Below, one piece after another: positions 1-64,000 of a stretch of 64,000 nt of DNA (within the stretch, counting starts at the first letter, position 1; each line of letters starts with the position of its first letter). The notes under the pieces were generated by a model that saw only the letters and a program-made list of their open reading frames with translations, did no database searches and had not been told where the DNA came from. This stretch comes from a virus. The stretch is from positions 32,001 through 96,000 of IMG/VR virus record IMGVR_UViG_3300016476_001599; one strand, written 5' to 3'. Both the position numbers and the translations under genes were made by a program.

Positions 1-17
1 AAGCCTACGCCACGCCT

Positions 18-656
18 TTGATCCTGCTTGTGCTAGATAAATACGACACGGACGCCCTTTCCTGGTCCCCTGCAACCATAAGAATGGAGTTAGAGCAGGA
101 CTTTCAGTTGAAGTTGCCGAAGATCACGCTAGATAAAATCATGGCGGCGGTGACAATTTTGACTACGAATTACTTCTACAAAGACGTAACGCGATTTGTC
201 GAAATCTGCAATATACTGTCCGGTGACGATTTTCAACCGAACGAGTTTGAACCGGCTGACGCCGGTGAGATGTTGGTCGGAATTACGGAAGCTCTGCTGC
301 TGTATCCCCCCAACGACGATCCCGAAGACACCGAGTTTTCGGCTGAGATTCAGGAGTACATCAAACAAGTACTCCGCGAAGAGGGTATTTTGAAACCCTT
401 TGACGTCCTGAGGTTTGCGATGAGTGACGACAGCGCAAGCAAAGTAGACGCAGACTACGCTGACGACCCGGAAATGTATTCGGCTATCTACAAAATGCAA
501 CAGGGCAAGACAGGAGATCTGCGTACGATTTACCTGGAAAATATGCGGGGCTTGATGGATCAACTGCGTATGTTACCATTGAGCAACGGTTCAACAGAAG
601 TTGTAGTACGTCAGCTGCAACAAATAGTATCCTTATCGGGAGCAGAAGAAGAATGA
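18..656 (+). CDS. Hypothetical acidic phage protein, probably 5'-truncated by the window edge
   Basis: 212-aa ORF; frame is open back to position 3; stop overlaps next ATG. Confidence 0.6.
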   Translation: MILLVLDKYDTDALSWSPATIRMELEQDFQLKLPKITLDKIMAAVTILTTNYFYKDVTRFVEICNILSGDDFQPNEFEPADAGEMLVGITEALLLYPPNDDPEDTEFSAEIQEYIKQVLREEGILKPFDVLRFAMSDDSASKVDADYADDPEMYSAIYKMQQGKTGDLRTIYLENMRGLMDQLRMLPLSNGSTEVVVRQLQQIVSLSGAEEE

Positions 657-940
657 AGATGCACACTCTTTTAAAGTTTGCGGTTTTAGTCGTTATCGGT
701 ACCGGTTTCGCGAAAGCTCAAGACTGCAACAACGGTACCTGCCGTCAACCTGTTCGAAACACGGTTACCGCTGTGGCAACGCCAGCATTCGAAGTGGTTG
801 AGACCGCCGCGCACGCTGTCGAACACGTTGCACAAACCACAGTGCAAGTCGCAACATGTGCTACGCAAAAGACGATTGCGGTCGCAACCCGCCCAGCGAG
901 ACGAGTATTGACGACACGGCGAGCTCGTTGCTGCCGTTAG
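653..940 (+). CDS. Small secreted Cys-containing protein
   Basis: Signal peptide MKMHTLLKFAVLVVIGTGFAKA, then QDCNNGTCRQPVRNTV; followed by a terminator. Confidence 0.65.
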   Translation: MKMHTLLKFAVLVVIGTGFAKAQDCNNGTCRQPVRNTVTAVATPAFEVVETAAHAVEHVAQTTVQVATCATQKTIAVATRPARRVLTTRRARCCR

Positions 941-961
941 TCTAACATCCTTCAACGCGTG

Positions 962-997
962 ACCACCCGGCTGGATTTCTAGCCGGGTGGTTTTTTT
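962..997 (+). terminator. Intrinsic terminator
   Basis: Stem ACCACCCGGCT/AGCCGGGTGGT followed by a T run. Confidence 0.85.
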
Positions 998-1008
998 ATG
1001 GAGTCAAT

Positions 1009-1707
1009 ATGAGCCATTTAGTGAACGGTTTTTGTGTTAAAGATATCACGGCATTGAGCCAAGTGGTCAAAGAGCAGTGTCCGAGCCTTGAGATGGTTCA
1101 AGGTACAACTTATCGCACGTGGATAACCGACAACGGCAGACTGGTCGGGGATCATCCGCTGCCTGGATTCTACCAGCTCATCCTGGCAAAGGATCTCGAG
1201 AAAAGTGGAGTCGACCTTGCAGCCATTGCAAGCAAGATGGGCGTAAAGCTGCCGGCCAATCTTTCTGAACTGGAAAACAAACCTTGGAATCTATCCGCAC
1301 AGCAAAAGCTTCTGCGGGACGATGCAGTGTTGAAAGCGTACAACGACATTGTCCAAAATCGAATGAGTAAGGATTGTCAGTACGTTATCCGCTACAAGCC
1401 TAACGAAGGAAAGAAGAACGCTTACGAGATCGGCGTTGTTCCTCATCCGTTTCGCAAGGGCGAATTCGTCCTGATGACGGACTTTTTCCAGCAAGGCAAA
1501 GGACTGCTGGAGGCCGAGGGTCTTGGTAGGTATGAATCGATAGCGGGCGTGGATAACTGGGCAAACCAGCTCAAGCAAGGTTACGCCGCGAGAGCCACCG
1601 AGAGAGTCATACAACAACAAATGGCCATGGGCAATCCTGCCTATGGTCAAGTCACGCGTGTCGCGATGCCTGACGGCAGGTTAGTTTATCAAGTGAAAGG
1701 CCGCTAA
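1009..1707 (+). CDS. DUF1257/Ycf35-like protein with internal insertion
   Basis: MSH start, YRTW, VGDHPLPG, YEIGVV, LKQGYA; typical partner of DUF2997 and Ycf46-type AAA genes. Confidence 0.6.
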   Translation: MSHLVNGFCVKDITALSQVVKEQCPSLEMVQGTTYRTWITDNGRLVGDHPLPGFYQLILAKDLEKSGVDLAAIASKMGVKLPANLSELENKPWNLSAQQKLLRDDAVLKAYNDIVQNRMSKDCQYVIRYKPNEGKKNAYEIGVVPHPFRKGEFVLMTDFFQQGKGLLEAEGLGRYESIAGVDNWANQLKQGYAARATERVIQQQMAMGNPAYGQVTRVAMPDGRLVYQVKGR

Positions 1708-1709
1708 GC

Positions 1710-1907
1710 ATGGAAAAGACGATTACAATCACCATCCAACCGGACGGTCAAACAAGCATCGAGGCGAGCGGGTTTACCGGAGGAAGTTGCGTGAAGGCCA
1801 CGCAGCCGCTCAAGGAAACGCTTATCGGCGAAGCTCCGGCGACTCAAGTTTTGAAACCTGAGTATCACATACCTCAACCTCATATCGCCGAAAGAATGAG
1901 ACAGTGA
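1710..1907 (+). CDS. DUF2997-family small protein
   Basis: ITITIQPDGQTSIEASGFTGGSCVKAT...LKPEY pattern. Confidence 0.75.
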   Translation: MEKTITITIQPDGQTSIEASGFTGGSCVKATQPLKETLIGEAPATQVLKPEYHIPQPHIAERMRQ

Positions 1908-2326
1908 TGTCGGACTGGTTTAAAAAGCTGCAAGAACGCATGAAAAAAGATAACAAAGACGGGGCAGTCGATAAACAACAGTTTGTCGACTGCCCCATTC
2001 GTCAAAAAATGCTCAACGGATTGCCAGCAATACGAAAAAGGCTTATGGAGGACAAACGATTTCGGTTGGTGGCCGAGGTCAATCACGTAGATAACTTCGT
2101 GCTAGTCGCTCGCCACAGGTTAATCGAAGATTTAATGTCGCTGATAATCGACGACCTATGCGAATCGTCTTCGAAAAATGACAAGGATTGGTGGCACTCG
2201 GGTTTTTCGAACAGCGAGGTAACCTCGTCCAGGACGCCTGATCACCGCGAAATCTACGCAATAGCCGGAGATACTGCGACCTCTGTTTACTACGAATTAA
2301 ATGGAAGGCGACAAAGTGGAAGCTGA
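1904..2326 (+). CDS. Hypothetical protein
   Basis: 140-aa ORF coupled to previous stop. Confidence 0.5.
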   Translation: MMSDWFKKLQERMKKDNKDGAVDKQQFVDCPIRQKMLNGLPAIRKRLMEDKRFRLVAEVNHVDNFVLVARHRLIEDLMSLIIDDLCESSSKNDKDWWHSGFSNSEVTSSRTPDHREIYAIAGDTATSVYYELNGRRQSGS

Positions 2327-2636
2327 AAAAGTAGAAAGCTGTAAGCCGCAGCGTCCATCGTGCGAAAGCTGCGTATTTGCTGCGCAGTTCAAACATCCCG
2401 GGGAGCAGCCTGCGTCGCCCCCTACGATCGTTACCCGCAGGTTCCTTTGGTTCAAGTGGCAATCCCGCGTTGACTGGGACATTGCGCTGATCGCCGACGT
2501 GCGGCTTGAACGCTGGAAAGCGGAGCTGGAAAAGCACAACAATCGTGTGCTTTGCTGCCGCTATCCTGCACAGATTGAAAAACGTAAAAACTCTCTTTGT
2601 GGTGAATACATACGGGAAGAAGAAAAACATGCTTAA
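2301..2636 (+). CDS. Hypothetical protein with CxxC motif
   Basis: CESC and CCRYP motifs; overlaps neighbours. Confidence 0.5.
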   Translation: MEGDKVEAEKVESCKPQRPSCESCVFAAQFKHPGEQPASPPTIVTRRFLWFKWQSRVDWDIALIADVRLERWKAELEKHNNRVLCCRYPAQIEKRKNSLCGEYIREEEKHA

Positions 2637-4428
2637 AACGATTTTGAAGTATTTGGCGTCCGGTCAGGCAGGAATTTGCGTAACCTCGGTTGAACCGGAG
2701 GACGTGCACAACGAACTACTGGGCTACGCCCTTGAACACGCTCAGGTCGCTGGACCCGAAGGCATTATTCTGCTTAGCTGGGATGCTGTCGACGGTTTGA
2801 CGGACATTCAAGGTCGCGAAGTAAAAATCGAAGAGGGTCTTACGCTTGGAAAGACATCGCTATACAGTTCGCTCGACTACGCGATCAAAAATGCTCGCAG
2901 TCGTATTTCGCTTGAACAAGAAGGTATTGCCGCGGAAAACATGGCGGACGACATGGTGAAAAAGCTTGTCCTCGTTGTGCGCAATTACGACAGACACTTG
3001 TTCCCCAGCGGCGCGGCCAGTGGTCAAGTCGACCCGCTTATTTTGGCTCAAACGCAAAAGCTGATCGCCGAAGGGCAAAACGCTCGAGTTTTCTTGATTG
3101 CTCAAACGACGCCCGGGTTCGAGCTACCCTACGAGTTGGTAGAACATTTCGAGGTTTTGCAGCACAACTTGCCTGACGAAGACGAAAGGGAAGACTTGTT
3201 GCACGCACTTGACGCCGAGTCCAAGGTGGAAGCGACGACGATTGAAGCCATTGCAGGTTTGTCTCGAGCCAAGATCCAACAGTACGGCGCTGAGTCGCTT
3301 GCCGAAAAGGGCGTCTTTGATCCGCCTTTCCTTTTTCACAAAAAGGCGATGCACTTGAGTCGCAGCTCGAAGCTGGACGTGTGGTCTCCGTCGTTTCAAC
3401 AGGCCATCAAGCTGTGGCCGGAGGAAACCGTTGAGGAACTTCGCGATGCCGTGGACGTCACGCTACTAGCCGAAGAGTATCCGTCGCAACAAGAAATACG
3501 CGCACGTATCAGCTTTACGCAAGGAGGCAAGAAGTCTGAGCATTGGCTGGACCCGATGCTCGTGACGGACTTCAACAAGCTTTACCGTCCCGAGAGGAAC
3601 TTCTACACCTTTGACTCGATTATCGGGCTGACGGGTTTGAAGTCGTACCTTAAAAACGGCTTTAGCCCGGAGGTTCCCGATCGCTCCAAACTGCGACACG
3701 TTCTCATGCTCGGTGTTCCAGGTACCGGCAAATCGATGACCATGAAGTGCTGTTCCGGCGAATTTCATTTACCTTTGTCCTCGATGCAAGCTAGCAACTT
3801 GTATTCGAAGTGGGTTGGCGACACCGACAAAATCCTGGCGAACATGCTTCGAACGGTGGAAGAGATCGGCGGTATATTGGCTATCGACGAATTTCAAAGA
3901 TTTCTTCCGCAAGGTGGAAGTTCTGGCGAAGCCGGAGGATTGGAAAACCGCATGTTGGGAACGCTGCTGACCTGGTTTAACGACCAGAACAGTACGGTTA
4001 TCCTTTCGGCGGCAAACAACATCGCGCATCTTCCCGACGAGATCACGCGGTCCGGTCGCGTCGATGCCCTGTTTTTCGTCGGCTTCCCCGGAAGCGAGGC
4101 GAAGAACCACGCGTGGGAAATGTACATGGCAAGGCACGATCTTCAACCACAAGAACTTCCGAAGGATCAATTCTGGACACCGGCAGACATCGCAGCGTGC
4201 TGTCGGCTAGCTGAAATGCAACGCGTACCTGTTGCAACCGCCGCTAAGTGGGTAACACCCTCTTACGAGAAGAACAAAGAACAAATGGATAACTTGTTGG
4301 GATGGGCCGAGGCCGCCGGCTGCATCTGTGCTGAGACGGGCGAACGCTTCCAGAAAAAGGCAGCGATGGACGCAGTAAATTGCGTGAAGCAACGCGTCGT
4401 ACGAAAAGTAACACGAGCAAAGGAATAA
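2629..4428 (+). CDS. AAA+ ATPase (Ycf46-like)
   Basis: Walker A GVPGTGKS, Walker B LAIDE, SAANN, arginine finger RSGRVD; start placed at ATG 2629. Confidence 0.85.
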   Translation: MLKTILKYLASGQAGICVTSVEPEDVHNELLGYALEHAQVAGPEGIILLSWDAVDGLTDIQGREVKIEEGLTLGKTSLYSSLDYAIKNARSRISLEQEGIAAENMADDMVKKLVLVVRNYDRHLFPSGAASGQVDPLILAQTQKLIAEGQNARVFLIAQTTPGFELPYELVEHFEVLQHNLPDEDEREDLLHALDAESKVEATTIEAIAGLSRAKIQQYGAESLAEKGVFDPPFLFHKKAMHLSRSSKLDVWSPSFQQAIKLWPEETVEELRDAVDVTLLAEEYPSQQEIRARISFTQGGKKSEHWLDPMLVTDFNKLYRPERNFYTFDSIIGLTGLKSYLKNGFSPEVPDRSKLRHVLMLGVPGTGKSMTMKCCSGEFHLPLSSMQASNLYSKWVGDTDKILANMLRTVEEIGGILAIDEFQRFLPQGGSSGEAGGLENRMLGTLLTWFNDQNSTVILSAANNIAHLPDEITRSGRVDALFFVGFPGSEAKNHAWEMYMARHDLQPQELPKDQFWTPADIAACCRLAEMQRVPVATAAKWVTPSYEKNKEQMDNLLGWAEAAGCICAETGERFQKKAAMDAVNCVKQRVVRKVTRAKE

Positions 4429-4432
4429 TCCA

Positions 4433-5659
4433 GTGGAAAACCAAGTCACATATCTTACCATCAAATACACGGTCGGCTGGCTACCTTCGTCACTCGGTCT
4501 TACCGAGCAGGCAAAGGCCGTACTGGCCCGCGAACAGAACGTCGACTCCAAGGTGTTGCGAGGATCTTATGCGATCCTCGGTGCTTCTAACGACGAGCTC
4601 ATCAAGGAAGGAGCAAGTTTACGCCGACTTCTCAACATCATCCGGGACGAATACACCATTCCGGAGTACACCTTGGTCGGAACTGCCGCAGACACGGAAA
4701 ATCTGAAACCAGAAAAGGTTCCGGGCTCTTACCTGATCGAGGCGGCGAGGTTGGACGATTTTCTTTCACGATTCAACGCCATGCGGGACCAGTACCTTGC
4801 GTGGGGTAAGCGTGTTGCTTCGCCAGAGAATTACGAAAAGATTCGGGAAAGCGACCGCATAAAACTCGGTAAGGACTGGGCGGTTGTCGAACGCAAATAC
4901 CCGACTGCCGAGGAAATCGCGGACGCGATCACTTGCGACGTGCCGCGAATTGAGCAGTACAATGCGACAATAACCGTGGACAGTCTGGCACCTGCGACAA
5001 GCGAAAAGCTCCGCGTACAGGCCGAACAAAGGTTGCAAGCTTCGGTCAACGGTGCGGTCGGCGAGCTCGTCTTTGAGCTTAAAGAAATGGTTGCAACCGT
5101 TGCTCGCAACTGCGGGAAACGCATTCGACTGTCGCCCCCGATCGACGGCCAGTACGCTAGTTTGCGTGACGCCGAGGTTCGCGAGATCCTACGGAACAGC
5201 GATAACTCGGAGATACCGCCAGGATACGTGCAAGTTATTGTGCAGCAATGCGTGCAGAACGGCAAAGGCGGTTTCAAGCAGACAGGCAAAGAACAAAGTG
5301 TTTTGCTTACCGAGCAAGAATACTTGGCTTTGAAGCCTTACGAGACCGACGAGCACCGGACCCTGACGCAAAGCGGTTTCAGCAATTTGCAATGGCTTGC
5401 GGATAAAATCTCCTCCGTCAAGAACATGCTGGGCGAGGAAGGCAAACCTGTTATCGATCTCGCCAAAGAAATCCAAGACACACTCTCCGGCATGGGCAGC
5501 TCCGCAGACAGCGTCACCCGAAACATTCGGGACAACAGCTATGCTCGAGCTACGGCGAAACAAACCTTCACCTCGCTTCTTAATCGAATTACCGAAAAGG
5601 AAATCGAGATAAGAAAAGTGCAAAAGGTCGGACGAAAGATTGATCGAGCATGCGCATAA
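4433..5659 (+). CDS. DUF3150-like protein of the AAA module
   Basis: 408 aa; directly after the Ycf46-like AAA; YP..E motif and helical composition. Confidence 0.45.
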   Translation: MENQVTYLTIKYTVGWLPSSLGLTEQAKAVLAREQNVDSKVLRGSYAILGASNDELIKEGASLRRLLNIIRDEYTIPEYTLVGTAADTENLKPEKVPGSYLIEAARLDDFLSRFNAMRDQYLAWGKRVASPENYEKIRESDRIKLGKDWAVVERKYPTAEEIADAITCDVPRIEQYNATITVDSLAPATSEKLRVQAEQRLQASVNGAVGELVFELKEMVATVARNCGKRIRLSPPIDGQYASLRDAEVREILRNSDNSEIPPGYVQVIVQQCVQNGKGGFKQTGKEQSVLLTEQEYLALKPYETDEHRTLTQSGFSNLQWLADKISSVKNMLGEEGKPVIDLAKEIQDTLSGMGSSADSVTRNIRDNSYARATAKQTFTSLLNRITEKEIEIRKVQKVGRKIDRACA

Positions 5660-6048
5660 TCATCCATCCTGACGGGAAAATCGAGAGCTTGGAAAACGAG
5701 ATAACGCAGGCTCTCGGTTTGACGGATCGAAAGCGAGTCAGCCACGTCGAACCTGCAAACCGGTTTCTTCGCTTTGCATTCCGGATGCTACGAAACCGCG
5801 TCCGCGACGATTCAAAAATAGCTTGTTGGACTAGAACTTGGCGCTGCCGCTGGCAAGCCAACATTTTTGACGGCCCCACGCTAGGACCGTACGCTCGGCG
5901 GCAAGATGCTATTGCCGCTGAGATTGAATTCATCGAAGAACGATTACTTGGAGAAACACATGGGTTTAACGCCGTCGGATGCGACCATAACGCTAGCGGA
6001 TCTGGTTGCTACGATCAAACTGCTGGAAAAGTTGAAGGAAGATTTTGA
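5650..6048 (+). CDS. Small conserved protein of the AAA module
   Basis: IIIHPDG, RVSHVEP, GPTLGPY.RRQDAIAAE pattern. Confidence 0.55.
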   Translation: MRIIIHPDGKIESLENEITQALGLTDRKRVSHVEPANRFLRFAFRMLRNRVRDDSKIACWTRTWRCRWQANIFDGPTLGPYARRQDAIAAEIEFIEERLLGETHGFNAVGCDHNASGSGCYDQTAGKVEGRF

Positions 6049-6475
6049 AAAGAGGGAATTGAAGTTGCCGCCGCAAGCCGTAAGCGGCAAGATCGTCCTT
6101 GGTGTCGACTACCATCTAGTCAAGGCCGAGCCCGGTTCCGCGTGCCCGCCATTTAAGCTTGACCAACACCTCGCCCCGACGATTTTGCTTTACGCGCAGT
6201 CGCTGGACAGCGGTAGCAAACCTCGCGAGAGTCTTGAGTGGCTAAGTAACCTCTTCGGTGACAGCGGTGTTATGGGTACACTGATAAAGGCAAGCAATCC
6301 AGTACCTGTCAACCCGCTGATCGAAGCACACTTTAAGGCGGAGGTTGAGAAGTGCAAGGTAAGCTTCCAGACAAAAAGCGGTAAGCAGCCGAAAGAAGGC
6401 AACACCACAGTGAGCGGAACCGTGCGGTATTTGGAAATGGCGGATCCGGCTAACGCTGGCACCAGAAAGAGGTAA
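5960..6475 (+). CDS. Hypothetical protein
   Basis: GGAG SD upstream of ATG 5960. Confidence 0.55.
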   Translation: MGLTPSDATITLADLVATIKLLEKLKEDFEKRELKLPPQAVSGKIVLGVDYHLVKAEPGSACPPFKLDQHLAPTILLYAQSLDSGSKPRESLEWLSNLFGDSGVMGTLIKASNPVPVNPLIEAHFKAEVEKCKVSFQTKSGKQPKEGNTTVSGTVRYLEMADPANAGTRKR

Positions 6476-6680
6476 TTGAAAATGGAAGGTAGCGAATTGT
6501 GCTCCGGTATTAGTTGCGGTTTTAGAGAACATTGCAAACGGTACCAGCCGAAAGCAAAAGGTCAAAAGGGATTAAAACCGCCAGGGTCGCTACCTGTGTC
6601 TTGTTCAAACTTTGTGCCAAGGACAAGTTACGGTAGCTGCTCACCTGGTACTGGTGAGCAGCTCTTTTGTGAAAAGAAAA

Positions 6681-6983
6681 ATGAAAAATCTTAGTTTTGA
6701 GGAATTTGCTGCCAAGTACTGCGAGACGCAGCAATCGACTCCGGAAAGCCTGGCAGCAGTTCTCGAGTCCCAGGTCAATAAGTTTCAGCCGACAGGTTGG
6801 TTCTTGAGTCAATGCGAAGACATGTGTTCGTGTAATTTTGGAAACCAGGTAATCCTTCCGTACGGCCCGTCCAACACTTTCAAAGAGATACCCGCGAACA
6901 GGTTAGTTAGACCGCACACAGGATCCGGCTGTACGTATTCCGTTGTAGCCAATTTACCCGTAGGAGAGTTCAATGCAAGGTAA
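6681..6983 (+). CDS. Hypothetical protein
   Basis: ORF from ATG 6681, coupled to the next gene. Confidence 0.5.
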   Translation: MKNLSFEEFAAKYCETQQSTPESLAAVLESQVNKFQPTGWFLSQCEDMCSCNFGNQVILPYGPSNTFKEIPANRLVRPHTGSGCTYSVVANLPVGEFNAR

Positions 6984-7197
6984 AGAACATGTGCGACTGG
7001 AAGGCACAGTAAAGCGAATGACGCACAAAGCCGTGCTTGTGGCCTTGACGTCGCCAAAGGTCAAAGAGATCTGGATCCCGTCAAGTCAGTTGAAAGACAC
7101 GGACTGCCTGGCGGAAGGGGACGAGGGCTACTTCGTTATTCCGCAGTGGCTGGCTGAAAAGAACGATCTTTTGGAAGACGAGGAAGACGACGAGTGA
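6973..7197 (+). CDS. Small hypothetical phage protein
   Basis: AGGAG SD; T.KAVLV...WIPSSQ...IPQWLAEK pattern common in phages. Confidence 0.6.
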   Translation: MQGKEHVRLEGTVKRMTHKAVLVALTSPKVKEIWIPSSQLKDTDCLAEGDEGYFVIPQWLAEKNDLLEDEEDDE

Positions 7198-8096
7198 AAC
7201 AAGGAAACACGAAACTTGGTAAATCGATTTGGCAGTGGAGCTTAATCGCCGGCCTGGAGACTATCTGTATTGGTGCTACGTCCGCCTGCCTGAAAGTTTG
7301 CTACGCCATGCGAAACCACTACAGGTACGAACCGGTTCAAGACAGCCTCTACAAAAATTATGAGCTGTCGCTAACCGACTTCTTTGTCGGTTTCATACTG
7401 GGTTGTTTGTTTCTATTCAAAATTCGAACCGTCCGCATACATGCTTCTGGGGATTTCTACAGTCCGGAGTATGTCAGAAAGTGGACGGAGATCGCACAGT
7501 GTAGGCCTGACGTTACATTTTACGCCTACACTCGCAGCTGGCGAAACCGAGACGGCAGTTTAAACGATCCGATGTTGCAAGCGTTCACCACTTTAGCCGC
7601 GTTACCAAACGTCCGGCTGTGGTACTCTTGCGACAAGGACACCGGAGAACCGCCATTGACTTCGCATGTTATGCGATGCTACCTGCAGGGCAACGACGAG
7701 GACACCCCGAGCTACGATGTCGATCTCTTTTTCCGCAATTTGCGAAAGAGTATCGTCAAACGGATTAAGGGTAAGATAGTCTGCCCTGTGGAAAACGGTG
7801 CTACGTCGACAACATGTAGCGCTTGTAAGTTGTGTTACACTCCGGTCTTGTTACACCGGATAAACGCAAAAGTTGTCAAAAGTAACTCGGATATCGGTTC
7901 AAGCGGTTTAATCGATTCCGTCTTTTCAAACGACCGCAAATGTAAACAGGAATTTAAACAGGAAGAAATTGAGAATGAAAACTGCATATCCGACAAACAA
8001 CAAGCCCGCAAATCGCCCAAGCCGAAAAGCCGTCGGCAACACGGAAAACCAAAGTCCGCGAAATCCAGGTGTCCGCGTCTATTCGCTGGACGGTAA
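7194..8096 (+). CDS. GP88-like Cys-rich phage protein
   Basis: GNTKLG, C.GATSAC..CYA, RIHASGDFYS, FYAYTRSW, CP...TCSACKLC. Confidence 0.75.
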   Translation: MKQGNTKLGKSIWQWSLIAGLETICIGATSACLKVCYAMRNHYRYEPVQDSLYKNYELSLTDFFVGFILGCLFLFKIRTVRIHASGDFYSPEYVRKWTEIAQCRPDVTFYAYTRSWRNRDGSLNDPMLQAFTTLAALPNVRLWYSCDKDTGEPPLTSHVMRCYLQGNDEDTPSYDVDLFFRNLRKSIVKRIKGKIVCPVENGATSTTCSACKLCYTPVLLHRINAKVVKSNSDIGSSGLIDSVFSNDRKCKQEFKQEEIENENCISDKQQARKSPKPKSRRQHGKPKSAKSRCPRLFAGR

Positions 8097-8502
8097 GCTG
8101 ATTGCCGTGTACGGTCAGGCTAACCACTGGTGGGCGGAAGAGGTTCGCGCAAAATACTACGACGAGAACGGTAGACTCGGCACAATGGCCGCGGCTGAGC
8201 TCGCACGCTGGAAGTACATGGCAGAACTTGTTGACCTGCCCCGTCGTACGACTTCACACGAGGCCGAGCCGCAAGATTCGCAAATCCCTTATGCTATTCG
8301 ACTGCTCTGGGGCATCCGCAACTCCGAAGATTTGAAAAAGGCCCTCTCAAGTCATCGTTGCGGGCAGTGCGAAGATTGCCGAAAATTCGGCGACAAGGGT
8401 AGCAACTGCGAAGACCGTAGACTTCTACGGACGGTAGCGATCGAGCACGGCTTCAAGCCCGCAGGTGTCCGTGCTCGACCCAAGTCGCTCATTCGCCGCT
8501 AG
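7975..8502 (+). CDS. Hypothetical protein with C-terminal Cys cluster
   Basis: CGQCEDC...C; shares a CTAG stop with the convergent gene. Confidence 0.5.
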   Translation: MKTAYPTNNKPANRPSRKAVGNTENQSPRNPGVRVYSLDGKLIAVYGQANHWWAEEVRAKYYDENGRLGTMAAAELARWKYMAELVDLPRRTTSHEAEPQDSQIPYAIRLLWGIRNSEDLKKALSSHRCGQCEDCRKFGDKGSNCEDRRLLRTVAIEHGFKPAGVRARPKSLIRR

Positions 8503-9662
8503 TAAGCGGCGGCTGCTTTCTCTAAATCCACATCCGCCAAAGGACTGCTTGCGACTTTCGACCGGGCGGGAAATTGCCCGGCTGATTTCAAAAGCTTTTC
8601 AAGCAGTTCTGCGTCGGGTTTGGGTAACGTGTGAGCAATAGCCGCCAGTTTTTCAGGATCAACTTCCAAGCCGACGCATGACTCTTTTGCGAATTCATCG
8701 CCCAAGAATTCCACAAGGTCTTGCCTTGCCAGTTTTGCAAGTTGATCCTTTCCGTAAACATTTCCGGTCTGCAGCTCGCACATATCGTCGCAAGCTGCAG
8801 CCGCCTTGGAGAACGAGACTGCGAAAACGATATCCTCTGGACGAGGTATTGCTTCCGTGTACTTTCCCTTCAACCCGATGGCGTAATCCATCTCGTCGAT
8901 AGTTGCCGCCAGTTTTAACGCTGTGTCCCGGTCGAGAAACACCTCGGGTCGCTCATTGATTACCTCCGCTAACTTTTCAATGCTGTCACGGTGTGTTTCG
9001 CTCTTAGCGAGCAGCGCGCGTGCGTACAAGGCGCTTTGCACTTTCGACAAATCTGGAAGACCGTAACCGGCTTGCTTTTCAAGTTGGTCTGCTACAGCAT
9101 TCCCGAGATCGACTCCGCAAGCCGCAGCTTTAGATAAAATCTTTCCCGCAACGACGCAACGGTCTTCGAAAATAAAATTGTCCTTGTTTTCATCGAGCCA
9201 GGCTGCTGCGGCTTTGATCTCGTCCGCGTCGGTCAACGGGTAATGCCTTTCAACGATGAAGTCCTGTCCCTGCTTTGTTTTGTAAACGTATGCGTAGTCG
9301 CTGTCGTCCAGCGACGGCGACGCAACTTCTTTGCTGAGAACTTTGTCGCAAGCAGCTTTAACCCCATGGTATTCAGCCGCCTTCCGCAGGTTTTCTTCGA
9401 TCCTTTTCTGCTCATTAAGACTGAATGAAGCACGCTTAATCTGAAAATAAGCCGAGGAAAGCCAAGTTGCAGCCGCCGTGTGACAAGGGTACCTTAAACT
9501 ATGTGGGTAATCCGCATACGCAGTTTTCGCTATGTATGCAGTGTTCGCCACCGTGTCCATTTCCGCTGTCTTGACGAAGTCCGGAAGTTCGAAAGTTTCT
9601 GCGACCTTGATCAAGCCAGATTTGTTTTTATCGTTGGTAGGGTCAAGTACAGGGTAAGTCAT
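8499..9662 (-). CDS. Conserved hypothetical phage protein
   Basis: Long ORF (~387 aa from MTYPVLD) with no competing long ORF. Confidence 0.75.
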   Translation of the reverse strand: MTYPVLDPTNDKNKSGLIKVAETFELPDFVKTAEMDTVANTAYIAKTAYADYPHSLRYPCHTAAATWLSSAYFQIKRASFSLNEQKRIEENLRKAAEYHGVKAACDKVLSKEVASPSLDDSDYAYVYKTKQGQDFIVERHYPLTDADEIKAAAAWLDENKDNFIFEDRCVVAGKILSKAAACGVDLGNAVADQLEKQAGYGLPDLSKVQSALYARALLAKSETHRDSIEKLAEVINERPEVFLDRDTALKLAATIDEMDYAIGLKGKYTEAIPRPEDIVFAVSFSKAAAACDDMCELQTGNVYGKDQLAKLARQDLVEFLGDEFAKESCVGLEVDPEKLAAIAHTLPKPDAELLEKLLKSAGQFPARSKVASSPLADVDLEKAAAAY

Positions 9663-9663
9663 C

Positions 9664-11898
9664 GTGTCTAGTCTCCTCGACATTCACTCCAGTTTAACGT
9701 ATTCCGTGATAGCCCCCTACATAGGGCTAGAGCCTTTTGACATATACACGGCTGCGGGAAAGTGCCCGTATTGCGGTGAAAACTCTTGGAACATCTACCA
9801 AGATAGCAGATATCTGGAAGAATCGCACTACTGTTCTGATTGCAAAAAAGCCGGGACCGTGCTGGGTCTTGCGGCTTCGCGGCTTAAAATGTCTCAAGTC
9901 GAGACGATTAAATATCTGTACACCAAGCTTGAGTACCAAGTGCCGGAGAAATTCGTAACCGATTTTGATCGCGTGCAGAACCGGCAAGATCGGGTTAACA
10001 CCATCTGGCAAACAGCCCAGAATGAAATGATGAAGCCGACTTCTCCCGGCCTAGAACTGCTGCATTACTACGGTTTGCGACCGGATCGCATGAGTCGCGA
10101 AAGATTTTTATCCGGTCCAGGTTCGCTTTTCGGCACGATCACCGGCAGCGAAATACGAAAACTTTTTCTGGAACCACAATTTAGGACGCACAAACGTGCA
10201 ATACTCGTCGTTCCGTGCTACCGAAACCCTAAAGACATTGGCTATGTAACGCTTACAACGCAAGACGGCGAAATTGCGCCGGGCGTCAAACTTTGCATCA
10301 GTGACATAGCGTTTTCTGGGCTTCAGCTGTTGCATCGCTTCCAAGCACCATTCGTGATTGTAACATCGATGATGACAAATTATTTGCAGTTACAAAACAT
10401 GAACTTCACAACTAGCGACGTGCCTTTACCGATGTTCGGTTGGACAAAACCTGCAAGGTCCTTTTGCAAGTCACAATGGTGCATCGCTGAGGGTAAATTA
10501 CCTATCTTTTGGGAAAAGTATCCTACCCCCATAATCCTGCACCAGGCGATGATGCTCGGGGCTAAGCTGTCTTTTGTCGGTCCGGAACCGCTTCGAAGGC
10601 AGAACGGGCAGGTGTCTCGCGAGAATTGGAACAGTTGGCTGCGGCACGATCCGCCTGCAGATATAGTGCGACGAATCGCCAACAACGCCAAACCCTATGA
10701 AAAAGCCTTGTCGGACTGGCTTAAAACCGCATCACACGACAAAAAAGCTCAGTTGATGGCCGACTGCGATAACTACGGTGAAAGCGTTTCAAAGCTAGTT
10801 CGATCGCACCTGGACCCGAACTTCAAGTCCTCTTTCTCTCGTCGCGTGAACGTCCCAACGCGGCACGGCGCCGGTAACCGGTTTACGCACGGACACACCG
10901 TTGTCGTCGAGCGTGACGGCAAGTGGTTCAACTTGCAGAATGTTGTTAAGTTTCCAGGGACACTTCGCGTAAGCCACGTGGTAGTGCGACCAGACGGCGA
11001 GAAGGAACACGTCGGAGTTTTCAGGATAAACAGGACTGAAATACCTTTTCGCGTCGAAGAAAAGAAAGGAACTCTTCGGTATTTCGTTGAGCTGGCACTT
11101 TCCAACGAGATACCTGTTTTCCTGCCGCACGAGGCACCCCTTTGGACGATGAGAGCTTGCGAAAGCTTTGAACCTTTAGCCGTAGCTTGTCGAATTGAGG
11201 AGCCGCAGATAGTGAAAGGTTTGGACCGCATTGGGTGGGATCCGGAAGGCTTTCAACTATACGGTACAAAAGTCGTCAAGGGCGTTTTCAAGACGACGCC
11301 GCCTTATACCTTCTCGGACGCGGTTCCTGGCCCGCGCCAGAGTTATTGCAAACTGACGGAAGACGTACAAGAGTCACTGCAGAAACCAGGGCCTGAAATG
11401 GAAATAGTCTGGGCGACAGCGATAGCAATGTGTGCGCAGATTACGGCCAGCGTTGGCAAGAAGACTCCGCACGGTGTCGCCATTACGCGAACGGAATACG
11501 ACTCGTTTCTGCACCAGCTGTTTGTTCGTTTCGACTTGCGAGAAGGACCCTTGGGACCGTGGAAACACCATTGGCCGCGTAAAGTAGAGAAACTAAGCGT
11601 GGCGGTTAAAAAGTGTGCCGACAACTATTTTGTGGCTTTTAATGACAAGCCCGGGGCGTCAGAAGTTGTCGAGGTTTATGCCGAAGACGAGAACCTTGAA
11701 GCTCGCCTATTGTCGCACAGTGCGGACAAGATAGCGATAAATTACTTGAAGCACTTTACACGGCAAGAGCTTCCCAAGGGTGTTCGGATGTACAAAGGCT
11801 GGTTAGATCTTACACGCAAGCTTTTCGGCGAGTTGTTCGACTTCGTACCTTGCGAAATGTTGGACAAGGCTTATTGCAGGTTGAAAGTCAATTCCTAG
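9664..11898 (+). CDS. Large protein with N-terminal primase-like zinc finger
   Basis: 744 aa; CPYC...HYCSDC...G at N-terminus; no clear TOPRIM acidic motifs. Confidence 0.6.
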   Translation: MSSLLDIHSSLTYSVIAPYIGLEPFDIYTAAGKCPYCGENSWNIYQDSRYLEESHYCSDCKKAGTVLGLAASRLKMSQVETIKYLYTKLEYQVPEKFVTDFDRVQNRQDRVNTIWQTAQNEMMKPTSPGLELLHYYGLRPDRMSRERFLSGPGSLFGTITGSEIRKLFLEPQFRTHKRAILVVPCYRNPKDIGYVTLTTQDGEIAPGVKLCISDIAFSGLQLLHRFQAPFVIVTSMMTNYLQLQNMNFTTSDVPLPMFGWTKPARSFCKSQWCIAEGKLPIFWEKYPTPIILHQAMMLGAKLSFVGPEPLRRQNGQVSRENWNSWLRHDPPADIVRRIANNAKPYEKALSDWLKTASHDKKAQLMADCDNYGESVSKLVRSHLDPNFKSSFSRRVNVPTRHGAGNRFTHGHTVVVERDGKWFNLQNVVKFPGTLRVSHVVVRPDGEKEHVGVFRINRTEIPFRVEEKKGTLRYFVELALSNEIPVFLPHEAPLWTMRACESFEPLAVACRIEEPQIVKGLDRIGWDPEGFQLYGTKVVKGVFKTTPPYTFSDAVPGPRQSYCKLTEDVQESLQKPGPEMEIVWATAIAMCAQITASVGKKTPHGVAITRTEYDSFLHQLFVRFDLREGPLGPWKHHWPRKVEKLSVAVKKCADNYFVAFNDKPGASEVVEVYAEDENLEARLLSHSADKIAINYLKHFTRQELPKGVRMYKGWLDLTRKLFGELFDFVPCEMLDKAYCRLKVNS

Positions 11899-11937
11899 CT
11901 GCGTGATAATTAGATAAGCTGCAAACGCACATATCGC

Positions 11938-13905
11938 TCAGTACCAGTCCATGTCGCGAACACCCTGCGTCGAGGCTACCACATCCTCGCTTAGGGATAT
12001 GTCCTTGTAGGCGGAAAGGTCCGGAAATCTTCCGGCCATTTGGAACAACATCATGGAACCCATCGTGACGGCTTGCGCGAAATCGTCGGGACCGGCAGGG
12101 TCGCGTAGAATCTTATAAGTGTCGCGACCAGAGGCCGACTCGCTTTTGTCTTCTATAAGATTCAAAAAGTCGTGAAGCAGGCCAACGTCGTCCGAACCTC
12201 GGTAATCGTATTCAAAGAACCGCAACACCCCGCTTTTCACAAACTGGCAGCAGTAGTTTAACGCTCTGTTCCGGTCCATCGCGTAATGCGCACGCGGATG
12301 CTTTTCGGTTGCGGGCTTGAAAACGATCAAACCGCCCTTAGCCGGTCCGGTATATGCCACAGGTAAAATGCGGTCACGGGGTAGCCCTTCTTGAACGAGC
12401 AGCGTCTCGCGGACGGTACCTGCCCCGGTGTAATCGTGCACAACGTGCGAGCAGCGGAAAGCCGACATGATGTTCAGAATCAAGCGAGCCTCCCTCTCGT
12501 GTTCGTGTGGATGCAGACTGCGGTAACCGTAGATAATGTCGACTCGTCCGTCCGGGCAAAGCCCGCACACGGCTATCGAGGTATAAGACTGCAGCGCAAG
12601 GTCGCTCTTACCGTTGCTTACGCCGCCCCCACCCCAGTCGACCGAAACAAAACGATACAGGTAGCTGTCGATGTTCGTCTTCGCCGTTTCAAGCGAGTTT
12701 CTCCAAGGTAAGCAGGCGGCACGCTTTAGGTCCGTGATGGTAACAAGCTTACTGCCACTGTCCCACGACTCGCCGCACACCTCGTTGTAAAAAACGTGAA
12801 TGGGCGTGTTTCCTTTACCGTCCCGCTTGTCAACTAGCGTTTGCCACTTTTCGCGGTTCGCGTAGTGCATTGGCATGATGATCTGCGGCACGTGGTAGCC
12901 TGCAAAGCTCCATCGTTTGTCCCCGTAGCGGTGCAGCCATCGGCCCGTTCCGCCTTGATAGGCAGGTCTAGGATTGATAGGTTTTGTGCATTTAGCACAA
13001 CTGACGCCAGGAGACGTTTCGCTAATATCATCCCGGACGGGACCTATCATCTTAAGTAAGTCGTACTCAAGCGACGGTATGTTCCAGTGGCCGCAACCCC
13101 CGTGCGGGCACTTTATAATCCACTCGGCCATGGAGCTATCGATCCAAAGCCTTTCGATCGTGTTGTCAAGCGTCTTTGGCGTTCCCGCGTACTGTTTGAT
13201 ACCCCAGCTACGCGAAGCGGAAATGGTTTCGTGGATGATCGGTAAAAACGAAATATCCATGTCCTGGATTTCATCGATACAATTCTTGTCGGCAGAGATA
13301 CCCCGTGTTCTTTCAGCGTCAAGGTAGGCGAAAGAGAAAAGCATTTGCGACCGGTTTTTAAACGATCGTTGCAGCACGTTGTTTACCGTTTTCTCGTCAG
13401 TGAACAACTTGCCAACGGGGCTGGTTTCAATGAACGGGGCAACGTAGTTCTGTGAAAAACGCCGGATCATTTCGAACAACGGCGTAAGAAAAAGCGTGCT
13501 AAAATACGGAATACAGTTTGAGAAGAGGACGCCTTGCGCCGCAAGAGACGTGCTTTTTGACACTTGTCGACCTGTCTTTAGCAGCGTCGTCCTCGCCATT
13601 CTAGTTCTAAAGAAAGGAGCAAAAGGAAAGTGATCGTGTAAATGATAAGGTTTGCCACGGATGGAAAGCAGTAGTGGTAGCAAGGGCTGAAGCGTCGGAT
13701 AACCTGACGACCTCAGCATAAATGCCGCCAAGTGAAGTCTACGATCCAGCTGGTTTTTTAACGCCGGTGATCTGTAGCCCATCTCCCGTGCGACGGCTGT
13801 CAGCTTGTTTTCGCTGATTATGTACGGGTCGTGTGCCTGTTCTTCCGCCAAAACCTGGCTGGAAGTTTTTCTGGCGTTTTTGATTTGATCGTAGGAGGAT
13901 GTCAT
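11938..13905 (-). CDS. terL: Terminase large subunit (GpA-like)
   Basis: KTGRQVSKST Walker A, DEIQD Walker B, GTPKT, Zn ribbon CPHGGC...CAKC, nuclease VDWGGG and DDFAQA. Confidence 0.85.
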   Translation of the reverse strand: MTSSYDQIKNARKTSSQVLAEEQAHDPYIISENKLTAVAREMGYRSPALKNQLDRRLHLAAFMLRSSGYPTLQPLLPLLLSIRGKPYHLHDHFPFAPFFRTRMARTTLLKTGRQVSKSTSLAAQGVLFSNCIPYFSTLFLTPLFEMIRRFSQNYVAPFIETSPVGKLFTDEKTVNNVLQRSFKNRSQMLFSFAYLDAERTRGISADKNCIDEIQDMDISFLPIIHETISASRSWGIKQYAGTPKTLDNTIERLWIDSSMAEWIIKCPHGGCGHWNIPSLEYDLLKMIGPVRDDISETSPGVSCAKCTKPINPRPAYQGGTGRWLHRYGDKRWSFAGYHVPQIIMPMHYANREKWQTLVDKRDGKGNTPIHVFYNEVCGESWDSGSKLVTITDLKRAACLPWRNSLETAKTNIDSYLYRFVSVDWGGGGVSNGKSDLALQSYTSIAVCGLCPDGRVDIIYGYRSLHPHEHEREARLILNIMSAFRCSHVVHDYTGAGTVRETLLVQEGLPRDRILPVAYTGPAKGGLIVFKPATEKHPRAHYAMDRNRALNYCCQFVKSGVLRFFEYDYRGSDDVGLLHDFLNLIEDKSESASGRDTYKILRDPAGPDDFAQAVTMGSMMLFQMAGRFPDLSAYKDISLSEDVVASTQGVRDMDWY

Positions 13906-13906
13906 C

Positions 13907-14071
13907 TTGAAGTTAAGCGATACTGTGTTTGACTTACTGTCCCTCACAGCCAAGAGTATAATCGGAGTAGCGGCCCTAACCGCCAAGTTGGTGATTCTTA
14001 TTGGCGGCGGCTTATTAGCTGTCGTGATGAGAATCAATGATATGGTTTTCAGTTCGACGGACAAAGAGTAA
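13907..14071 (+). CDS. Small membrane protein (not in ORF track)
   Basis: AGGAGG at 13893-13898, TTG start; 54 aa with hydrophobic IIGVAALTAKLVILIGGGLLAVV. Confidence 0.5.
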   Translation: MKLSDTVFDLLSLTAKSIIGVAALTAKLVILIGGGLLAVVMRINDMVFSSTDKE

Positions 14072-14091
14072 CTAGCAGCGGGGGAGGCCAC

Positions 14092-14319
14092 ATGCCTACC
14101 AGAAGTTCTTTCGCCTACAGCCGGAGAAAACAATTGCGACCGTTAAATTGGCCGTCGCCTAGATTGGCTCCAAAACAGTTGCTGATCAATCAAACCGAGG
14201 TCCCGAGCGGTAAACCTTTGGAGGAATTGATAGCAGGCGAAGGGGCGCCCCCCTCTGATCGAGTTAGATTAAATAGTTGGTCTCCTCCGATCCCTTCGGA
14301 GGAAGATGGTAATGAATAA
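14092..14319 (+). CDS. Hypothetical protein
   Basis: GGAGG SD before ATG. Confidence 0.5.
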   Translation: MPTRSSFAYSRRKQLRPLNWPSPRLAPKQLLINQTEVPSGKPLEELIAGEGAPPSDRVRLNSWSPPIPSEEDGNE

Positions 14320-14446
14320 AACGATAGCGGTTTGGTTTCTCGGTTTACTGTGCACCGGTTGTTACCTGTGTGCTACGGGTGACATCGGTCTAGGCATCAT
14401 GGCCTTTTTGATGCTTTTCGGTTCGTTAAAAATAGTAAACGGGTAA
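14312..14446 (+). CDS. Small two-TM protein (not in ORF track)
   Basis: MNKTIAVWFLGLLCTGCYLCATGDIGLGIMAFLMLFGSLKIVNG; coupled to the previous stop. Confidence 0.45.
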   Translation: MNKTIAVWFLGLLCTGCYLCATGDIGLGIMAFLMLFGSLKIVNG

Positions 14447-14450
14447 ACCC

Positions 14451-14798
14451 ATGGAATTGATCGTTGCAGCCTTGGCTACGTGGCAAATAATAGAGATATG
14501 GCATCACTCCTTACTGTTCGCCGGAAGGCGGGCCGTCGTGGAGACCTGGACAGGCAAACTCGGGGAACTCCTGGTTTGTTGTTTTTGCTTATCTCCCTGG
14601 GTCGCACTTTTGTGCGTCTTTATCTTGCAAATTCAAGGCACCGGGTTGGCCGTTTGGTTCGCTAAAGCCGTAATTATGGCTCTAGCAGCAGCCAGACTGG
14701 CCAATCTGGGCAACGATTATTTCTACACCGTCTGTCGTACTCCCAAATTTAGTATCGACGACTTGAACCTCGAAGAAAAAGGTCAAAAAGATGAGTGA
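14451..14798 (+). CDS. DUF1360-like membrane protein
   Basis: ALATWQI...GELLVCCFCLSPWVA with hydrophobic segments. Confidence 0.55.
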   Translation: MELIVAALATWQIIEIWHHSLLFAGRRAVVETWTGKLGELLVCCFCLSPWVALLCVFILQIQGTGLAVWFAKAVIMALAAARLANLGNDYFYTVCRTPKFSIDDLNLEEKGQKDE

Positions 14799-16866
14799 CA
14801 ACAAGGCAACGCTAGCAAGAAATTTTAAACTGCAATCAGCGATGGCTGCCGCGGCGATGCTTGGTTACGGCGGCGAACTTATGCGCAGCGTTGGATCGCG
14901 TAGCGAACCAGCAACGCCTTCTCGCCCGTGCGTGAACTGCGGCAAAGAAAAGCAACACAACAACGCGTACTGCAGCAGAGATTGCTGTCGCAAACACAGG
15001 GCTAAGAAGAATTTTAGGTTTGCGTTGGCGTACGGCGTAGGTAGAACCGATTTCTACGTCGCAGAAGACGCCCAAACGGACTTGTACGATAGCCCGAGAA
15101 AGTAGCGGGTCGAAATGTCTGAAGAAAACAAATACTACGTTCATCCGCAAGAAACGTGGAGCAAAGCAGAGTGCGAAAAAAGGGCTAAACATTACGCCCG
15201 CGATGGTCTCGGGACCAAATACCCGTTTCCAGGTTATTTGGGTTCCTCTGCTTTCTCTCGCTCGCAATTCGGACGCACACGTTACAACGGCGGTTGCGTC
15301 ATAGACGGGGAATGGTATGTGGGCGAGGAAATACCTTTTCCAGTAATTCACGCGGATTACGAGATAGTCGTTGTCCGCACATGGGGTTGGCGAATTAGAA
15401 GGAAAGAAAAAAATCGATGCCTAGCCCGTACAAACTGTGCAAAGAACGCTGGAGTAAGTGCATTCAGCATTTACCAAGCGTCAAGGAAAAAACCAAGCAA
15501 GCCAAACGTAAGTTTAGACAGCTCGAAAGAGACGCTTTGCGAAAAGGGAAAGAGCCTCCGGTTAGCATTTCAGCCGGGGAACGCTACTAGCGAACGCAAA
15601 GTCTAGCGTATTAATTTCTCGACCAATAACACGAGTTGAAACATGCGAATACCGGATGAAATAAAACAAAACATTTTGCAGCGACTAGGCTACAAGCGAG
15701 AGAAAAGCAGTGCCAACGCAAACCGTGAGCTGGTGGAGCGTTGGCGACACCGGGACTGTCGGCGGAACACCAAAAGCTCGTCGCTTCTGTCTGTTTGGAG
15801 ACACATCGTTCGACACCGATTTGTAAAAGCCGATCGGAGATCCCGCAGTATTCGGTTTTGGTTGGACGAAGATTAAAAGAAAGAAGTTAAATGGTGATTC
15901 ACATTGCAGCGAAAGACATCCGTGTTGGCGACGAGGTCTACAATAAACACGCTAAGCACCCTGCTTTCCAGTGGACAAGGGTGCGGGAAATCAAGCCGAC
16001 ACAAGTAGCCGTAACACTTGAAGGCGGAAGTGTTAAAGAAGTGGAAGGCTTCGAGTTCAACTGCGGAGCTTATACTTTCACGTTGACTGCCCGGGAAGGT
16101 TTTTCTGTCCGAAGACTCCCGGACGTTTCTTCATCTGTTTGTAATTATTGAAAGGTTAAACCTATGGGCTTGAGCATGATGTTTGCGGTTGCACCGCTGT
16201 GCGAGCTGACGGACGAAAGAAAGAACGCTTTGAAAGAGATTATTAAGACTCTTGACGCTGAAGACTTCGAAGATTGCGCCGCTTTTCTTTACGACGCTAA
16301 CGTCGACGAAAAACGTGAACAACTTTTTGAATACGTTGTGGAGGTCTGCGAAAACCACGAACAGCCGGCGAAAGACGTGGGTTGGCTTCGCATAGATCCC
16401 ATGAATTACCTTTTGGGTATCACAGGCGCCCCGTCGCACGGGGACTCGCCTACCGACTCGTACGACGCTTTTAACGCTGTTAGCTGCATCGAACAGGTTT
16501 TCGATCAGCTTATAACGTGGGCGATCGAAGATTTTAAGCGGTCTAGCGATCGGTCGAGTGAAGCCTCTGATTGAGCTAGCGAGACGTAATCTTAGACCAT
16601 TGCGTGTTATCACAAGTACATAGTTGAAAGGAAACTGCGACGTGTCGCGACCGAAAGAGTACGACCCTCAGCAAGGGTATAAATATCAAATTTTTACTCG
16701 CCAAGCTTCTGGCGGCGAGAGAAGGTGGGAGCATTGCGACTACGCTGCAGACGTCAAAGAGCTCCGATACATTGTGCGAGAGCAGCGTACAGCTTATGGC
16801 CCGGATTTCAGGTTCCACTTTGTCAGACTTCCAAAAAAGTACTGGCCGCAGAAAAAACCTGCTTAA
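14791..16866 (+). other. Cluster of small hypothetical ORFs (14791-15105, 15115-15606, 15417-15590, 15643-15876, 15891-16151, 16164-16574, 16624-16866)
   Basis: Tandem same-strand short ORFs with short spacers. Confidence 0.55.
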
Positions 16867-16911
16867 CAACTTTTTGTTGCAAAACAGCACAACCTTTTAA
16901 AGAATTACACG

Positions 16912-17430
16912 ATGTCAAAGTTTAAAGACTTGTCAGAGCTCCTAGCCCATTTTCAAATTGAAAAGTGGGATATTTTGCTCATTGGAGATGGTTCGGGATC
17001 GGCGACAGGGCCTTGCGGCTGGGGCTGTATTTCGATTGAAAAAGAAGGCTTAAAGCGTTCAACGTGGAGTGGAAACTTGAGCGAGGGCACTGTAAATGTT
17101 GCCGAGTACATGGCTTACATTCAACCGCTCATTCACTTCTCGCGGCAGCAAACAAAAGCTGCCAGCTGCAAGTACGTTCACATCTTCACCGATAGTCAGG
17201 TGGTTGCAACCGCCAGTCCCAGTTTTGTCTGCGGCAAGTTCTTGACCAACTTCCTGGCGTTCGGTCTTATCGTTAAAACGCATTGGTTGCCACGCGAAAC
17301 GCTGCAAGGAAACAAGCTGGTCGACAAGATCAGTAAGTACGCTCGCGCCGACGCTAAAGGTGCTCGGTACGTTGAAAACGCCCTTTCCATAATGGGCAAG
17401 AAAGACATTTATGAAATCGAGCCTTCATGA
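16912..17430 (+). CDS. RNase HI-like protein
   Basis: IGDGS, NVAEYMA, FTDSQ, GNKLVD: the four RNase H acidic positions. Confidence 0.8.
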   Translation: MSKFKDLSELLAHFQIEKWDILLIGDGSGSATGPCGWGCISIEKEGLKRSTWSGNLSEGTVNVAEYMAYIQPLIHFSRQQTKAASCKYVHIFTDSQVVATASPSFVCGKFLTNFLAFGLIVKTHWLPRETLQGNKLVDKISKYARADAKGARYVENALSIMGKKDIYEIEPS

Positions 17431-18480
17431 ACATTGAGGATCTTCTCGCGGAGTTAGAAAACCCCGGGAGCAAAAAAGAAGTTCAAGCCGCCACCAAGCA
17501 AGAAGCAGTACCTGAGGCATTCGGCCCGGTTTTAAAAACGCTACCGTCGCGATCCAAAGACACAGTCTGCGGTATATGTCGCAGAAAGCTGACACCCGGA
17601 GATAAAAACTGGTGCCAAACGACTGAAACAACCAACTACTGGTGGTGCTGTTCTTGCGTTAAATCTTAGATAGTGGCGGCAACAAACCCTTGAAAAATAA
17701 ACAATGAAAGAAAATCAAAAAAAATTCGAATTATCGCTCACGGTTCAGTTCGATGTTGTTGATTCCAGCAAAACTGCCGATGAACGTGAAATTTTTATCA
17801 TAAGATTGATAAGAAAAATTGAAACCACAATACGAAATTCAATCGCAAATCCGGCCCGTGAAGACGAAGGTGTTACAGCTGTAAGGTCAGTCCAGATCAC
17901 GGGACTTCCTGAGTTGGTTCAAGACATAATGAAACTCGACGACGGGGAATAGAAATGACTTATCAAGATTTGCTTAATGCATTGAGCAAAATGACACCAG
18001 AACAACTGCAGTGTGACCTCACGGTTGAGGTTCCTGTTGATCACGGTTCTGTCGCCGCTTGGGGAAACGAGTGTTATCCTGCCGAATTGAAAATTTGCGA
18101 AGTGAACCACGGTGTATTGGACGAAGACCATCCCGTAATCCTTGTTAACAACTAAGAACCTTTTAGGTGTAGGAGCGACATGCTACCCAGATTCATTGTC
18201 ACGTCCGAAGGTAATGACGTAACTACCTCCGTACGCATAACAAAAATTCAAAACGGCTTTATCCTTCGCACTGGCGGAAAGCCAATACACTATCCTGAAA
18301 TTGGTGCCTTGGCGGACGCGGTTCGCGAAGGCATAATGGCTATTGATTGGGAGGAGGCAAAAGATGAACGAAGCGATCGAAAGCCTAAGAAATAGTCCGC
18401 ACGCGTTAATCGTTTTTGCTTTTTTCGTTGCCGCAATATCGGCTCTAACGCTGGCCGCAGTGGAAAGAAAGGCGGACTGA
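17427..18480 (+). other. Cluster of small hypothetical ORFs (17427-17669, 17704-17952, 17955-18155, 18180-18395, 18364-18480)
   Basis: Tandem short ORFs. Confidence 0.5.
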
Positions 18481-18543
18481 TGCTGCCGATCGAAGAATTT
18501 TATCCGTGAAAACACAAAACCTAACTTCGAGGAGTTCTCGTGA
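18480..18543 (+). pseudogene. Internally deleted remnant of the RENTKPNFE gene family
   Basis: ATG-coded MLPIEEF (cf. MLSIENF at 19375) abuts DNA coding IRENTKPNFEE (cf. end of 19375-19974). Confidence 0.65.
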
Positions 18544-19103
18544 TTTTAGCCAAAAGTGCAATTGAAAACGCGATCGAAAGCGGCGATATCAGCATAACAC
18601 CGTACTGCAAAAAGCAGCTTGGACCGAACTCGTACGATCTTCGGTTGAGCAAATACATTGCTACAAGTACCAGACCTTTACTTGATGCCAGGGCAAAACC
18701 TGTTTTCGAAACCGAAACAATCTCGGAAGAGGGTTACTTGCTTTTACCGGGCCAGCTTTATCTCATGGCTACGCAAGAAGTAACACACACTTCCAAGTAC
18801 GTTCCTTGCATCGAAGGCCGCTCCTCTATAGGCCGACTCGGAATTAACGTGCACGCCACAGCCGGTTTCGGGGACATCGGCTTCTATGGCACATGGACGC
18901 TGGAAGTCTCCTGCGTGATCCCTGTTCGAATCTACGCCGGAATGCGAATATGCCAAATTTACTTTTTCGAACCGCGTTTCTACGGTACAGCGCCAAGCCT
19001 TTACGACGGAAAATACGTTGCGCAGCAACTACCGCGTACAAGTGACGTGTATCTGGAGCAAGACGAGTGGTGCACCGTCGAATCAGCGAATATTGGAGGT
19101 TAA
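18540..19103 (+). CDS. dcd: dCTP deaminase
   Basis: PNSYDLRL, EGRSSIGRLG, AGFGDIGF.GTWTLE, ICQI, Y.GKY. Confidence 0.92.
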   Translation: MILAKSAIENAIESGDISITPYCKKQLGPNSYDLRLSKYIATSTRPLLDARAKPVFETETISEEGYLLLPGQLYLMATQEVTHTSKYVPCIEGRSSIGRLGINVHATAGFGDIGFYGTWTLEVSCVIPVRIYAGMRICQIYFFEPRFYGTAPSLYDGKYVAQQLPRTSDVYLEQDEWCTVESANIGG

Positions 19104-19107
19104 AGTG

Positions 19108-19323
19108 GTACACAAATGGCAACCCGGCGACAGGGTAACGCGAAACGTTTACATGGATGACGGGACTTTTAGTCGTGAAGGCGACAAGTGTTTACCGTTC
19201 AGCCCGAAATATCACGGTAAAGTGGTAAGACGCTCGCTGCACCGAGACGACGAGGTAGTTGTTGTTTTTGACGGAACAACTCGCGAGAAATGGTTTCTCG
19301 ATCATGGTTTACAGGCCGAATAA
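19108..19323 (+). CDS. Small SH3/KOW-like hypothetical protein
   Basis: GGAGG SD; WQPGDRV...GKVV...VVVFDG; start approximate. Confidence 0.45.
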   Translation, partial: VHKWQPGDRVTRNVYMDDGTFSREGDKCLPFSPKYHGKVVRRSLHRDDEVVVVFDGTTREKWFLDHGLQAE

Positions 19324-19338
19324 ATCTTAGCTACACCG

Positions 19339-19363
19339 AACCCGCCGCAAGGCGGGTTTTTTT
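19339..19363 (+). terminator. Intrinsic terminator
   Basis: CCCGCC-GCAA-GGCGGG followed by T7. Confidence 0.85.
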
Positions 19364-19374
19364 ATGGGGTTCTT

Positions 19375-19974
19375 ATGCTTTCGATTGAAAATTTTTGTGC
19401 TCTCAACAACGCATGCGAGGAAGGCCGTGAATGGGCCTTAGCGAATTGCACAGACATGCAGGACGTTTGGAACAAGTTGGACGACGATGAATGGTTCCTT
19501 TGGGTTGCTTGCCAGCCAGGTGTTTTAAGCGACAAAGAATTGCAGCTGTTTGCAGTTTACTGTATGGGGCAGGTTAAGCACATCTTAAGCGATCCGCGAC
19601 TCAAGGATGGCGTTGAAACCGCTGAAGGAATCCTGACTGGCGAAGCTGCGGTGGATGATTTATTTAGCTACGAAGCTTTCTTGCTTAACTTCTCTTTGCC
19701 AATTGATTTTCGCGAATTCCACGTGAACAGAGCCGCGCGGGGTGTTATGCGAATCATGCTTCCGAAGAACCGTTACAAGTCGAAGGATGCCGACGAGATT
19801 GCCTGGTCGTCGGCTTGGGCTGTTGCACGCGAAGCCGAGAGCCGCGAAGCCGAAAGCCAAAATTTTCGAAAAAGAAAAAACCCTCTTCGGGCGCGAGAAA
19901 AAGCCATGGCCGCCAATTTAAAAGACAAAGTCAAATGGCTTCGGGAAAACACAAAACCAAACTTTGAGGAGTAA
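19375..19974 (+). CDS. Phage SDKEL.LFAV.C family protein, paralog 1
   Basis: Shares WA..NC..MQD.W, QPGVLSDKEL.LFAV.C and WLRENT.PNFE with 20842-21558. Confidence 0.7.
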   Translation: MLSIENFCALNNACEEGREWALANCTDMQDVWNKLDDDEWFLWVACQPGVLSDKELQLFAVYCMGQVKHILSDPRLKDGVETAEGILTGEAAVDDLFSYEAFLLNFSLPIDFREFHVNRAARGVMRIMLPKNRYKSKDADEIAWSSAWAVAREAESREAESQNFRKRKNPLRAREKAMAANLKDKVKWLRENTKPNFEE

Positions 19975-19976
19975 AC

Positions 19977-20714
19977 ATGTTAACGAAAGAAACAGTCGAT
20001 ATAACCCTCGATTTCAAACTGAGCCAGGATTACACCGTGTTCAACGCAGAGAGTTTTAAAGCTTTATGCGAAGAACATCTGCCGTGGACAAAAGACCTGC
20101 CCGAGGGCTCGCCGAACAGGCCACCTGAAAACGCCATTAATCTCGGCGATTTTCGCTTTTTCAATGCTGTTTATCCGTTTGAATCGCCCGTCGGAATCCT
20201 GGCAGAGCGTCCAATGATGCGTCGCAACTGGCTTGAAGTTGAGCCAAAAAGCCGAAAAAGGATAGGGTTTTCCGCGAACGTCTTAATACCGCTTTTACAG
20301 GATTCGCGAGGCATGCCTTGGATGAGTTTTACTCCCATGGAAATACGCACCCAGCGATCGCAAATTGCAAAAACAAAAGGCAAGACTGTAATCGCAGGAA
20401 TAGGTCTAGGTTGGTTTGCGTACCAGGTCTTACGGCGTTCTAAAGTGACCGAAGTAGTTATTATCGACCGGAACCAAGACGTCTTGAACTACTTCGGCGA
20501 AAAGCTGAAAGCCGTTTCCGACAAGCCGATAACCCTGGTGCACGAAAACGCGTACGACTTCGATTGGAAGAACGCCAATCTTGACACTGCGGTTTGGGAC
20601 ATCTGGCCTACGTACACGTGTGCTGGATGTGACAGGAAATACCTTAAAATCCGCTCGGAGCTATTGGCTGCGGGTAAAACCTGTACTCAATGGGGGACAT
20701 TGTCGCGTGAATAA
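19977..20714 (+). CDS. Class I SAM-dependent methyltransferase-like protein (spermidine-synthase-like)
   Basis: WMS.TPME, IAGIGLGW, VVIID, WDIW. Confidence 0.65.
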   Translation: MLTKETVDITLDFKLSQDYTVFNAESFKALCEEHLPWTKDLPEGSPNRPPENAINLGDFRFFNAVYPFESPVGILAERPMMRRNWLEVEPKSRKRIGFSANVLIPLLQDSRGMPWMSFTPMEIRTQRSQIAKTKGKTVIAGIGLGWFAYQVLRRSKVTEVVIIDRNQDVLNYFGEKLKAVSDKPITLVHENAYDFDWKNANLDTAVWDIWPTYTCAGCDRKYLKIRSELLAAGKTCTQWGTLSRE

Positions 20715-20841
20715 AGAATCGGGAGTCATTGTGTTTTTGTTTATTTTTGCCTTCGTGTTAATGCAAGTCGAAGCTTGTAGCGACAAAAATCGAAGAATTG
20801 AACGTGTCAGACAACATCAAAAGGCAAGATAGGGTGATTCA

Positions 20842-21558
20842 ATGGTGCGAAATGTTGTTTTTGTTGAAGACGCTGCGGGATGGGTCGGCGTGTACCTTGA
20901 CGGGATAATCGAGGACGTGGCTTTAGAGTGGGACCCGCAAGGTATTGCCGACCTATTGAACGGTGAACCGTGTACGCTTTCGTTTGACCGAGACGATTCG
21001 GAATACGGAAGTCTCTTGGCAAACTGGCCAAGCCGTCACGCATTCCCGGTGGCGGTCAAAACGTTTGTTGAGCGTTACGCTGACCTTGCCTTTATGCGAC
21101 ATTGGGCGGAAGAAAATTGTACGGAAATGCAAGACGCTTGGGGCAAGCTAAAACCCGAGTGGCTAATCCAGGTTGCCCTTCAACCAGGCGTTTTAAGCGA
21201 CAAAGAACTGCGTCTTTTCGCGGTTCACTGTGCAAGATCGGTTGAGCCTCGTTTTAAGGATGAAAGAACAACAGAAGCTATTAACGTTGCCGAGCGTTTT
21301 GCCAACGATAGCGCCACAGAGAAAGAATTAACCGAAGCCCGGAAGGGTGCTCGGCTTGCGCACGCCGAGACGCGTCGCCCGCCACTTTTTGACGCTGCCT
21401 GGGCTTCGTGCGCGGCGGAGGCTCGTGCCGCGGCAAGAGCAGCCTCGTCCGCAGCTGCGTATAACGCTGAAAGCGGCAGCGACAACATAGCAGCGCAGGC
21501 CAATTGGCTTCGCGAGAACACGCAACCCAACTTTGAAAGGCCGAACAACCACAAATGA
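20842..21558 (+). CDS. Phage SDKEL.LFAV.C family protein, paralog 2, with extra N-terminal domain
   Basis: SDKELRLFAVHCARSV...AINVAERFA; Ala-rich; ends WLRENTQPNFE. Confidence 0.7.
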   Translation: MVRNVVFVEDAAGWVGVYLDGIIEDVALEWDPQGIADLLNGEPCTLSFDRDDSEYGSLLANWPSRHAFPVAVKTFVERYADLAFMRHWAEENCTEMQDAWGKLKPEWLIQVALQPGVLSDKELRLFAVHCARSVEPRFKDERTTEAINVAERFANDSATEKELTEARKGARLAHAETRRPPLFDAAWASCAAEARAAARAASSAAAYNAESGSDNIAAQANWLRENTQPNFERPNNHK

Positions 21559-21905
21559 TATCCAGAGAAGACTATATCGAAGGTAAGGCAACCCACCAAG
21601 CTTATTACGGACAGTTTGTAAACGCTGGGTACAAGTCGCGTGTTTTAAGCCGAATTGGGCTTAGTCAGCTGGTGGCGTCACGCGATCCACACTTCAACGA
21701 CATCCCCCTTGCCGAGTGGGAAAAGATAGCTTCCTGGGGTGGGCTTGCTTCAACAACGTCGAAAATGGAGCAGTGCGGTGATTATTTGACCATTGCTGGC
21801 CACATTTGCATTCTAAAAGAAGCCGCAAGGCAACTTGTCGAAGCGGATACAACCAATCGTCAGACAGCTGAAACGATCGAAACAAGCGACAATTTAGAAG
21901 GGTAA
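21555..21905 (+). CDS. Hypothetical phage protein
   Basis: H.AYYGQFV, DPHFNDIPL.EW, LKEAARQ. Confidence 0.6.
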   Translation: MISREDYIEGKATHQAYYGQFVNAGYKSRVLSRIGLSQLVASRDPHFNDIPLAEWEKIASWGGLASTTSKMEQCGDYLTIAGHICILKEAARQLVEADTTNRQTAETIETSDNLEG

Positions 21906-21909
21906 ACCA

Positions 21910-23379
21910 ATGACTGAATCAAGATTTGTAAAGATTGGTCCGGAGTTTTTTGCGAAAGAACTTCGCGAATACGCGAATTGGCGGTGGGCTTTTGTCCGTG
22001 AGGCGTTGCAAAACTGCATCGACGCACCAAGGTGCAAAAACGCGTGGTTCAATGTCACCGAAGAAGACGGTTACACGACCGTTACCTGGGGTAACGACGG
22101 CAAGCCGATGGACCTTGAAACGATCGAAAACAAGCTTTTTGCCTTGGGAGGTACCGGAAAAGGGTTCGAGGGAACAGTTGGCGGTTTCGGTAAGGCCAAA
22201 ACGCTGCTGTACTTCGCCCAAGAAAGCTACGAGATCGTGACGGGAAACTTGCGTATCAAAGGCAGCGGCGGCGACTACACCGTAACGACAACTTCCGACG
22301 CGGCAGACACTGTTTCAAAAGTTCGAATCAAGGGACTTTTCGCAGATGCCTTGCGGCTTCACGCCGAACGTTTTGTAGCACTAGCGCAGTGGGCAGGTAC
22401 CGTTCGCGTCCAAGGGGTTGCAAGCCAACCGGCTTTGCGCAAAGGAAAACATCGCAGAAGTTTTTCATTCGGCGACGTCTACACGAACAACCAAGAAAGG
22501 AACCTGCTGGTGGTCCGCATAAACGGTATCCCCATGTTCACTCGACAAATTCAACTGGATCGCTGCGTTGTTCTCGAGCTAACCGGATCGAGCGTAGACC
22601 GGCTGACAAGCAACCGCGACAGCTTGCTTGGCAAGTTCTCGGCGGAGCTCGATTCTTTCCTGACGGAGCTTGCCGTAGACAGAAGAAGTGCGCTGTCGCC
22701 TAACAGCGAAACGCGAGAGTTTTTCGGTGACACGCGAATCGCTTGCCTGTTTGAACCGCAGCCTGCGAAAGAGGAAAGTGTTACCGACGCAAGCGGCAGC
22801 GACGAGACGCTGCAGGCGGCTGCAACGCCTTTACGGCACGTCTTGTCTGGTAGTCCTGAGAACTTGGGTGCGTTGTCAACCTTCGCCAATTCGGGGCGAG
22901 GCGTCGGAGAAATGCGGTTTGTTATTTATAACAAAATGAACCGCAAAATTCCGAAACGTTTTCTCCCAGGAAGAAACATGCAGCCGCACGCCAGGAAACT
23001 TGCAGACACTTGGCGTAAAATCATGATCGAGCTACATCGTATCGCGAAAGTATCGGCAAGTTTTTCGATCGGTTTTGTTTTCGACGACGCGACTGACGAC
23101 GCGACCTTGGCGCAGCACGAGCGACACGAAAACGAAAGCATCTACTATATCAATCCAGTGTTGCCGAATTTTAAGAAACGTTTTTCGGCAAAAGACAAGG
23201 ATTTACTGATTCTAGTGGCCGCGCACGAATTTGTGCACGGGCAATACGGGCTTCGTTTTCACGATGAAGACTTTGCTTCACGTTTAACTTTTTTTGCGGC
23301 GGAAGTGATGCGCAACCGAAAGTGTTTTAACCACTGCTTCCGGGACTCAACTAATAACCAAGAAAGAGCATTGGCGTAA
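21910..23379 (+). CDS. GHKL (Hsp90-like) ATPase with C-terminal HExxH metallopeptidase-like motif
   Basis: REALQNCIDA, NDGKPMD, GGTGK, GGFGKAK; HEFVH...HDEDF. Confidence 0.75.
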   Translation: MTESRFVKIGPEFFAKELREYANWRWAFVREALQNCIDAPRCKNAWFNVTEEDGYTTVTWGNDGKPMDLETIENKLFALGGTGKGFEGTVGGFGKAKTLLYFAQESYEIVTGNLRIKGSGGDYTVTTTSDAADTVSKVRIKGLFADALRLHAERFVALAQWAGTVRVQGVASQPALRKGKHRRSFSFGDVYTNNQERNLLVVRINGIPMFTRQIQLDRCVVLELTGSSVDRLTSNRDSLLGKFSAELDSFLTELAVDRRSALSPNSETREFFGDTRIACLFEPQPAKEESVTDASGSDETLQAAATPLRHVLSGSPENLGALSTFANSGRGVGEMRFVIYNKMNRKIPKRFLPGRNMQPHARKLADTWRKIMIELHRIAKVSASFSIGFVFDDATDDATLAQHERHENESIYYINPVLPNFKKRFSAKDKDLLILVAAHEFVHGQYGLRFHDEDFASRLTFFAAEVMRNRKCFNHCFRDSTNNQERALA

Positions 23380-23818
23380 TGAGTAAACCGAAACCCGAGG
23401 AAATGTTGAAGCTGCTGCTACGGCAGCAGCTTTCGGCAACCGAAGAGCAGGCCGAAACAATCTGGTCTTCTTTTGAAAGTTTTTGCCAACGTCGGCTTCG
23501 CGAGGACTACCCAGACAGCGGCTATGCCGCAATCGTTCTAGATGGCGAAGGCGGCGAGATCATTGGTGTAGACCTATATGACGACAGGGACGGTTCCGAT
23601 TGAAAAAAATAAAACAAGGCGACGAATTTATTTTAAAACAGTCCGACGGATCCAAGCTTAAATTTCGGCGCGAAAATAATGATCCTCAACCTGTATGGCC
23701 ATCCGAAATGCTGCGTGTCACTCACTTAAGTCACAGCATGGTCCCTAATTTTAAGCCGTACACTTTTAACACTTGCCAAGAGTGGTTTAGACAAAGAGAT
23801 CTATTTGCCGAAGAGTAA
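23379..23818 (+). other. Two small hypothetical ORFs (23379-23603, 23600-23818)
   Basis: Coupled starts and stops. Confidence 0.5.
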
Positions 23819-23881
23819 GCCAGTTTTGGTGGCATACTTTGCAGGGCAAAATCCCGCGTTCCAATAAGAAAATGGTGAAGC

Positions 23882-24916
23882 ATGAAACCTGAAGAACTAA
23901 AGACAATTTTGGACGATCACGATAAGTGGTTGCGTGGCGAAGGCGGAAAACAGGCCAACCTTCGCGCGGCCAACCTTCGCGGGGCCGACCTTTACTTGGC
24001 CAACCTAAACGAGGCCAACCTTTGCAGGGCCAACCTTGCCGGGGCCAGCCTAAGCAAGGCCAACCTAAGCGGGGCCAATCTTCAAAGGGCCAACCTAAGC
24101 AGGGCCAACCTAAGCGGGGCCAACCTAAGCGAGGCCGACCTAAGCGAGGCCGACCTTCGCGAGGCCAACCTTCGCGGGGCCAACCTAAGCTGGGCCGACC
24201 TAAGCGGGGCCAACCTTGCCGGGGCTGACCTAAGCGGGGCCAACCTTGCCTGGGCCAGCCTAAGCAAGGCCAACCTAAGCGGGGCCAATCTTCAAAGGTC
24301 CGACCTAAGCGGGGACGACCTTCGCGAGGCCAACCTAAGCGAGGCCGACCTTCGCGAGGCCAACCTGAGCGGGGTCAACCTTCGCGGGGCCAACCTTGGC
24401 GAGGTCAGCCTAAGCGAGGCCATCCTAAACGGGGCCGACCTTAGCGAGGCCAACCTTTGCTGGGCCAACCTTCGCGCGGCCAACCTAAGCGGGGCCAGCC
24501 TACGCGAGGCCAACCTAAGCAAGGCCAACCTAAGCATGGCCAACCTAAGTGAGGCCAACCTAAGCATGGCCAACCTAAGCATGGCCAACCTAAGCGGGGC
24601 CGACCTAAGCATGGCCAACCTACGCAGGGCCGACCTAAGCGGGGCCAACCTAAGCGAGGCCAACCTAAGCGGGGCCAGAGTTGACGCCGCAGTGTGCAGG
24701 ATGGACTTCGGCGGTTGGTCGATCTGCGTTTACGCTGACAAAACCTCTATCGGGTGCAAAACGCACGCGAACGAGAACTGGTTATCGTGGACCCCGGAAA
24801 GCGAAGAAATCAAGACGATGCACTCCGATGCGGCTTCTTGGTGGGCGACGCACGGAGGAATGGTTAAGGCGGTGATACGGGGTGTGATGGCTAAAGCGAA
24901 AGGCGGTGAAGCGTGA
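23882..24916 (+). CDS. Pentapeptide-repeat protein
   Basis: Long run of A(N/D)Lxx units between the typical phage N-terminus ILDDHDKWL and C-terminal IGC..H..W domain. Confidence 0.92.
23953..24677 (+). repeat. 15-bp coding tandem repeat (GGCCAACCTAAGCGG-like)
   Basis: Periodicity visible in the DNA; encodes the pentapeptides. Confidence 0.9.
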
Positions 24917-26495
24917 GCGATTTAATAAGCTGCTTCGGTACCTTGGATTCAATGTCGATCGCGGCGTGTACCGCAACGATAAGAGGAAACACTAGGAAAT
25001 GAGCGAAAAACGAAAACCTGAATTGTCTTTCGATGCCTGGTTTTGGGGCAAGAGCGGAAAGAAGAAGGTCGTTAGGATCGAGCTGTACCCTGCGAATCTA
25101 TGGCCGATGGGCGAGTCCAAAGTAAGGCTTGGATTGCGAGAAACTAAATCGGACGTGTACAGGCTCAGAGTCAATGGTAAATGGTGGCAATCGCAAAAGA
25201 CGTTTACGCTGTCTCAGTTTTTCGCGATCTTTCGCCGAACCTCGATCTCAATTCGCAAAAATATGCGAAGAAAACAAAACTTGAAACAGGAAGGCGGTGA
25301 CGCGTGAGCACAAAAGCAAAGTTCGGGCCAGGAAGTTACAAGACTAGATGCGGTGAAGACGTTGAGATTGTCGCAGTAGTTGGCAAAGTTGCGATTGGGT
25401 ATTCTAACAACAACCCGAAGGCCGCCAACACATGGAGCGCCCATACGGGGCGATTCCACTTTGGATTGAGCTACGAGAGCAAGTACGACCTCATCGACGC
25501 GAACGCGAATCAGCCGGAGAGCGAAGGTTTAAAGATTGGCCTTCGCGACTGGTTCGCGGGGCAAGCAAGCGATAGCGACGTTAAGCGATGGAAGGAGATT
25601 TATTCGCACAACGGCACTTCAATCACTGAAGAAGAGGCTAAGTACGTATACGCTGATGCCATGATTGCAGCGAGGGGAAAGCAGGAAGGCGGTGAAGCGT
25701 GAGCGAGCAGAAACAAGTCTGGATCGATGTACACTGCCCAATTCAACCAAGCGATCCACTACCGCCAGAGCGAAAGGTGGTGTTGATTTGGCTCGCAGGG
25801 TTCGCTCTTCCGTTTTGCGGATATGTTCGATATGCGGCAGGTGATGAAAAGCGCCCTTATTTTGTTGCCTATCACGGAAACTTGAATAAGGGGGCGGAGG
25901 TGATTGCTTGGTGCGATTGCCTGCCGGATCAGGGGCCGAATCGAAACGAAGCCAGCATGTACAACGCCGAGCAAAAAAAACGGAAGAGGCTATCCTGCAA
26001 GGCGAGCAGCGAAAGGCGGTGAAGCGTGAGTGAAGCAACTTGTCCGTACTGCAAGGAAGAATTCGAGCCTGACGATCACTACAAATCAGGTCCATACGAG
26101 TGCCCGGAGTGTTCGGAGGTGCTTTGGCTGGAGGTGGAGTATGATATTTCGTTCGATGCAAGCTGCATGAAAGGCGCGCACCTTTTCGTAAAAAACGAAG
26201 CCGCGAGCTTTAAGCACAACCAAACTGTGCTTATCTGCGAACGTTGTGGCGCTTGTGACTTGCCGGACACGCGAAAAGGAGGCGAGGCGTGAGCGTACCC
26301 AAACTGGAAGAGTTATTTGAGAAGTTTCGAAAGCTAAATTCTTTAGCGCAACGCGACGCGTTTGAGCAACACTTTCGTTCAATTGCGAGCGGGCAAGCGG
26401 AACCCGAACTTCGTAAAGAAAGCGCGGTATTCGCCGCTCAGTGCGTGGTCATTCTATTTGAACACACCAAGGTGATGGAAGCCGGTGAAACCTAA
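24900..26495 (+). repeat. Dispersed gene-junction repeat AAGGCGGTGAAGCGTGAG linking small ORFs (24999-25307, 25304-25702, 25699-26022, 26026-26292, 26289-26495)
   Basis: Copies near 24900, 25291, 25686, 26013, 26276, degenerate copy near 26478. Confidence 0.85.
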
Positions 26496-26542
26496 CCGCC
26501 ACACTGCTGACTAAATTTTCAAAATCGAAAGGAAATAAAACG

Positions 26543-28518
26543 ATGCTTACAGTAGGGAATTACAAGATGAGAGACGGACGCGACGTGAAGATCGTTGCGG
26601 TGGTTGACGGATTCGCTGTTGGTTATCGCGCAGATGACGGGCCGATAGGCTCAACTACATGGGATGCCAGCAATGGACGGTATTTTAATGATGGAAGCGA
26701 AGATAGCTGGGACATCATTGACGACAAACCGCGAATCAAGCGAGAGGCTTGGTTGACAATTTACGACGAGAGAGATGACGGCATTGTTGCAGGAGGAGGC
26801 TACGCAACGAAAGAACAGGCGATGGCGAACAGGTCGGAAGCTTGCATCGCCATCGCTCGTGTGCCTATCGATTTCGTAAGAGGAGAGAACCTTACGTAAC
26901 TCGGCGACGAAGAGTTTAATGTAACGCTAAAGTGTGTGAAATGACATTTTTTGAAATTTATGTTACCAGGAGAAGATTATGCGATTCAAGAAAGCGTTGA
27001 TTGAGATCACTCACGATGAGGGATATGCGGATGATTTGATAATGCACATCAACCACGCCCTCAGCGGTAAAGACATGCGAGCTGAAAGAGTTGTGAAGCA
27101 AGTCGAAACAAACAGCAAGGCTGAAGGAATCCCAGATGGCTGGGAATTTGTGAGAGTTGGCAAGTGCTATCCTGGAGATGTGAGGGTTAACACCGGCGGC
27201 AAGCCTGCCGAGTGGGACTGGACTGCAAGCACAAGTGTCAACCACGTCGTCATTCGCAAGATCGAGAAGCCCAAGCAGTATCGACCGTTTTCGAATGCGG
27301 CGGAAGCTGGAGAACTCTGGAATGCGGTGCTGAAGCTTAAATATCCAACAGAAGGAGAAGAGGCTTCGAGGTTTAGAGTGGTTCGGATTACGGAAAAATC
27401 GGTTACCGTCGGTGCCAACAGTTACACTTACCCAAAGGCTTTCGAGCTTTTTGAGTGCGTCGACGGCATCCCGTTCGGCGTTGAAATAACAAAGATTCAG
27501 GCATAAGTCGTGCTGCATCCGCAATTTATTTGAACTTAACTGAAAGAGCAAAACATGGGAATGGGATACGCCGCCTGCCAGGCCGAAGCTTTTGAATACG
27601 CAACCGTTAAAACGCTTTGCCCGCAAGAAATAGCTGCGATTGAAAGTCACGCTGAATTTGAAAGCTGGGGCAAACTCGCTGAAAGCCTGTTTGACGAAAC
27701 CGCGGAAAAGCAAATAAGCCTTCTTGTCGGAAACCTGCTTGCAGCCTTTAACAAAGCTACCGAAGTCGACGGTAAAGGGCTTACGTTGTCTTTCACCCAC
27801 TACAGCAAAGATAACGGCGACCGTTACGATACGACTTGCTCACACGAAGGCTGCATTTTTGAAGTTCACGGCACAATGCAGCTAACACCTGCCGGAGAAA
27901 AATTCAAAGACAAAACACAAAACGTTTCGTACGTTGTGTTTATGTAATTTCTATCCTAGGGACAAAGATGAAACACGAAAAAATTATACGACGCGACGAC
28001 GGAAGTCACGTCAAAATAGAAGTGCACTTGAATCTCGCTTTTTATTCCGACAACGTGGAATGGCGTTTTGCAACTTACAAGCGTGAAAAAGGCAAAAGAA
28101 CTTGGCAAACAGCTGCCGATCCGTTTGCGTACGATCTACGCGGTCTCGCAGCTAAAGACAAAAAGGCTCGCGAGCTTCACTTGAAATTACAGCTGGCAAC
28201 CAAAGAAGAAGTTGAGGCTGTGATGCTCGAGCTGTTGGCTAAAATCAAACCAGTAGTATCCTAGGAGCAAAAATGAATAGCTTTTTCAAAGATCTTGGAG
28301 TGCAGATTATCCTCACGGGCTGTTTTCTTGCGGTAATGGCGTTCGGCTTCGGCTTTTGGGTCAGTTTTAAAAACAACGAAAGGTGGACGGTCTATGCTGA
28401 CGGCCAAACCTTTGAATCGCTCAAGCAAGTCACATTAACCTCCAACTACGTCGAATACGTTACACCTGATAACAAACGCATTATTTTTCACGGATCATTC
28501 ACTGCGGTAAGCGAGTGA
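26543..28518 (+). other. Cluster of small hypothetical ORFs (26543-26899, 26979-27506, 27555-27947, 27968-28264, 28273-28518)
   Basis: Tandem ORFs with SD motifs; 26543 shares G.YK.R.G.DV.IVAVV with 25304. Confidence 0.6.
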
Positions 28519-28548
28519 TCGAGTTCAAAAAGACAGCAAGGGACACAC

Positions 28549-28896
28549 ATGAAAGTAAAAGGCGGGCCTGCTTCCCGTAAAAAGCAATCGCAACAGGTCC
28601 AGGTTCCGGATGTGCTCGATAGCTCTTTGGCTAACACGCAGCTGACATTGCGAACACAGAACACGCTAGAGAAACACGGTATATGCACTATTCGCGATCT
28701 GACCGCAAAAACGGTCGCGGACCTGATGAGCATTCCCAACTTGGGGCAAATCACGATTCAGACCTTGCGAGTGTTTTTAGACAGCCTACGCGTTGCGCAC
28801 CGGTTGAACGAAAGCGACGAGGTTCAAATACAGACCGCTAAAAAGCGATTAGACGCACAGAAGCGGAAAACCGCCCCGGTGCAGACCAAGCAGTAA
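28549..28896 (+). CDS. Stand-alone RNA polymerase alpha-subunit C-terminal-domain-like protein
   Basis: LTLRTQNTLEKHGICTIRDL...DLMSIPNLGQITI matches the alpha-CTD pattern LSVRS.NCL...I..I.DL...LL..PNLG. Confidence 0.8.
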   Translation: MKVKGGPASRKKQSQQVQVPDVLDSSLANTQLTLRTQNTLEKHGICTIRDLTAKTVADLMSIPNLGQITIQTLRVFLDSLRVAHRLNESDEVQIQTAKKRLDAQKRKTAPVQTKQ

Positions 28897-28938
28897 AAAC
28901 GCTTCCAGCGGGCTCTCAGGGGCCCGGAAAGGTACGTC

Positions 28939-29238
28939 ATGAGGGTCAATGACGAGGTAAAGCAGATGGTAATTCAATCCCGTAAAAAGGGACATCTGCC
29001 ATCGATGTTCAGGCCGGACTACTACGTCAACGATTTAGAGTTCAAGTTTGAGCGGTGGCTATACAGCCAAGGGTTCCGCCCTGGCGACGAGCACATGCTA
29101 GGAAGAACCGTAAAGGTGCCTTTGTTATCGCCGCAGTTGGTAAATCAATACGTAAGCCATGTCAGCAACGAGGACTGGCCGCAGATCTGCGTGTTCGCCA
29201 GCCGATTAGTGAATCTTCAAAGGCTAGAGCAGAATTAA
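28939..29238 (+). CDS. Hypothetical protein
   Basis: 99-aa ORF. Confidence 0.5.
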   Translation: MRVNDEVKQMVIQSRKKGHLPSMFRPDYYVNDLEFKFERWLYSQGFRPGDEHMLGRTVKVPLLSPQLVNQYVSHVSNEDWPQICVFASRLVNLQRLEQN

Positions 29239-29251
29239 CGCAGCTTTTTCG

Positions 29252-29547
29252 GCAATGTGCGCTTATCCATATTTTCATTATCCTAACGGATAAATGAAAA
29301 CCGCGATTGCATTCATATAGGCGTTCTGCTGTGTCGTGCTGTCGTTTAAGCAACAGCCGCAGCTTCTACCATGGTCAATAAAGAACGCTACCGCCTGTAA
29401 AGCCTATTTGGGCTAAAGGCAGCTACTTAAAGATGTGTTTCTTATGCCACAAGAAAGGATATAAATAATAATAATAATCGGAACTACTCGGTTTTTTGGT
29501 TTCTATTATCCGTTAGGATAATGGAAATATGGATAAAAGTACATTGC
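29252..29547. repeat. ~50-bp imperfect inverted repeat around an AT-rich core; candidate replication origin or structured RNA
   Basis: Arms 29252-29302 and 29498-29547; TTATCCATA in each arm; (AAT)n at 29461-29478; largest non-coding gap in the window. Confidence 0.8.
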
Positions 29548-29720
29548 AGGATTCGTCCTGCTAATTCCGGAGGGAGGTCAGCATTAAAGCTACTGGAAAG
29601 TTGCCCGGTTATTGCAAAACAATCAAATACCAACCGTCTAGGTCTTGTTTACCCTACCGGTTGCTTTCTTCTTGTGTGCTGCACTTGAATCGAAATCGAA
29701 AAGCTTTTCACCGCGTTCTA

Positions 29721-30503
29721 ATGCTTCAGTACCGTTATCGATTGCAGCTTAAGTCTTACGTTGCTGCGTTGAACGGTCGTCGCAAGCATGTTCAGCGTAA
29801 AGCCGATGAACTGGGTGTAGTGCTGTCTTCGATTGACTCCACGGATTTCAACGGTGAGTTTCTTAAACTGGTGCGGCAGTGCAATTGCCCTGCTCCTGGT
29901 TGCAGCTACACACCTTCGCCGCTGTTTCACTGCGGAAACCCTAAAACTTGCCCGTTTTGTTTTGTTCGACTGCGATTAATCCCAGTTTACGAGGGTGTTA
30001 TGTCGCTCGGCGAATCTGTTTTAGCTAATTCGATGCTGATCGGCTGGTCGCGTAAGTGTTCCTTCAAAGATGGCTTACCGTTCTTTTCCCGTAGAACGGG
30101 TCCGCACGGGTGGACGAAAGCCGCTTTTAGTGTGCAAGTTGCAGTGCCTTTTTACGAACGCAAACTGCTGGCGGAACCCGAGGAGGTTCGCGGTCGGATT
30201 AAAAGGTTTGAGTACCTTCCGGTGATTTTCCACGTTGGACTGCACGTGGTTCCGGCGGATGGTAATGGGCTGGATGTCTTCCGTAAAAAGCGGGAGGCGT
30301 TAAAACTAACGTCGGTGCCTTACGCTTCGTTGGTTGGTTTGAGTCCGGAAGAGCGTGAGGCCCGTTTGCTCTCCGTTATGCAACAGCTTTTTGCGTTCCG
30401 CTGGGAACCGTTTTTCACTCCGGACGCGAAGCTTGTTTTTCGGACGGTTCACGATTGTTTTAGGGAGCAGAATTTAATTCGTTTTCAAAAGAGGAAAGAC
30501 TGA
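29721..30503 (+). CDS. Hypothetical Zn-binding protein
   Basis: CNCPAPGC...CGNPKTCPFC; start uncertain (29601-29721). Confidence 0.55.
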   Translation: MLQYRYRLQLKSYVAALNGRRKHVQRKADELGVVLSSIDSTDFNGEFLKLVRQCNCPAPGCSYTPSPLFHCGNPKTCPFCFVRLRLIPVYEGVMSLGESVLANSMLIGWSRKCSFKDGLPFFSRRTGPHGWTKAAFSVQVAVPFYERKLLAEPEEVRGRIKRFEYLPVIFHVGLHVVPADGNGLDVFRKKREALKLTSVPYASLVGLSPEEREARLLSVMQQLFAFRWEPFFTPDAKLVFRTVHDCFREQNLIRFQKRKD

Positions 30504-32356
30504 TGTCAGAAAGAAACCGTAAAATTGCTGAGCATTTAAAAGCTCTCGCTTTGCTAATTGAAAGCGATTCCGTGTCGCAAACCTGTGCGCAATCGCTTCC
30601 AATCCCTGAAGGGTGGCGAGAGCTAAAGCCGTACGAAGTGCCCGAGGCAACCGATATGTTTGAGAGACTGGGCGGTTGGCATGCGAAAAAATATGTCGGC
30701 AGTTCCGAATACAAATGGTACGGCGTTCGCCACATTCGAAAGATCAAAACTGCCAACCCTTCGGAAACTCCGAATAGCCCGAAGTGGATTCCCAAGGTGG
30801 GCGATAAGGTGCGGGTGAACAAGCCAAGCAGGAGAGTTCACGGTAAGGTCGGTGTCGTTGTCAAGGACGATTCTCGCGAGTATGCGGTTAGGATTGACGG
30901 CGAAGATTTCACATCGTATAGCCTAGAAGCCCAATACCTTGAACTCATCGCGGCGGCACCACCCGCCGACCATATTGCCGACGCCGACAAAATGGTACCG
31001 CCAACGGGTTACCGGTTGCTCGACAAGTCGGCAAAGGTCGAACCGCGAAAAGCTGGAGATTTGTTTTGGTCTTTAACGCTCGGGGACTGGAAAATCTTGT
31101 CTGACGAGGGCGAACAGGACGCAAACCGAGACGACTGGCCAGCATGTCGAAAGATCGAAACTGCCAACCCTCCGGAAACTCCGGACAGTTCGATCCCTGA
31201 TCCTGGGCCGGGCTATCGATTGTTGAGCAAAGATCCGCCGGAGCGGGTTGTTAAGGGTGATGAGTTTTTTGATGGTTGCAAGTGGCTCGGGTCTGGAGTC
31301 TGGGTGCATGAAGGCGGGCCACAAGGGTCGTTCTACTACCGCCGCAAGATCGAGGAGCCAGCCAAGGAGCAAGAAACTCAGTACCGAGAGCCGACATACG
31401 CTGACCTTGCAAACGGGCCGATTGAGGTTGAGGTATGCGATAACAAAACAAACGAATTGAACTGGGTCAAAAGAGCACTGTACGCAGTGCTCCCAAGCAA
31501 GTGCAGATTTCGTTACGTTGTCGGTTCTTCCAGAGGTGATGGATTCACGGAACACTACAAGTACGCTCGCATCGAGGTAGAGACTGCCAACTCTTCGGAA
31601 ACTTCGAATAGTTCGCTGCCGTTTGCCGAACTGGTAAAGGGTTTGTCGCAAGCAATGCAGCGAGATCAGGATCTCGCATGGACTTGGCATTGCAACATAG
31701 CGACGGCATCGTGCGACGAAGGTGCTTGCCCTTCTGCGGCAAATCTTGCCGCCGCACGATTTATGCGTATTGCGTTCGGCGTCGATGTAACAACCTTTGA
31801 CCAATGGAAGTCGGCTGAATGGCTGAGTTCGCAGCCGCTTGCTATACCGGATGGGTGGAGGGAGTTGGAGCCGCACGATTTCCCAAGGCGAAGCGATATG
31901 CGTGAAGTTGACGGTTCTTGGGAGTACAACAACACTGATTCGGATGCAGAGTACAAGTATTGGAAAATTCGCGTAATTCGCAAGATCGAACAGTGGCCGG
32001 GCCACGTTCAAGGTGTTTGGGTTGAGGAAGCTGAGGAGAAGCTTGCCTTTACCCAGGACGAACTAGAGGAGTTAATTGAGAAACGGATCGCAGATCGAGA
32101 GCGGATCAAGAAGGAGAAGGAAGAAGCCGATGCGAACGCTAGCCGCAAGAGCGAGCCCACCGAATGGATTCCCAAGGTGGGCGACAAGGTGCGGGTGGTT
32201 GGAGGACTTGCGAATACTGTGGGCGAGGTCGGCATTATCAAGGCATTCTGTCCAGTATTGAACGGGGAGTTTTTAGTCTTTACAAGCAATGAGCGTTGCT
32301 TTTTGGGGTGGTTCAAGAAAAATGACTTCGAACTCATCGAGGCCGCGCCACGATGA
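30503..32356 (+). CDS. Mosaic multi-module phage protein with repeated linkers and KOW-like domains
   Basis: Repeats ETAN..ET.NS x3, IP.GWREL x2, WIPKVGDKVRV x2, GYRLL x2, ELI.AAP x2. Confidence 0.75.
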   Translation: MSERNRKIAEHLKALALLIESDSVSQTCAQSLPIPEGWRELKPYEVPEATDMFERLGGWHAKKYVGSSEYKWYGVRHIRKIKTANPSETPNSPKWIPKVGDKVRVNKPSRRVHGKVGVVVKDDSREYAVRIDGEDFTSYSLEAQYLELIAAAPPADHIADADKMVPPTGYRLLDKSAKVEPRKAGDLFWSLTLGDWKILSDEGEQDANRDDWPACRKIETANPPETPDSSIPDPGPGYRLLSKDPPERVVKGDEFFDGCKWLGSGVWVHEGGPQGSFYYRRKIEEPAKEQETQYREPTYADLANGPIEVEVCDNKTNELNWVKRALYAVLPSKCRFRYVVGSSRGDGFTEHYKYARIEVETANSSETSNSSLPFAELVKGLSQAMQRDQDLAWTWHCNIATASCDEGACPSAANLAAARFMRIAFGVDVTTFDQWKSAEWLSSQPLAIPDGWRELEPHDFPRRSDMREVDGSWEYNNTDSDAEYKYWKIRVIRKIEQWPGHVQGVWVEEAEEKLAFTQDELEELIEKRIADRERIKKEKEEADANASRKSEPTEWIPKVGDKVRVVGGLANTVGEVGIIKAFCPVLNGEFLVFTSNERCFLGWFKKNDFELIEAAPR

Positions 32357-32628
32357 TTAAGCAAAAACTAGCCGAGTTGGTCGATGAACTTTACTCCATG
32401 CCGGAATGCGGAGTTGGCGGGCCGTTGCATATTGTTTTAGATGACGGCAACATCGACGATGAAAGCATCCATTTTTGCATGCGGAAAATGCGAGAGCACG
32501 AGACGGTTGTGCGAGGGATGAACGGCAACGCAATAATCGCAATTTGCGAAGAAATAGTGAAAGCATTGCTAGAATTTACGCAAGAGAAGCGTAAGGAACT
32601 TTACGAATTGAACTGGGGAAGATCATGA
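32353..32628 (+). CDS. Hypothetical phage protein
   Basis: GGPLHIVLDDGNIDD..I.FC motif. Confidence 0.6.
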   Translation: MIKQKLAELVDELYSMPECGVGGPLHIVLDDGNIDDESIHFCMRKMREHETVVRGMNGNAIIAICEEIVKALLEFTQEKRKELYELNWGRS

Positions 32629-32945
32629 AACGAATCTACATTGCAGGGCCGATGACTGGAAAGCCGGATTTGAACAGGGCGGAGTTTGATAAAGCTGAGG
32701 ATTTTATCGACGAATCATCGGAATGCGATTCAATCAGTTTCAATCCGCACCAAATTGGACGCATGCTTGGATGGGATGAGCAAACGCCGATAAAAGCAAT
32801 TGCTTCGACACTGCTTCCCGACTTGGCTAGCTGCGATGCCATCTACATGCTACGCGGTTGGGAACAATCGAAAGGAGCTACAGCGGAACACGCTGTAGCG
32901 AAATGGATCGGGCTAGAGATCATTTATCAGGGGGAAGCGGAATGA
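32625..32945 (+). CDS. DUF4406 / nucleoside 2-deoxyribosyltransferase-like protein
   Basis: IYIAGPMTG..D.N, NP, CDAIYML.GWEQSKGA.AE. Confidence 0.85.
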   Translation: MKRIYIAGPMTGKPDLNRAEFDKAEDFIDESSECDSISFNPHQIGRMLGWDEQTPIKAIASTLLPDLASCDAIYMLRGWEQSKGATAEHAVAKWIGLEIIYQGEAE

Positions 32946-33217
32946 GTTGGGATAAACATCACGACCGAAGAATGGAAGACTTGAGAGTGCTCGGGCCAAT
33001 TGCGGCAAGGGTGATTCAGGAGGACTCGAACGAACTCAAGAGTCTGCGAGAAGAAAACAAGAAACTGCGAGAAGAATGCGAGCATTTAAAATCTTTGCTG
33101 GTTTCTTCCGATGTACGAGCTTTCTCTAAGGGAGTTGCTTGCTGCGGAGTGCTTTTTGCGTCTGTTCTGTTGCTTGGTTTTTACTATCTACTGCTTACGG
33201 GAGGTTCTTTGAGATGA
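32942..33217 (+). CDS. Coiled-coil membrane-anchored small protein
   Basis: Coiled coil followed by a C-terminal hydrophobic segment. Confidence 0.5.
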   Translation: MSWDKHHDRRMEDLRVLGPIAARVIQEDSNELKSLREENKKLREECEHLKSLLVSSDVRAFSKGVACCGVLFASVLLLGFYYLLLTGGSLR

Positions 33218-33474
33218 GTGGTTTTAAGGTCGGCGACAAGGTGCGCGTGAACTGCCCTGGAAGGGTAACTAACCGCAAAAAGTGTGTTATTACGGAAGCT
33301 GCAAACGGCGAGTACACAGTTAAGCACTTAAACCTGATATCGAAAAATCTCAAAGCGGAACACCTCGAACCTGTCGTGGCAGCACCGCAATCCGACCGCA
33401 ATTCCGACGCCAACAAAAAGGTCAACTTGGAGGAAACTCCAAATAGTTCGATCCCTGATCCAGGGCCGGGGTGA
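33214..33474 (+). CDS. KOW-like module plus linker, paralogous to part of 30503-32356 (possibly truncated)
   Basis: FKVGDKVRVN...ETPNSSIPDPGPG then stop. Confidence 0.6.
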   Translation: MSGFKVGDKVRVNCPGRVTNRKKCVITEAANGEYTVKHLNLISKNLKAEHLEPVVAAPQSDRNSDANKKVNLEETPNSSIPDPGPG

Positions 33475-33602
33475 GCCCGGCGAGTCGTTTCTGTTGAGTT
33501 TAGTTTTGACGCGGTCAGATTAGCAAACACGCTACTGGTCGCGATAGCGATTTCGCGTTATCGAATTAACAGGTTACGCTTTTATTTTAACACAGAGGAA
33601 AA

Positions 33603-34792
33603 ATGGACATCACATCACCGCCGTATCCGCGAGCTAGTTGTAACACCGACAGCCTTTATTCTTTACTTATGTCGCTTGGCGACTGGGTGGAGGAGCACCG
33701 CGAATGGGCTGAAGCTAAGGCCGAGGAGGCGAACGCGCCGTTTAAGCCGTTTCTGCCGGATCTTTCTTTTTTGAAGCAGCAAAAGCTGGATCACTTTAAG
33801 ACGCTACCGATTTCTTGCCTAGCCTCAAACTGTAGCGCGATGCAGGACATTCGTACTTCGTACGACGACATTGTTCGAAACAACGAAGAAGTGGAACAGT
33901 GGGAAAGCCCAAGGTGCGTTTTTATGCGACTTACGTTGCTTCGGAAGACTTCTCTATTTCTGACGGTTGCCTTTCTGGACAAAGAAAAAAGAGAAGCTCG
34001 ATGCAAAGAGCTTCGTGACAGCGCAGGCGGCGAAGTGCGAGTCGTACCCATTGAATCGCTGCCGCCGGATCTGCTGGAACGGATTTTTCCGGCGAAACAG
34101 GAGGGCATATCTGACGCCCAGTTTGACAATCTTTTCAACAGCAAAGACCTTTTGGAGGGAAATGATGAGTAAGAAATACAACACCGCGTTTACCGTGGCC
34201 TTCAGTGTTGATCACGATTTTGAGGACACGGCGGATGTTCCAATTCCTCTGCTGATCGCCGGAGCTTTGCGAAGGTTAGCGGACCTTTCGGAGGAGGATC
34301 CTCGAGGGGCCGCAGAAGCGTTTGAAGCTTACGACACCTATGAAATTCAAATGGGTAAAACGATGTTTGTTACAGCCGAGGAGCAAAGTCAAAAGCCTGA
34401 CACGCCGTAAACAACACAAAACTCATTTATTTTAAATCCATGAAAGGTACAGAATGCACCCTTTTAACAAGAAAAGTTTCGATTGCGTTCCTGGAATGCC
34501 TCCCGGTTTGGCGGCCAAGCTTGAGGTTTCAAATTCCATGGACCTTTTTCGGATTGCGGTGGATCACCACACGCAGTATATGGCTCTTGTCGGTGCTGCC
34601 TGGGAGGACGTGTCGCCTGTTGTTGCCTGGTTCGAGTCGCAAGGTCTCTACAAAGAAGGTGTTAGTTGGCTGTACGAAAACACACCGGATACTTATATGC
34701 GGATTTTGGCGATAAACCGTCTTTTGGCGGAGTTAGAGAAAAGTCAAAACTCTGCAAACGGCTTGCAGGCTGAAAATGCCGATAAGATTTGA
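33603..34792 (+). other. Three hypothetical ORFs (33603-34172, 34162-34410, 34454-34792)
   Basis: Tandem ORFs with SD motifs. Confidence 0.55.
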
Positions 34793-34797
34793 CTTAA

Positions 34798-35190
34798 CTA
34801 GCGTTGGCTGCTGACATGGTTCATTTTGCAATCGACAAACTCCGGTTGTTGAACCAGGTTCGTGATTTCGTTTTTAATCGCGACTCGTTCCCGGTTGTGG
34901 TTCCGGATAGCAACAGCGCGTTTGCCGATTTCGGCCAGACCTAGTTCCAGGTCTAGCCCTCTTCGCAGGTCGTATTCAAGATCCCACATTTTACCGTTGA
35001 TTTTCTTCAGGCGGAAAATAAGATCCAAAAGCTCCGCATTGTCGTTGTCGACACCTTCTCGCAGGTAGCTAATTTGCTTCGAAAGCAGCTGTTTGTCTAC
35101 TTCGGTTTCGGACAATCGTTCCATCTTCAGTTCTGCGATCGTTAGTCTGTCGCAGAGTTCGTTTATTGGCATTGGGATAGTTTTGATCAT
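34798..35190 (-). CDS. DUF6165-like coiled-coil protein
   Basis: ELCDRLTIAELK...INGKMWDLE..LR...N.ERVAIKNEI; start at 35190 or 35172. Confidence 0.65.
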   Translation of the reverse strand: MIKTIPMPINELCDRLTIAELKMERLSETEVDKQLLSKQISYLREGVDNDNAELLDLIFRLKKINGKMWDLEYDLRRGLDLELGLAEIGKRAVAIRNHNRERVAIKNEITNLVQQPEFVDCKMNHVSSQR

Positions 35191-36298
35191 GTTTAGAAAA
35201 ATTTTAGCTGTTAGTGATTTGCATTTGTCGGACACTATTTGGAAACACCGGCCTATCCATGGAGACAGTTACCACAGCTGGAACTACATTGTGCAATACG
35301 CTGTGACGTCGGGCGTTGACGCTGTAATTCTAGCGGGCGACATCTTGGACAAGCAACTAAATGTTGCAAATCCGGTTGCGAAGCTGAACGCTGGGCTTCT
35401 GAAGCTGCGGGACGCCGGAGTGACCGTGCTTTACAATCAAGGACAGCATGAGTTCCAACGCGACTTGCCTTGGATGGATGTGGCCGACTTGGGTGCAAAG
35501 CATTTAAAGGGAACGTCTGACTTCTGCTTTTCGAACGGCCTTCGGATAGCTGGATTCGACTACTGCAACGAGAAAACTCTTGCGGAAAGGCTGGGTGAAA
35601 TCGCAAAGGATTCTGGACAAGAGTATTTTCTTGTCTGCCACCAGGTCTGGAAAGATTTCATGGGTGACGTTGGAAAGACGCAAGGTTGCTTTGACGATCT
35701 GCCCGCAAACGTCAGATTTATGCTAACTGGCGATTTCCACCAAACGATTGTTCGCGAGGTTAGCAAAGATTTGACGGTTTTAAGCCCCGGAAGCACGCAT
35801 TTGCGTAGCTTGGCGGAGCCGGCGGAAAAGCATTTCTTCGAAATAAGTGTTAAGCAGAAAGGCTTGTCGATTGAAGTCCGCGACATACCGACTCGAAGGT
35901 ACTTGGAAGTCAAAACAGGTACTTTGCCGTACTTACAGATTTCTGAGCAGGTTAAAACGTTTGTCGGACAAGATTTCGGCGATCTCCCGGAGGAGCTGCG
36001 GAAACCGATTGTTCGAATTGTCCACGGCAAGGATGATTTTGACTTTGTACGGCACATCAAAGAGAGTTTTGACAACCTTGCTCATTTGTTTTTCAAGCTG
36101 AAGACGATTTCTGTTGACGTTTTAAGCGTGGACACCACTACGGACGAGAGCCATTTGACGCTTCAAGCTTGTTTGCCGTTTGAGATCGACCCGCAGGGAT
36201 CGCCTGCGGCCTATGGTTTGGCGTCCGAGCTTTTGGCGGGTGCGGATCCGAACACTGTACTTGAACGTTGGTTAGAGGAGAATTTAAATGCAAATTGA
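35189..36298 (+). CDS. sbcD: Mre11/SbcD-like metallophosphoesterase nuclease
   Basis: SDLH, GDILD, GQHE, HQ, GDFH, SPGS; adjacent to SbcC. Confidence 0.85.
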   Translation: MFRKILAVSDLHLSDTIWKHRPIHGDSYHSWNYIVQYAVTSGVDAVILAGDILDKQLNVANPVAKLNAGLLKLRDAGVTVLYNQGQHEFQRDLPWMDVADLGAKHLKGTSDFCFSNGLRIAGFDYCNEKTLAERLGEIAKDSGQEYFLVCHQVWKDFMGDVGKTQGCFDDLPANVRFMLTGDFHQTIVREVSKDLTVLSPGSTHLRSLAEPAEKHFFEISVKQKGLSIEVRDIPTRRYLEVKTGTLPYLQISEQVKTFVGQDFGDLPEELRKPIVRIVHGKDDFDFVRHIKESFDNLAHLFFKLKTISVDVLSVDTTTDESHLTLQACLPFEIDPQGSPAAYGLASELLAGADPNTVLERWLEENLNAN

Positions 36299-38429
36299 GA
36301 CGGTTGAGCTGAAGAACATAGGTCCCCACAGGGAGTTAACCGCAGAGTTGGCTTCTGGCATTGTCGGCATAGTCGGCGCCAACGGTGCGGGTAAGAGTTC
36401 GTTCGTGAACGCCATCTACGCCGCTTTTACGGGCGATTTCAAACGTTTCAATGCCGCAACAAAGGCTGAGGTCATTAACAATCAGGCAGCTAAGCACGAA
36501 AAGGCTTGGATTAAGATTGTTGGCAACCACGGCGGTAAGCCGTTTGAGCTGGTTCGAAGCCTGCGACCGAACGAGGTGACCTTCACATACGGCGACAGTG
36601 AGATCGAGACGGCTTCGCAGGTCAACGACGCAGTTTTCAAGCTGCTGGGCCTGACTCCAAGCGTTTTTGATCGTTACGTGTTCGTCGAGCAGTGGGAAAT
36701 GTTTAGTTTTCTCGATGATACGGAAAGCGTGCGAGCTAAAGCTTTTCAGCACTTGTGTGGGGTCGAGTCGGCTACTCTGTTACATAAGGCTTGCGTGCAA
36801 TTCCGGGACAGGCTCACGGCAAAACAGTCGATTGACAACAGCTTAGACCTTGAAAGCAACATTGATCAGATTCAGCGGGAAATGCTGCGACTTAAGCGTA
36901 CGAAGTTTGAAGGCTTGCTGTCTAACGATGAGGCAGCTGAATTGCGACAGAAGCGGGATCTTTATCTAAAAGTTTCGCAGCTTGAGTCGCTTAAGTCGCA
37001 GGGACTTGTTGATCTCGAAGCATTGAAAAATGTTCTAGTCGACAAAGAGAAAGTTTTCGAGGCTGTGGAAACAAAGTTTAACAGAGCTGAAACCTGGTTG
37101 AAAAAGTACAAGACTTTGATTGAAGCTGCTGTGGGTACTCTACGTGACTGGCAGGCACAGAGAGCGCTTCAATCCAAGCAAGTAAATTGCCGCTCACTTA
37201 TTGGTGACTGGGAGTCGAAGGTTGAAGCGACCGAGGCAGAAATAGCTTCGCACGTTGCAAAAGCTCCAAGCTTTTCAAAAGAGGAACTTGCGGGCTTGAA
37301 AGCAGAACTTCAAGGTTTAAAAACAAAAGCGAAGGAGTTAAAAACCGCCGCCAGTAACTTGGAGCAAGGCAGTCGGGCTGTGTGTTCTTCGTGCATGCAA
37401 GACATTCCTGCGTCTCATTTGGTGAAATTAAAAGCTGAAGCGGACGCTGTCGAAAGGTTGGCAGTGGAGAAAGCAAGACAGCTCATGACCTTACAGAACT
37501 ATTACGACCGCGCGGAATATCTGCTTGAGTTACGAAGAGAGCAGCAAGGTCTTTTAACAAAATACCAAGCGGAGTTGCAGGGACTGTCGCAGGTTTCGCA
37601 GTCGCTAGTAACGCAAGATGCGGCAGACAGGGCAACGGCAGCCATCGAGCAGCGTAAAAAAGCGGAAGCGTCGCTTGCGGAGAGCAAACCGAAGCGCGAC
37701 AGGTTGAAAGCGGAATTAGACGTGCTGAGAGGCCGCTTATCGAATGCTGAAAGTCAGCTGCAAGAGTACGAGTCTCAGCTTGCAGCTTTGACAACGCATC
37801 TCGGGGCGGCTGACGCGTCGATACAGGCGAAGCTCGAACGTCACGACGAGGCTTTACGTCAAAAGGCTGCGGTTTCTGCGGAGTACAAGACTAACGCAAC
37901 TCAGTTGGGTATTTTGCAGACGACGTTGAATAAGCTGAAAACCTCGCTTGCCCGCGAAGCCAAGACCAGGTCGTTGGCCGAAGTAGTGGACAGGGTCGCT
38001 AACGCTTTTCATTGGTCTGGGCTGCCTAAGCGGGTAGCGCAGAACAATTTGATGCAGTTGGAAGCGGACATTAATGCGCAGCTCGAGCTTTTCAGTTCTC
38101 CTTTTTTGGTTGAAACAACTGACGATCTATCTTTCAAGGCGACTTTCCCAGGCAAACCCAGCGTGTCGGCAAGGCAGCTCAGTGGCGGGCAGAAAGTTAT
38201 CTTGGCCATTGCTTTTCGGGCGGCTTTGGATAGGCTTTTCGGGCATAATATTGGAATGTTGTTTCTGGACGAACCTACGGCGGGATTGGACGCAGACAAC
38301 GTTGCTTACTTCCATGACGCGATGCAGAGCTGGTCTGCAAACGTCGGGGCGCAGAAGCAGATTATTGTCATCACGCACGTCCAAGACATGACAAGTGCCT
38401 TTGACCAAATTGTAACGATCGATAAATGA
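36288..38429 (+). CDS. sbcC: Rad50/SbcC SMC-like ATPase
   Basis: GANGAGKSS, coiled coils, CSSC zinc hook, LSGGQ, LDEPT, ITH. Confidence 0.92.
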   Translation: MQIETVELKNIGPHRELTAELASGIVGIVGANGAGKSSFVNAIYAAFTGDFKRFNAATKAEVINNQAAKHEKAWIKIVGNHGGKPFELVRSLRPNEVTFTYGDSEIETASQVNDAVFKLLGLTPSVFDRYVFVEQWEMFSFLDDTESVRAKAFQHLCGVESATLLHKACVQFRDRLTAKQSIDNSLDLESNIDQIQREMLRLKRTKFEGLLSNDEAAELRQKRDLYLKVSQLESLKSQGLVDLEALKNVLVDKEKVFEAVETKFNRAETWLKKYKTLIEAAVGTLRDWQAQRALQSKQVNCRSLIGDWESKVEATEAEIASHVAKAPSFSKEELAGLKAELQGLKTKAKELKTAASNLEQGSRAVCSSCMQDIPASHLVKLKAEADAVERLAVEKARQLMTLQNYYDRAEYLLELRREQQGLLTKYQAELQGLSQVSQSLVTQDAADRATAAIEQRKKAEASLAESKPKRDRLKAELDVLRGRLSNAESQLQEYESQLAALTTHLGAADASIQAKLERHDEALRQKAAVSAEYKTNATQLGILQTTLNKLKTSLAREAKTRSLAEVVDRVANAFHWSGLPKRVAQNNLMQLEADINAQLELFSSPFLVETTDDLSFKATFPGKPSVSARQLSGGQKVILAIAFRAALDRLFGHNIGMLFLDEPTAGLDADNVAYFHDAMQSWSANVGAQKQIIVITHVQDMTSAFDQIVTIDK

Positions 38430-39250
38430 CAGATAGACAAACCGTTTGTTTGCACGCAGACTCCAACGGCGACGTTTGGAGTCTACAGGCCGGAAAAGGC
38501 ATAGTTAAACCCAGGTTTGACGTGTTACACGCGTCAGACTTTTGGGTTGTAGGCCTGCCGTCGAACTATGCAATCCTGACGGAATTGTATTTCGACACTG
38601 TAAGGCGTTACAAAGCGAACGAAAAAAGTCTCTCCAGCATATATGTCGGCTCGGTTTTTCCTTGGCGTCATTTTGACTATAAGTCTAAGGATTTCCTGTA
38701 TGACGTTGTCGCAGTTTCGCCTGCCAAGCGGCAAGCTTCGCATTGGCACCTTCTGGACGATGCATCCATCAGCACGTACTTACTTGCTAAAAGTCTATAC
38801 GACGCATCTTACGAAATGGCGGAATTGGCCTGGCAAAACCATTGTTTAGCCCCTGTTTTTTCGAGACTAGGATGCGATGCAAATTTAGATCCTGCGATGT
38901 TTTTGGTTGCTGACATTTTGGATCCCCGTTGGTTCATGGCAGCAAACGGAAGTTTCAAGGCTTTGGAGCGGTACTTTGGGCTTCAAAAGAAGGCGCACAG
39001 ACTGGCAGACGCGAAATTTTTCATGTTGTCGGACGCCGTTAAAGCGATACCTGGCAATAGTTTTTTGCACGCGGAGGCCGAGGTCAGGAATCCGAGAGAC
39101 AAGCTTTTTGCGCTGCCTAAATTGTTTTTGCATTTTTTTGTGCGGCACTGGCTTTCGTGTCAAACGCGACTTTCGTTTTTCGATCCGTCTTTGTTTTTCA
39201 AAAGTCAGAAAGCGAAGAAAATGTACTCGACTATTTTTGAGCCACAGTGA
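38426..39250 (+). CDS. IS110/Nop-like domain protein (Tas-like), apparently non-catalytic
   Basis: NHCLAPVF..LG...AMFLVADILDPRWF......LERYFGL and C-terminal KLFLHFFVRHW; no P..SG serine loop and no obvious DEDD RuvC motif. Confidence 0.55.
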   Translation: MTDRQTVCLHADSNGDVWSLQAGKGIVKPRFDVLHASDFWVVGLPSNYAILTELYFDTVRRYKANEKSLSSIYVGSVFPWRHFDYKSKDFLYDVVAVSPAKRQASHWHLLDDASISTYLLAKSLYDASYEMAELAWQNHCLAPVFSRLGCDANLDPAMFLVADILDPRWFMAANGSFKALERYFGLQKKAHRLADAKFFMLSDAVKAIPGNSFLHAEAEVRNPRDKLFALPKLFLHFFVRHWLSCQTRLSFFDPSLFFKSQKAKKMYSTIFEPQ

Positions 39251-39729
39251 CAGAGTTTATCGCACGCTTACAATTTGTTTCGCCTTGCCTGGGCAATGCT
39301 AAAGAACCCGGGTCGGGAAGGTTTTTGTTTAGTAGAAATCGCGAAGGAAAGATAGTTTTCTTGCCTGCTTGGCACAGATCGAACATGGTGATGGCAGCCA
39401 ATTTGATATCAGACTATCGCGAAGAAGTGCGACGTATTCTGTGGGGCATGGTGGTCGAGGTAGAGCTACGTGACAAACGCTGGCATCGAATTTACTATAC
39501 GAATGCTGCAGGCAGGGAACGTTACTCTGTTCACGAGTCAATCGCTGCGGGCCAGTTGGCAGAAATAAGCCTTTCGCTTCCTGAGAACCTGCCGGTCGAT
39601 GCTTTTTCGCGTTTGCTGGGAGTTGCAGGTAAGCACAAAGGCCTATCACCGTGGCAACCCGGCACGTATGGTCACTACAGGGTTGTTGACGTGTTTGCGA
39701 GACCGACTCTGTTTACGGATAGTGAATAA
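39247..39729 (+). CDS. Minimal RAMP-superfamily-like (Cas7/Csm3-like) protein
   Basis: FIARLQFVSPCLG first strand, HESI..G...EISL, G-rich loop AG.HKGLSPWQPGTYGHYRV. Confidence 0.55.
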   Translation: MTEFIARLQFVSPCLGNAKEPGSGRFLFSRNREGKIVFLPAWHRSNMVMAANLISDYREEVRRILWGMVVEVELRDKRWHRIYYTNAAGRERYSVHESIAAGQLAEISLSLPENLPVDAFSRLLGVAGKHKGLSPWQPGTYGHYRVVDVFARPTLFTDSE

Positions 39730-39760
39730 AAAACCACCCGAGTTGTGACCCTCGGGTGGT
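39728..39760 (-). terminator. Intrinsic terminator oriented for a minus-strand transcript (may be bidirectional)
   Basis: Perfect 10-bp stem ACCACCCGAG/CTCGGGTGGT; A6 on its left side (U6 on the minus strand), no T run on the right. Confidence 0.7.
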
Positions 39761-39833
39761 AATTGGCTTAGCTGTCGTCGTTGCAGCTGATTCCATTTTA
39801 GCCGAAACCCTTTTACTTACAATGGGACACAGG

Positions 39834-41369
39834 ATGGGTAAAGAAGTTGTTTTGATAAAAAACGGGAACATTTTGCTTGTGGACCCGGGCGTTGTAGACC
39901 CGAAAATAGTGGAGATTCTGGGGCCCAAACTTAGTTTCGAGTCGTTCCGTAAGCTGGTCGGTCGTGAACTGTACGACGCAAAAAGAAACGGTTTAAAGAC
40001 CTTCGCTATTGATCGGCACATTCTTTTCGAGCTTGATTTCAAAGGGAGAGTTGCAGCTCCGTTTGGTTTTTGGAAGACTGTGTCGGATACATTGAAGTCT
40101 GCAGGATATGCCGTTCGTTATCACGACAACACCCCGACTGTCGTGAATCAGCAGCACAAGGCAGCAAAAAACAAAGCGTTACGTTTCGAGATATTCATGG
40201 ACAACATCGCGGATTATCAGTTGCGGGATCATCAGCCTGAGTTTTTGAACGCGATCATTAAAAACAGCTGTGGTCGTATAGACTGCGCACCTGGCTTCGG
40301 TAAATCGTTTATGATTGGAATCGTGGCTTCCGTTTTTCCGCGGGCAAGAATAGACGTCGTGTCCAAGCGGGTAGCTGTTTTGAGGGACAGAATTTATCCG
40401 GAGCTGACTTCTATGGTCGGCGATGTGGGTATCGTGGGCGGCGGAAAAAGCATTAAAGACCGCCGAGTGATGTGCTACACGGCTAACTCGTTGAAGCACA
40501 GCAAGGCGGATGCGGACATACTGATCGGTGACGAGTGTCACGAGCTTGCTGCGGATAAAGCGTCGGAAGAGCTGATACGCTATCAGGACAGTCGAAATTA
40601 CGGCCTGTCGGCTAGCCATGACGTTCGTTACGACAACAAGGACTTACGGTTAGAAGGTATATTCGGTCCCATTATTTACCGTGTTCCGTACCAGACGGCG
40701 CAAGGCTCAGGGCTTGTTGTGCCCATCGAAATACGGTGGACAAACGTCAAATTAGACTACAATCCTTGTGCAGGCGTAGACACAGACGACTCGGTAAAGC
40801 GTAAACGCTTCGGTATTTGGACTAACGAGCTGCGTAACATGGCTATCGCCAATGACGCGAGATCTTACGACAAGGAAACGCAGGTTCTAATCACGGTCGA
40901 CACAATTACTCACGCTTTTCACCTGAAGAAGCTGTTACCTGAATTTACACTGGTGTACGCTGACGAGGGTCTTACGCCCGAGGAGTTGCAGAACTACAAG
41001 CGGCAGAAGTTTTGTTCTGCAACGGAGCCGCTGATGGATTTCGCGAGGAAAAAAATGTTGACGCAAAAATTCGAGAAAGGCGAGCTCAAGAAAGTGATCG
41101 CGACAACGGTTTGGAATGTTGGTGTTTCTTTCAATAACTTGGCTGTGCTTGTCCGAGGTAATGGCGGCAGCAGTGCGATCGACAGCACGCAGATTCCTGG
41201 CCGAGTAAGTCGCATTGCGGAGGGTAAAACTTTCGGTATTATCCACGACTACCTTGACGGGTGGGATAAAGGCTTTGACCGCCAAACCAGAGGGCGGCTT
41301 AAGGTTTATCGCCAACACGGTTGGGTGCAGAAATTTCCTGACTCGCAGCTTGAAAGGCTCTATTCTTGA
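39834..41369 (+). CDS. Superfamily 2 DExH helicase (UvsW/XPB-like)
   Basis: APGFGKS, DECH, SAS, QIPGRVSR; start at 39822 or 39834. Confidence 0.88.
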   Translation: MGKEVVLIKNGNILLVDPGVVDPKIVEILGPKLSFESFRKLVGRELYDAKRNGLKTFAIDRHILFELDFKGRVAAPFGFWKTVSDTLKSAGYAVRYHDNTPTVVNQQHKAAKNKALRFEIFMDNIADYQLRDHQPEFLNAIIKNSCGRIDCAPGFGKSFMIGIVASVFPRARIDVVSKRVAVLRDRIYPELTSMVGDVGIVGGGKSIKDRRVMCYTANSLKHSKADADILIGDECHELAADKASEELIRYQDSRNYGLSASHDVRYDNKDLRLEGIFGPIIYRVPYQTAQGSGLVVPIEIRWTNVKLDYNPCAGVDTDDSVKRKRFGIWTNELRNMAIANDARSYDKETQVLITVDTITHAFHLKKLLPEFTLVYADEGLTPEELQNYKRQKFCSATEPLMDFARKKMLTQKFEKGELKKVIATTVWNVGVSFNNLAVLVRGNGGSSAIDSTQIPGRVSRIAEGKTFGIIHDYLDGWDKGFDRQTRGRLKVYRQHGWVQKFPDSQLERLYS

Positions 41370-42163
41370 TGTTTTCAAAGCCTCCAAAACCCTCAAACAG
41401 ATCTAAGGCCGTTCCCGCCGCAAACGCTTCAAACGACAACCTTTCAGGGCATGTTTTGCTGTTCAAGCGGACGTATATCTTAGAGCGTCGAGTCTTAGAC
41501 ATGTGTCGATCAGAGGGCGACGCTCCTGTGTACAAGCCTGCGGCCAGTCTTGACGGTGGTAAACGCTACAACACGCCGGAAGAGAAAGAGAAGCAGAACA
41601 GCTGGGAATCGGCTTACCGTGCAGTTGCTGCCATCTGTAAGCCTGCCACGCCGATCGAGTACGTGCGTATATTGTTCAACTCGCTACGGTCTAGTTCGTT
41701 GGCGACTCCGACTGTGTTGCAGTTGGCTTCGGCGGCTAACGCACAAATTGTGCGAGACTACGCAAAAGACGCATTTAAACGACTTCAGTCGAGTTTTATA
41801 ACGGATTCGGCTAGAGCTAAAACGGAAATACTTTTGCGGCTGGGGGGAAAATCCGGGACTAGGCAGGCTACGTTTACGGCGATATATTGCACCCTGCTGG
41901 ATGCACGTTTGGGTCTATCCCCGCTTTACCGTTATTGTTTAGCGACGGATGCACTTAAAAAAGCACAGGACGAGCGTAAAGCTGGTGTGAACATGGATTT
42001 TAGAATTTCGCGTATGGAAACCTACGTGAAAGACTTGGAATTCTTGGCAGCTTTCGACTATACCGTTTTTCCGGAAATTTACAGTTCGGTTTACGGAAGT
42101 AGTTTGCCGTCTGGGTTTAAAGAATTGGCTTTGTCCTTGGTGGATTCCGCCCGGGACGTTTAA
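41366..42163 (+). CDS. Hypothetical protein in the replication module
   Basis: 265 aa; coupled to the helicase. Confidence 0.65.
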   Translation: MMFSKPPKPSNRSKAVPAANASNDNLSGHVLLFKRTYILERRVLDMCRSEGDAPVYKPAASLDGGKRYNTPEEKEKQNSWESAYRAVAAICKPATPIEYVRILFNSLRSSSLATPTVLQLASAANAQIVRDYAKDAFKRLQSSFITDSARAKTEILLRLGGKSGTRQATFTAIYCTLLDARLGLSPLYRYCLATDALKKAQDERKAGVNMDFRISRMETYVKDLEFLAAFDYTVFPEIYSSVYGSSLPSGFKELALSLVDSARDV

Positions 42164-42174
42164 AGGAAATCGTC

Positions 42175-43869
42175 ATGAGTGGGCAGCAAAAAGTGCTGTC
42201 AGAAGCTCATTTGAAACTCTTTTTGGCTGTCTTGTTTCGCAACGAGCAAGTATTCGAGAGTTTCAAATCAAGCCTGACAGCGAGTCATTTTGACTTTGCA
42301 GGGTATCAACTGCTCTACAAGGTTGTTTGGGATTATTTTAATGAAAATCAATGTCTTCCAGATTTGTCGCAGATCAACGCGGACATTGCCAGCTACATCG
42401 AGAATGAATACTTCTCGCTGGACGATGCCGAGTACGACGCGTTAGACGATTTTTTGTACTACGCTTTCGACCCTGGCCTGTTCAAAGAACCGGACGGACC
42501 GAAAAGCGTCAAGGCGGAAAATTTCGCTTTTAACTTTGCGACTAAGTTTTTGCTGGAGCAGCAAAAACGAGCCGCTATTTCTCAGCTAAGTGACCTCAGC
42601 GACGTTGGTCAATTGCCGGCTATTTTCCAACAGGCTACAGCTCAAACCGAGTCGTTGATGGGTTTGTCGGTTTCCGGAGGCAGAAACCTGACGCTTCCGG
42701 TTGGTTGGGATAAAAGGGCCGGTGTCTACTTAGAGTCATGCGGTGTCAGTTTCTTGGATACCTTTCTCGAGGGTGGAACTGCTCCGGGCGAAGTTTATGG
42801 CGTGCTGGCGCCATTCGGATCCTACAAGACTACTTTGGCTGTGATGCTTTGGTACGCTGCAGCCGAGCAAGCGTGTAGCAAGTACTTGAGCGGAGAGTCG
42901 AACGGTAAAAAGGGTTTGTCGGTTCTCGTGTCTTACGAGGCTCCGTTGCAGGACGAGTTGAGGGATCGTCTGCTGATGTATGCAGCGAGGATTTCCCGGA
43001 CGCGTCTTCAAGCCATGGGTACGAACGGTGTTTCTATATTTGGAGTCGACCCGGAGTCGCCGCAAGATTACGAAAAGATTCTTTTTAAAGAGCAGATAGC
43101 GAATGGTGTTTTTGAGCCGGAGATGCAGCGTTATGAACGAGTTTTGCCGGTCGTTAACGAGCACACAGTTTGTCTTGATTTCACCGGTAGGCACGAGAAA
43201 TTTAAGACGGCGGGTAACCGCGGCGTGTCGGAAATTGTGTCGGCCATAAAAGCGGAATTAAAGAGGTGCGGGCCGGATTATTATATCTCGACTGTAATCG
43301 TTGATTACGTTGGTCTCATGGTTCAAAGGGATGTGACGGTTGATCCCAAGGAAAAACAACGTGAGGACAAGTTGTATCAGCTCGCAGGATTGCAGCTTGT
43401 CAATCGGGTGGCTATGCCTTTCAACACGCCGGTTTGGGCATTTCACCAGCTTTCTGGTGAAGCGAATGCCGTTTTGAATCCGGCAAAAAGGATGGATCAC
43501 ACGCAAGCGAAAGGTTCGAAAAGCTTTGCCGAGAACCTTGCGTTTTGTTTTGTAGGTGGACGTTTAAACGACGATTACATGGGTCAACTTTGTTGCTCTA
43601 AGCATCGTCGCGCGGGCCAGCACAATCCTGTTTTGTTGAAAGTTGACGGTTCGTTCAACATGGTTACGGCCCCGGAAGGCTACACTATTGATCGGCTTGG
43701 AAAAATTGTCCGGAAAGACAGCTTAGGCGCTTCAACCATCTTGTCACCAGACGTCTTTAATGTAGTTCCAGGTATGGCTGCATCCGATGCCGATCCTTTT
43801 TCCGACTACGATGAAGAAAGTAATATGGATTATGCTTCGGAGCAAATTTCAAATTTAAGCGAAGAATAG
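42175..43869 (+). CDS. DnaB-like replicative helicase
   Basis: FLD.FLEGGTAPGEV, APFGSYKTT, SYE, IVDY, HQL; immediately upstream of primase. Confidence 0.75.
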   Translation: MSGQQKVLSEAHLKLFLAVLFRNEQVFESFKSSLTASHFDFAGYQLLYKVVWDYFNENQCLPDLSQINADIASYIENEYFSLDDAEYDALDDFLYYAFDPGLFKEPDGPKSVKAENFAFNFATKFLLEQQKRAAISQLSDLSDVGQLPAIFQQATAQTESLMGLSVSGGRNLTLPVGWDKRAGVYLESCGVSFLDTFLEGGTAPGEVYGVLAPFGSYKTTLAVMLWYAAAEQACSKYLSGESNGKKGLSVLVSYEAPLQDELRDRLLMYAARISRTRLQAMGTNGVSIFGVDPESPQDYEKILFKEQIANGVFEPEMQRYERVLPVVNEHTVCLDFTGRHEKFKTAGNRGVSEIVSAIKAELKRCGPDYYISTVIVDYVGLMVQRDVTVDPKEKQREDKLYQLAGLQLVNRVAMPFNTPVWAFHQLSGEANAVLNPAKRMDHTQAKGSKSFAENLAFCFVGGRLNDDYMGQLCCSKHRRAGQHNPVLLKVDGSFNMVTAPEGYTIDRLGKIVRKDSLGASTILSPDVFNVVPGMAASDADPFSDYDEESNMDYASEQISNLSEE

Positions 43870-43890
43870 TCGCAGAAAAGGGTAAACTCA

Positions 43891-44991
43891 GTGACAGACA
43901 ACAAACCCTTGAACGTGTTGCTTTATAATCGAATCAAAGCGACGTTTAAGAACGTCAGAATAAGCCATCAAAACGAGAAGCAAGAAAGAAAGCTACGAAT
44001 TGATTTTCTTACTAACCGCGAAATGATCGACATACGGAACTGGGGAGAGTCTTATTCCGTTTGCTGTCCTTTCTGCAATGATACTCGTTTCCGTTGCGTG
44101 ATAAATCACAGATACGGGACGGTTGACGAGCATAACCGGGTTCAATCCAGACTCGTAGTTTGTTTTAACGCCGGTTGTCCGTTGGCGTTGAAAAACCCGG
44201 AATGCTATGACCGTCTTGAGCAGATGCTTACAGGGCGAAAACTTTTTGACCTTGCTAAAGCGGAGATAGCTGTCGGCAGCGCGTTGAACATTGATAATTT
44301 CAGGATGAATTGGCCCGGTGATGTCATTCGTGTCGACAAGCTTCCGGACGATCATCCGGCGACCTTGTGGCTTGCGGGAGTGCGAGGTTTCAACGTAAAG
44401 CGACTGGGAACATATTACAACGTTCACTGGTGTGACAAAAGCAAGCATGCTTTGTGCAGGGACCGAATCGTCATACCGATTTACATGAACAAGAAGATGG
44501 TAGGTTTTCAAACAAGGCCTCCGTACGATACGGACTGGAAATTGGCAAGCGTTCCAAAGTACTACACCGCAAAGGGTACGCCCAAAAGACAGATAATTTA
44601 CAACCTGGGGAATATGATGAAATGCGAGACCGGAATCGTTGTAGAGGGGGTTACGAGCGTTTGGCGGGGCGGTGATCAGTTCGGTGCGATACTCGGTTCA
44701 GCTGTGACGCCGGCTCAATATGATTTGCTTGTAAAACACTTTAAAGACCATTCTGTTGTTTTGCTGCTAGACCCGGATGTTTTTCTGGAAAGCGCGAAGC
44801 GTAAGGTTTTGGACAGCTTGATGACGGTGGAAAAACGATTGAAGTCTGATTTGAAAGGCGGTTGCTGTTCGGTTTGGTTACCGGAGGGAACCGACCCGGC
44901 AGATTTTGACCCGGCTTTCCTTAGGGAATATATCGCTAATGCGGCGGCTGAGCAGGGTGTCACAGTTTCGTGGAGGAAACGCAATGGCTAG
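43891..44991 (+). CDS. DNA primase (zinc finger + TOPRIM)
   Basis: CPFCND, RIVIPI, PKYY, VVEG, LDPD, DPAD. Confidence 0.85.
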   Translation: MTDNKPLNVLLYNRIKATFKNVRISHQNEKQERKLRIDFLTNREMIDIRNWGESYSVCCPFCNDTRFRCVINHRYGTVDEHNRVQSRLVVCFNAGCPLALKNPECYDRLEQMLTGRKLFDLAKAEIAVGSALNIDNFRMNWPGDVIRVDKLPDDHPATLWLAGVRGFNVKRLGTYYNVHWCDKSKHALCRDRIVIPIYMNKKMVGFQTRPPYDTDWKLASVPKYYTAKGTPKRQIIYNLGNMMKCETGIVVEGVTSVWRGGDQFGAILGSAVTPAQYDLLVKHFKDHSVVLLLDPDVFLESAKRKVLDSLMTVEKRLKSDLKGGCCSVWLPEGTDPADFDPAFLREYIANAAAEQGVTVSWRKRNG

Positions 44992-47900
44992 AAAAATAGA
45001 AAAGCTCGGCGGTATTGTTAGTTCTTCCGGCAAGTTAAGCGTGGCCGAACAAAGAACCAAGCTGGCACATTTGGAAAAAATATTGAAGGGGTCGGAGATT
45101 TACGGGTTAGACTCGCCAGGTCTGCCTACGTTGTATGGTGGAAGCGCCTTTCTACAGTACGCGCAGGCAAAAGGCGACGACAGCGATTCTTTCATGTATG
45201 ATCTCGTAAGGGCCGCTCTCCGCGACAGTTCGTTTGTTTTGCCGGTTGAAACTGCGGCGCATCAGACGAAAGATGCTAAGTTCTTGCCGGGCCATTTGTG
45301 GGGTTCTACCGTAGAAGGGCCCAGGCGAGCCAAGATCATGATCATTAACAAAAACCCTTGGGTTTTGTCGATGAAAAACGGTCGTTGTTTCGCCGACGAA
45401 GACGGAAAAATCCTCATGGATATTTTTGCAAGTTGCAAAATGACGAACATTGGAAACATTTACGTCACGCATCTTGTGAAATTTATGCCGCCAAACGGCA
45501 AGACAACGTTTAGAGCCCAGTGGGTTAAAGACGGCGCCTATCTTCTGGCGCACGAGATAAAAATCGTGCAACCGGATTATATTTTGTGTCTGGGGACCGA
45601 CGCCAGCAAAGCACTGCTGGGAGACGGTCATGGTGTTAACGACATGCTGGGCAAGGTCGTTAAATACCGTTACAACATAGCGCTGGACGCAAGGGACGCA
45701 GAATCGAGCTGGCTTGAAGCGAGTGTGATGACCGTAGTTCATCCGCGTCAAACTGCGAGGGACCAGTCGGCCATTCGCGCGTTGGAGAACGGGCTAGCCT
45801 CTTTCGTCAATTTGACGCAGGGTAAAAGCATTAGCTTCGACACTAATGTAGATCACAACGTTGTTTCTTCGTTCGACGAATTGATTTACTATTTCTCGGA
45901 AATCGACAAAGATTACGACCCGGTCGAGGAGGTTATTTCGGTTGACGCAGAGTGGAACGGACAGCATCCAATTAACGAAGGTTCGTACATGCGAACAATT
46001 CAGCTCGCATGGAAACCTGGCAAGGCTATTGGTATCATTCTGCATCTTGCAGGAGGTGCCGTTAATCCGGACATTGATGCTAAAAACAATTCCGAGGTTA
46101 CGGCATTGTTTAATGCTTTTTTCAAAGGAGGCAGTGTAACAGTCACGCGGGAAGACGGTTCGGAAGCTGTTCTGAAGTTCAAACGTAAGCGTGTGGTCGG
46201 TCACTTTTTCAACGCTGACTTGGAGTGGCTTGTCGACTATGGGATAGATATTCAGGAGTGTTTTTCGTGCAAGCTCTACGACTTGGTCCTGCCGAGTTCT
46301 GACGCTGTACCTAAAGCATCAAAGCGACTCTTTAATTGCTATCTTGAAGACGGATTTAAGCCGGGAGAAACTGTTCCAGCGTGGTATCGTACGAAGTACG
46401 AGGGCGGGGCAGACACTGGCTTAATGTGCCACGCAATAGAGGAGACGGCTAACTATAAGTTGGAGCTTCTTGCGGCCAGGTATCTTAATTCCCATAGGTA
46501 CGACGCGGAGTTGCAAGAGTGGAAGACGAGCTACTGTAAACAAAAAGGGCTGTCCTCCGAGTCACTTGAAGGTTACGGCGAATGTCCGGACAATGTTCTA
46601 CTGCCTTACGGCATGTGGGACGCGGATGTTACGCTTCGTCTTTACTACAAGTTTAACCCGCTGCTGGATAGCGATTACGACGGTAACTGTTGCAGGGAAG
46701 CTTTCTGGGAGGCTCAAATTGCAACGCCGGCTGTGCTTGACATCCACCGCAGCGGTATGACTCTTGACAGATCGCGTGTCGATTTTTTGACGGTTCAATT
46801 TATCGACGGTCGAACCGCTTTAGAAACCAAGATACGCGAAAGCTTAAATTGGCCGGACTTCAATATTCGGTCATTAACGCAGGTCCGAGAGGTTCTTTTC
46901 GGGCACCTGCTTAACGGCAAGCGTGATCCTGAAACAGGTGGTCCCGTTCGCGTGCGACCAGCCGATGCAATTTCTTTAAACCTTATGCCGCTTTACGATA
47001 CAAGTAAACCGCCAAAGCCATGGGAAGAAATTCGGCAGAAAAACGTTGAAAGTCAGCACAGTCCTTGTACTAGCAAACAAGTTTTGTCCATCTTGGTGCA
47101 GACAGTTTCCGACGCGAAAGCGAGAGAAGTGCTTGGTATGCTGCGAGATCACCGTTTTCTTGATCAAGCGCTGAAAACGGTTTTAAGGCCGCCGAACACC
47201 GACCCGTGTACGCACGAAACCTGTTATGACGAGGATGGCAACATGGAGTATGCCAAAGGTCTCGCCGCCTCTTGCTGTTCTGATGGAAAAATTAGGACGC
47301 ACATATATCAAACGAAGGAGACCGGAAGGTGGTCGAGCGCTAGGCCCAATTTGACGAACATATCGAAAAAGCGGGACAAGGACTTTAAACGCATTCTGGG
47401 CAGCAAGTACAAGTACAAACTGCGAAGTATCTTGAAAGCCTCTCCGGGCCATGTGTTTGTTGAAGCGGACTATGTTGGTGCAGAGCTTTTCGGTATGGCG
47501 GTTATGTCTGGCGACACGGCTATGATCGAGCATGCGAGGCGTAACCAGTTGGAGGACACGCACCCTAATTACTATGACATTCACTCGAATGTGGCAGTTA
47601 ACGCCTTCAAGCTGAAATGCCCTCCGACCAAAAAAGGACTGGAACAGATCAAAAAGGACCACCTTCGCAACGTGGCAAAGTCTGTTATCTTCGGCATAGC
47701 TTACGGTAGAGGCGCAAAGGCTATTTCGGTGGGTGCTAAGGAAGAAGGTATCGATATCTCGGTAGACGAGGCAAAGGCGGTTATTAAGACCATTTTTGCA
47801 ACGTACCCGAAACTCGTACCTTTTTTCGAGGGTTGCAAGGAGCGTGCACGCGGTTACTACCTGGATAGCAATCATCAACCTGTTCCCGTGCCGCGATACC

Positions 47901-48505
47901 TGTGCAACTGTTTTGGGCGATTTAGGCGTTTTCCGGATAGCTTCGGCGCCAGCGATTTGGAATCCGAGTTTGAACGGCAAGCTATGAACTTCCCGATTCA
48001 AAGCATGATCGCCTCGGTGGCGAGCAGAGCCGTCGGTTACTTGATCGACTACAGGAACAAACAGATCAAGCTTGGTCATAATATGTTCAAGCTGCTTCTG
48101 CAAATCCATGACGCACTAATCTTGGAGGTTCCGTATCGCTACGTTAAACACGTGTGCGAGTATGTCATTCCTACGTACATGCGAAAAGCCGTCCCGATTT
48201 TCCCAACGCACATTAGCGGTGCGCTCGAGGGTGAGCCTACAGGTGCAGGTCCCTTTTATCTTGGTATCGAGGGGGAGGTGACTACGAACTGGGGCGAGCG
48301 TATATTTGACGCGGACGCTAAAAGACTTGGTTTGCCTGTAGGGCGTGGCGTTGTAGATGGCTGCGTTGTGCACTATAGTCAAACGCCGAAAGCGGGCGAA
48401 GAGCGATCGGTCGTAGACGTCTCGAAACCTCGTGCTAAGCGAGACATAACGCCTCCAGATCCGTATGTACCTGGGAAGTTCAAGGCATCAAAACGTAGGC
48501 GATAA
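44984..48505 (+). CDS. polA: Family A DNA polymerase with N-terminal UDG-like domain and 3'-5' exonuclease
   Basis: Exo DAE / HFFNAD / YGMWD; TGRWSS; motif A DYVGAE, motif B RNVAKSVIFGIAYG, motif C QIHD; UDG-like YVTHLVK, EIKIVQP..ILCLG, HP. Confidence 0.92.
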   Translation: MARKIEKLGGIVSSSGKLSVAEQRTKLAHLEKILKGSEIYGLDSPGLPTLYGGSAFLQYAQAKGDDSDSFMYDLVRAALRDSSFVLPVETAAHQTKDAKFLPGHLWGSTVEGPRRAKIMIINKNPWVLSMKNGRCFADEDGKILMDIFASCKMTNIGNIYVTHLVKFMPPNGKTTFRAQWVKDGAYLLAHEIKIVQPDYILCLGTDASKALLGDGHGVNDMLGKVVKYRYNIALDARDAESSWLEASVMTVVHPRQTARDQSAIRALENGLASFVNLTQGKSISFDTNVDHNVVSSFDELIYYFSEIDKDYDPVEEVISVDAEWNGQHPINEGSYMRTIQLAWKPGKAIGIILHLAGGAVNPDIDAKNNSEVTALFNAFFKGGSVTVTREDGSEAVLKFKRKRVVGHFFNADLEWLVDYGIDIQECFSCKLYDLVLPSSDAVPKASKRLFNCYLEDGFKPGETVPAWYRTKYEGGADTGLMCHAIEETANYKLELLAARYLNSHRYDAELQEWKTSYCKQKGLSSESLEGYGECPDNVLLPYGMWDADVTLRLYYKFNPLLDSDYDGNCCREAFWEAQIATPAVLDIHRSGMTLDRSRVDFLTVQFIDGRTALETKIRESLNWPDFNIRSLTQVREVLFGHLLNGKRDPETGGPVRVRPADAISLNLMPLYDTSKPPKPWEEIRQKNVESQHSPCTSKQVLSILVQTVSDAKAREVLGMLRDHRFLDQALKTVLRPPNTDPCTHETCYDEDGNMEYAKGLAASCCSDGKIRTHIYQTKETGRWSSARPNLTNISKKRDKDFKRILGSKYKYKLRSILKASPGHVFVEADYVGAELFGMAVMSGDTAMIEHARRNQLEDTHPNYYDIHSNVAVNAFKLKCPPTKKGLEQIKKDHLRNVAKSVIFGIAYGRGAKAISVGAKEEGIDISVDEAKAVIKTIFATYPKLVPFFEGCKERARGYYLDSNHQPVPVPRYLCNCFGRFRRFPDSFGASDLESEFERQAMNFPIQSMIASVASRAVGYLIDYRNKQIKLGHNMFKLLLQIHDALILEVPYRYVKHVCEYVIPTYMRKAVPIFPTHISGALEGEPTGAGPFYLGIEGEVTTNWGERIFDADAKRLGLPVGRGVVDGCVVHYSQTPKAGEERSVVDVSKPRAKRDITPPDPYVPGKFKASKRRR

Positions 48506-48510
48506 ATAGA

Positions 48511-49182
48511 ATGTTGCTTTGTATCGAAGGCATTGATGGTTCGGGCAAAGGAACCATCACCGAGTTGTTAAAGGAGCACTTTGACCGGGCCGGCAAGAAA
48601 ACGCAGTTGTTTTCCTTTCCGGCTTACTGCAAAAACGCTTGGAGCGAGCTCATCGGAAAGTACTTAGACGGCCAATTCGGACTTTTTCCGATAGAGGTGC
48701 AAGCCGCTTTGTTTGCGTTAGAGCGGCTTCACTCTAGGGAGGAGCTGAAGGCTGCATTAGCTTGTAATGACATTGTCTTTTGTGACAGGTATGTTCCGAG
48801 CAACTTGGCTTACGCTGCTGCTGGCGTAGAAAAGGAGAAAGAGCAGCAGATCATTAAATTGATTTTGGATTTAGAGTACGAACAAATGGGTTTACCTCGT
48901 CCCGACGGAATTGTTTTCATGGACATGCCGTTGGATTTGGCTATCAGCAACGTCGCTAAAAAGCAGGGGAGACGCTACACAAAAAACGTCCTGGATCTGC
49001 TTGAAAGACAGCGAGAGCTGTTGCATAATGTCGCTGGCTTTTACGCGCAAATGCAGCAGTGGCACCCTGATGCCAAGTTTTTGCGGGTCGATTGCACAAC
49101 TGGCGAAAAGCAGGACGATTTGAGGTATTTTCCAGATTTAGTTTCAGAAGTTGTTTCATTCATTCAGAGTTTTTTGGAGTAA
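48511..49182 (+). CDS. tmk: Thymidylate kinase
   Basis: IEGIDGSGKGT, FP.Y, DRYVPSNLAY, PDG. Confidence 0.9.
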   Translation: MLLCIEGIDGSGKGTITELLKEHFDRAGKKTQLFSFPAYCKNAWSELIGKYLDGQFGLFPIEVQAALFALERLHSREELKAALACNDIVFCDRYVPSNLAYAAAGVEKEKEQQIIKLILDLEYEQMGLPRPDGIVFMDMPLDLAISNVAKKQGRRYTKNVLDLLERQRELLHNVAGFYAQMQQWHPDAKFLRVDCTTGEKQDDLRYFPDLVSEVVSFIQSFLE

Positions 49183-49184
49183 AA

Positions 49185-50978
49185 ATGCAAGGACAAAACC
49201 GACTACGACCGCGTTCCAAGGCCGCCACAGCGAGAAATCTTCTTCCTCCTGATGATAACGGAGCCAATTCGCCGCGGAACAATCATTTCATCAACAAAAA
49301 CGCCAAGAACGTCCGTCTTATTCAGCCTGATTGCTACAAGAAAGGCGGTCTGCTTTCAATTCGTATCTGGAACATGTTAAACCCAGAGAATCCGGTCGAT
49401 CTGATGAACGGACGAACTTCGCAGTACGATACGGCGGGGTTGGAAGGTGTTTCGATTTCCGAGCCGGTGTTTGTATGCAGCTACGCAGGCGTGAACCGTA
49501 AAACTGATCGCATCATCGGCCACGATGAAAAGGATTGCAACCCGGTCAGCTACATCATTGCGAGAAGCAAGCAGCACGTCGTCGAAGGCGTCGATTTTTG
49601 GGAGGAGCCTTACGTTAAGTTTTGCAAGGTCGCCAAAGACGCGCACCAAAGTGGACGATTTTCGCAAAACCGCAAGTGGGACCCGGACTGGAACTGTCTT
49701 TTGCCCGCCACGATGAACAAGGCTATTTCTCCTTGGAAGCAGCAGTACTTCATCGTCGGATCGGTCTACAACAACGGCCCGAATTTGGATTTAATACGTG
49801 AGTATTCCAGTTACGAGAAAAACGGTAAGGTTGTTGAGAAAGAGGTCGCTCGTGACGGTGTTCCATTGGGTGATGCCGCAGAAGATCCGGTTCCGTTGAT
49901 AACGGTGTCGGCAAGCGCTGGGCGTAAGCTTCTAGAGCTGATGGTCCGAACAAAAGAGAAGTTCCAAGGGGACCCGGACGTTGATCCTGCAGTGATGTAC
50001 AAGTACGGCGACCCCTGCGGTAAATTTGACGCGGCCACACGCACTGTCAAAGGAGGTGTTTTCTTCCATCTTTTCAATCCGGATACGTTTGTACCGGACA
50101 AGACGGATCCTGTGCACAAGCAACTGGCAGGCAACACGACTTATGTTTTTGCGGCCAAACAGCCAGACGCCAAAAGTTCGAAACTGCAGAAGGGCGGCGA
50201 GCAGGTAACGCTTTACGAGGCTGCTGTAACCAACGGCATCAAGGGGCCAAAAGGCTTGGTGCTGCGACCTGATCTAAGCACGGAACAGGTCAACAACATC
50301 ACGTCGAAACACCTTTTCTTCTGGAAGGACTCGGATCAGGATCCAGCGGATTCCTTTTTCCTGGCCGAGCCATCGATTGAAGAACGCTGTATTTGGATTG
50401 CTAACGCGTTCAAATTCGTTCCAAATTTGGTAAAACTCTGTTGGATGAGCAACCCCGAGTACCTGGCATTTGACGCGGTTAAAGCCGTTTTGAACAATCG
50501 TACGCAGGTCGTTGTTCCGGATTACAATCCCGAGCCAGAGGAGGAGGACTTGCAGCCTACTCCTGTTGCGACACCGTCTAGTCGCAGCACAAGGCAGCCT
50601 AAAACGCAACCGGTTGAAGATGTTCCTTTTGAGGACTTTGACACTGTGGCAGATGCGACTGTTTCGCAGGTTTCGGTGGAAGATCCAGCCGGATTGGACG
50701 CGGAGGACCTGATGGATTCTTTCGAAAACGAAGGTGAAATCGAAGCCGAACTTGATGACCTTGAAGTCGGCGAGGGTGGTGAGATCGTCGAACAGTTTCA
50801 GCAGGTGGAAGATTTTGAAGACGAGGTTTCCTCGGACTTTGACATGCCATCTGACGGCGAGTCGGTCGAAACCGACGAAAACGAAGTTGACCCTTTCCAA
50901 GCTAGCGTCAACAAAAGCATGGCTGCGGCCAAGGCGATCTCCCGCTCCGCGTCGCGGGGATCGAAGCCTAAGGCCTAG
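49185..50978 (+). CDS. Putative single-stranded DNA-binding / recombination protein with long acidic tail
   Basis: Lies between tmk and RecA; very acidic C-terminal region; function inferred from context. Confidence 0.45.
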   Translation: MQGQNRLRPRSKAATARNLLPPDDNGANSPRNNHFINKNAKNVRLIQPDCYKKGGLLSIRIWNMLNPENPVDLMNGRTSQYDTAGLEGVSISEPVFVCSYAGVNRKTDRIIGHDEKDCNPVSYIIARSKQHVVEGVDFWEEPYVKFCKVAKDAHQSGRFSQNRKWDPDWNCLLPATMNKAISPWKQQYFIVGSVYNNGPNLDLIREYSSYEKNGKVVEKEVARDGVPLGDAAEDPVPLITVSASAGRKLLELMVRTKEKFQGDPDVDPAVMYKYGDPCGKFDAATRTVKGGVFFHLFNPDTFVPDKTDPVHKQLAGNTTYVFAAKQPDAKSSKLQKGGEQVTLYEAAVTNGIKGPKGLVLRPDLSTEQVNNITSKHLFFWKDSDQDPADSFFLAEPSIEERCIWIANAFKFVPNLVKLCWMSNPEYLAFDAVKAVLNNRTQVVVPDYNPEPEEEDLQPTPVATPSSRSTRQPKTQPVEDVPFEDFDTVADATVSQVSVEDPAGLDAEDLMDSFENEGEIEAELDDLEVGEGGEIVEQFQQVEDFEDEVSSDFDMPSDGESVETDENEVDPFQASVNKSMAAAKAISRSASRGSKPKA

Positions 50979-51002
50979 TTTACCAGTTTAGTTTTTTGCC
51001 TC

Positions 51003-51033
51003 GCGTAGCCGGTCAAGCCGGCTACGCTTTTTT
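51003..51033 (+). terminator. Intrinsic terminator
   Basis: GCGTAGCCGG/CCGGCTACGC followed by T6. Confidence 0.85.
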
Positions 51034-51042
51034 GGAGCTGTT

Positions 51043-52590
51043 ATGTCTGATTACGACGAGTTCATTGACGACCCTTTGGCCGAGCCTCCGGACGAGCCTA
51101 AACCTGAAACAAGCGAACCGTTGGGAGAGCTCGCGGCGGAACCCGGGGCAATCGCTAAGCCTGAAGAGGCGACGAGTACCCACAAGTCGCAGGCGTCAAA
51201 AAAGCCAGATAAAGCTAAAAGCGAAAAAAAGAAAGACATTAAAAACGCAGTTAACCGTAAGGTCGCGGAGTCGAAACCGCAGCCAGTCGGCAAGATTGCG
51301 ATTTTTCAAGACGATCGAAACTTGACTAAGGCCGGTAAAGCGGTTATAGCCGACAAGTGGTCAGACGCAAATCGCGGAAAATCGCGAAACGGCATGATGG
51401 CCGCTTTTGCGGCTGCGGCGAAAGAAAAATTTGGTGCAACGAAGGTTTTCGGTAGCAAGCAAGATTTGGAGCAGCTTTGCGTGGGTATTCCGACTCCGTC
51501 ATTGCCAATCGAGTACGTTATTGCAAACGATGTATTGCCGTTTGCCTTGATGATGCTCGCTGGAAGCTGGGGTTCGTGCAAAAGCTCATTGCTGTTTGAG
51601 TTCTTTCGTTGGGTTCATGAGTTGAATGGTCTTCCGTTTCACCTTGACACGGAGCACAAGTTCGACGGCGATTTTGCGTGCCGCATTATGCGGCAAACGG
51701 AAGGTCCGTTGCCTTTTAATTCCAACCGGTGCAATTCCACGGAGGAGTGGCAGGCCATGTTCACTCACTATGTTTCCGAGGTCAAACGATTGCTTCGAGG
51801 TACTAAAGAAGAGCCTGGTCCCGGTGCAACCATTCCTGTCGCTATCGGCTTGGATTCGCTTGCGGCAAGCTTGTCGGAGGAAATTCAAGACAAGGTGATG
51901 GAAGAAGGTTATGCGAATCGGGCACACCCGGTTGACGCGTTGAAAAATAAAAACTACCTGAATGCGATCATACCGAAGCTTGCCAATCATCCTTTCATGG
52001 TTTTCATTGTAAACCATTTGAAGACACGAAAGGACGATCGCGGTATCGAGCACGCGTACACGTTAGGTGGCGGGAACGTGAACTTCCGAGAATCTATCGA
52101 GCTCCACATGTCCGTGTGGCGAAGTAAGTTCAAAAACGCTCAGTTTGAGGGCATAGGCGTGCGTATAGCCTGTGCAAAAAATTCTTTCGGGCCAACGCAT
52201 CGCGCCATCAAGACTCGTTTCTTGTGGTGGTACGACGAGGATGAGGTTACTGGCGAACTTGTTCAGCGTGTGACCTGGGACTGGGATTGGGCTATATGCG
52301 ATCTTCTGCAATCAGCGGAAGGCATCAATAAAAACCGGCTGAAGAAAGCTGACCTAGAGTTGAAGGTCAAATCTGCGGCGGCGGATATTGAGTGCATGGC
52401 TAACATGCGAGCGTTAGGCATGGGTAAGGACGAGTATTTGACTTGGCAGGAAGTGGGGAGAATGATCCACGAAAACGCAGAAGTTTCGCAGCGAATCCGC
52501 GAAGCTTTGGGTATTAAAATACGACCAAAGCTTGTGGACGGAATATCGTTGCAAGACATCCAGGAAAAATACAGAAAGGCGGCTGAGTAG
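51043..52590 (+). CDS. RecA/UvsX-like recombinase
   Basis: GSWGSCKSS, DTEHK, LDSLAA, VNHLK, GG...F, KNSFGP. Confidence 0.8.
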   Translation: MSDYDEFIDDPLAEPPDEPKPETSEPLGELAAEPGAIAKPEEATSTHKSQASKKPDKAKSEKKKDIKNAVNRKVAESKPQPVGKIAIFQDDRNLTKAGKAVIADKWSDANRGKSRNGMMAAFAAAAKEKFGATKVFGSKQDLEQLCVGIPTPSLPIEYVIANDVLPFALMMLAGSWGSCKSSLLFEFFRWVHELNGLPFHLDTEHKFDGDFACRIMRQTEGPLPFNSNRCNSTEEWQAMFTHYVSEVKRLLRGTKEEPGPGATIPVAIGLDSLAASLSEEIQDKVMEEGYANRAHPVDALKNKNYLNAIIPKLANHPFMVFIVNHLKTRKDDRGIEHAYTLGGGNVNFRESIELHMSVWRSKFKNAQFEGIGVRIACAKNSFGPTHRAIKTRFLWWYDEDEVTGELVQRVTWDWDWAICDLLQSAEGINKNRLKKADLELKVKSAAADIECMANMRALGMGKDEYLTWQEVGRMIHENAEVSQRIREALGIKIRPKLVDGISLQDIQEKYRKAAE

Positions 52591-53129
52591 TGTCAGACAA
52601 ACCACAGCATCCAAACAACCCATTGTTGTCAAAGTTCCAAGCTATTGACTCTAAAGAAGTTACAAAGGCATCTTGGGAGCACAGTAGAGTAATGCACATT
52701 GTGCAGGTCATGGGTTACAAAAACCTGGTCTCGGATTTAAAACGTGTCTCACAGGGAAGCTTGTTCACCTTGGGGGATTTTGTTCAGGTGTGCGATGATT
52801 TTCCTGTGTATCTTTTCGCGGAGACGTTGAAAGGTAGTCCGCCTATTCATCGGGATAACCGCTCGGTGCATCCGATATGGTTCAAATCTTTCACGTCCGT
52901 TCCTTTCGTCAAGGTTTATATTGAAAGAAGCAAGACGTTTCCGACAGATCGGCCCGTTGGCATGCTCTTTCCTAGGAGAGGTTTTCAACAGGGTATGATC
53001 ATTCACGACGGCGATCCCGAGAGATTCTTGCCTCCGGGCTCAAGCTGTCACCTTTACAGGGGCGACGGCGGGACTACTATGATAGTTCAGCCCTTCACCG
53101 GCTTTTTGAACCATTTGAAAACGTTTTAG
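52590..53129 (+). CDS. Hypothetical protein
   Basis: 179 aa; coupled to the RecA-like gene. Confidence 0.6.
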   Translation: MSDKPQHPNNPLLSKFQAIDSKEVTKASWEHSRVMHIVQVMGYKNLVSDLKRVSQGSLFTLGDFVQVCDDFPVYLFAETLKGSPPIHRDNRSVHPIWFKSFTSVPFVKVYIERSKTFPTDRPVGMLFPRRGFQQGMIIHDGDPERFLPPGSSCHLYRGDGGTTMIVQPFTGFLNHLKTF

Positions 53130-53138
53130 GAGTAGGTT

Positions 53139-53924
53139 ATGACTTTGAATCTGTCGAAGAAAAGGCAGGCTGTTTTTAATTCAATGGCTGCGACCACGCA
53201 GGACATTGCGAAGAAGATCGGCGAGAAAGTTCTAGCGGCGGGAAAAGTCGGTGTTTTGCTTTATTACGACATAGGGCAGGCCATTGACCTTCTTTACAAG
53301 TCGGAAGACTTGGCTGACGCAGAAAAACGCAGTGAGATGCAAAAGTTGGCAGCTTTCCTGGGTAAGGACGGATTTAGCCTGACGCAGCTTACGGACTACC
53401 GTAACGTGGCTGTAACGTTTCCGCGGGAGTATTTGTTACAACAAGTCGCTGAACCTTTGGCCGATGGTAAATACCTGACTTTCGCGCATTTTCGCGAGCT
53501 TCAAAAGCTTTCAAATGAAAGTCGGCGAGAGTCATTGCTGGTTAAAGTACGGAAAAATTCGTTGTCGGCAAAAGAACTTTCTGTTGAAATTTCCAGCAAG
53601 AAAGAGGCGGACGTTAAGAGAAACGGCGGAAGGAAGCCGGGTATTCCGAAGTCGCCAAACGCCATGCTGCAGAAACTTATCAACAGCACGCAACAAACAG
53701 GAAACTACCTGCACGAGATGCTTGATCCGTTTTCGACGGCTGTTGCGGAAATTGAGGCGGACGCTTTCGACCCGGCTTTCGTGCAAAATCTTGACGCTGC
53801 CATTCTTAAGCTCGAGGAGACCGAGAAGGCTTTGGGTTCGGCGAGAGAAAAGCTTAAGACTGCTCGATCAAAGTCCGAGGCACACTTAAAGCCGATAGCG
53901 AAAGCGGCTAAGAAGTCTTCGTAA
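53139..53924 (+). CDS. Hypothetical helical, probably DNA-binding protein
   Basis: AGGAG SD; basic GGRKP motif; coiled-coil end. Confidence 0.6.
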   Translation: MTLNLSKKRQAVFNSMAATTQDIAKKIGEKVLAAGKVGVLLYYDIGQAIDLLYKSEDLADAEKRSEMQKLAAFLGKDGFSLTQLTDYRNVAVTFPREYLLQQVAEPLADGKYLTFAHFRELQKLSNESRRESLLVKVRKNSLSAKELSVEISSKKEADVKRNGGRKPGIPKSPNAMLQKLINSTQQTGNYLHEMLDPFSTAVAEIEADAFDPAFVQNLDAAILKLEETEKALGSAREKLKTARSKSEAHLKPIAKAAKKSS

Positions 53925-53928
53925 CGTA

Positions 53929-54747
53929 ATGTTTACGGTTTGCGTGTTGCTTTATGGCGACTACCCTGAACTGGCTAAGCGCGTGCTAGGGTCTATCTCT
54001 AGCACGCATTTAGTCGGCGAAGTTCGGCTGGGTCTTAACGCGGTTTCCGAAGCAACATTTTCTTTTGTGCGAGAATGGGCAACCGAGAAATCTTTTTCGG
54101 TTCCGGTGAAAACATATAGCCCGAGTGGCAACAAAAACGTTGGTAAGTACCCGTTGATGAGCCGCATGTTTGTTGACTTGCGTACTTCTCATGTTATGTG
54201 GTTTGACGACGATAGCTTTCTGCTTGATGCTACGCCAGGATGGTGGAAAAATGTATTTGACCGCGCTGCTTTATTCGATGTTTACGGGAGTTTGCATCGC
54301 ATAAGCCAGCGCGGTAAGCAGTACTTGGCCATTCCGCAACAATCCTGGTTTGGCGGTAAACCTGTTTCTCCTCGACATGTGTACAATTTTGCGACGGGGG
54401 GCTGGTGGGTAGGAAGCGTTAGTTTTTTACGTAAGTGGGGCTACCCTTTTCCGCAGCTGCAACACAACGGAGGCGATTCCGTTCTGGGCGAGTTGGTACG
54501 GCAACAGGGTGCCAAGTTGGGTCACGCCAACACTTCAATTGCAGTTTGCTACTGCGAAGCTTGTGCCAAAGGCTTAAATCCGCTTCGATCGCGGCCTGTT
54601 GGTGGCGTTAACATCAACGTGGGCGGACGAGCTGGTAGACGCGGTATCGGGGTTTCATCTGAGAACTACGTTTTCTCGGACGGCAACCCGTTCCCGTCTT
54701 TATTGCATCATTCTTTTGACGTGGAAGTGCTGAATTATGAGATTTGA
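53929..54747 (+). CDS. Glycosyltransferase (GT-A fold)
   Basis: VCVLLYG start, MWFDDDS DxD motif, GGD. Confidence 0.65.
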   Translation: MFTVCVLLYGDYPELAKRVLGSISSTHLVGEVRLGLNAVSEATFSFVREWATEKSFSVPVKTYSPSGNKNVGKYPLMSRMFVDLRTSHVMWFDDDSFLLDATPGWWKNVFDRAALFDVYGSLHRISQRGKQYLAIPQQSWFGGKPVSPRHVYNFATGGWWVGSVSFLRKWGYPFPQLQHNGGDSVLGELVRQQGAKLGHANTSIAVCYCEACAKGLNPLRSRPVGGVNINVGGRAGRRGIGVSSENYVFSDGNPFPSLLHHSFDVEVLNYEI

Positions 54748-55294
54748 TATTGAACAGATGAAACCGGAAGACGGCTTCCATTCGCAGGTCGTTAACGGTG
54801 AGCTTGTTTTAGACTTGACCTACAAAGGCGAAAAAGTTTTTAGCGAGGTTGTTTCCGACGAGGACTGTTTCGAAGACGCTGGGGACTTTGCGGCGTCCCA
54901 ACTCGATCGAATGCAGTTATTGTTGCAGTCGTTCGCGGACTTTTTCAACGCAGGAGGGTCTTTATCCGAGCTTAAAGACTGCAGTCGCGCGGCGGTGCAG
55001 GCTATACTTTCACGGGGAATATGTGACAAACCGGAGTCTCCCGTTTTGGACTACGGGGACTATGTTCACGTCGACACGCTAAAGAGCGATCACGTGATGT
55101 ACACTTTTTTAAACGCGGAAACGGGACGCGAAGTAGCCTGGGAACGGTTTTATTTCATTGACCTGGACGCTAAATTTTTCGATGAAGGAGAGAGCCATGT
55201 CCGACTTGCCCCCGGTACCTTCGATGTCCATCCCGACAATTCTTGCGAAGCGGGACAAACTGACGGCAGCTCTGACCTCCTTCTTGGGGAGTGA
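54737..55294 (+). CDS. Hypothetical acidic protein
   Basis: 185 aa. Confidence 0.55.
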   Translation: MRFDIEQMKPEDGFHSQVVNGELVLDLTYKGEKVFSEVVSDEDCFEDAGDFAASQLDRMQLLLQSFADFFNAGGSLSELKDCSRAAVQAILSRGICDKPESPVLDYGDYVHVDTLKSDHVMYTFLNAETGREVAWERFYFIDLDAKFFDEGESHVRLAPGTFDVHPDNSCEAGQTDGSSDLLLGE

Positions 55295-56108
55295 ATTAAA
55301 GCAAGGCAAGTACGATGCTTTTGCCGATAAGCTATTGGAGGCGTTACCGGACGGTATGCCGGCAAGTTCAGTCCGCAACAGCATAAAAAATCTCACGGGA
55401 AAAGTTCTAACAGATTCTCTGTTGCTTGAGCTCTGCTGGAGAATAGCTGCAAACGTAGACATGTTGTGGGTCGGCAAACCGGTTATCGACTGGACATTTC
55501 AAATGAAATTTGAATGGATACCAGCTTTTATCGAGGAGATTTACGTTGTAAAGCAGGATGGAAAGCTGAAGCACCGACTTATTTTTCAGTCGTTGGCGGG
55601 TTCTATTGTTCCGCACAAGTTGGTGCAGAACTGGTCGTTCGAAAAGACCACTTACTTGGCGGTGTTTAAGGACAGTCGCGGACTTGGTTTCGGGTTCAAT
55701 CGATCTAAGATCAACAAGCGAGGAGAGAACACCGCTAAGCGTCTTTTCTGGGATTACAGGCAGTGCGTAGGACTGAGGTGTTTTTTGCTACTTGACCCTG
55801 TCAAGTCTAAGGCCAGGAACGAGCCTGTTGCAACGGAAATCGGGCACAATTCGTCCACAATGGCCTACAACAAAGAACTTATAAAAAAGCGAGACAGGGG
55901 TATCACCCCTTGCTTTTATCGCCTATCGGACGATATAGAATGCCACAACTGTCCGTACGGTTCGGACAGATGCGAAATGGCAACGCACCCTAGAACCTAC
56001 ACCGTAGCGGTTTGCAAGCAGTGCGAAGTGCGTAGTTATCACGATTCCGGAGATAGACTGCACCCTGACGTTTGTGTAAACTGTGCGTCTTACAGGAGAA
56101 AACAATAA
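55197..56108 (+). CDS. Hypothetical protein with C-terminal multi-Cys zinc-binding region
   Basis: AAGGAG SD; C...CHNC...C..H...CKQC...CVNC. Confidence 0.65.
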   Translation: MSDLPPVPSMSIPTILAKRDKLTAALTSFLGSELKQGKYDAFADKLLEALPDGMPASSVRNSIKNLTGKVLTDSLLLELCWRIAANVDMLWVGKPVIDWTFQMKFEWIPAFIEEIYVVKQDGKLKHRLIFQSLAGSIVPHKLVQNWSFEKTTYLAVFKDSRGLGFGFNRSKINKRGENTAKRLFWDYRQCVGLRCFLLLDPVKSKARNEPVATEIGHNSSTMAYNKELIKKRDRGITPCFYRLSDDIECHNCPYGSDRCEMATHPRTYTVAVCKQCEVRSYHDSGDRLHPDVCVNCASYRRKQ

Positions 56109-56110
56109 CA

Positions 56111-56614
56111 ATGCAAGCTAGAATGTCTAAAGGCGACGACCGGCTTTATAGTCCGGCAAGAGACGTTGCACATAATTTCAAGGAAGTCATGGAAACTGTT
56201 GCTGCCAGACTCGAGGACTCGGCGTGCTGGACGGAGCTCAGGGAAATTTTGGCGCGGGAAAAGGTCACGGACAACGACTTGGGCGAGGCCTGTGCCGCTT
56301 ATTGTCGGTATCTGGTATCCTCGGCTGAAGCGCCTAAGGTTCCGATGGCCGCTGCGATCGAGCAGGCTGGGTTTTTCAAAACAAAGCCGGCGGCACAGGT
56401 TGCGGTCATGGCTATGATTGGCACCGTGTACGCCGGTATTCAACATGTTGGCGTGAGAGAAGCGACACTGGGAGGCGTTGGCCCGCTGCAAGACGCGAAG
56501 TCTCTTGTGCGAGAAGCCGAGTCGCTAACGCGTTACATGCGTTATCCTCGATGGTTTAGAAAACCTTACCGGTTTTTCGTCAGGCTAAAAACGGCTTTAG
56601 CCGCTTCTTTTTAG
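56111..56614 (+). CDS. Hypothetical protein
   Basis: ORF from ATG 56111. Confidence 0.6.
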   Translation: MQARMSKGDDRLYSPARDVAHNFKEVMETVAARLEDSACWTELREILAREKVTDNDLGEACAAYCRYLVSSAEAPKVPMAAAIEQAGFFKTKPAAQVAVMAMIGTVYAGIQHVGVREATLGGVGPLQDAKSLVREAESLTRYMRYPRWFRKPYRFFVRLKTALAASF

Positions 56615-56628
56615 ACAAAGGTTGTCGT

Positions 56629-57609
56629 GTGATAGTAAACGAATGGAGTCCTCGGTTCAAGAAACAGTATGGCGGTCGATTTCCGCAGTCTTACCTCTGT
56701 TTTGACACCGAGTTTACAGGTAACAGTCAACAAAGCGACCTTGTGATGGAGATCGGCCACGTTATTGTCGAGAATAACGTGGTCGTTGACCAGGGTAGTT
56801 TTGTGCTTAACTGGTACGCTGCTGACATAGATGCGGGGTGGTTAGATTATAAGTTAAGCAGCCTTCGAAGCGTCATTGGGGCGAGTTGGCGTTTGAATGC
56901 GTCTCTTGTCAAGGAGAAGGGGCACGACCCGCTTAGAGTCCTTCGTTTTTATCATGACTTATTTGACGCTTGGAAAAAAAGAGGTCTACCGTTCGTTGCG
57001 CAAAATGGAGTATGGGCCGACGAGAAGATGATAAGAAGTAATTTCAAGCGTTTTCTCAACAAGAATTTTGAACTGCCGTCTTCGGGTTATTTCGACACAG
57101 GAGTTCTTTTTAAGGCAAACCGCGTTTGGGAGCCGGACAGCCCTTTTAAGGCGTATAAAAACATCGTGTTCCCGGTCGCGGGCGAGTCTTTGCGGGATTA
57201 TTTCATACGAATAGCTGGCGTCAGGATTTCAGGTTTGAAATGGAACATGTCTGCCATACTCGACTTTTACAAGCTTACAGAGAAACACGCTATTGACGTC
57301 GGTCAGCTGCACGGAGCGGCTTTCGATGCAATGTGCGTGCATCACATCATGCAGCATTATCGTTCTCTAGCAGTGGAAGAGACCGTCGGCGAGGCGGTAA
57401 GCGACGGGACGACTAAGCGAGATACGCCAGTGAATCCTTTTTCGGTGAAAGCGTTGGGGGAGATTGTCGAAAAGGAAATAACCAAAATTGAGATTGACTT
57501 GCAAGCTAAAAAGGTTGAAAGTTTATCGCCGCTGCCGACAATAAGCAGACCGGCTAGAAACACACCTGCCGTATCGCCTTCCCAGCGAAGAAAGCAAAGG
57601 CCAGTTTGA
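56629..57609 (+). CDS. DEDDh 3'-5' exonuclease (DnaQ-like)
   Basis: FDTEFTG, AQNG..AD, DTG, HGAAFD. Confidence 0.85.
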   Translation: MIVNEWSPRFKKQYGGRFPQSYLCFDTEFTGNSQQSDLVMEIGHVIVENNVVVDQGSFVLNWYAADIDAGWLDYKLSSLRSVIGASWRLNASLVKEKGHDPLRVLRFYHDLFDAWKKRGLPFVAQNGVWADEKMIRSNFKRFLNKNFELPSSGYFDTGVLFKANRVWEPDSPFKAYKNIVFPVAGESLRDYFIRIAGVRISGLKWNMSAILDFYKLTEKHAIDVGQLHGAAFDAMCVHHIMQHYRSLAVEETVGEAVSDGTTKRDTPVNPFSVKALGEIVEKEITKIEIDLQAKKVESLSPLPTISRPARNTPAVSPSQRRKQRPV

Positions 57610-58076
57610 TGTCTGAAGAGTATCAGTTTTATGTACCGCAGGACAAGCTTGCGGACTATAGGGTTAAACACGCCCCCGCGGCTTGTCCTATTCTCGGCAT
57701 GACAGGTGAAAAATTTCACCCGGTAGTTGACCACGATCACGCGTCCGGCAGAATACGTGGCGTTATTTCGCTGGAGGTTAACCTCTTGATAGGCAAGGCG
57801 GAGAATTTTTATCGAAGCCGATGTGTGAACAGTTCGGTTTCGTTGCCGGATGCTTTACGGCTTATCGCGGATTACTTGGAGGCGGCACAGGGTCCGTATC
57901 ACCCAGTTGGTATCCGGCAGGTTGCCAAGCGTTTCGGTCGCTTGCCGAAGAAAGAACAAATTGATACTCTTCTTTCCATGGGGGTTGCAACGAGCCAAAT
58001 CGAGGCTTGTAAGAGTGCGGCTAAAAGACAAGCTCTGTGGCGTAAATCGGTAGTTGCCGGAAGGGGAGTAGGCTGA
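57606..58076 (+). CDS. Endonuclease VII-like (His-Me finger) protein
   Basis: CPIL...VVDHDH.SG.IRGVI...NLLIG. Confidence 0.8.
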   Translation: MMSEEYQFYVPQDKLADYRVKHAPAACPILGMTGEKFHPVVDHDHASGRIRGVISLEVNLLIGKAENFYRSRCVNSSVSLPDALRLIADYLEAAQGPYHPVGIRQVAKRFGRLPKKEQIDTLLSMGVATSQIEACKSAAKRQALWRKSVVAGRGVG

Positions 58077-61000
58077 TGTTGATTTTCGTAAATTGGAGTG
58101 ACACGAGCCATGTTATCAAGTGGTGGGAGCAGAAACTTTCGCACGTAGATGCACTTCCTAAGGAAGACAGAGCCACTTACATGGCGGACGCTGTGGCCGC
58201 CAGCCCGGAATTTCAGGTTTTGCTCAAACAGTGTGACGAGCCTTTTAAATCGCTCGATCAGCTCCGCAGCGAAGACCCTTTTAATTATTCGCTTATGGCT
58301 GTGCGATTCACTGTACCGTCGCTGCAAAAGTCAGCCAAGTACAGCCTTTCTAACCGGATGCCTGGGTTTCCGGACGCTAAGCCGCCAGTCAGCTTAGCCT
58401 GCAAATCCTTTTTGTCGGCCACGCTCAAGGACTTTTTCTTTCAATATTTGAAACCCAAAGCTGAAAACAATTTTACGTTTGTGAGTTTTGCGAGCGAAGT
58501 AGATTTTTTTCAGTTACTTGTGAACGCGTGCGCTGTCTTGGACAGTCCCATACCGCAAGGCATAGCCGCCTTTTCCAGGTGCAATCACATACGCATGGAT
58601 GAGACCGAGGCTTTGCAGCTGGTTAAAACTTACGTGCGTTTGAACTGCTCTAAGCTGCAACAGGCGGGTACGCTTGCCACGCACGAAGAGTTGGTTAAAA
58701 GCTACCAGCCGGGTGTTAGCGTGGACACGTCGAGCTTGTTGCTACTTACCGCGGCGAACATACAAGGTATTACAGAAATGGAGCCTTCAAGCTAGTCGTG
58801 AGCGACATACAACTGCACGAGGACAAACATTACGTTTTCAAGCCCTTTAGGGTTCCCAAGTACCGCGTTCAATTTCAGAATGCAAAGAGCTTGGCGGACA
58901 TACCGGGCTACGTGTGGTACACACCCGCGGCGTTGTATCTTTGGGGACGGTTCACTGAAAAAAATTTGTCCGACTTGGTCGACAAATACAACCTATCTGT
59001 TTTTTGGTATCAGTTTGACAAGCCTATCTTTTCCGGTTTTTCTTTTTCGGAAGACAAGTCCTGGAATCATTTGTTGTGGGCAGTTCGAGTCGACGAGTAT
59101 TCGAAGCTTGTCGACGGCATACTTGAGACAGTTCAGTTTGACTTAGATCGTTCAATTTTGTATCAGTATGCGTTGCAGCGTTTGCGAGTTTACGATCCGT
59201 TAGCCGTCGATACCGATCGCGTCGTCACGCCTAAAACGCCTGTTTTAGAGCTCAGTGCTTTCGCGGTGCTTTCCAACAAAATGCAATGCGCCTTCGACAA
59301 CAAAAAACCTCTGAAGACTTTGCCGGGAATGGTATCATATCCGCCGGATAGCTTGCACGTTAAAGCCGCACAGAGACTGTTTCGGCTATCGCACAAGGAC
59401 ACAGACGCCGCGTTTTCGGCCTATAAGCGTGTTATGTCTGAGATGCAAGACGAGGCTTATTTTTTGGACGTTAAAAACAAGAAGGCTAACGTAAGGATTA
59501 AAAGCAAGTAAATGACAACGTTCGATCCATCGGCTAAGACTTTCCCGGTAGACAGTCTGCAGAATTTTTTGATCCCCAACCAGGTTTTGCAACTTAAGCT
59601 GTTCTGTGACGATTCACTGGAGGGGCTTGAGAAGCAGGTAAACGATTGGATTCGCAGCACGCAGGCCGTAGTAGCGGTGCCGGGTGTCATCGCGATTTCC
59701 GGGGGTTTATTGCGTATCGGGTTGTCGTATGTTCCGGCAAGCGAGGGTGCGACGCATGCCTAGCGAAAAAAAGCCGATTCCGGCTGCGATCGATGCCTTA
59801 ATGCGGGTTATTGCGGCTAAAAAAACCGTGTCCGGCGAGTACGATCTGGAATATTCCGAGCATTTAAAACGTCTGCCTTCGGACGTCTCGGAATCTTTTT
59901 TTGCCATGGGTTCGAAAGAAGCGGACGAGGTCGGTTTGCCTTCGCTCAAATATTGTCTTTGCGAAAGCCCCGAGGGCGATTACCCGGCTGTTTACGCCTA
60001 CAACAACCTTGCAGACCTTGTGAAAGCTGTTCACTCGCGAGTAGGAAGGGAAACTGCTGTTTCCGTTTTCTACGGCCTGCCGCTTGTGTTGACTAAGTCG
60101 ACCAAGCCGGATGGGACTGCGGATTACTATTTGCGACTTCCGAACCAGACAGCCGTGAAACTGAGTAAAGGCGGGGAATTGGACGTTTACGCAGTGGCAG
60201 ACTTATCCGAAGACACTAATATGGAGGTCTTAGAGCACGGCTGGATGGGTTCAGATACCTACATGCAGTCGCAGTACTTCCGGGACGGTACAACGGATCC
60301 GTTTCAGGACGCTGAGCAAAAGAAGTTTGAAGGCGGCGACGAAGACAATTTGACAACGTAAAGGAAAGCCAATGAGCAGTTACAAGCCTAGCAGCGTGTT
60401 GCCGGGAGCGACGGAAATACCTTCAAGTATCGGCGACCGGATGGACGGCAGGTCGGCAGGATTCGACCACAACAAGCCAGGTCTGGTCGTGGTGGATCCG
60501 GACGAGTCGGACTCTTTTGTCATTGACATGGGGAAAGTTTCCAGAGAGTCGTTTGAAAAAGCGGCTCGTAGCTATTCGAGCGGCTCCGATTACTTTCAAC
60601 GACTGGCCGAGGACACAAATCGGTCTGAATCGGAGAAATCGGTAGCCAAGGACAATTTCCTTTTGGAGGATGTGGTCAAAGCTTCATCTTCCGCAGTGGT
60701 TTCGGATTTTAATCCGACAGATTCCCGTCCGAGCAATTCTCCCCGAGGGATTGATGCTTCAGTTATAAAAGCGGCTTTTGGTACGCTGGGCATTCCGTTT
60801 TTGGCGTCTGCTGTTCCGGCCAAGCCCGCGTTTACGGTATATTTTGAGTTTGCACAACTGGGAACGATGTCCGCAAGATATCATCAAGTAGTCGACGCGA
60901 AGGATTGCCTGGTTCTGGTCTATGACTCCCGTTTTGAGTACGGTCAGCAGTATTTGCCGCCAAACTTAGGGCCGGAGCAGCCGATTAACGTCGGAGTAGC

Positions 61001-61279
61001 TGAAACCGGTTTGTCGTACAACGTGGCATCACTGGGACTCAGTTGGACGCTTGGTTGTTTAGATTTCGTACTTTTGATTAAGGCGTAAACGAGATGGAAA
61101 AAAACGGTGCTATCGGCGAAAACACGCCGTGCGAAAAACCAGAGTGTTGTCGGCGGCAAACTGAAAATCTGGTACAGAAGACTTTTCAGTTTTTAACGGA
61201 CAAGGAAGCCGCGGACGAGAAAGAGAGTTGCCTTATGAAAGATGCCGCTGACGTGGTTAAACAGGCAACATCGAAGTAG
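58076..61279 (+). other. Run of hypothetical ORFs (58076-58795, 58798-59511, 59512-59763, 59756-60361, 60372-61088, 61094-61279)
   Basis: Tightly packed same-strand ORFs; no recognised motifs. Confidence 0.65.
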
Positions 61280-61301
61280 TTAGTTTTTAGCGAGATCTGC
61301 A

Positions 61302-63236
61302 ATGACATACCAAGGCGCAAGCATTCCGTTTTTCAGTCGCGGGGCTGGTGCATCGCAAGGTGAACACGGTTTTGCAGATCCGTTTAATGACATTGCAACT
61401 ACGCAGATGCCGACAACGATCAAGTCGGCTCTGCGGTGGTCAGAGTATGTTTGGCAGATAATGGGTACGTACCGCACCGCCATGGAGCGACTCGTATCGT
61501 ATTTCTTAAGCGACATCGAAATTGGTGGCGAGGATATTGGCGATGACGAGAAAAGAAAATACAAGGACTACCTGGGACAGCAACTGAATTTGATGCAGTT
61601 CTTGTCGACGGCCATGCGAGACAGGCTTTGCTACGGTAACTTTTTCGGTAGCGTTATCGTTCCTTTTCGCAGGCACTTGAAGTGTCCTTGTAGCAGCTGT
61701 AGGGCGGGTAACATGTATCCGCTTCGAGTTGTTTATGAGAACTTTGATTTTCAGTTTGATGCGTCTTTTAACTTTGTGGCGACTTGCCCTAAAACGGGTT
61801 GGCGTGGGCCCTGGGTGGTGGTGGATAAGCCCAAGGAAGAGTCGGAGCATCTTATTTTAAAGACGTGGAACCCGCACGAGATCGAAATTCTGCACGACCC
61901 GTACACAAACGAGACGGCGTACTTGTGGCGAATTCCGGAATACTACAAGCGCATGGTCAAGGAAGGCAATCTTTATCATCTGGAACGCTCGCCCAAGGCT
62001 GTACTCGAAGCTATTCGCACGGACAAGCTTTTCCGCTTTCACCATGACGCCATTTACCACATGAAAGAGCCTACTTTGGCAGGCATTCGCTCGATGGGGT
62101 GGGGTTTACCTCGCAGCCTTATAAATTACAGACAAATATGGAATCTGCAGGTTCTTCGACGGTACAACGAAGCAATTGCACTAGATTACATCATACCTTT
62201 CCGCTTGATAACGCCTGAGGTTCGTTCGGGAAGCGGTGGTGCCGGTGGCTTTGCAATGAACGATCCGATGTCGTCTTACAACATGGGTGATTTTAGGTCG
62301 CAGATTCGCAACATGATCAATCGACGGCGACGAGACCCATCAGGGTGGAATATGCTGCCTTTTCCCGTTAAGTACCAGATACTTGGCGGCGAGGCTAGCC
62401 AATTAGCTCCCACCGAGATGATTACGCAAGCGTACGATTCGCTACTTAACGAGTCAGGTGTGCCGGTTGACTTCTATCAAGGTACACTGAGTGTCCAAGC
62501 TGCACCTGTTGGTTTGCGTTTGTTCGAAAGCCAGCACCGTGCATTGGTGACCGACGCTAACAACCTTGTTCAGTGGATTATGAACACGGTCGCACGCATA
62601 ATGAGTTGGCAGAAGGCCGAATGCAAGCTTAAACCGGTCACTATTTCGGACGACATGCAAAAGCAAATGGCTGCGTTGCAGCTTATGATGGCACAGCAGT
62701 TGTCGGGTCAGTCTGGCCTGGCTGCAGTTGGTTTCGACTGGGAAACGGAGCAACGGCGTTTGGCGGACGAGGCAAGGCGACAGCAGGAAATGCAGGCTCG
62801 CATGCAGGAAGAAATGGAGCAGGCCGGTTTTGCCGCAGAAATTGCCAAGGGTATCAATCCGGCCACGCAGGGAGGACAACCAGGGGCTGCTGCTCCTGGC
62901 GGCGTAGCCGCAGGCGGTCAACAGGGTGCAAATCCAGCCGGTCCCGACGCGCAGTCGGCCATGGGTGCGGGGCAGACGCCTGTTACCGCGTACGTGCAAA
63001 GTATGAGTCCAAACGCAGCGATCACACCCAACGACTTAGAGGCGGCTGCGTCCCAGCTGGCTCAGGAGCTGTTGGGACTGCCGGAGGGTGTTAAAGACTC
63101 GGAGCTTAGAAAGCTTAAGCAGTTCAATCCGATATTGCACAGCCGTGTACGGGCCAAGATGGACGAGCAGCGGCAACAGATTAAGAATCAGGGCGGGGCC
63201 ATGCTTCAGCAACAAATGGCACAAGGGCGTATGTGA
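61302..63236 (+). CDS. Probable portal protein
   Basis: 644 aa; YGNFF, WNPHEIEI, H.KEPTLAG...WGLP, G(V)P.DF, Q/G/A-rich tail; portal-like layout, called by inference. Confidence 0.6.
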   Translation: MTYQGASIPFFSRGAGASQGEHGFADPFNDIATTQMPTTIKSALRWSEYVWQIMGTYRTAMERLVSYFLSDIEIGGEDIGDDEKRKYKDYLGQQLNLMQFLSTAMRDRLCYGNFFGSVIVPFRRHLKCPCSSCRAGNMYPLRVVYENFDFQFDASFNFVATCPKTGWRGPWVVVDKPKEESEHLILKTWNPHEIEILHDPYTNETAYLWRIPEYYKRMVKEGNLYHLERSPKAVLEAIRTDKLFRFHHDAIYHMKEPTLAGIRSMGWGLPRSLINYRQIWNLQVLRRYNEAIALDYIIPFRLITPEVRSGSGGAGGFAMNDPMSSYNMGDFRSQIRNMINRRRRDPSGWNMLPFPVKYQILGGEASQLAPTEMITQAYDSLLNESGVPVDFYQGTLSVQAAPVGLRLFESQHRALVTDANNLVQWIMNTVARIMSWQKAECKLKPVTISDDMQKQMAALQLMMAQQLSGQSGLAAVGFDWETEQRRLADEARRQQEMQARMQEEMEQAGFAAEIAKGINPATQGGQPGAAAPGGVAAGGQQGANPAGPDAQSAMGAGQTPVTAYVQSMSPNAAITPNDLEAAASQLAQELLGLPEGVKDSELRKLKQFNPILHSRVRAKMDEQRQQIKNQGGAMLQQQMAQGRM

Positions 63237-64000
63237 TGCGGATAGGCTTTGTCTGCCCAACGTACAAGGCGAAGGAGTTGCACCGTTACACGGAGAAGGC
63301 ACTAGGCTCGTTTTTTCGTACGACTCCGGGCGGGCTAGCGGTTGTCGTTGATGACGGGTCGGTCGGATTCGATAATGCTTATGCTCGTCGATTAAGAGCA
63401 TTGGCGCCGACGGAAAACCAAATAGTCGTAGAACGTTTTGAATCGCAGTTGGGCCTGACTAGAAGCTGGAATAAAGGGCTTTCAATTTGCATGGAGCAGC
63501 GGGCAGATTACGCGATTGCTGGAAACAACGACGTTGTTTTTACGCCTAGGTGGTATGAGGGCATGGTACAGCTGGCCGCCATTTCCTTTTCAATGGTGGG
63601 ACCACTTTCAAATGCTCCCGGTATAACGGCAAAAGGTCAGCAGGAGATTTCAAAGTACATCAAACCCTACAAGTTGACGGACGACCAAGAAACCTTGGAT
63701 GGATACGCGAAAAGATTGCTAGATCGCTACACAGGTAACTTTGTGGTAAGTAAGATCAACGGTTTTTTTCAGTTTGCGTCAATGGCGGCTTGGCATGCAG
63801 GCAAATACGACGAAAATCATTTCTATCGTCCGGCCAACTTTTTCAACGCAGCGGGCAAGGAAAACCCAACTCCGTTTATGACCTTAAACGAGGATGAGCT
63901 GCAGGCCCGATGGGCGAAACTAGGGATGAAGTCGGCCATAAGCTTGAGCAGCTTTATCTTCCACTACAGGGCCGTGACGCGAGGCGACAAGTACAAGAAA
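63236..64000 (+). CDS. Family 2 glycosyltransferase, runs off the window end (not in ORF track)
   Basis: MRIGFVCPTY...VVVDDGS...GLTRSWNKGL...GNNDVVF. Confidence 0.8.
   Translation, partial: MRIGFVCPTYKAKELHRYTEKALGSFFRTTPGGLAVVVDDGSVGFDNAYARRLRALAPTENQIVVERFESQLGLTRSWNKGLSICMEQRADYAIAGNNDVVFTPRWYEGMVQLAAISFSMVGPLSNAPGITAKGQQEISKYIKPYKLTDDQETLDGYAKRLLDRYTGNFVVSKINGFFQFASMAAWHAGKYDENHFYRPANFFNAAGKENPTPFMTLNEDELQARWAKLGMKSAISLSSFIFHYRAVTRGDKYKK

What the first reader, a model, noticed from the sequence alone, without database searches (positions are those of the whole stretch)
35189..39830. Candidate undescribed RNA-linked system: Mre11-Rad50 operon extended by an IS110/Nop-like protein and a minimal RAMP protein
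Seen: sbcD, sbcC, ORF 38426 and ORF 39247 form a chain of overlapping stops and starts (ATGA at 38426-38429, GTGA at 39247-39250) ending at a hairpin, just upstream of an SF2 helicase. Established: Nop/IS110-type domains bind guide RNAs (box C/D RNPs, IS110 bridge RNA, TIGR-Tas), and RAMP folds form the crRNA-binding backbone of class 1 CRISPR effectors. Inference: two guide-RNA-binding folds from different lineages, without cas1, an array or transposon ends, sit inside a phage replication module. They may form an RNP that directs the nuclease/helicase, or be domesticated recombination or replication factors.
Basis: partly seen in the sequence, partly recalled or inferred. Interest (0 to 1): 0.85.

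Follow-up and report, generated by a model that had tools for sequence, protein, structure and literature searches.

The report
Tas-like and RAMP pair beside Mre11-Rad50
A large uncultured phage carries, between its DNA-break-repair genes and a helicase, two small proteins folded like the guide-RNA-binding parts of TIGR-Tas and CRISPR systems, but no guide-RNA array, which suggests these folds now serve phage replication or repair.

Summary
ORF 38426-39250 (X) gives a confident model (pLDDT 92) whose only strong PDB match is TIGR-TasR (Z 11.8, 227 residues). 31 of 87 family members touch NCBIfam TIGR_Tas_endo. Its RuvC acidic residues are not conserved. ORF 39247-39729 (Y) gives a pLDDT 95.5 model of a minimal one-domain RAMP. 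The top 42 structural matches are all CRISPR RAMPs, Z up to 11.9. Its closest sequence kin is the phage Vipr RAMP (hhalign 86%). The order SbcD-SbcC-X-Y-helicase-DnaB-primase-PolA is fixed in a large clade of uncultured phages with contigs up to 235 kb. X is in 78 and Y in 66 of 80 helicase-anchored loci. I found no TIGR array, YNNGG repeat or Rfam RNA. The "hairpin" is the terminator of a conserved 60-80 nt minus-strand small RNA gene, present only in one sub-clade. A September 2026 preprint mentions an array-less compact TasR branch as an open question. I found no paper reporting the RAMP partner or the Mre11-Rad50 context. The function is inferred, not shown.

The parts
35189..36298 (+). 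sbcD / Mre11-like nuclease (369 aa from the ATG at 35189)
   Evidence: Pfam Metallophos 1.8e-5; phrog_1649 and phrog_100 (SbcD-like). Start read.
36288..38429 (+). sbcC / Rad50-like ATPase (713 aa)
   Evidence: Pfam SMC_N 3.3e-20, AAA_23, SbcC_Walker_B; phrog_77 2.8e-45.
38426..39250 (+). X: compact TasR-like protein (274 aa). It has an RNase H/RuvC-like N-terminal domain (about residues 1-110) and a helical Nop-like C-terminal domain (about 112-272). The RuvC acidic residues are not conserved.
   Evidence: AF2 pLDDT 92.2. Foldseek: only the two chains of 9mty at E<=1e-3. VIA: 9mty_B Z 11.8, 227 residues aligned. NCBIfam TIGR_Tas_endo hit by 31 of 87 family members, best 6.1e-7. Residue conservation.
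39247..39729 (+). Y: minimal single-RRM RAMP (160 aa) with a beta-hairpin insertion (79-99) and a C-terminal glycine-rich loop (128-142)
   Evidence: AF2 pLDDT 95.5. Foldseek: 131 matches at E<=1e-3, and every row listed is a CRISPR RAMP complex. VIA Z 11.9, 11.7 and 11.0 to Csm, Cmr and gRAMP subunits. hhalign to a Vipr profile: 86%.
39728..39788 (-). Candidate small RNA gene (about 60 nt) on the minus strand: a 5' hairpin, a linker, and an intrinsic terminator (stem 39733-39760 plus a U-run)
   Evidence: Terminator-like site on the minus strand. Fold. Covariation in relatives: 9 of 11 pairs and 13 of 19 pairs. CM R1 hit at window 39726-39810 minus strand, E 0.007.
39795..39822 (-). Sigma-70-like promoter for that RNA (-35 TTGTAA, 16 nt, -10 TAAAAT); it overlaps the helicase start region
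   Evidence: Promoter scan. The same motif lies on the minus strand in 21 of 23 related intergenic regions and on the plus strand in 0 of 23.
39822..41369 (+). SF2 helicase (515 aa from the ATG at 39822)
   Evidence: Pfam ResIII and Helicase_C; phrog_16 2.5e-39. It follows Y directly in 33 of 33 Y-anchored loci.
41366..42163 (+). Conserved 265-aa protein of unknown family (context)
   Evidence: No Pfam or PHROG hit. A homologue sits at the same place in 30 of 33 loci.
42175..48505 (+). DnaB-like helicase (42175-43869), primase (43891-44991) and family A DNA polymerase with an N-terminal UDG-like domain (44906-48505): the rest of the replication module (context)
   Evidence: phrog_19, phrog_47, phrog_17; Pfam DNA_pol_A 4e-42 and UDG 5.1e-14.

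Best explanation
X and Y are exapted relatives of two guide-RNA-binding protein families. They now act as fixed parts of this phage clade's Mre11-Rad50 (SbcCD)/helicase recombination-replication module, not as a mobile, array-programmed interference system. X is a compact TasR-type protein: an RNase H/RuvC-like domain plus a Nop-like domain. It has lost the RuvC acidic residues and shows no long coiled-coil helices, so it most likely binds nucleic acid and does not cut it. Y is a minimal Vipr/Cas7-like RAMP that most likely binds single-stranded RNA through its glycine-rich loop and beta-hairpin. The two are co-translated with SbcC from overlapping stop and start codons. My inference is that they form an array-less ribonucleoprotein, or an RNA/RNA-DNA-hybrid-binding factor, that marks or holds a nucleic-acid substrate (an R-loop, a primer or a small phage RNA) for SbcCD and the downstream SF2 helicase during recombination-dependent replication. 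Shown here: the folds, the family links, the loss of the catalytic motif, the conserved synteny and the lack of arrays. Inferred: RNA binding, complex formation and the link to SbcCD and the helicase.
For: Folds. X has pLDDT 92.2 and matches TIGR-TasR 9mty_B at Z 11.8 (rmsd 4.7, 227 residues aligned, model 5-272). The next matches are TasH at 7.9 and the IS110 ISCro4 at 6.5. Only 1 of 48,161 chains reached Z>=8, and Foldseek found only 9mty at E<=1e-3. Sequence link: 31 of 87 X-family members hit NF052498 TIGR_Tas_endo at E<=1, best 6.1e-7. Y has pLDDT 95.5, and VIA ranks 1-42 are all CRISPR RAMP entries at Z 11.9 to 6.0. A profile-profile match to Vipr gives 86% over the G-loop module. Dead RuvC: D12 is present in 60 of 87 sequences, the helix-1 position is Asn in 85 of 87, the strand-4 position is Ser in 60 of 87, and there is no conserved Glu. 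The invariant residues lie in the Nop-like half: P167, R168, W242, and D166 in 82 of 87. Housekeeping pattern: in 80 helicase-anchored contigs X is present in 78 and Y in 66, always between SbcC and the helicase, and 61 of 80 show the full order SbcD-SbcC-X-Y-Hel-DnaB-Prim. The 4-nt overlaps recur. No array: there are no YNNGG, NNNGG or YNNNG runs above shuffle expectation in the 118,846-nt contig, no interspaced repeats by TRF in the window, no Rfam family in the window, and no second Tas-like match in the contig. A candidate RNA lies next door in one sub-clade.
Against: No call shows that X or Y binds RNA, that they bind each other, or that they bind SbcCD. A shared fold does not prove a shared function. 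X itself (P0003) does not hit TIGR_Tas_endo, Nop or IS110 models, and the A4 profile found nothing among PDB sequences at E<=10. Y hits no RAMP model in Pfam or NCBIfam (0 of 63). The two genes are not strictly interdependent: 13 of 80 loci have X without Y, 1 has Y without X, and 1 has neither. The neighbouring small RNA cannot be an obligate partner at that position, because 37 of 66 Y-bearing loci have under 40 nt between Y and the helicase. Only about 55% of this genome is held, so an array could lie in the missing part. The loss of catalysis is read from alignment columns, not from a superposed active site.
Confidence: 0.45

Rival explanations
1. X and Y are a working programmable RNA-guided system, a TIGR-Tas/VIPR hybrid used against competing phages or the host. 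Its guides are encoded elsewhere: in the conserved minus-strand small RNA after Y, in the six tRNA-like scaffold RNAs about 40 kb upstream, inside coding sequence, or in the missing 45% of the genome. SbcCD and the helicase would then act as effector nucleases.
For: Both folds come from guide-RNA effectors. Per the passages I read, stem-loop tigRNAs can lie far from tas or inside genes, and some VIPR types carry a single vrRNA and nuclease or helicase accessory genes. A conserved promoter-hairpin-terminator small RNA lies directly after Y in 25 of 27 loci that have room for it. The genome is only about 55% complete.
Against: Interference systems are usually patchy and sit in variable regions. 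X is in 78 of 80 related loci at one fixed place in the replication module. The small RNA occurs once per locus, with no array, and it is missing by position in 37 of 66 Y-bearing loci. No YNNGG-type tract was found. The RuvC site of X is degenerate. I did not test any link between the tRNA-like array and X or Y.
Confidence: 0.2
2. X and Y are protein-only DNA repair accessories that keep old folds but use no RNA. X would be a structure-specific DNA binder, or a weak nuclease, of the RNase H/RuvC class. Y would be an ssDNA-binding or bridging subunit. Together they would play the role that NurA and HerA play beside Mre11-Rad50 in archaea (this comparison is recalled, not tested).
For: The genes are fixed between SbcCD and a helicase. 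The N-terminal domain of X also matches resolvases (RuvX/YqgF, poxvirus and mitochondrial resolvases) at Z 4.6-5.6. D12 and H10 survive in 60 and 70 of 87 sequences. No RNA partner is universal.
Against: The best-conserved residues of X lie in the Nop-like half, not in the RuvC-like half. The full-length match to TasR (Z 11.8) far exceeds the matches to resolvases. The conserved features of Y are the RAMP G-loop and the hairpin, which bind RNA in every solved relative listed.
Confidence: 0.25
3. X and Y are counter-defence decoys: phage copies of guide-RNA-binding subunits that soak up host crRNAs or tigRNAs or poison host effector complexes.
For: Y resembles the Cas7/Csm3 backbone subunits. 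Phages are known to carry Cas-derived inhibitors (recalled, not tested here).
Against: Counter-defence genes are usually variable and early-expressed. These genes are fixed in the replication module over deep divergence: Y falls to 29% identity, and X family members are about 17-30% identical to the window's X. They are translationally coupled to SbcC. PADLOC gave no hit, though that library holds defence models, not counter-defence ones.
Confidence: 0.05

Closest known systems
TIGR-TasR (PDB 9mty; Faure et al. 2025, PMC12045711; abstract and passages seen)
   Same: The full-length fold matches: an N-terminal RuvC-like domain plus a Nop-like C-terminal domain (Z 11.8, 227 residues). There is a distant sequence link to NF052498 (31 of 87 family members). 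It is also phage-encoded.
   Different: No TIGR array was found. The RuvC acidic residues are not conserved. X has 274 aa against the roughly 320-residue span of the 9mty chain, and no helix in the model exceeds 22 residues, so the coiled-coil is probably missing. X sits at a fixed place in a replication module and is coupled to a RAMP gene.
Array-less compact TasR branch noted by Xu et al., bioRxiv 10.64898/2026.09.09.750476 (Results part 1, figure legends and passages read)
   Same: [quoted passage not shown] The same paper also describes catalytically dead TasR proteins.
   Different: I could not check that X belongs to that branch. The node-to-contig table is a supplement, and it was not available. 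The parts I read do not mention a RAMP neighbour, SbcCD or a helicase. The authors leave the guide source as an open question.
VIPR systems: Vipr minimal RAMP + vrRNA + vap (bioRxiv 10.64898/2026.04.26.720920; Results and two Methods sections read)
   Same: Y is a phage-encoded RAMP with a single RRM, a G-loop and a hairpin, and no second RRM. It sits in a two-gene unit with a DNA-interacting partner. The profile match to Vipr is 86% over the beta-alpha-G-loop-beta module, and the HMM hit to SUSP1 Vipr 36pp_D has E 0.12.
   Different: No YNNGG, NNNGG or YNNNG repeat tract was found in 118.8 kb. There are no long flanking intergenic regions. Y is shorter (160 aa against 195). The partner is Tas-like, and the words Nop, TIGR and RuvC do not occur in two of the VIPR preprints. 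The context is a conserved replication module, not a lysogeny or accessory region.
Cas7-group RAMPs of class 1 CRISPR effectors (Csm3, Cmr4, type VII Cas7, gRAMP Cas7 domains)
   Same: These are the best structural matches: Foldseek E 8e-7 with TM 0.6-0.68, and VIA Z 9-12. They share the RRM core, the hairpin insertion and the G-rich loop.
   Different: No CRISPR array or other cas gene was seen in the window. Y hits no Pfam RAMP model (0 of 63). No conserved Asp lies in the loop after strand 1: position 20 is D in only 19 of 63. That this position corresponds to the Csm3 catalytic Asp is recalled, not superposed.
IS110-family RNA-guided recombinases (ISCro4, PDB 9t56)
   Same: They share the RuvC-like plus helical architecture (Z 6.5, 215 residues aligned). 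One of 87 family members hits NF033542 at E 0.02.
   Different: The match is much weaker than to TasR. The DEDD residues are not conserved. I did not look for transposon ends or a bridge RNA beyond the repeat and Rfam scans.
Archaeal herA-mre11-rad50-nurA operons (recalled from general knowledge, no call)
   Same: Mre11-Rad50 is operonic with an RNase H-fold protein and a helicase for end resection.
   Different: X is Tas-like, not NurA-like, by fold search. The helicase is SF2, not HerA. An extra RAMP protein is present.

Membership tests
TIGR-Tas (Tas protein) | Nop-domain fold, here with an N-terminal RuvC-like domain (TasR type) | tested here: met
   VIA 9mty_B Z 11.8, rmsd 4.7, 227 residues aligned over model 5-272. 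TasH 21kl_A Z 7.9 over model 115-272. Foldseek found only 9mty at E<=1e-3.
TIGR-Tas (Tas protein) | Sequence match to the curated model NF052498 TIGR_Tas_endo (cut-off 100 bits) | tested here: not met
   P0003 gives no hit at E<=1. 31 of 87 family members hit at E<=1, best 6.1e-7. The one score printed, for P0209, is 11.8 bits. The link is homology-level, not equivalog-level.
TIGR-Tas (system) | [quoted passage not shown] | tested here: not met
   TRF found no interspaced or tandem array in the window apart from a coding pentapeptide repeat. Rfam gave none. The intergenic RNA model hits once per locus. Caveats: TIGRFinder was not available, and 45% of the genome is missing.
TIGR-Tas (TasR nuclease) | Conserved RuvC catalytic acidic residues | tested here: not met
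   D12 is in 60 of 87 sequences, and there is no conserved Glu. The helix-1 position is Asn in 85 of 87 and the strand-4 position is Ser in 60 of 87. Positions were assigned from the model's secondary structure, not from a superposition.
TIGR-Tas (Tas protein) | Coiled-coil dimerisation domain | tested here: inconclusive
   The longest helix in the model is 226-247, 22 residues. X is about 50 residues shorter than the aligned 9mty span. I had no coordinates to inspect.
VIPR | Vipr: a minimal RAMP with an RRM core, a thumb-like hairpin and a G-loop, and no second RRM | tested here: met
   The model has the topology b1-a1-b2-(hairpin 79-99)-b3-a2-G-loop-b4 in 160 aa. The RAMP matches span residues 1-160.
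VIPR | Sequence homology to Vipr proteins | tested here: inconclusive
   hhalign of A3 against a 4-sequence Vipr alignment (SUSP1, LESphi2, Vibrio 1.266.O, Gordonia Pipp) gives probability 86% and E 5.1e-6 over only 57 columns. Against SUSP1 Vipr alone it gives 35%. hmmsearch against 36pp_D gives E 0.12.
VIPR | vrRNA: a tract of YNNGG (or NNNGG, YNNNG, NNNNG) tandem units next to vipr | tested here: not met
   There are 0 runs of >=4 YNNGG, 0 of >=5 NNNGG and 0 of >=6 YNNNG in 118,846 nt on both strands. Degenerate windows are near shuffle expectation, apart from the two pentapeptide-repeat coding regions. Long NNNNG runs occur only antisense to the pentapeptide-repeat genes.
VIPR | Long intergenic regions flanking vipr | tested here: not met
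   Y overlaps X by 4 nt and is followed by a 92-nt spacer. 37 of 66 relatives have under 40 nt.
Class 1 CRISPR-Cas (Cas7) | RAMP fold of the Cas7 group | tested here: met
   Foldseek top hits are subunits of type VII, III-A, III-B and III-E complexes, E 8e-7 to 8e-5. VIA Z reaches 11.9.
Class 1 CRISPR-Cas (system) | CRISPR array and further cas genes (cas1, cas2, large subunit) nearby | tested here: not met
   TRF finds no array in the window. The neighbouring genes are SbcCD, a helicase, DnaB, a primase and PolA. I did not run a dedicated cas1 search of the whole contig.
IS110 transposases | DEDD RuvC-like domain plus a Ser-recombinase-type Tnp domain, with a bridge RNA and element ends | tested here: not met
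   The fold match is only Z 6.5. The acidic residues are not conserved. 0 of 87 members hit the Pfam IS110 models, and 1 of 87 hits NF033542 at E 0.02. Ends and a bridge RNA were not specifically sought.
SbcCD / Mre11-Rad50 | A calcineurin-like phosphoesterase nuclease next to an SMC-like ATPase with Walker A and B motifs and a long coiled coil | tested here: met
   Pfam Metallophos, SMC_N, AAA_23 and SbcC_Walker_B; phrog_100 and phrog_77.

The most novel reading that the evidence does not exclude
An array-less Tas-RAMP ribonucleoprotein has been taken over for a housekeeping role. It would use one constant phage RNA (such as the conserved small RNA after Y, or a transcript or primer) to form or recognise an R-loop or RNA-DNA hybrid at a defined site. 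It would then recruit Mre11-Rad50 and the SF2 helicase there to start or restart recombination-dependent replication. That would be the first case of TIGR-Tas-type and CRISPR/VIPR-type RNA-binding modules working together, and the first use of either in genome replication and not in conflict.
Probability: 0.2. Interest if true: 0.9.

Novelty: new variant of a known kind. Interest (0 to 1): 0.72.

Why it matters
TIGR-Tas (2025) and VIPR (2026) were each described as stand-alone, array-programmed weapons of phages. Here a Tas-type protein and a Vipr/Cas7-type RAMP are co-translated with Rad50 in the core replication module of a large phage clade, with no array. This bears on the question left open in the 2026 TIGR-Tas preprint, namely what array-less compact TasR proteins do. 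It gives that question a testable setting: the partners are a RAMP, SbcCD and an SF2 helicase, and one sub-clade has a defined candidate RNA. If the pair binds RNA, guide-RNA-binding folds can be domesticated for DNA repair or replication. It would also link two lineages of RNA-guided systems that were thought to be separate. If the pair binds no RNA, it is a clean example of these folds losing their guides.

Tried and rejected
Direct DNA and protein look-ups in 50,697 phage records gave no match: blastn of 35000-42000, and tblastn of X, Y and the distant Y relative P0078. No cultured relative is therefore at hand.

X and Y gave nothing in Pfam or PHROGs at permissive thresholds, and nothing in PADLOC. 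Scanning every family member against Pfam gave only scattered chance hits: 0 of 87 for Nop or IS110 models and 0 of 63 for RAMPs. NCBIfam gave nothing relevant for the Y family. The X profile found no PDB sequence at E<=10.

The ESM Atlas listed only unnamed viral clusters for Y. A PF03787 RAMP cluster appeared at 0.77, which is below the lead threshold. For X it gave nothing useful.

Complex prediction on X (87-row alignment) with Y (63-row alignment) gave no answer, score 0.00. This is neither for nor against binding.

The look-up of sequencing runs listed no RNA holder. The one full DNA holder may be the source sample. The other rows hold small shares that I did not lay, so I draw no conclusion about expression or habitat, and read laying was not used.

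The vrRNA idea was rejected for this contig, because no YNNGG-type tract was found. The 15-nt tandem repeat at 23953-24677 is the coding repeat of a pentapeptide-repeat protein, not an RNA array.

I first read the hairpin after Y as a plus-strand operon terminator or a Cas6-like processing site. I dropped that reading because the A-run precedes the stem, no T-run follows it, and a conserved minus-strand promoter faces it.

I considered the small RNA as the obligate partner of X and Y. I rejected that as a general rule because 37 of 66 Y-bearing loci have no room for it. I saw no box C/D (k-turn) motifs in it by eye; no tool was run for this.

I did not run the count of structure pairs controls on the RNA alignments. 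The covariation counts therefore come from RNAalifold tables only. Nine of the strong R1 hits are the sequences the model was built from.

Supplements of the TIGR-Tas and VIPR papers were not available. They may show whether X belongs to the array-less TasR branch and whether the Y family is one of the seven VIPR types.

Literature searches behind the statement that the pairing is not in print:
- 'TIGR-Tas'.
- 'Vipr'+'phage'.
- 'SUSP1'.
- 'TIGR-Tas'+'VIPR'. It found 1 paper. One passage was read; it uses both only as reference structures.
- 'TasR'+'RAMP'. It found 46 papers; the 10 listed are irrelevant.
- In-paper term searches.
The third VIPR preprint (10.64898/2026.04.26.720927) was seen only in a listing.

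Full report
OBSERVATION. The ORF table and translations show four plus-strand genes chained by overlaps. They are SbcD (ATG at 35189, to 36298), SbcC (36288-38429), X (38426-39250, 274 aa) and Y (39247-39729, 160 aa, GTG start). Pfam and PHROGs confirm SbcD, SbcC and the downstream SF2 helicase, and give nothing for X or Y. A perfect 10-bp hairpin lies at 39733-39760. The helicase starts at the in-frame ATG at 39822.

CONTEXT. The window is bases 32001-96000 of a 118,846-nt IMG/VR virus record that CheckV rates 55% complete. Downstream of the helicase come a conserved 265-aa unknown, a DnaB-like helicase, a primase, a family A polymerase fused to a UDG-like domain, a thymidylate kinase and a UvsX-like recombinase. 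The finding therefore sits in the replication-recombination module of a large phage. Related contigs reach 234,886 nt. No record among 50,697 deposited phage genomes matches.

PROTEIN Y. A single-sequence search found 4 relatives, and a profile search found 186 at E<=0.01, none with a Pfam domain or a name. A 63-sequence alignment gave an AlphaFold2 model with pLDDT 95.5 and pTM 0.87. Foldseek against the PDB returned 131 matches at E<=1e-3, and every listed row is a subunit of a type III, type VII or type III-E CRISPR effector. The best is 8yhe_E, E 8.2e-7, TM 0.63. The Foldseek-independent search gave Z 11.9 (9g9a_G, rmsd 3.7, 145 aligned), 11.7 (6s6b_I) and 11.0 (a gRAMP Cas7 domain). Ranks 1-42 are all CRISPR-Cas entries, and the first unrelated fold appears at Z 6.0. 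The topology is one RRM with a beta-hairpin inserted between strands 2 and 3, and a glycine-rich loop before the last strand. The invariant residues are L15, F38, W42, N46, R92, H96, E97, P112, G128, G132, S134, P138, G142 and R152.

No Pfam or NCBIfam RAMP model is hit by any of the 63 members. The only sequence-level relative among solved structures is the SUSP1 Vipr protein (E 0.12). I took that gene from the public SUSP1 record, added three phage homologues and compared profiles. The result was probability 86% and E 5.1e-6 over 57 columns covering strand 3, helix 2, the G-loop and strand 4. Y is therefore a minimal RAMP, closest in sequence to the Vipr lineage and closest in structure to the Cas7 group.

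PROTEIN X. A single-sequence search found 5 relatives. A full HMMER scan of 1.84 billion representatives found 250 at E<=1e-3. An 87-sequence alignment gave a model with pLDDT 92.2 and pTM 0.89. Foldseek found two matches at E<=1e-3, both chains of TIGR-TasR 9mty. The wide search gave 9mty_B at Z 11.8 (rmsd 4.7, 227 residues, model 5-272). It was the only chain of 48,161 with Z>=8. Next came TasH at 7.9 (model 115-272), the IS110 recombinase ISCro4 at 6.5, and then RNase H-fold resolvases, TnpB and Cas12 RuvC domains for residues 1-110.

X itself hits no curated model, but 31 of 87 family members hit NCBIfam NF052498 'TIGR-Tas system RNA-guided endonuclease' at E<=1, best 6.1e-7. One member hits the IS110 model at 0.02. 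Column counts show that the RuvC-type acidic residues are not kept: D12 is in 60 of 87 sequences, Asn is at the start of helix 1 in 85 of 87, Ser is after strand 4 in 60 of 87, and there is no conserved Glu. The invariant residues lie in the Nop-like half (P167, R168 and W242 in 87 of 87; D166 and H139 in 82; W169 in 85). No helix in the model is longer than 22 residues, which fits a missing coiled-coil.

SYNTENY. In 33 loci found through Y, SbcD and SbcC lie upstream and the helicase, DnaB, primase and PolA lie downstream in 33 of 33, and X is detected in 31 of 33. One exception has Y directly after SbcC with no X anywhere in 16 kb. Another has two short ORFs in place of X. In a third locus X is present but 3.3 kb upstream of Y.

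In 80 loci found through the helicase, and so independently of X and Y, 65 have both, 13 have X only, 1 has Y only and 1 has neither. 61 show the full order SbcD-SbcC-X-Y-Hel-DnaB-Prim. In 11 of the 13 X-only loci the gap to the helicase is under 80 nt, so a missed Y gene is excluded there. The contigs were not de-replicated, and several rows are clearly the same phage. Y identity to the window's copy falls to 29%. X family members are about 17-30% identical to the window's X. This is the pattern of a core module gene pair, not of a patchy accessory system.

SEARCH FOR A GUIDE RNA. TRF on the window finds no array except the coding repeat of a pentapeptide-repeat protein. Rfam finds nothing at gathering thresholds in the window. 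The whole 118.8-kb contig has no run of >=4 YNNGG, >=5 NNNGG or >=6 YNNNG units. Degenerate windows are near shuffle expectation, apart from the two pentapeptide-repeat coding regions. No second Tas-like gene is present.

The spacer between Y and the helicase is informative. Twenty-five distinct spacers were extracted. On the minus strand, 21 of the 23 that are >=60 nt carry TTGnnn-16/18-TAnnnT, against 0 of 23 on the plus strand. A 5' hairpin follows, then a linker (CCGCUACAC in many), a strong hairpin and a U-run. In the window this gives -35 at 39822-39817, -10 at 39800-39795 and an RNA of about 60 nt ending near 39728. The terminator stem shows both-side changes in 9 of 11 pairs among 13 sequences. 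A 9-sequence minus-strand alignment has 13 of 19 such pairs.

A covariance model built from those nine sequences hits once per locus, always at this spot on the minus strand. In one search, 10 loci score E<=5.3e-13; nine of these are the training sequences, and the tenth, L024, has the same score and coordinates as the training locus L023. The independent hits are the window (E 0.007), L019 (0.016), L017 (0.029) and L046 (0.037). No array or second copy appeared in 515,857 nt or in 1,198,637 nt. Weaker plus-strand hits (E 0.049-0.44) are the palindromic terminator stems of the same loci read on the other strand, plus one ordinary terminator at window 938-994.

The 'hairpin ending the operon' is thus the terminator of a conserved antisense small RNA gene. 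It is confined to one sub-clade. Of 66 Y-bearing helicase-anchored loci, 27 have a spacer of >=80 nt (25 of them with the promoter motif), and 37 have under 40 nt. The phage that lost X keeps Y and this RNA. The RNA is a candidate partner, above all for Y, but it is not a universal one. It could equally be an antisense regulator of the helicase 5' region.

LITERATURE.
- The TIGR-Tas paper (PMC12045711; abstract and passages) has no occurrence of RAMP, Cas7, SbcC, Rad50 or Mre11.
- Xu et al. (10.64898/2026.09.09.750476; Results part 1, legends, Discussion passage) report a long branch of compact TasR proteins. These lack the coiled-coil, have no detectable array, and lie in densely packed viral genomes. 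The authors call the guide source an open question. They also show that catalytically dead TasR and TasA proteins repress transcription.
- The VIPR preprint (10.64898/2026.04.26.720920; Results, two Methods sections) describes minimal phage RAMPs with YNNGG vrRNAs and accessory vap genes, some of them nucleases or helicases.
- The words Nop, TIGR and RuvC do not occur in it or in the follow-up 10.64898/2026.10.15.759431.
- The only paper holding both 'TIGR-Tas' and 'VIPR' uses them as reference structures.

READING. Shown: X is a Tas-family-like protein with a degenerate nuclease site, Y is a Vipr/Cas7-like minimal RAMP, the pair is co-translated with Rad50 and fixed in the replication module of a large phage clade, and no array is present in the sequence held. 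Inferred: both proteins bind nucleic acid, most likely RNA, and act with SbcCD and the helicase.

I favour an exapted, array-less RNA-binding or RNA-DNA-hybrid-binding accessory of recombination-dependent replication (0.45). The rivals are a protein-only repair accessory (0.25), a true programmable interference system with guides elsewhere (0.2), and a counter-defence decoy (0.05). The near-universal presence at a fixed place argues against the conflict readings. The conservation centred on the Nop-like half and on the RAMP G-loop argues against a protein-only role.

LIMITS. There was no experiment, no RNA data and no usable complex prediction. The genome is incomplete. Catalytic positions were assigned from secondary structure, not from superposition. 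The scan had already noted this stretch and its parts in other first-stage notes; I tested those notes here and did not rely on them.

Noticed in passing
window 39728-39822, minus strand (and the same spot in L019, L021-L033, L043, L046 and others): A conserved small RNA gene lies antisense to the Y-helicase spacer. It has a sigma-70-like promoter, a 5' hairpin, a linker (CCGCUACAC in many relatives) and an intrinsic terminator with a conserved loop. There is one copy per locus. It is present in 25 of the 27 loci that have a spacer of >=80 nt, and 37 of 66 loci have no room for it.
   Followed up: yes
L015 7427-9200 (own contig, about 29.4-31.2 kb, just upstream of the window): Six elements start with GG(A/G)TCGGCGGCG. 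Five of them end in an (A/C)TCCTGC(A/C)CGATCC stem strand, mostly followed by a T-run; the sixth ends differently (...GGCCGGTCC). Their inserts are variable and 60-120 nt long. They look tRNA-like, but ARAGORN does not call them; it calls only a tRNA-Met at L015 5544-5618. They could be an alternative RNA source for X and Y, but no link was tested.
   Followed up: partly
window 23882-24916 (+); second copy at own contig about 26.1-26.5 kb (L015 ORF 4041-4775): These are pentapeptide-repeat proteins with about 48 A(N/D)LXX units (15-nt period, TRF score 673) and a C-terminal non-repeat domain. On the antisense strand they give long 5-nt-periodic G runs that could be mistaken for vrRNA-like repeats.
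   Followed up: partly
window 44906-48505 (+): A family A DNA polymerase of 1199 aa carries an N-terminal UDG-superfamily domain (Pfam UDG 5.1e-14, residues 137-289) ahead of the 3'-5' exonuclease and polymerase domains.
   Followed up: no
L028 / L063 (IMG/VR contig of 51,696 nt): This related phage has lost X entirely (SbcC is followed directly by Y) but keeps Y and the antisense small RNA. Conversely, 13 of 80 helicase-anchored loci keep X and lack Y, mostly with X abutting the helicase.
   Followed up: partly
window 962-991 (+) and 51003-51027 (+): These are canonical plus-strand intrinsic terminators. The first has a stem starting ACCACCCG, like the minus-strand terminator after Y. This suggests a shared terminator type used in both orientations.
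   Followed up: no
L008 1766-2470, L028 5190-5876 and several other relatives: An extra ORF of about 230 aa lies between SbcD and SbcC in many relatives. It is absent from the window's phage, where the two genes overlap.
   Followed up: no
window 41366-42163 (+) and 49092-50978 (+): Two proteins have no Pfam or PHROG family. The 265-aa protein lies between the SF2 helicase and DnaB and has a homologue in 30 of 33 loci. The other is a 628-aa protein that lies before the UvsX-like recombinase.
   Followed up: no
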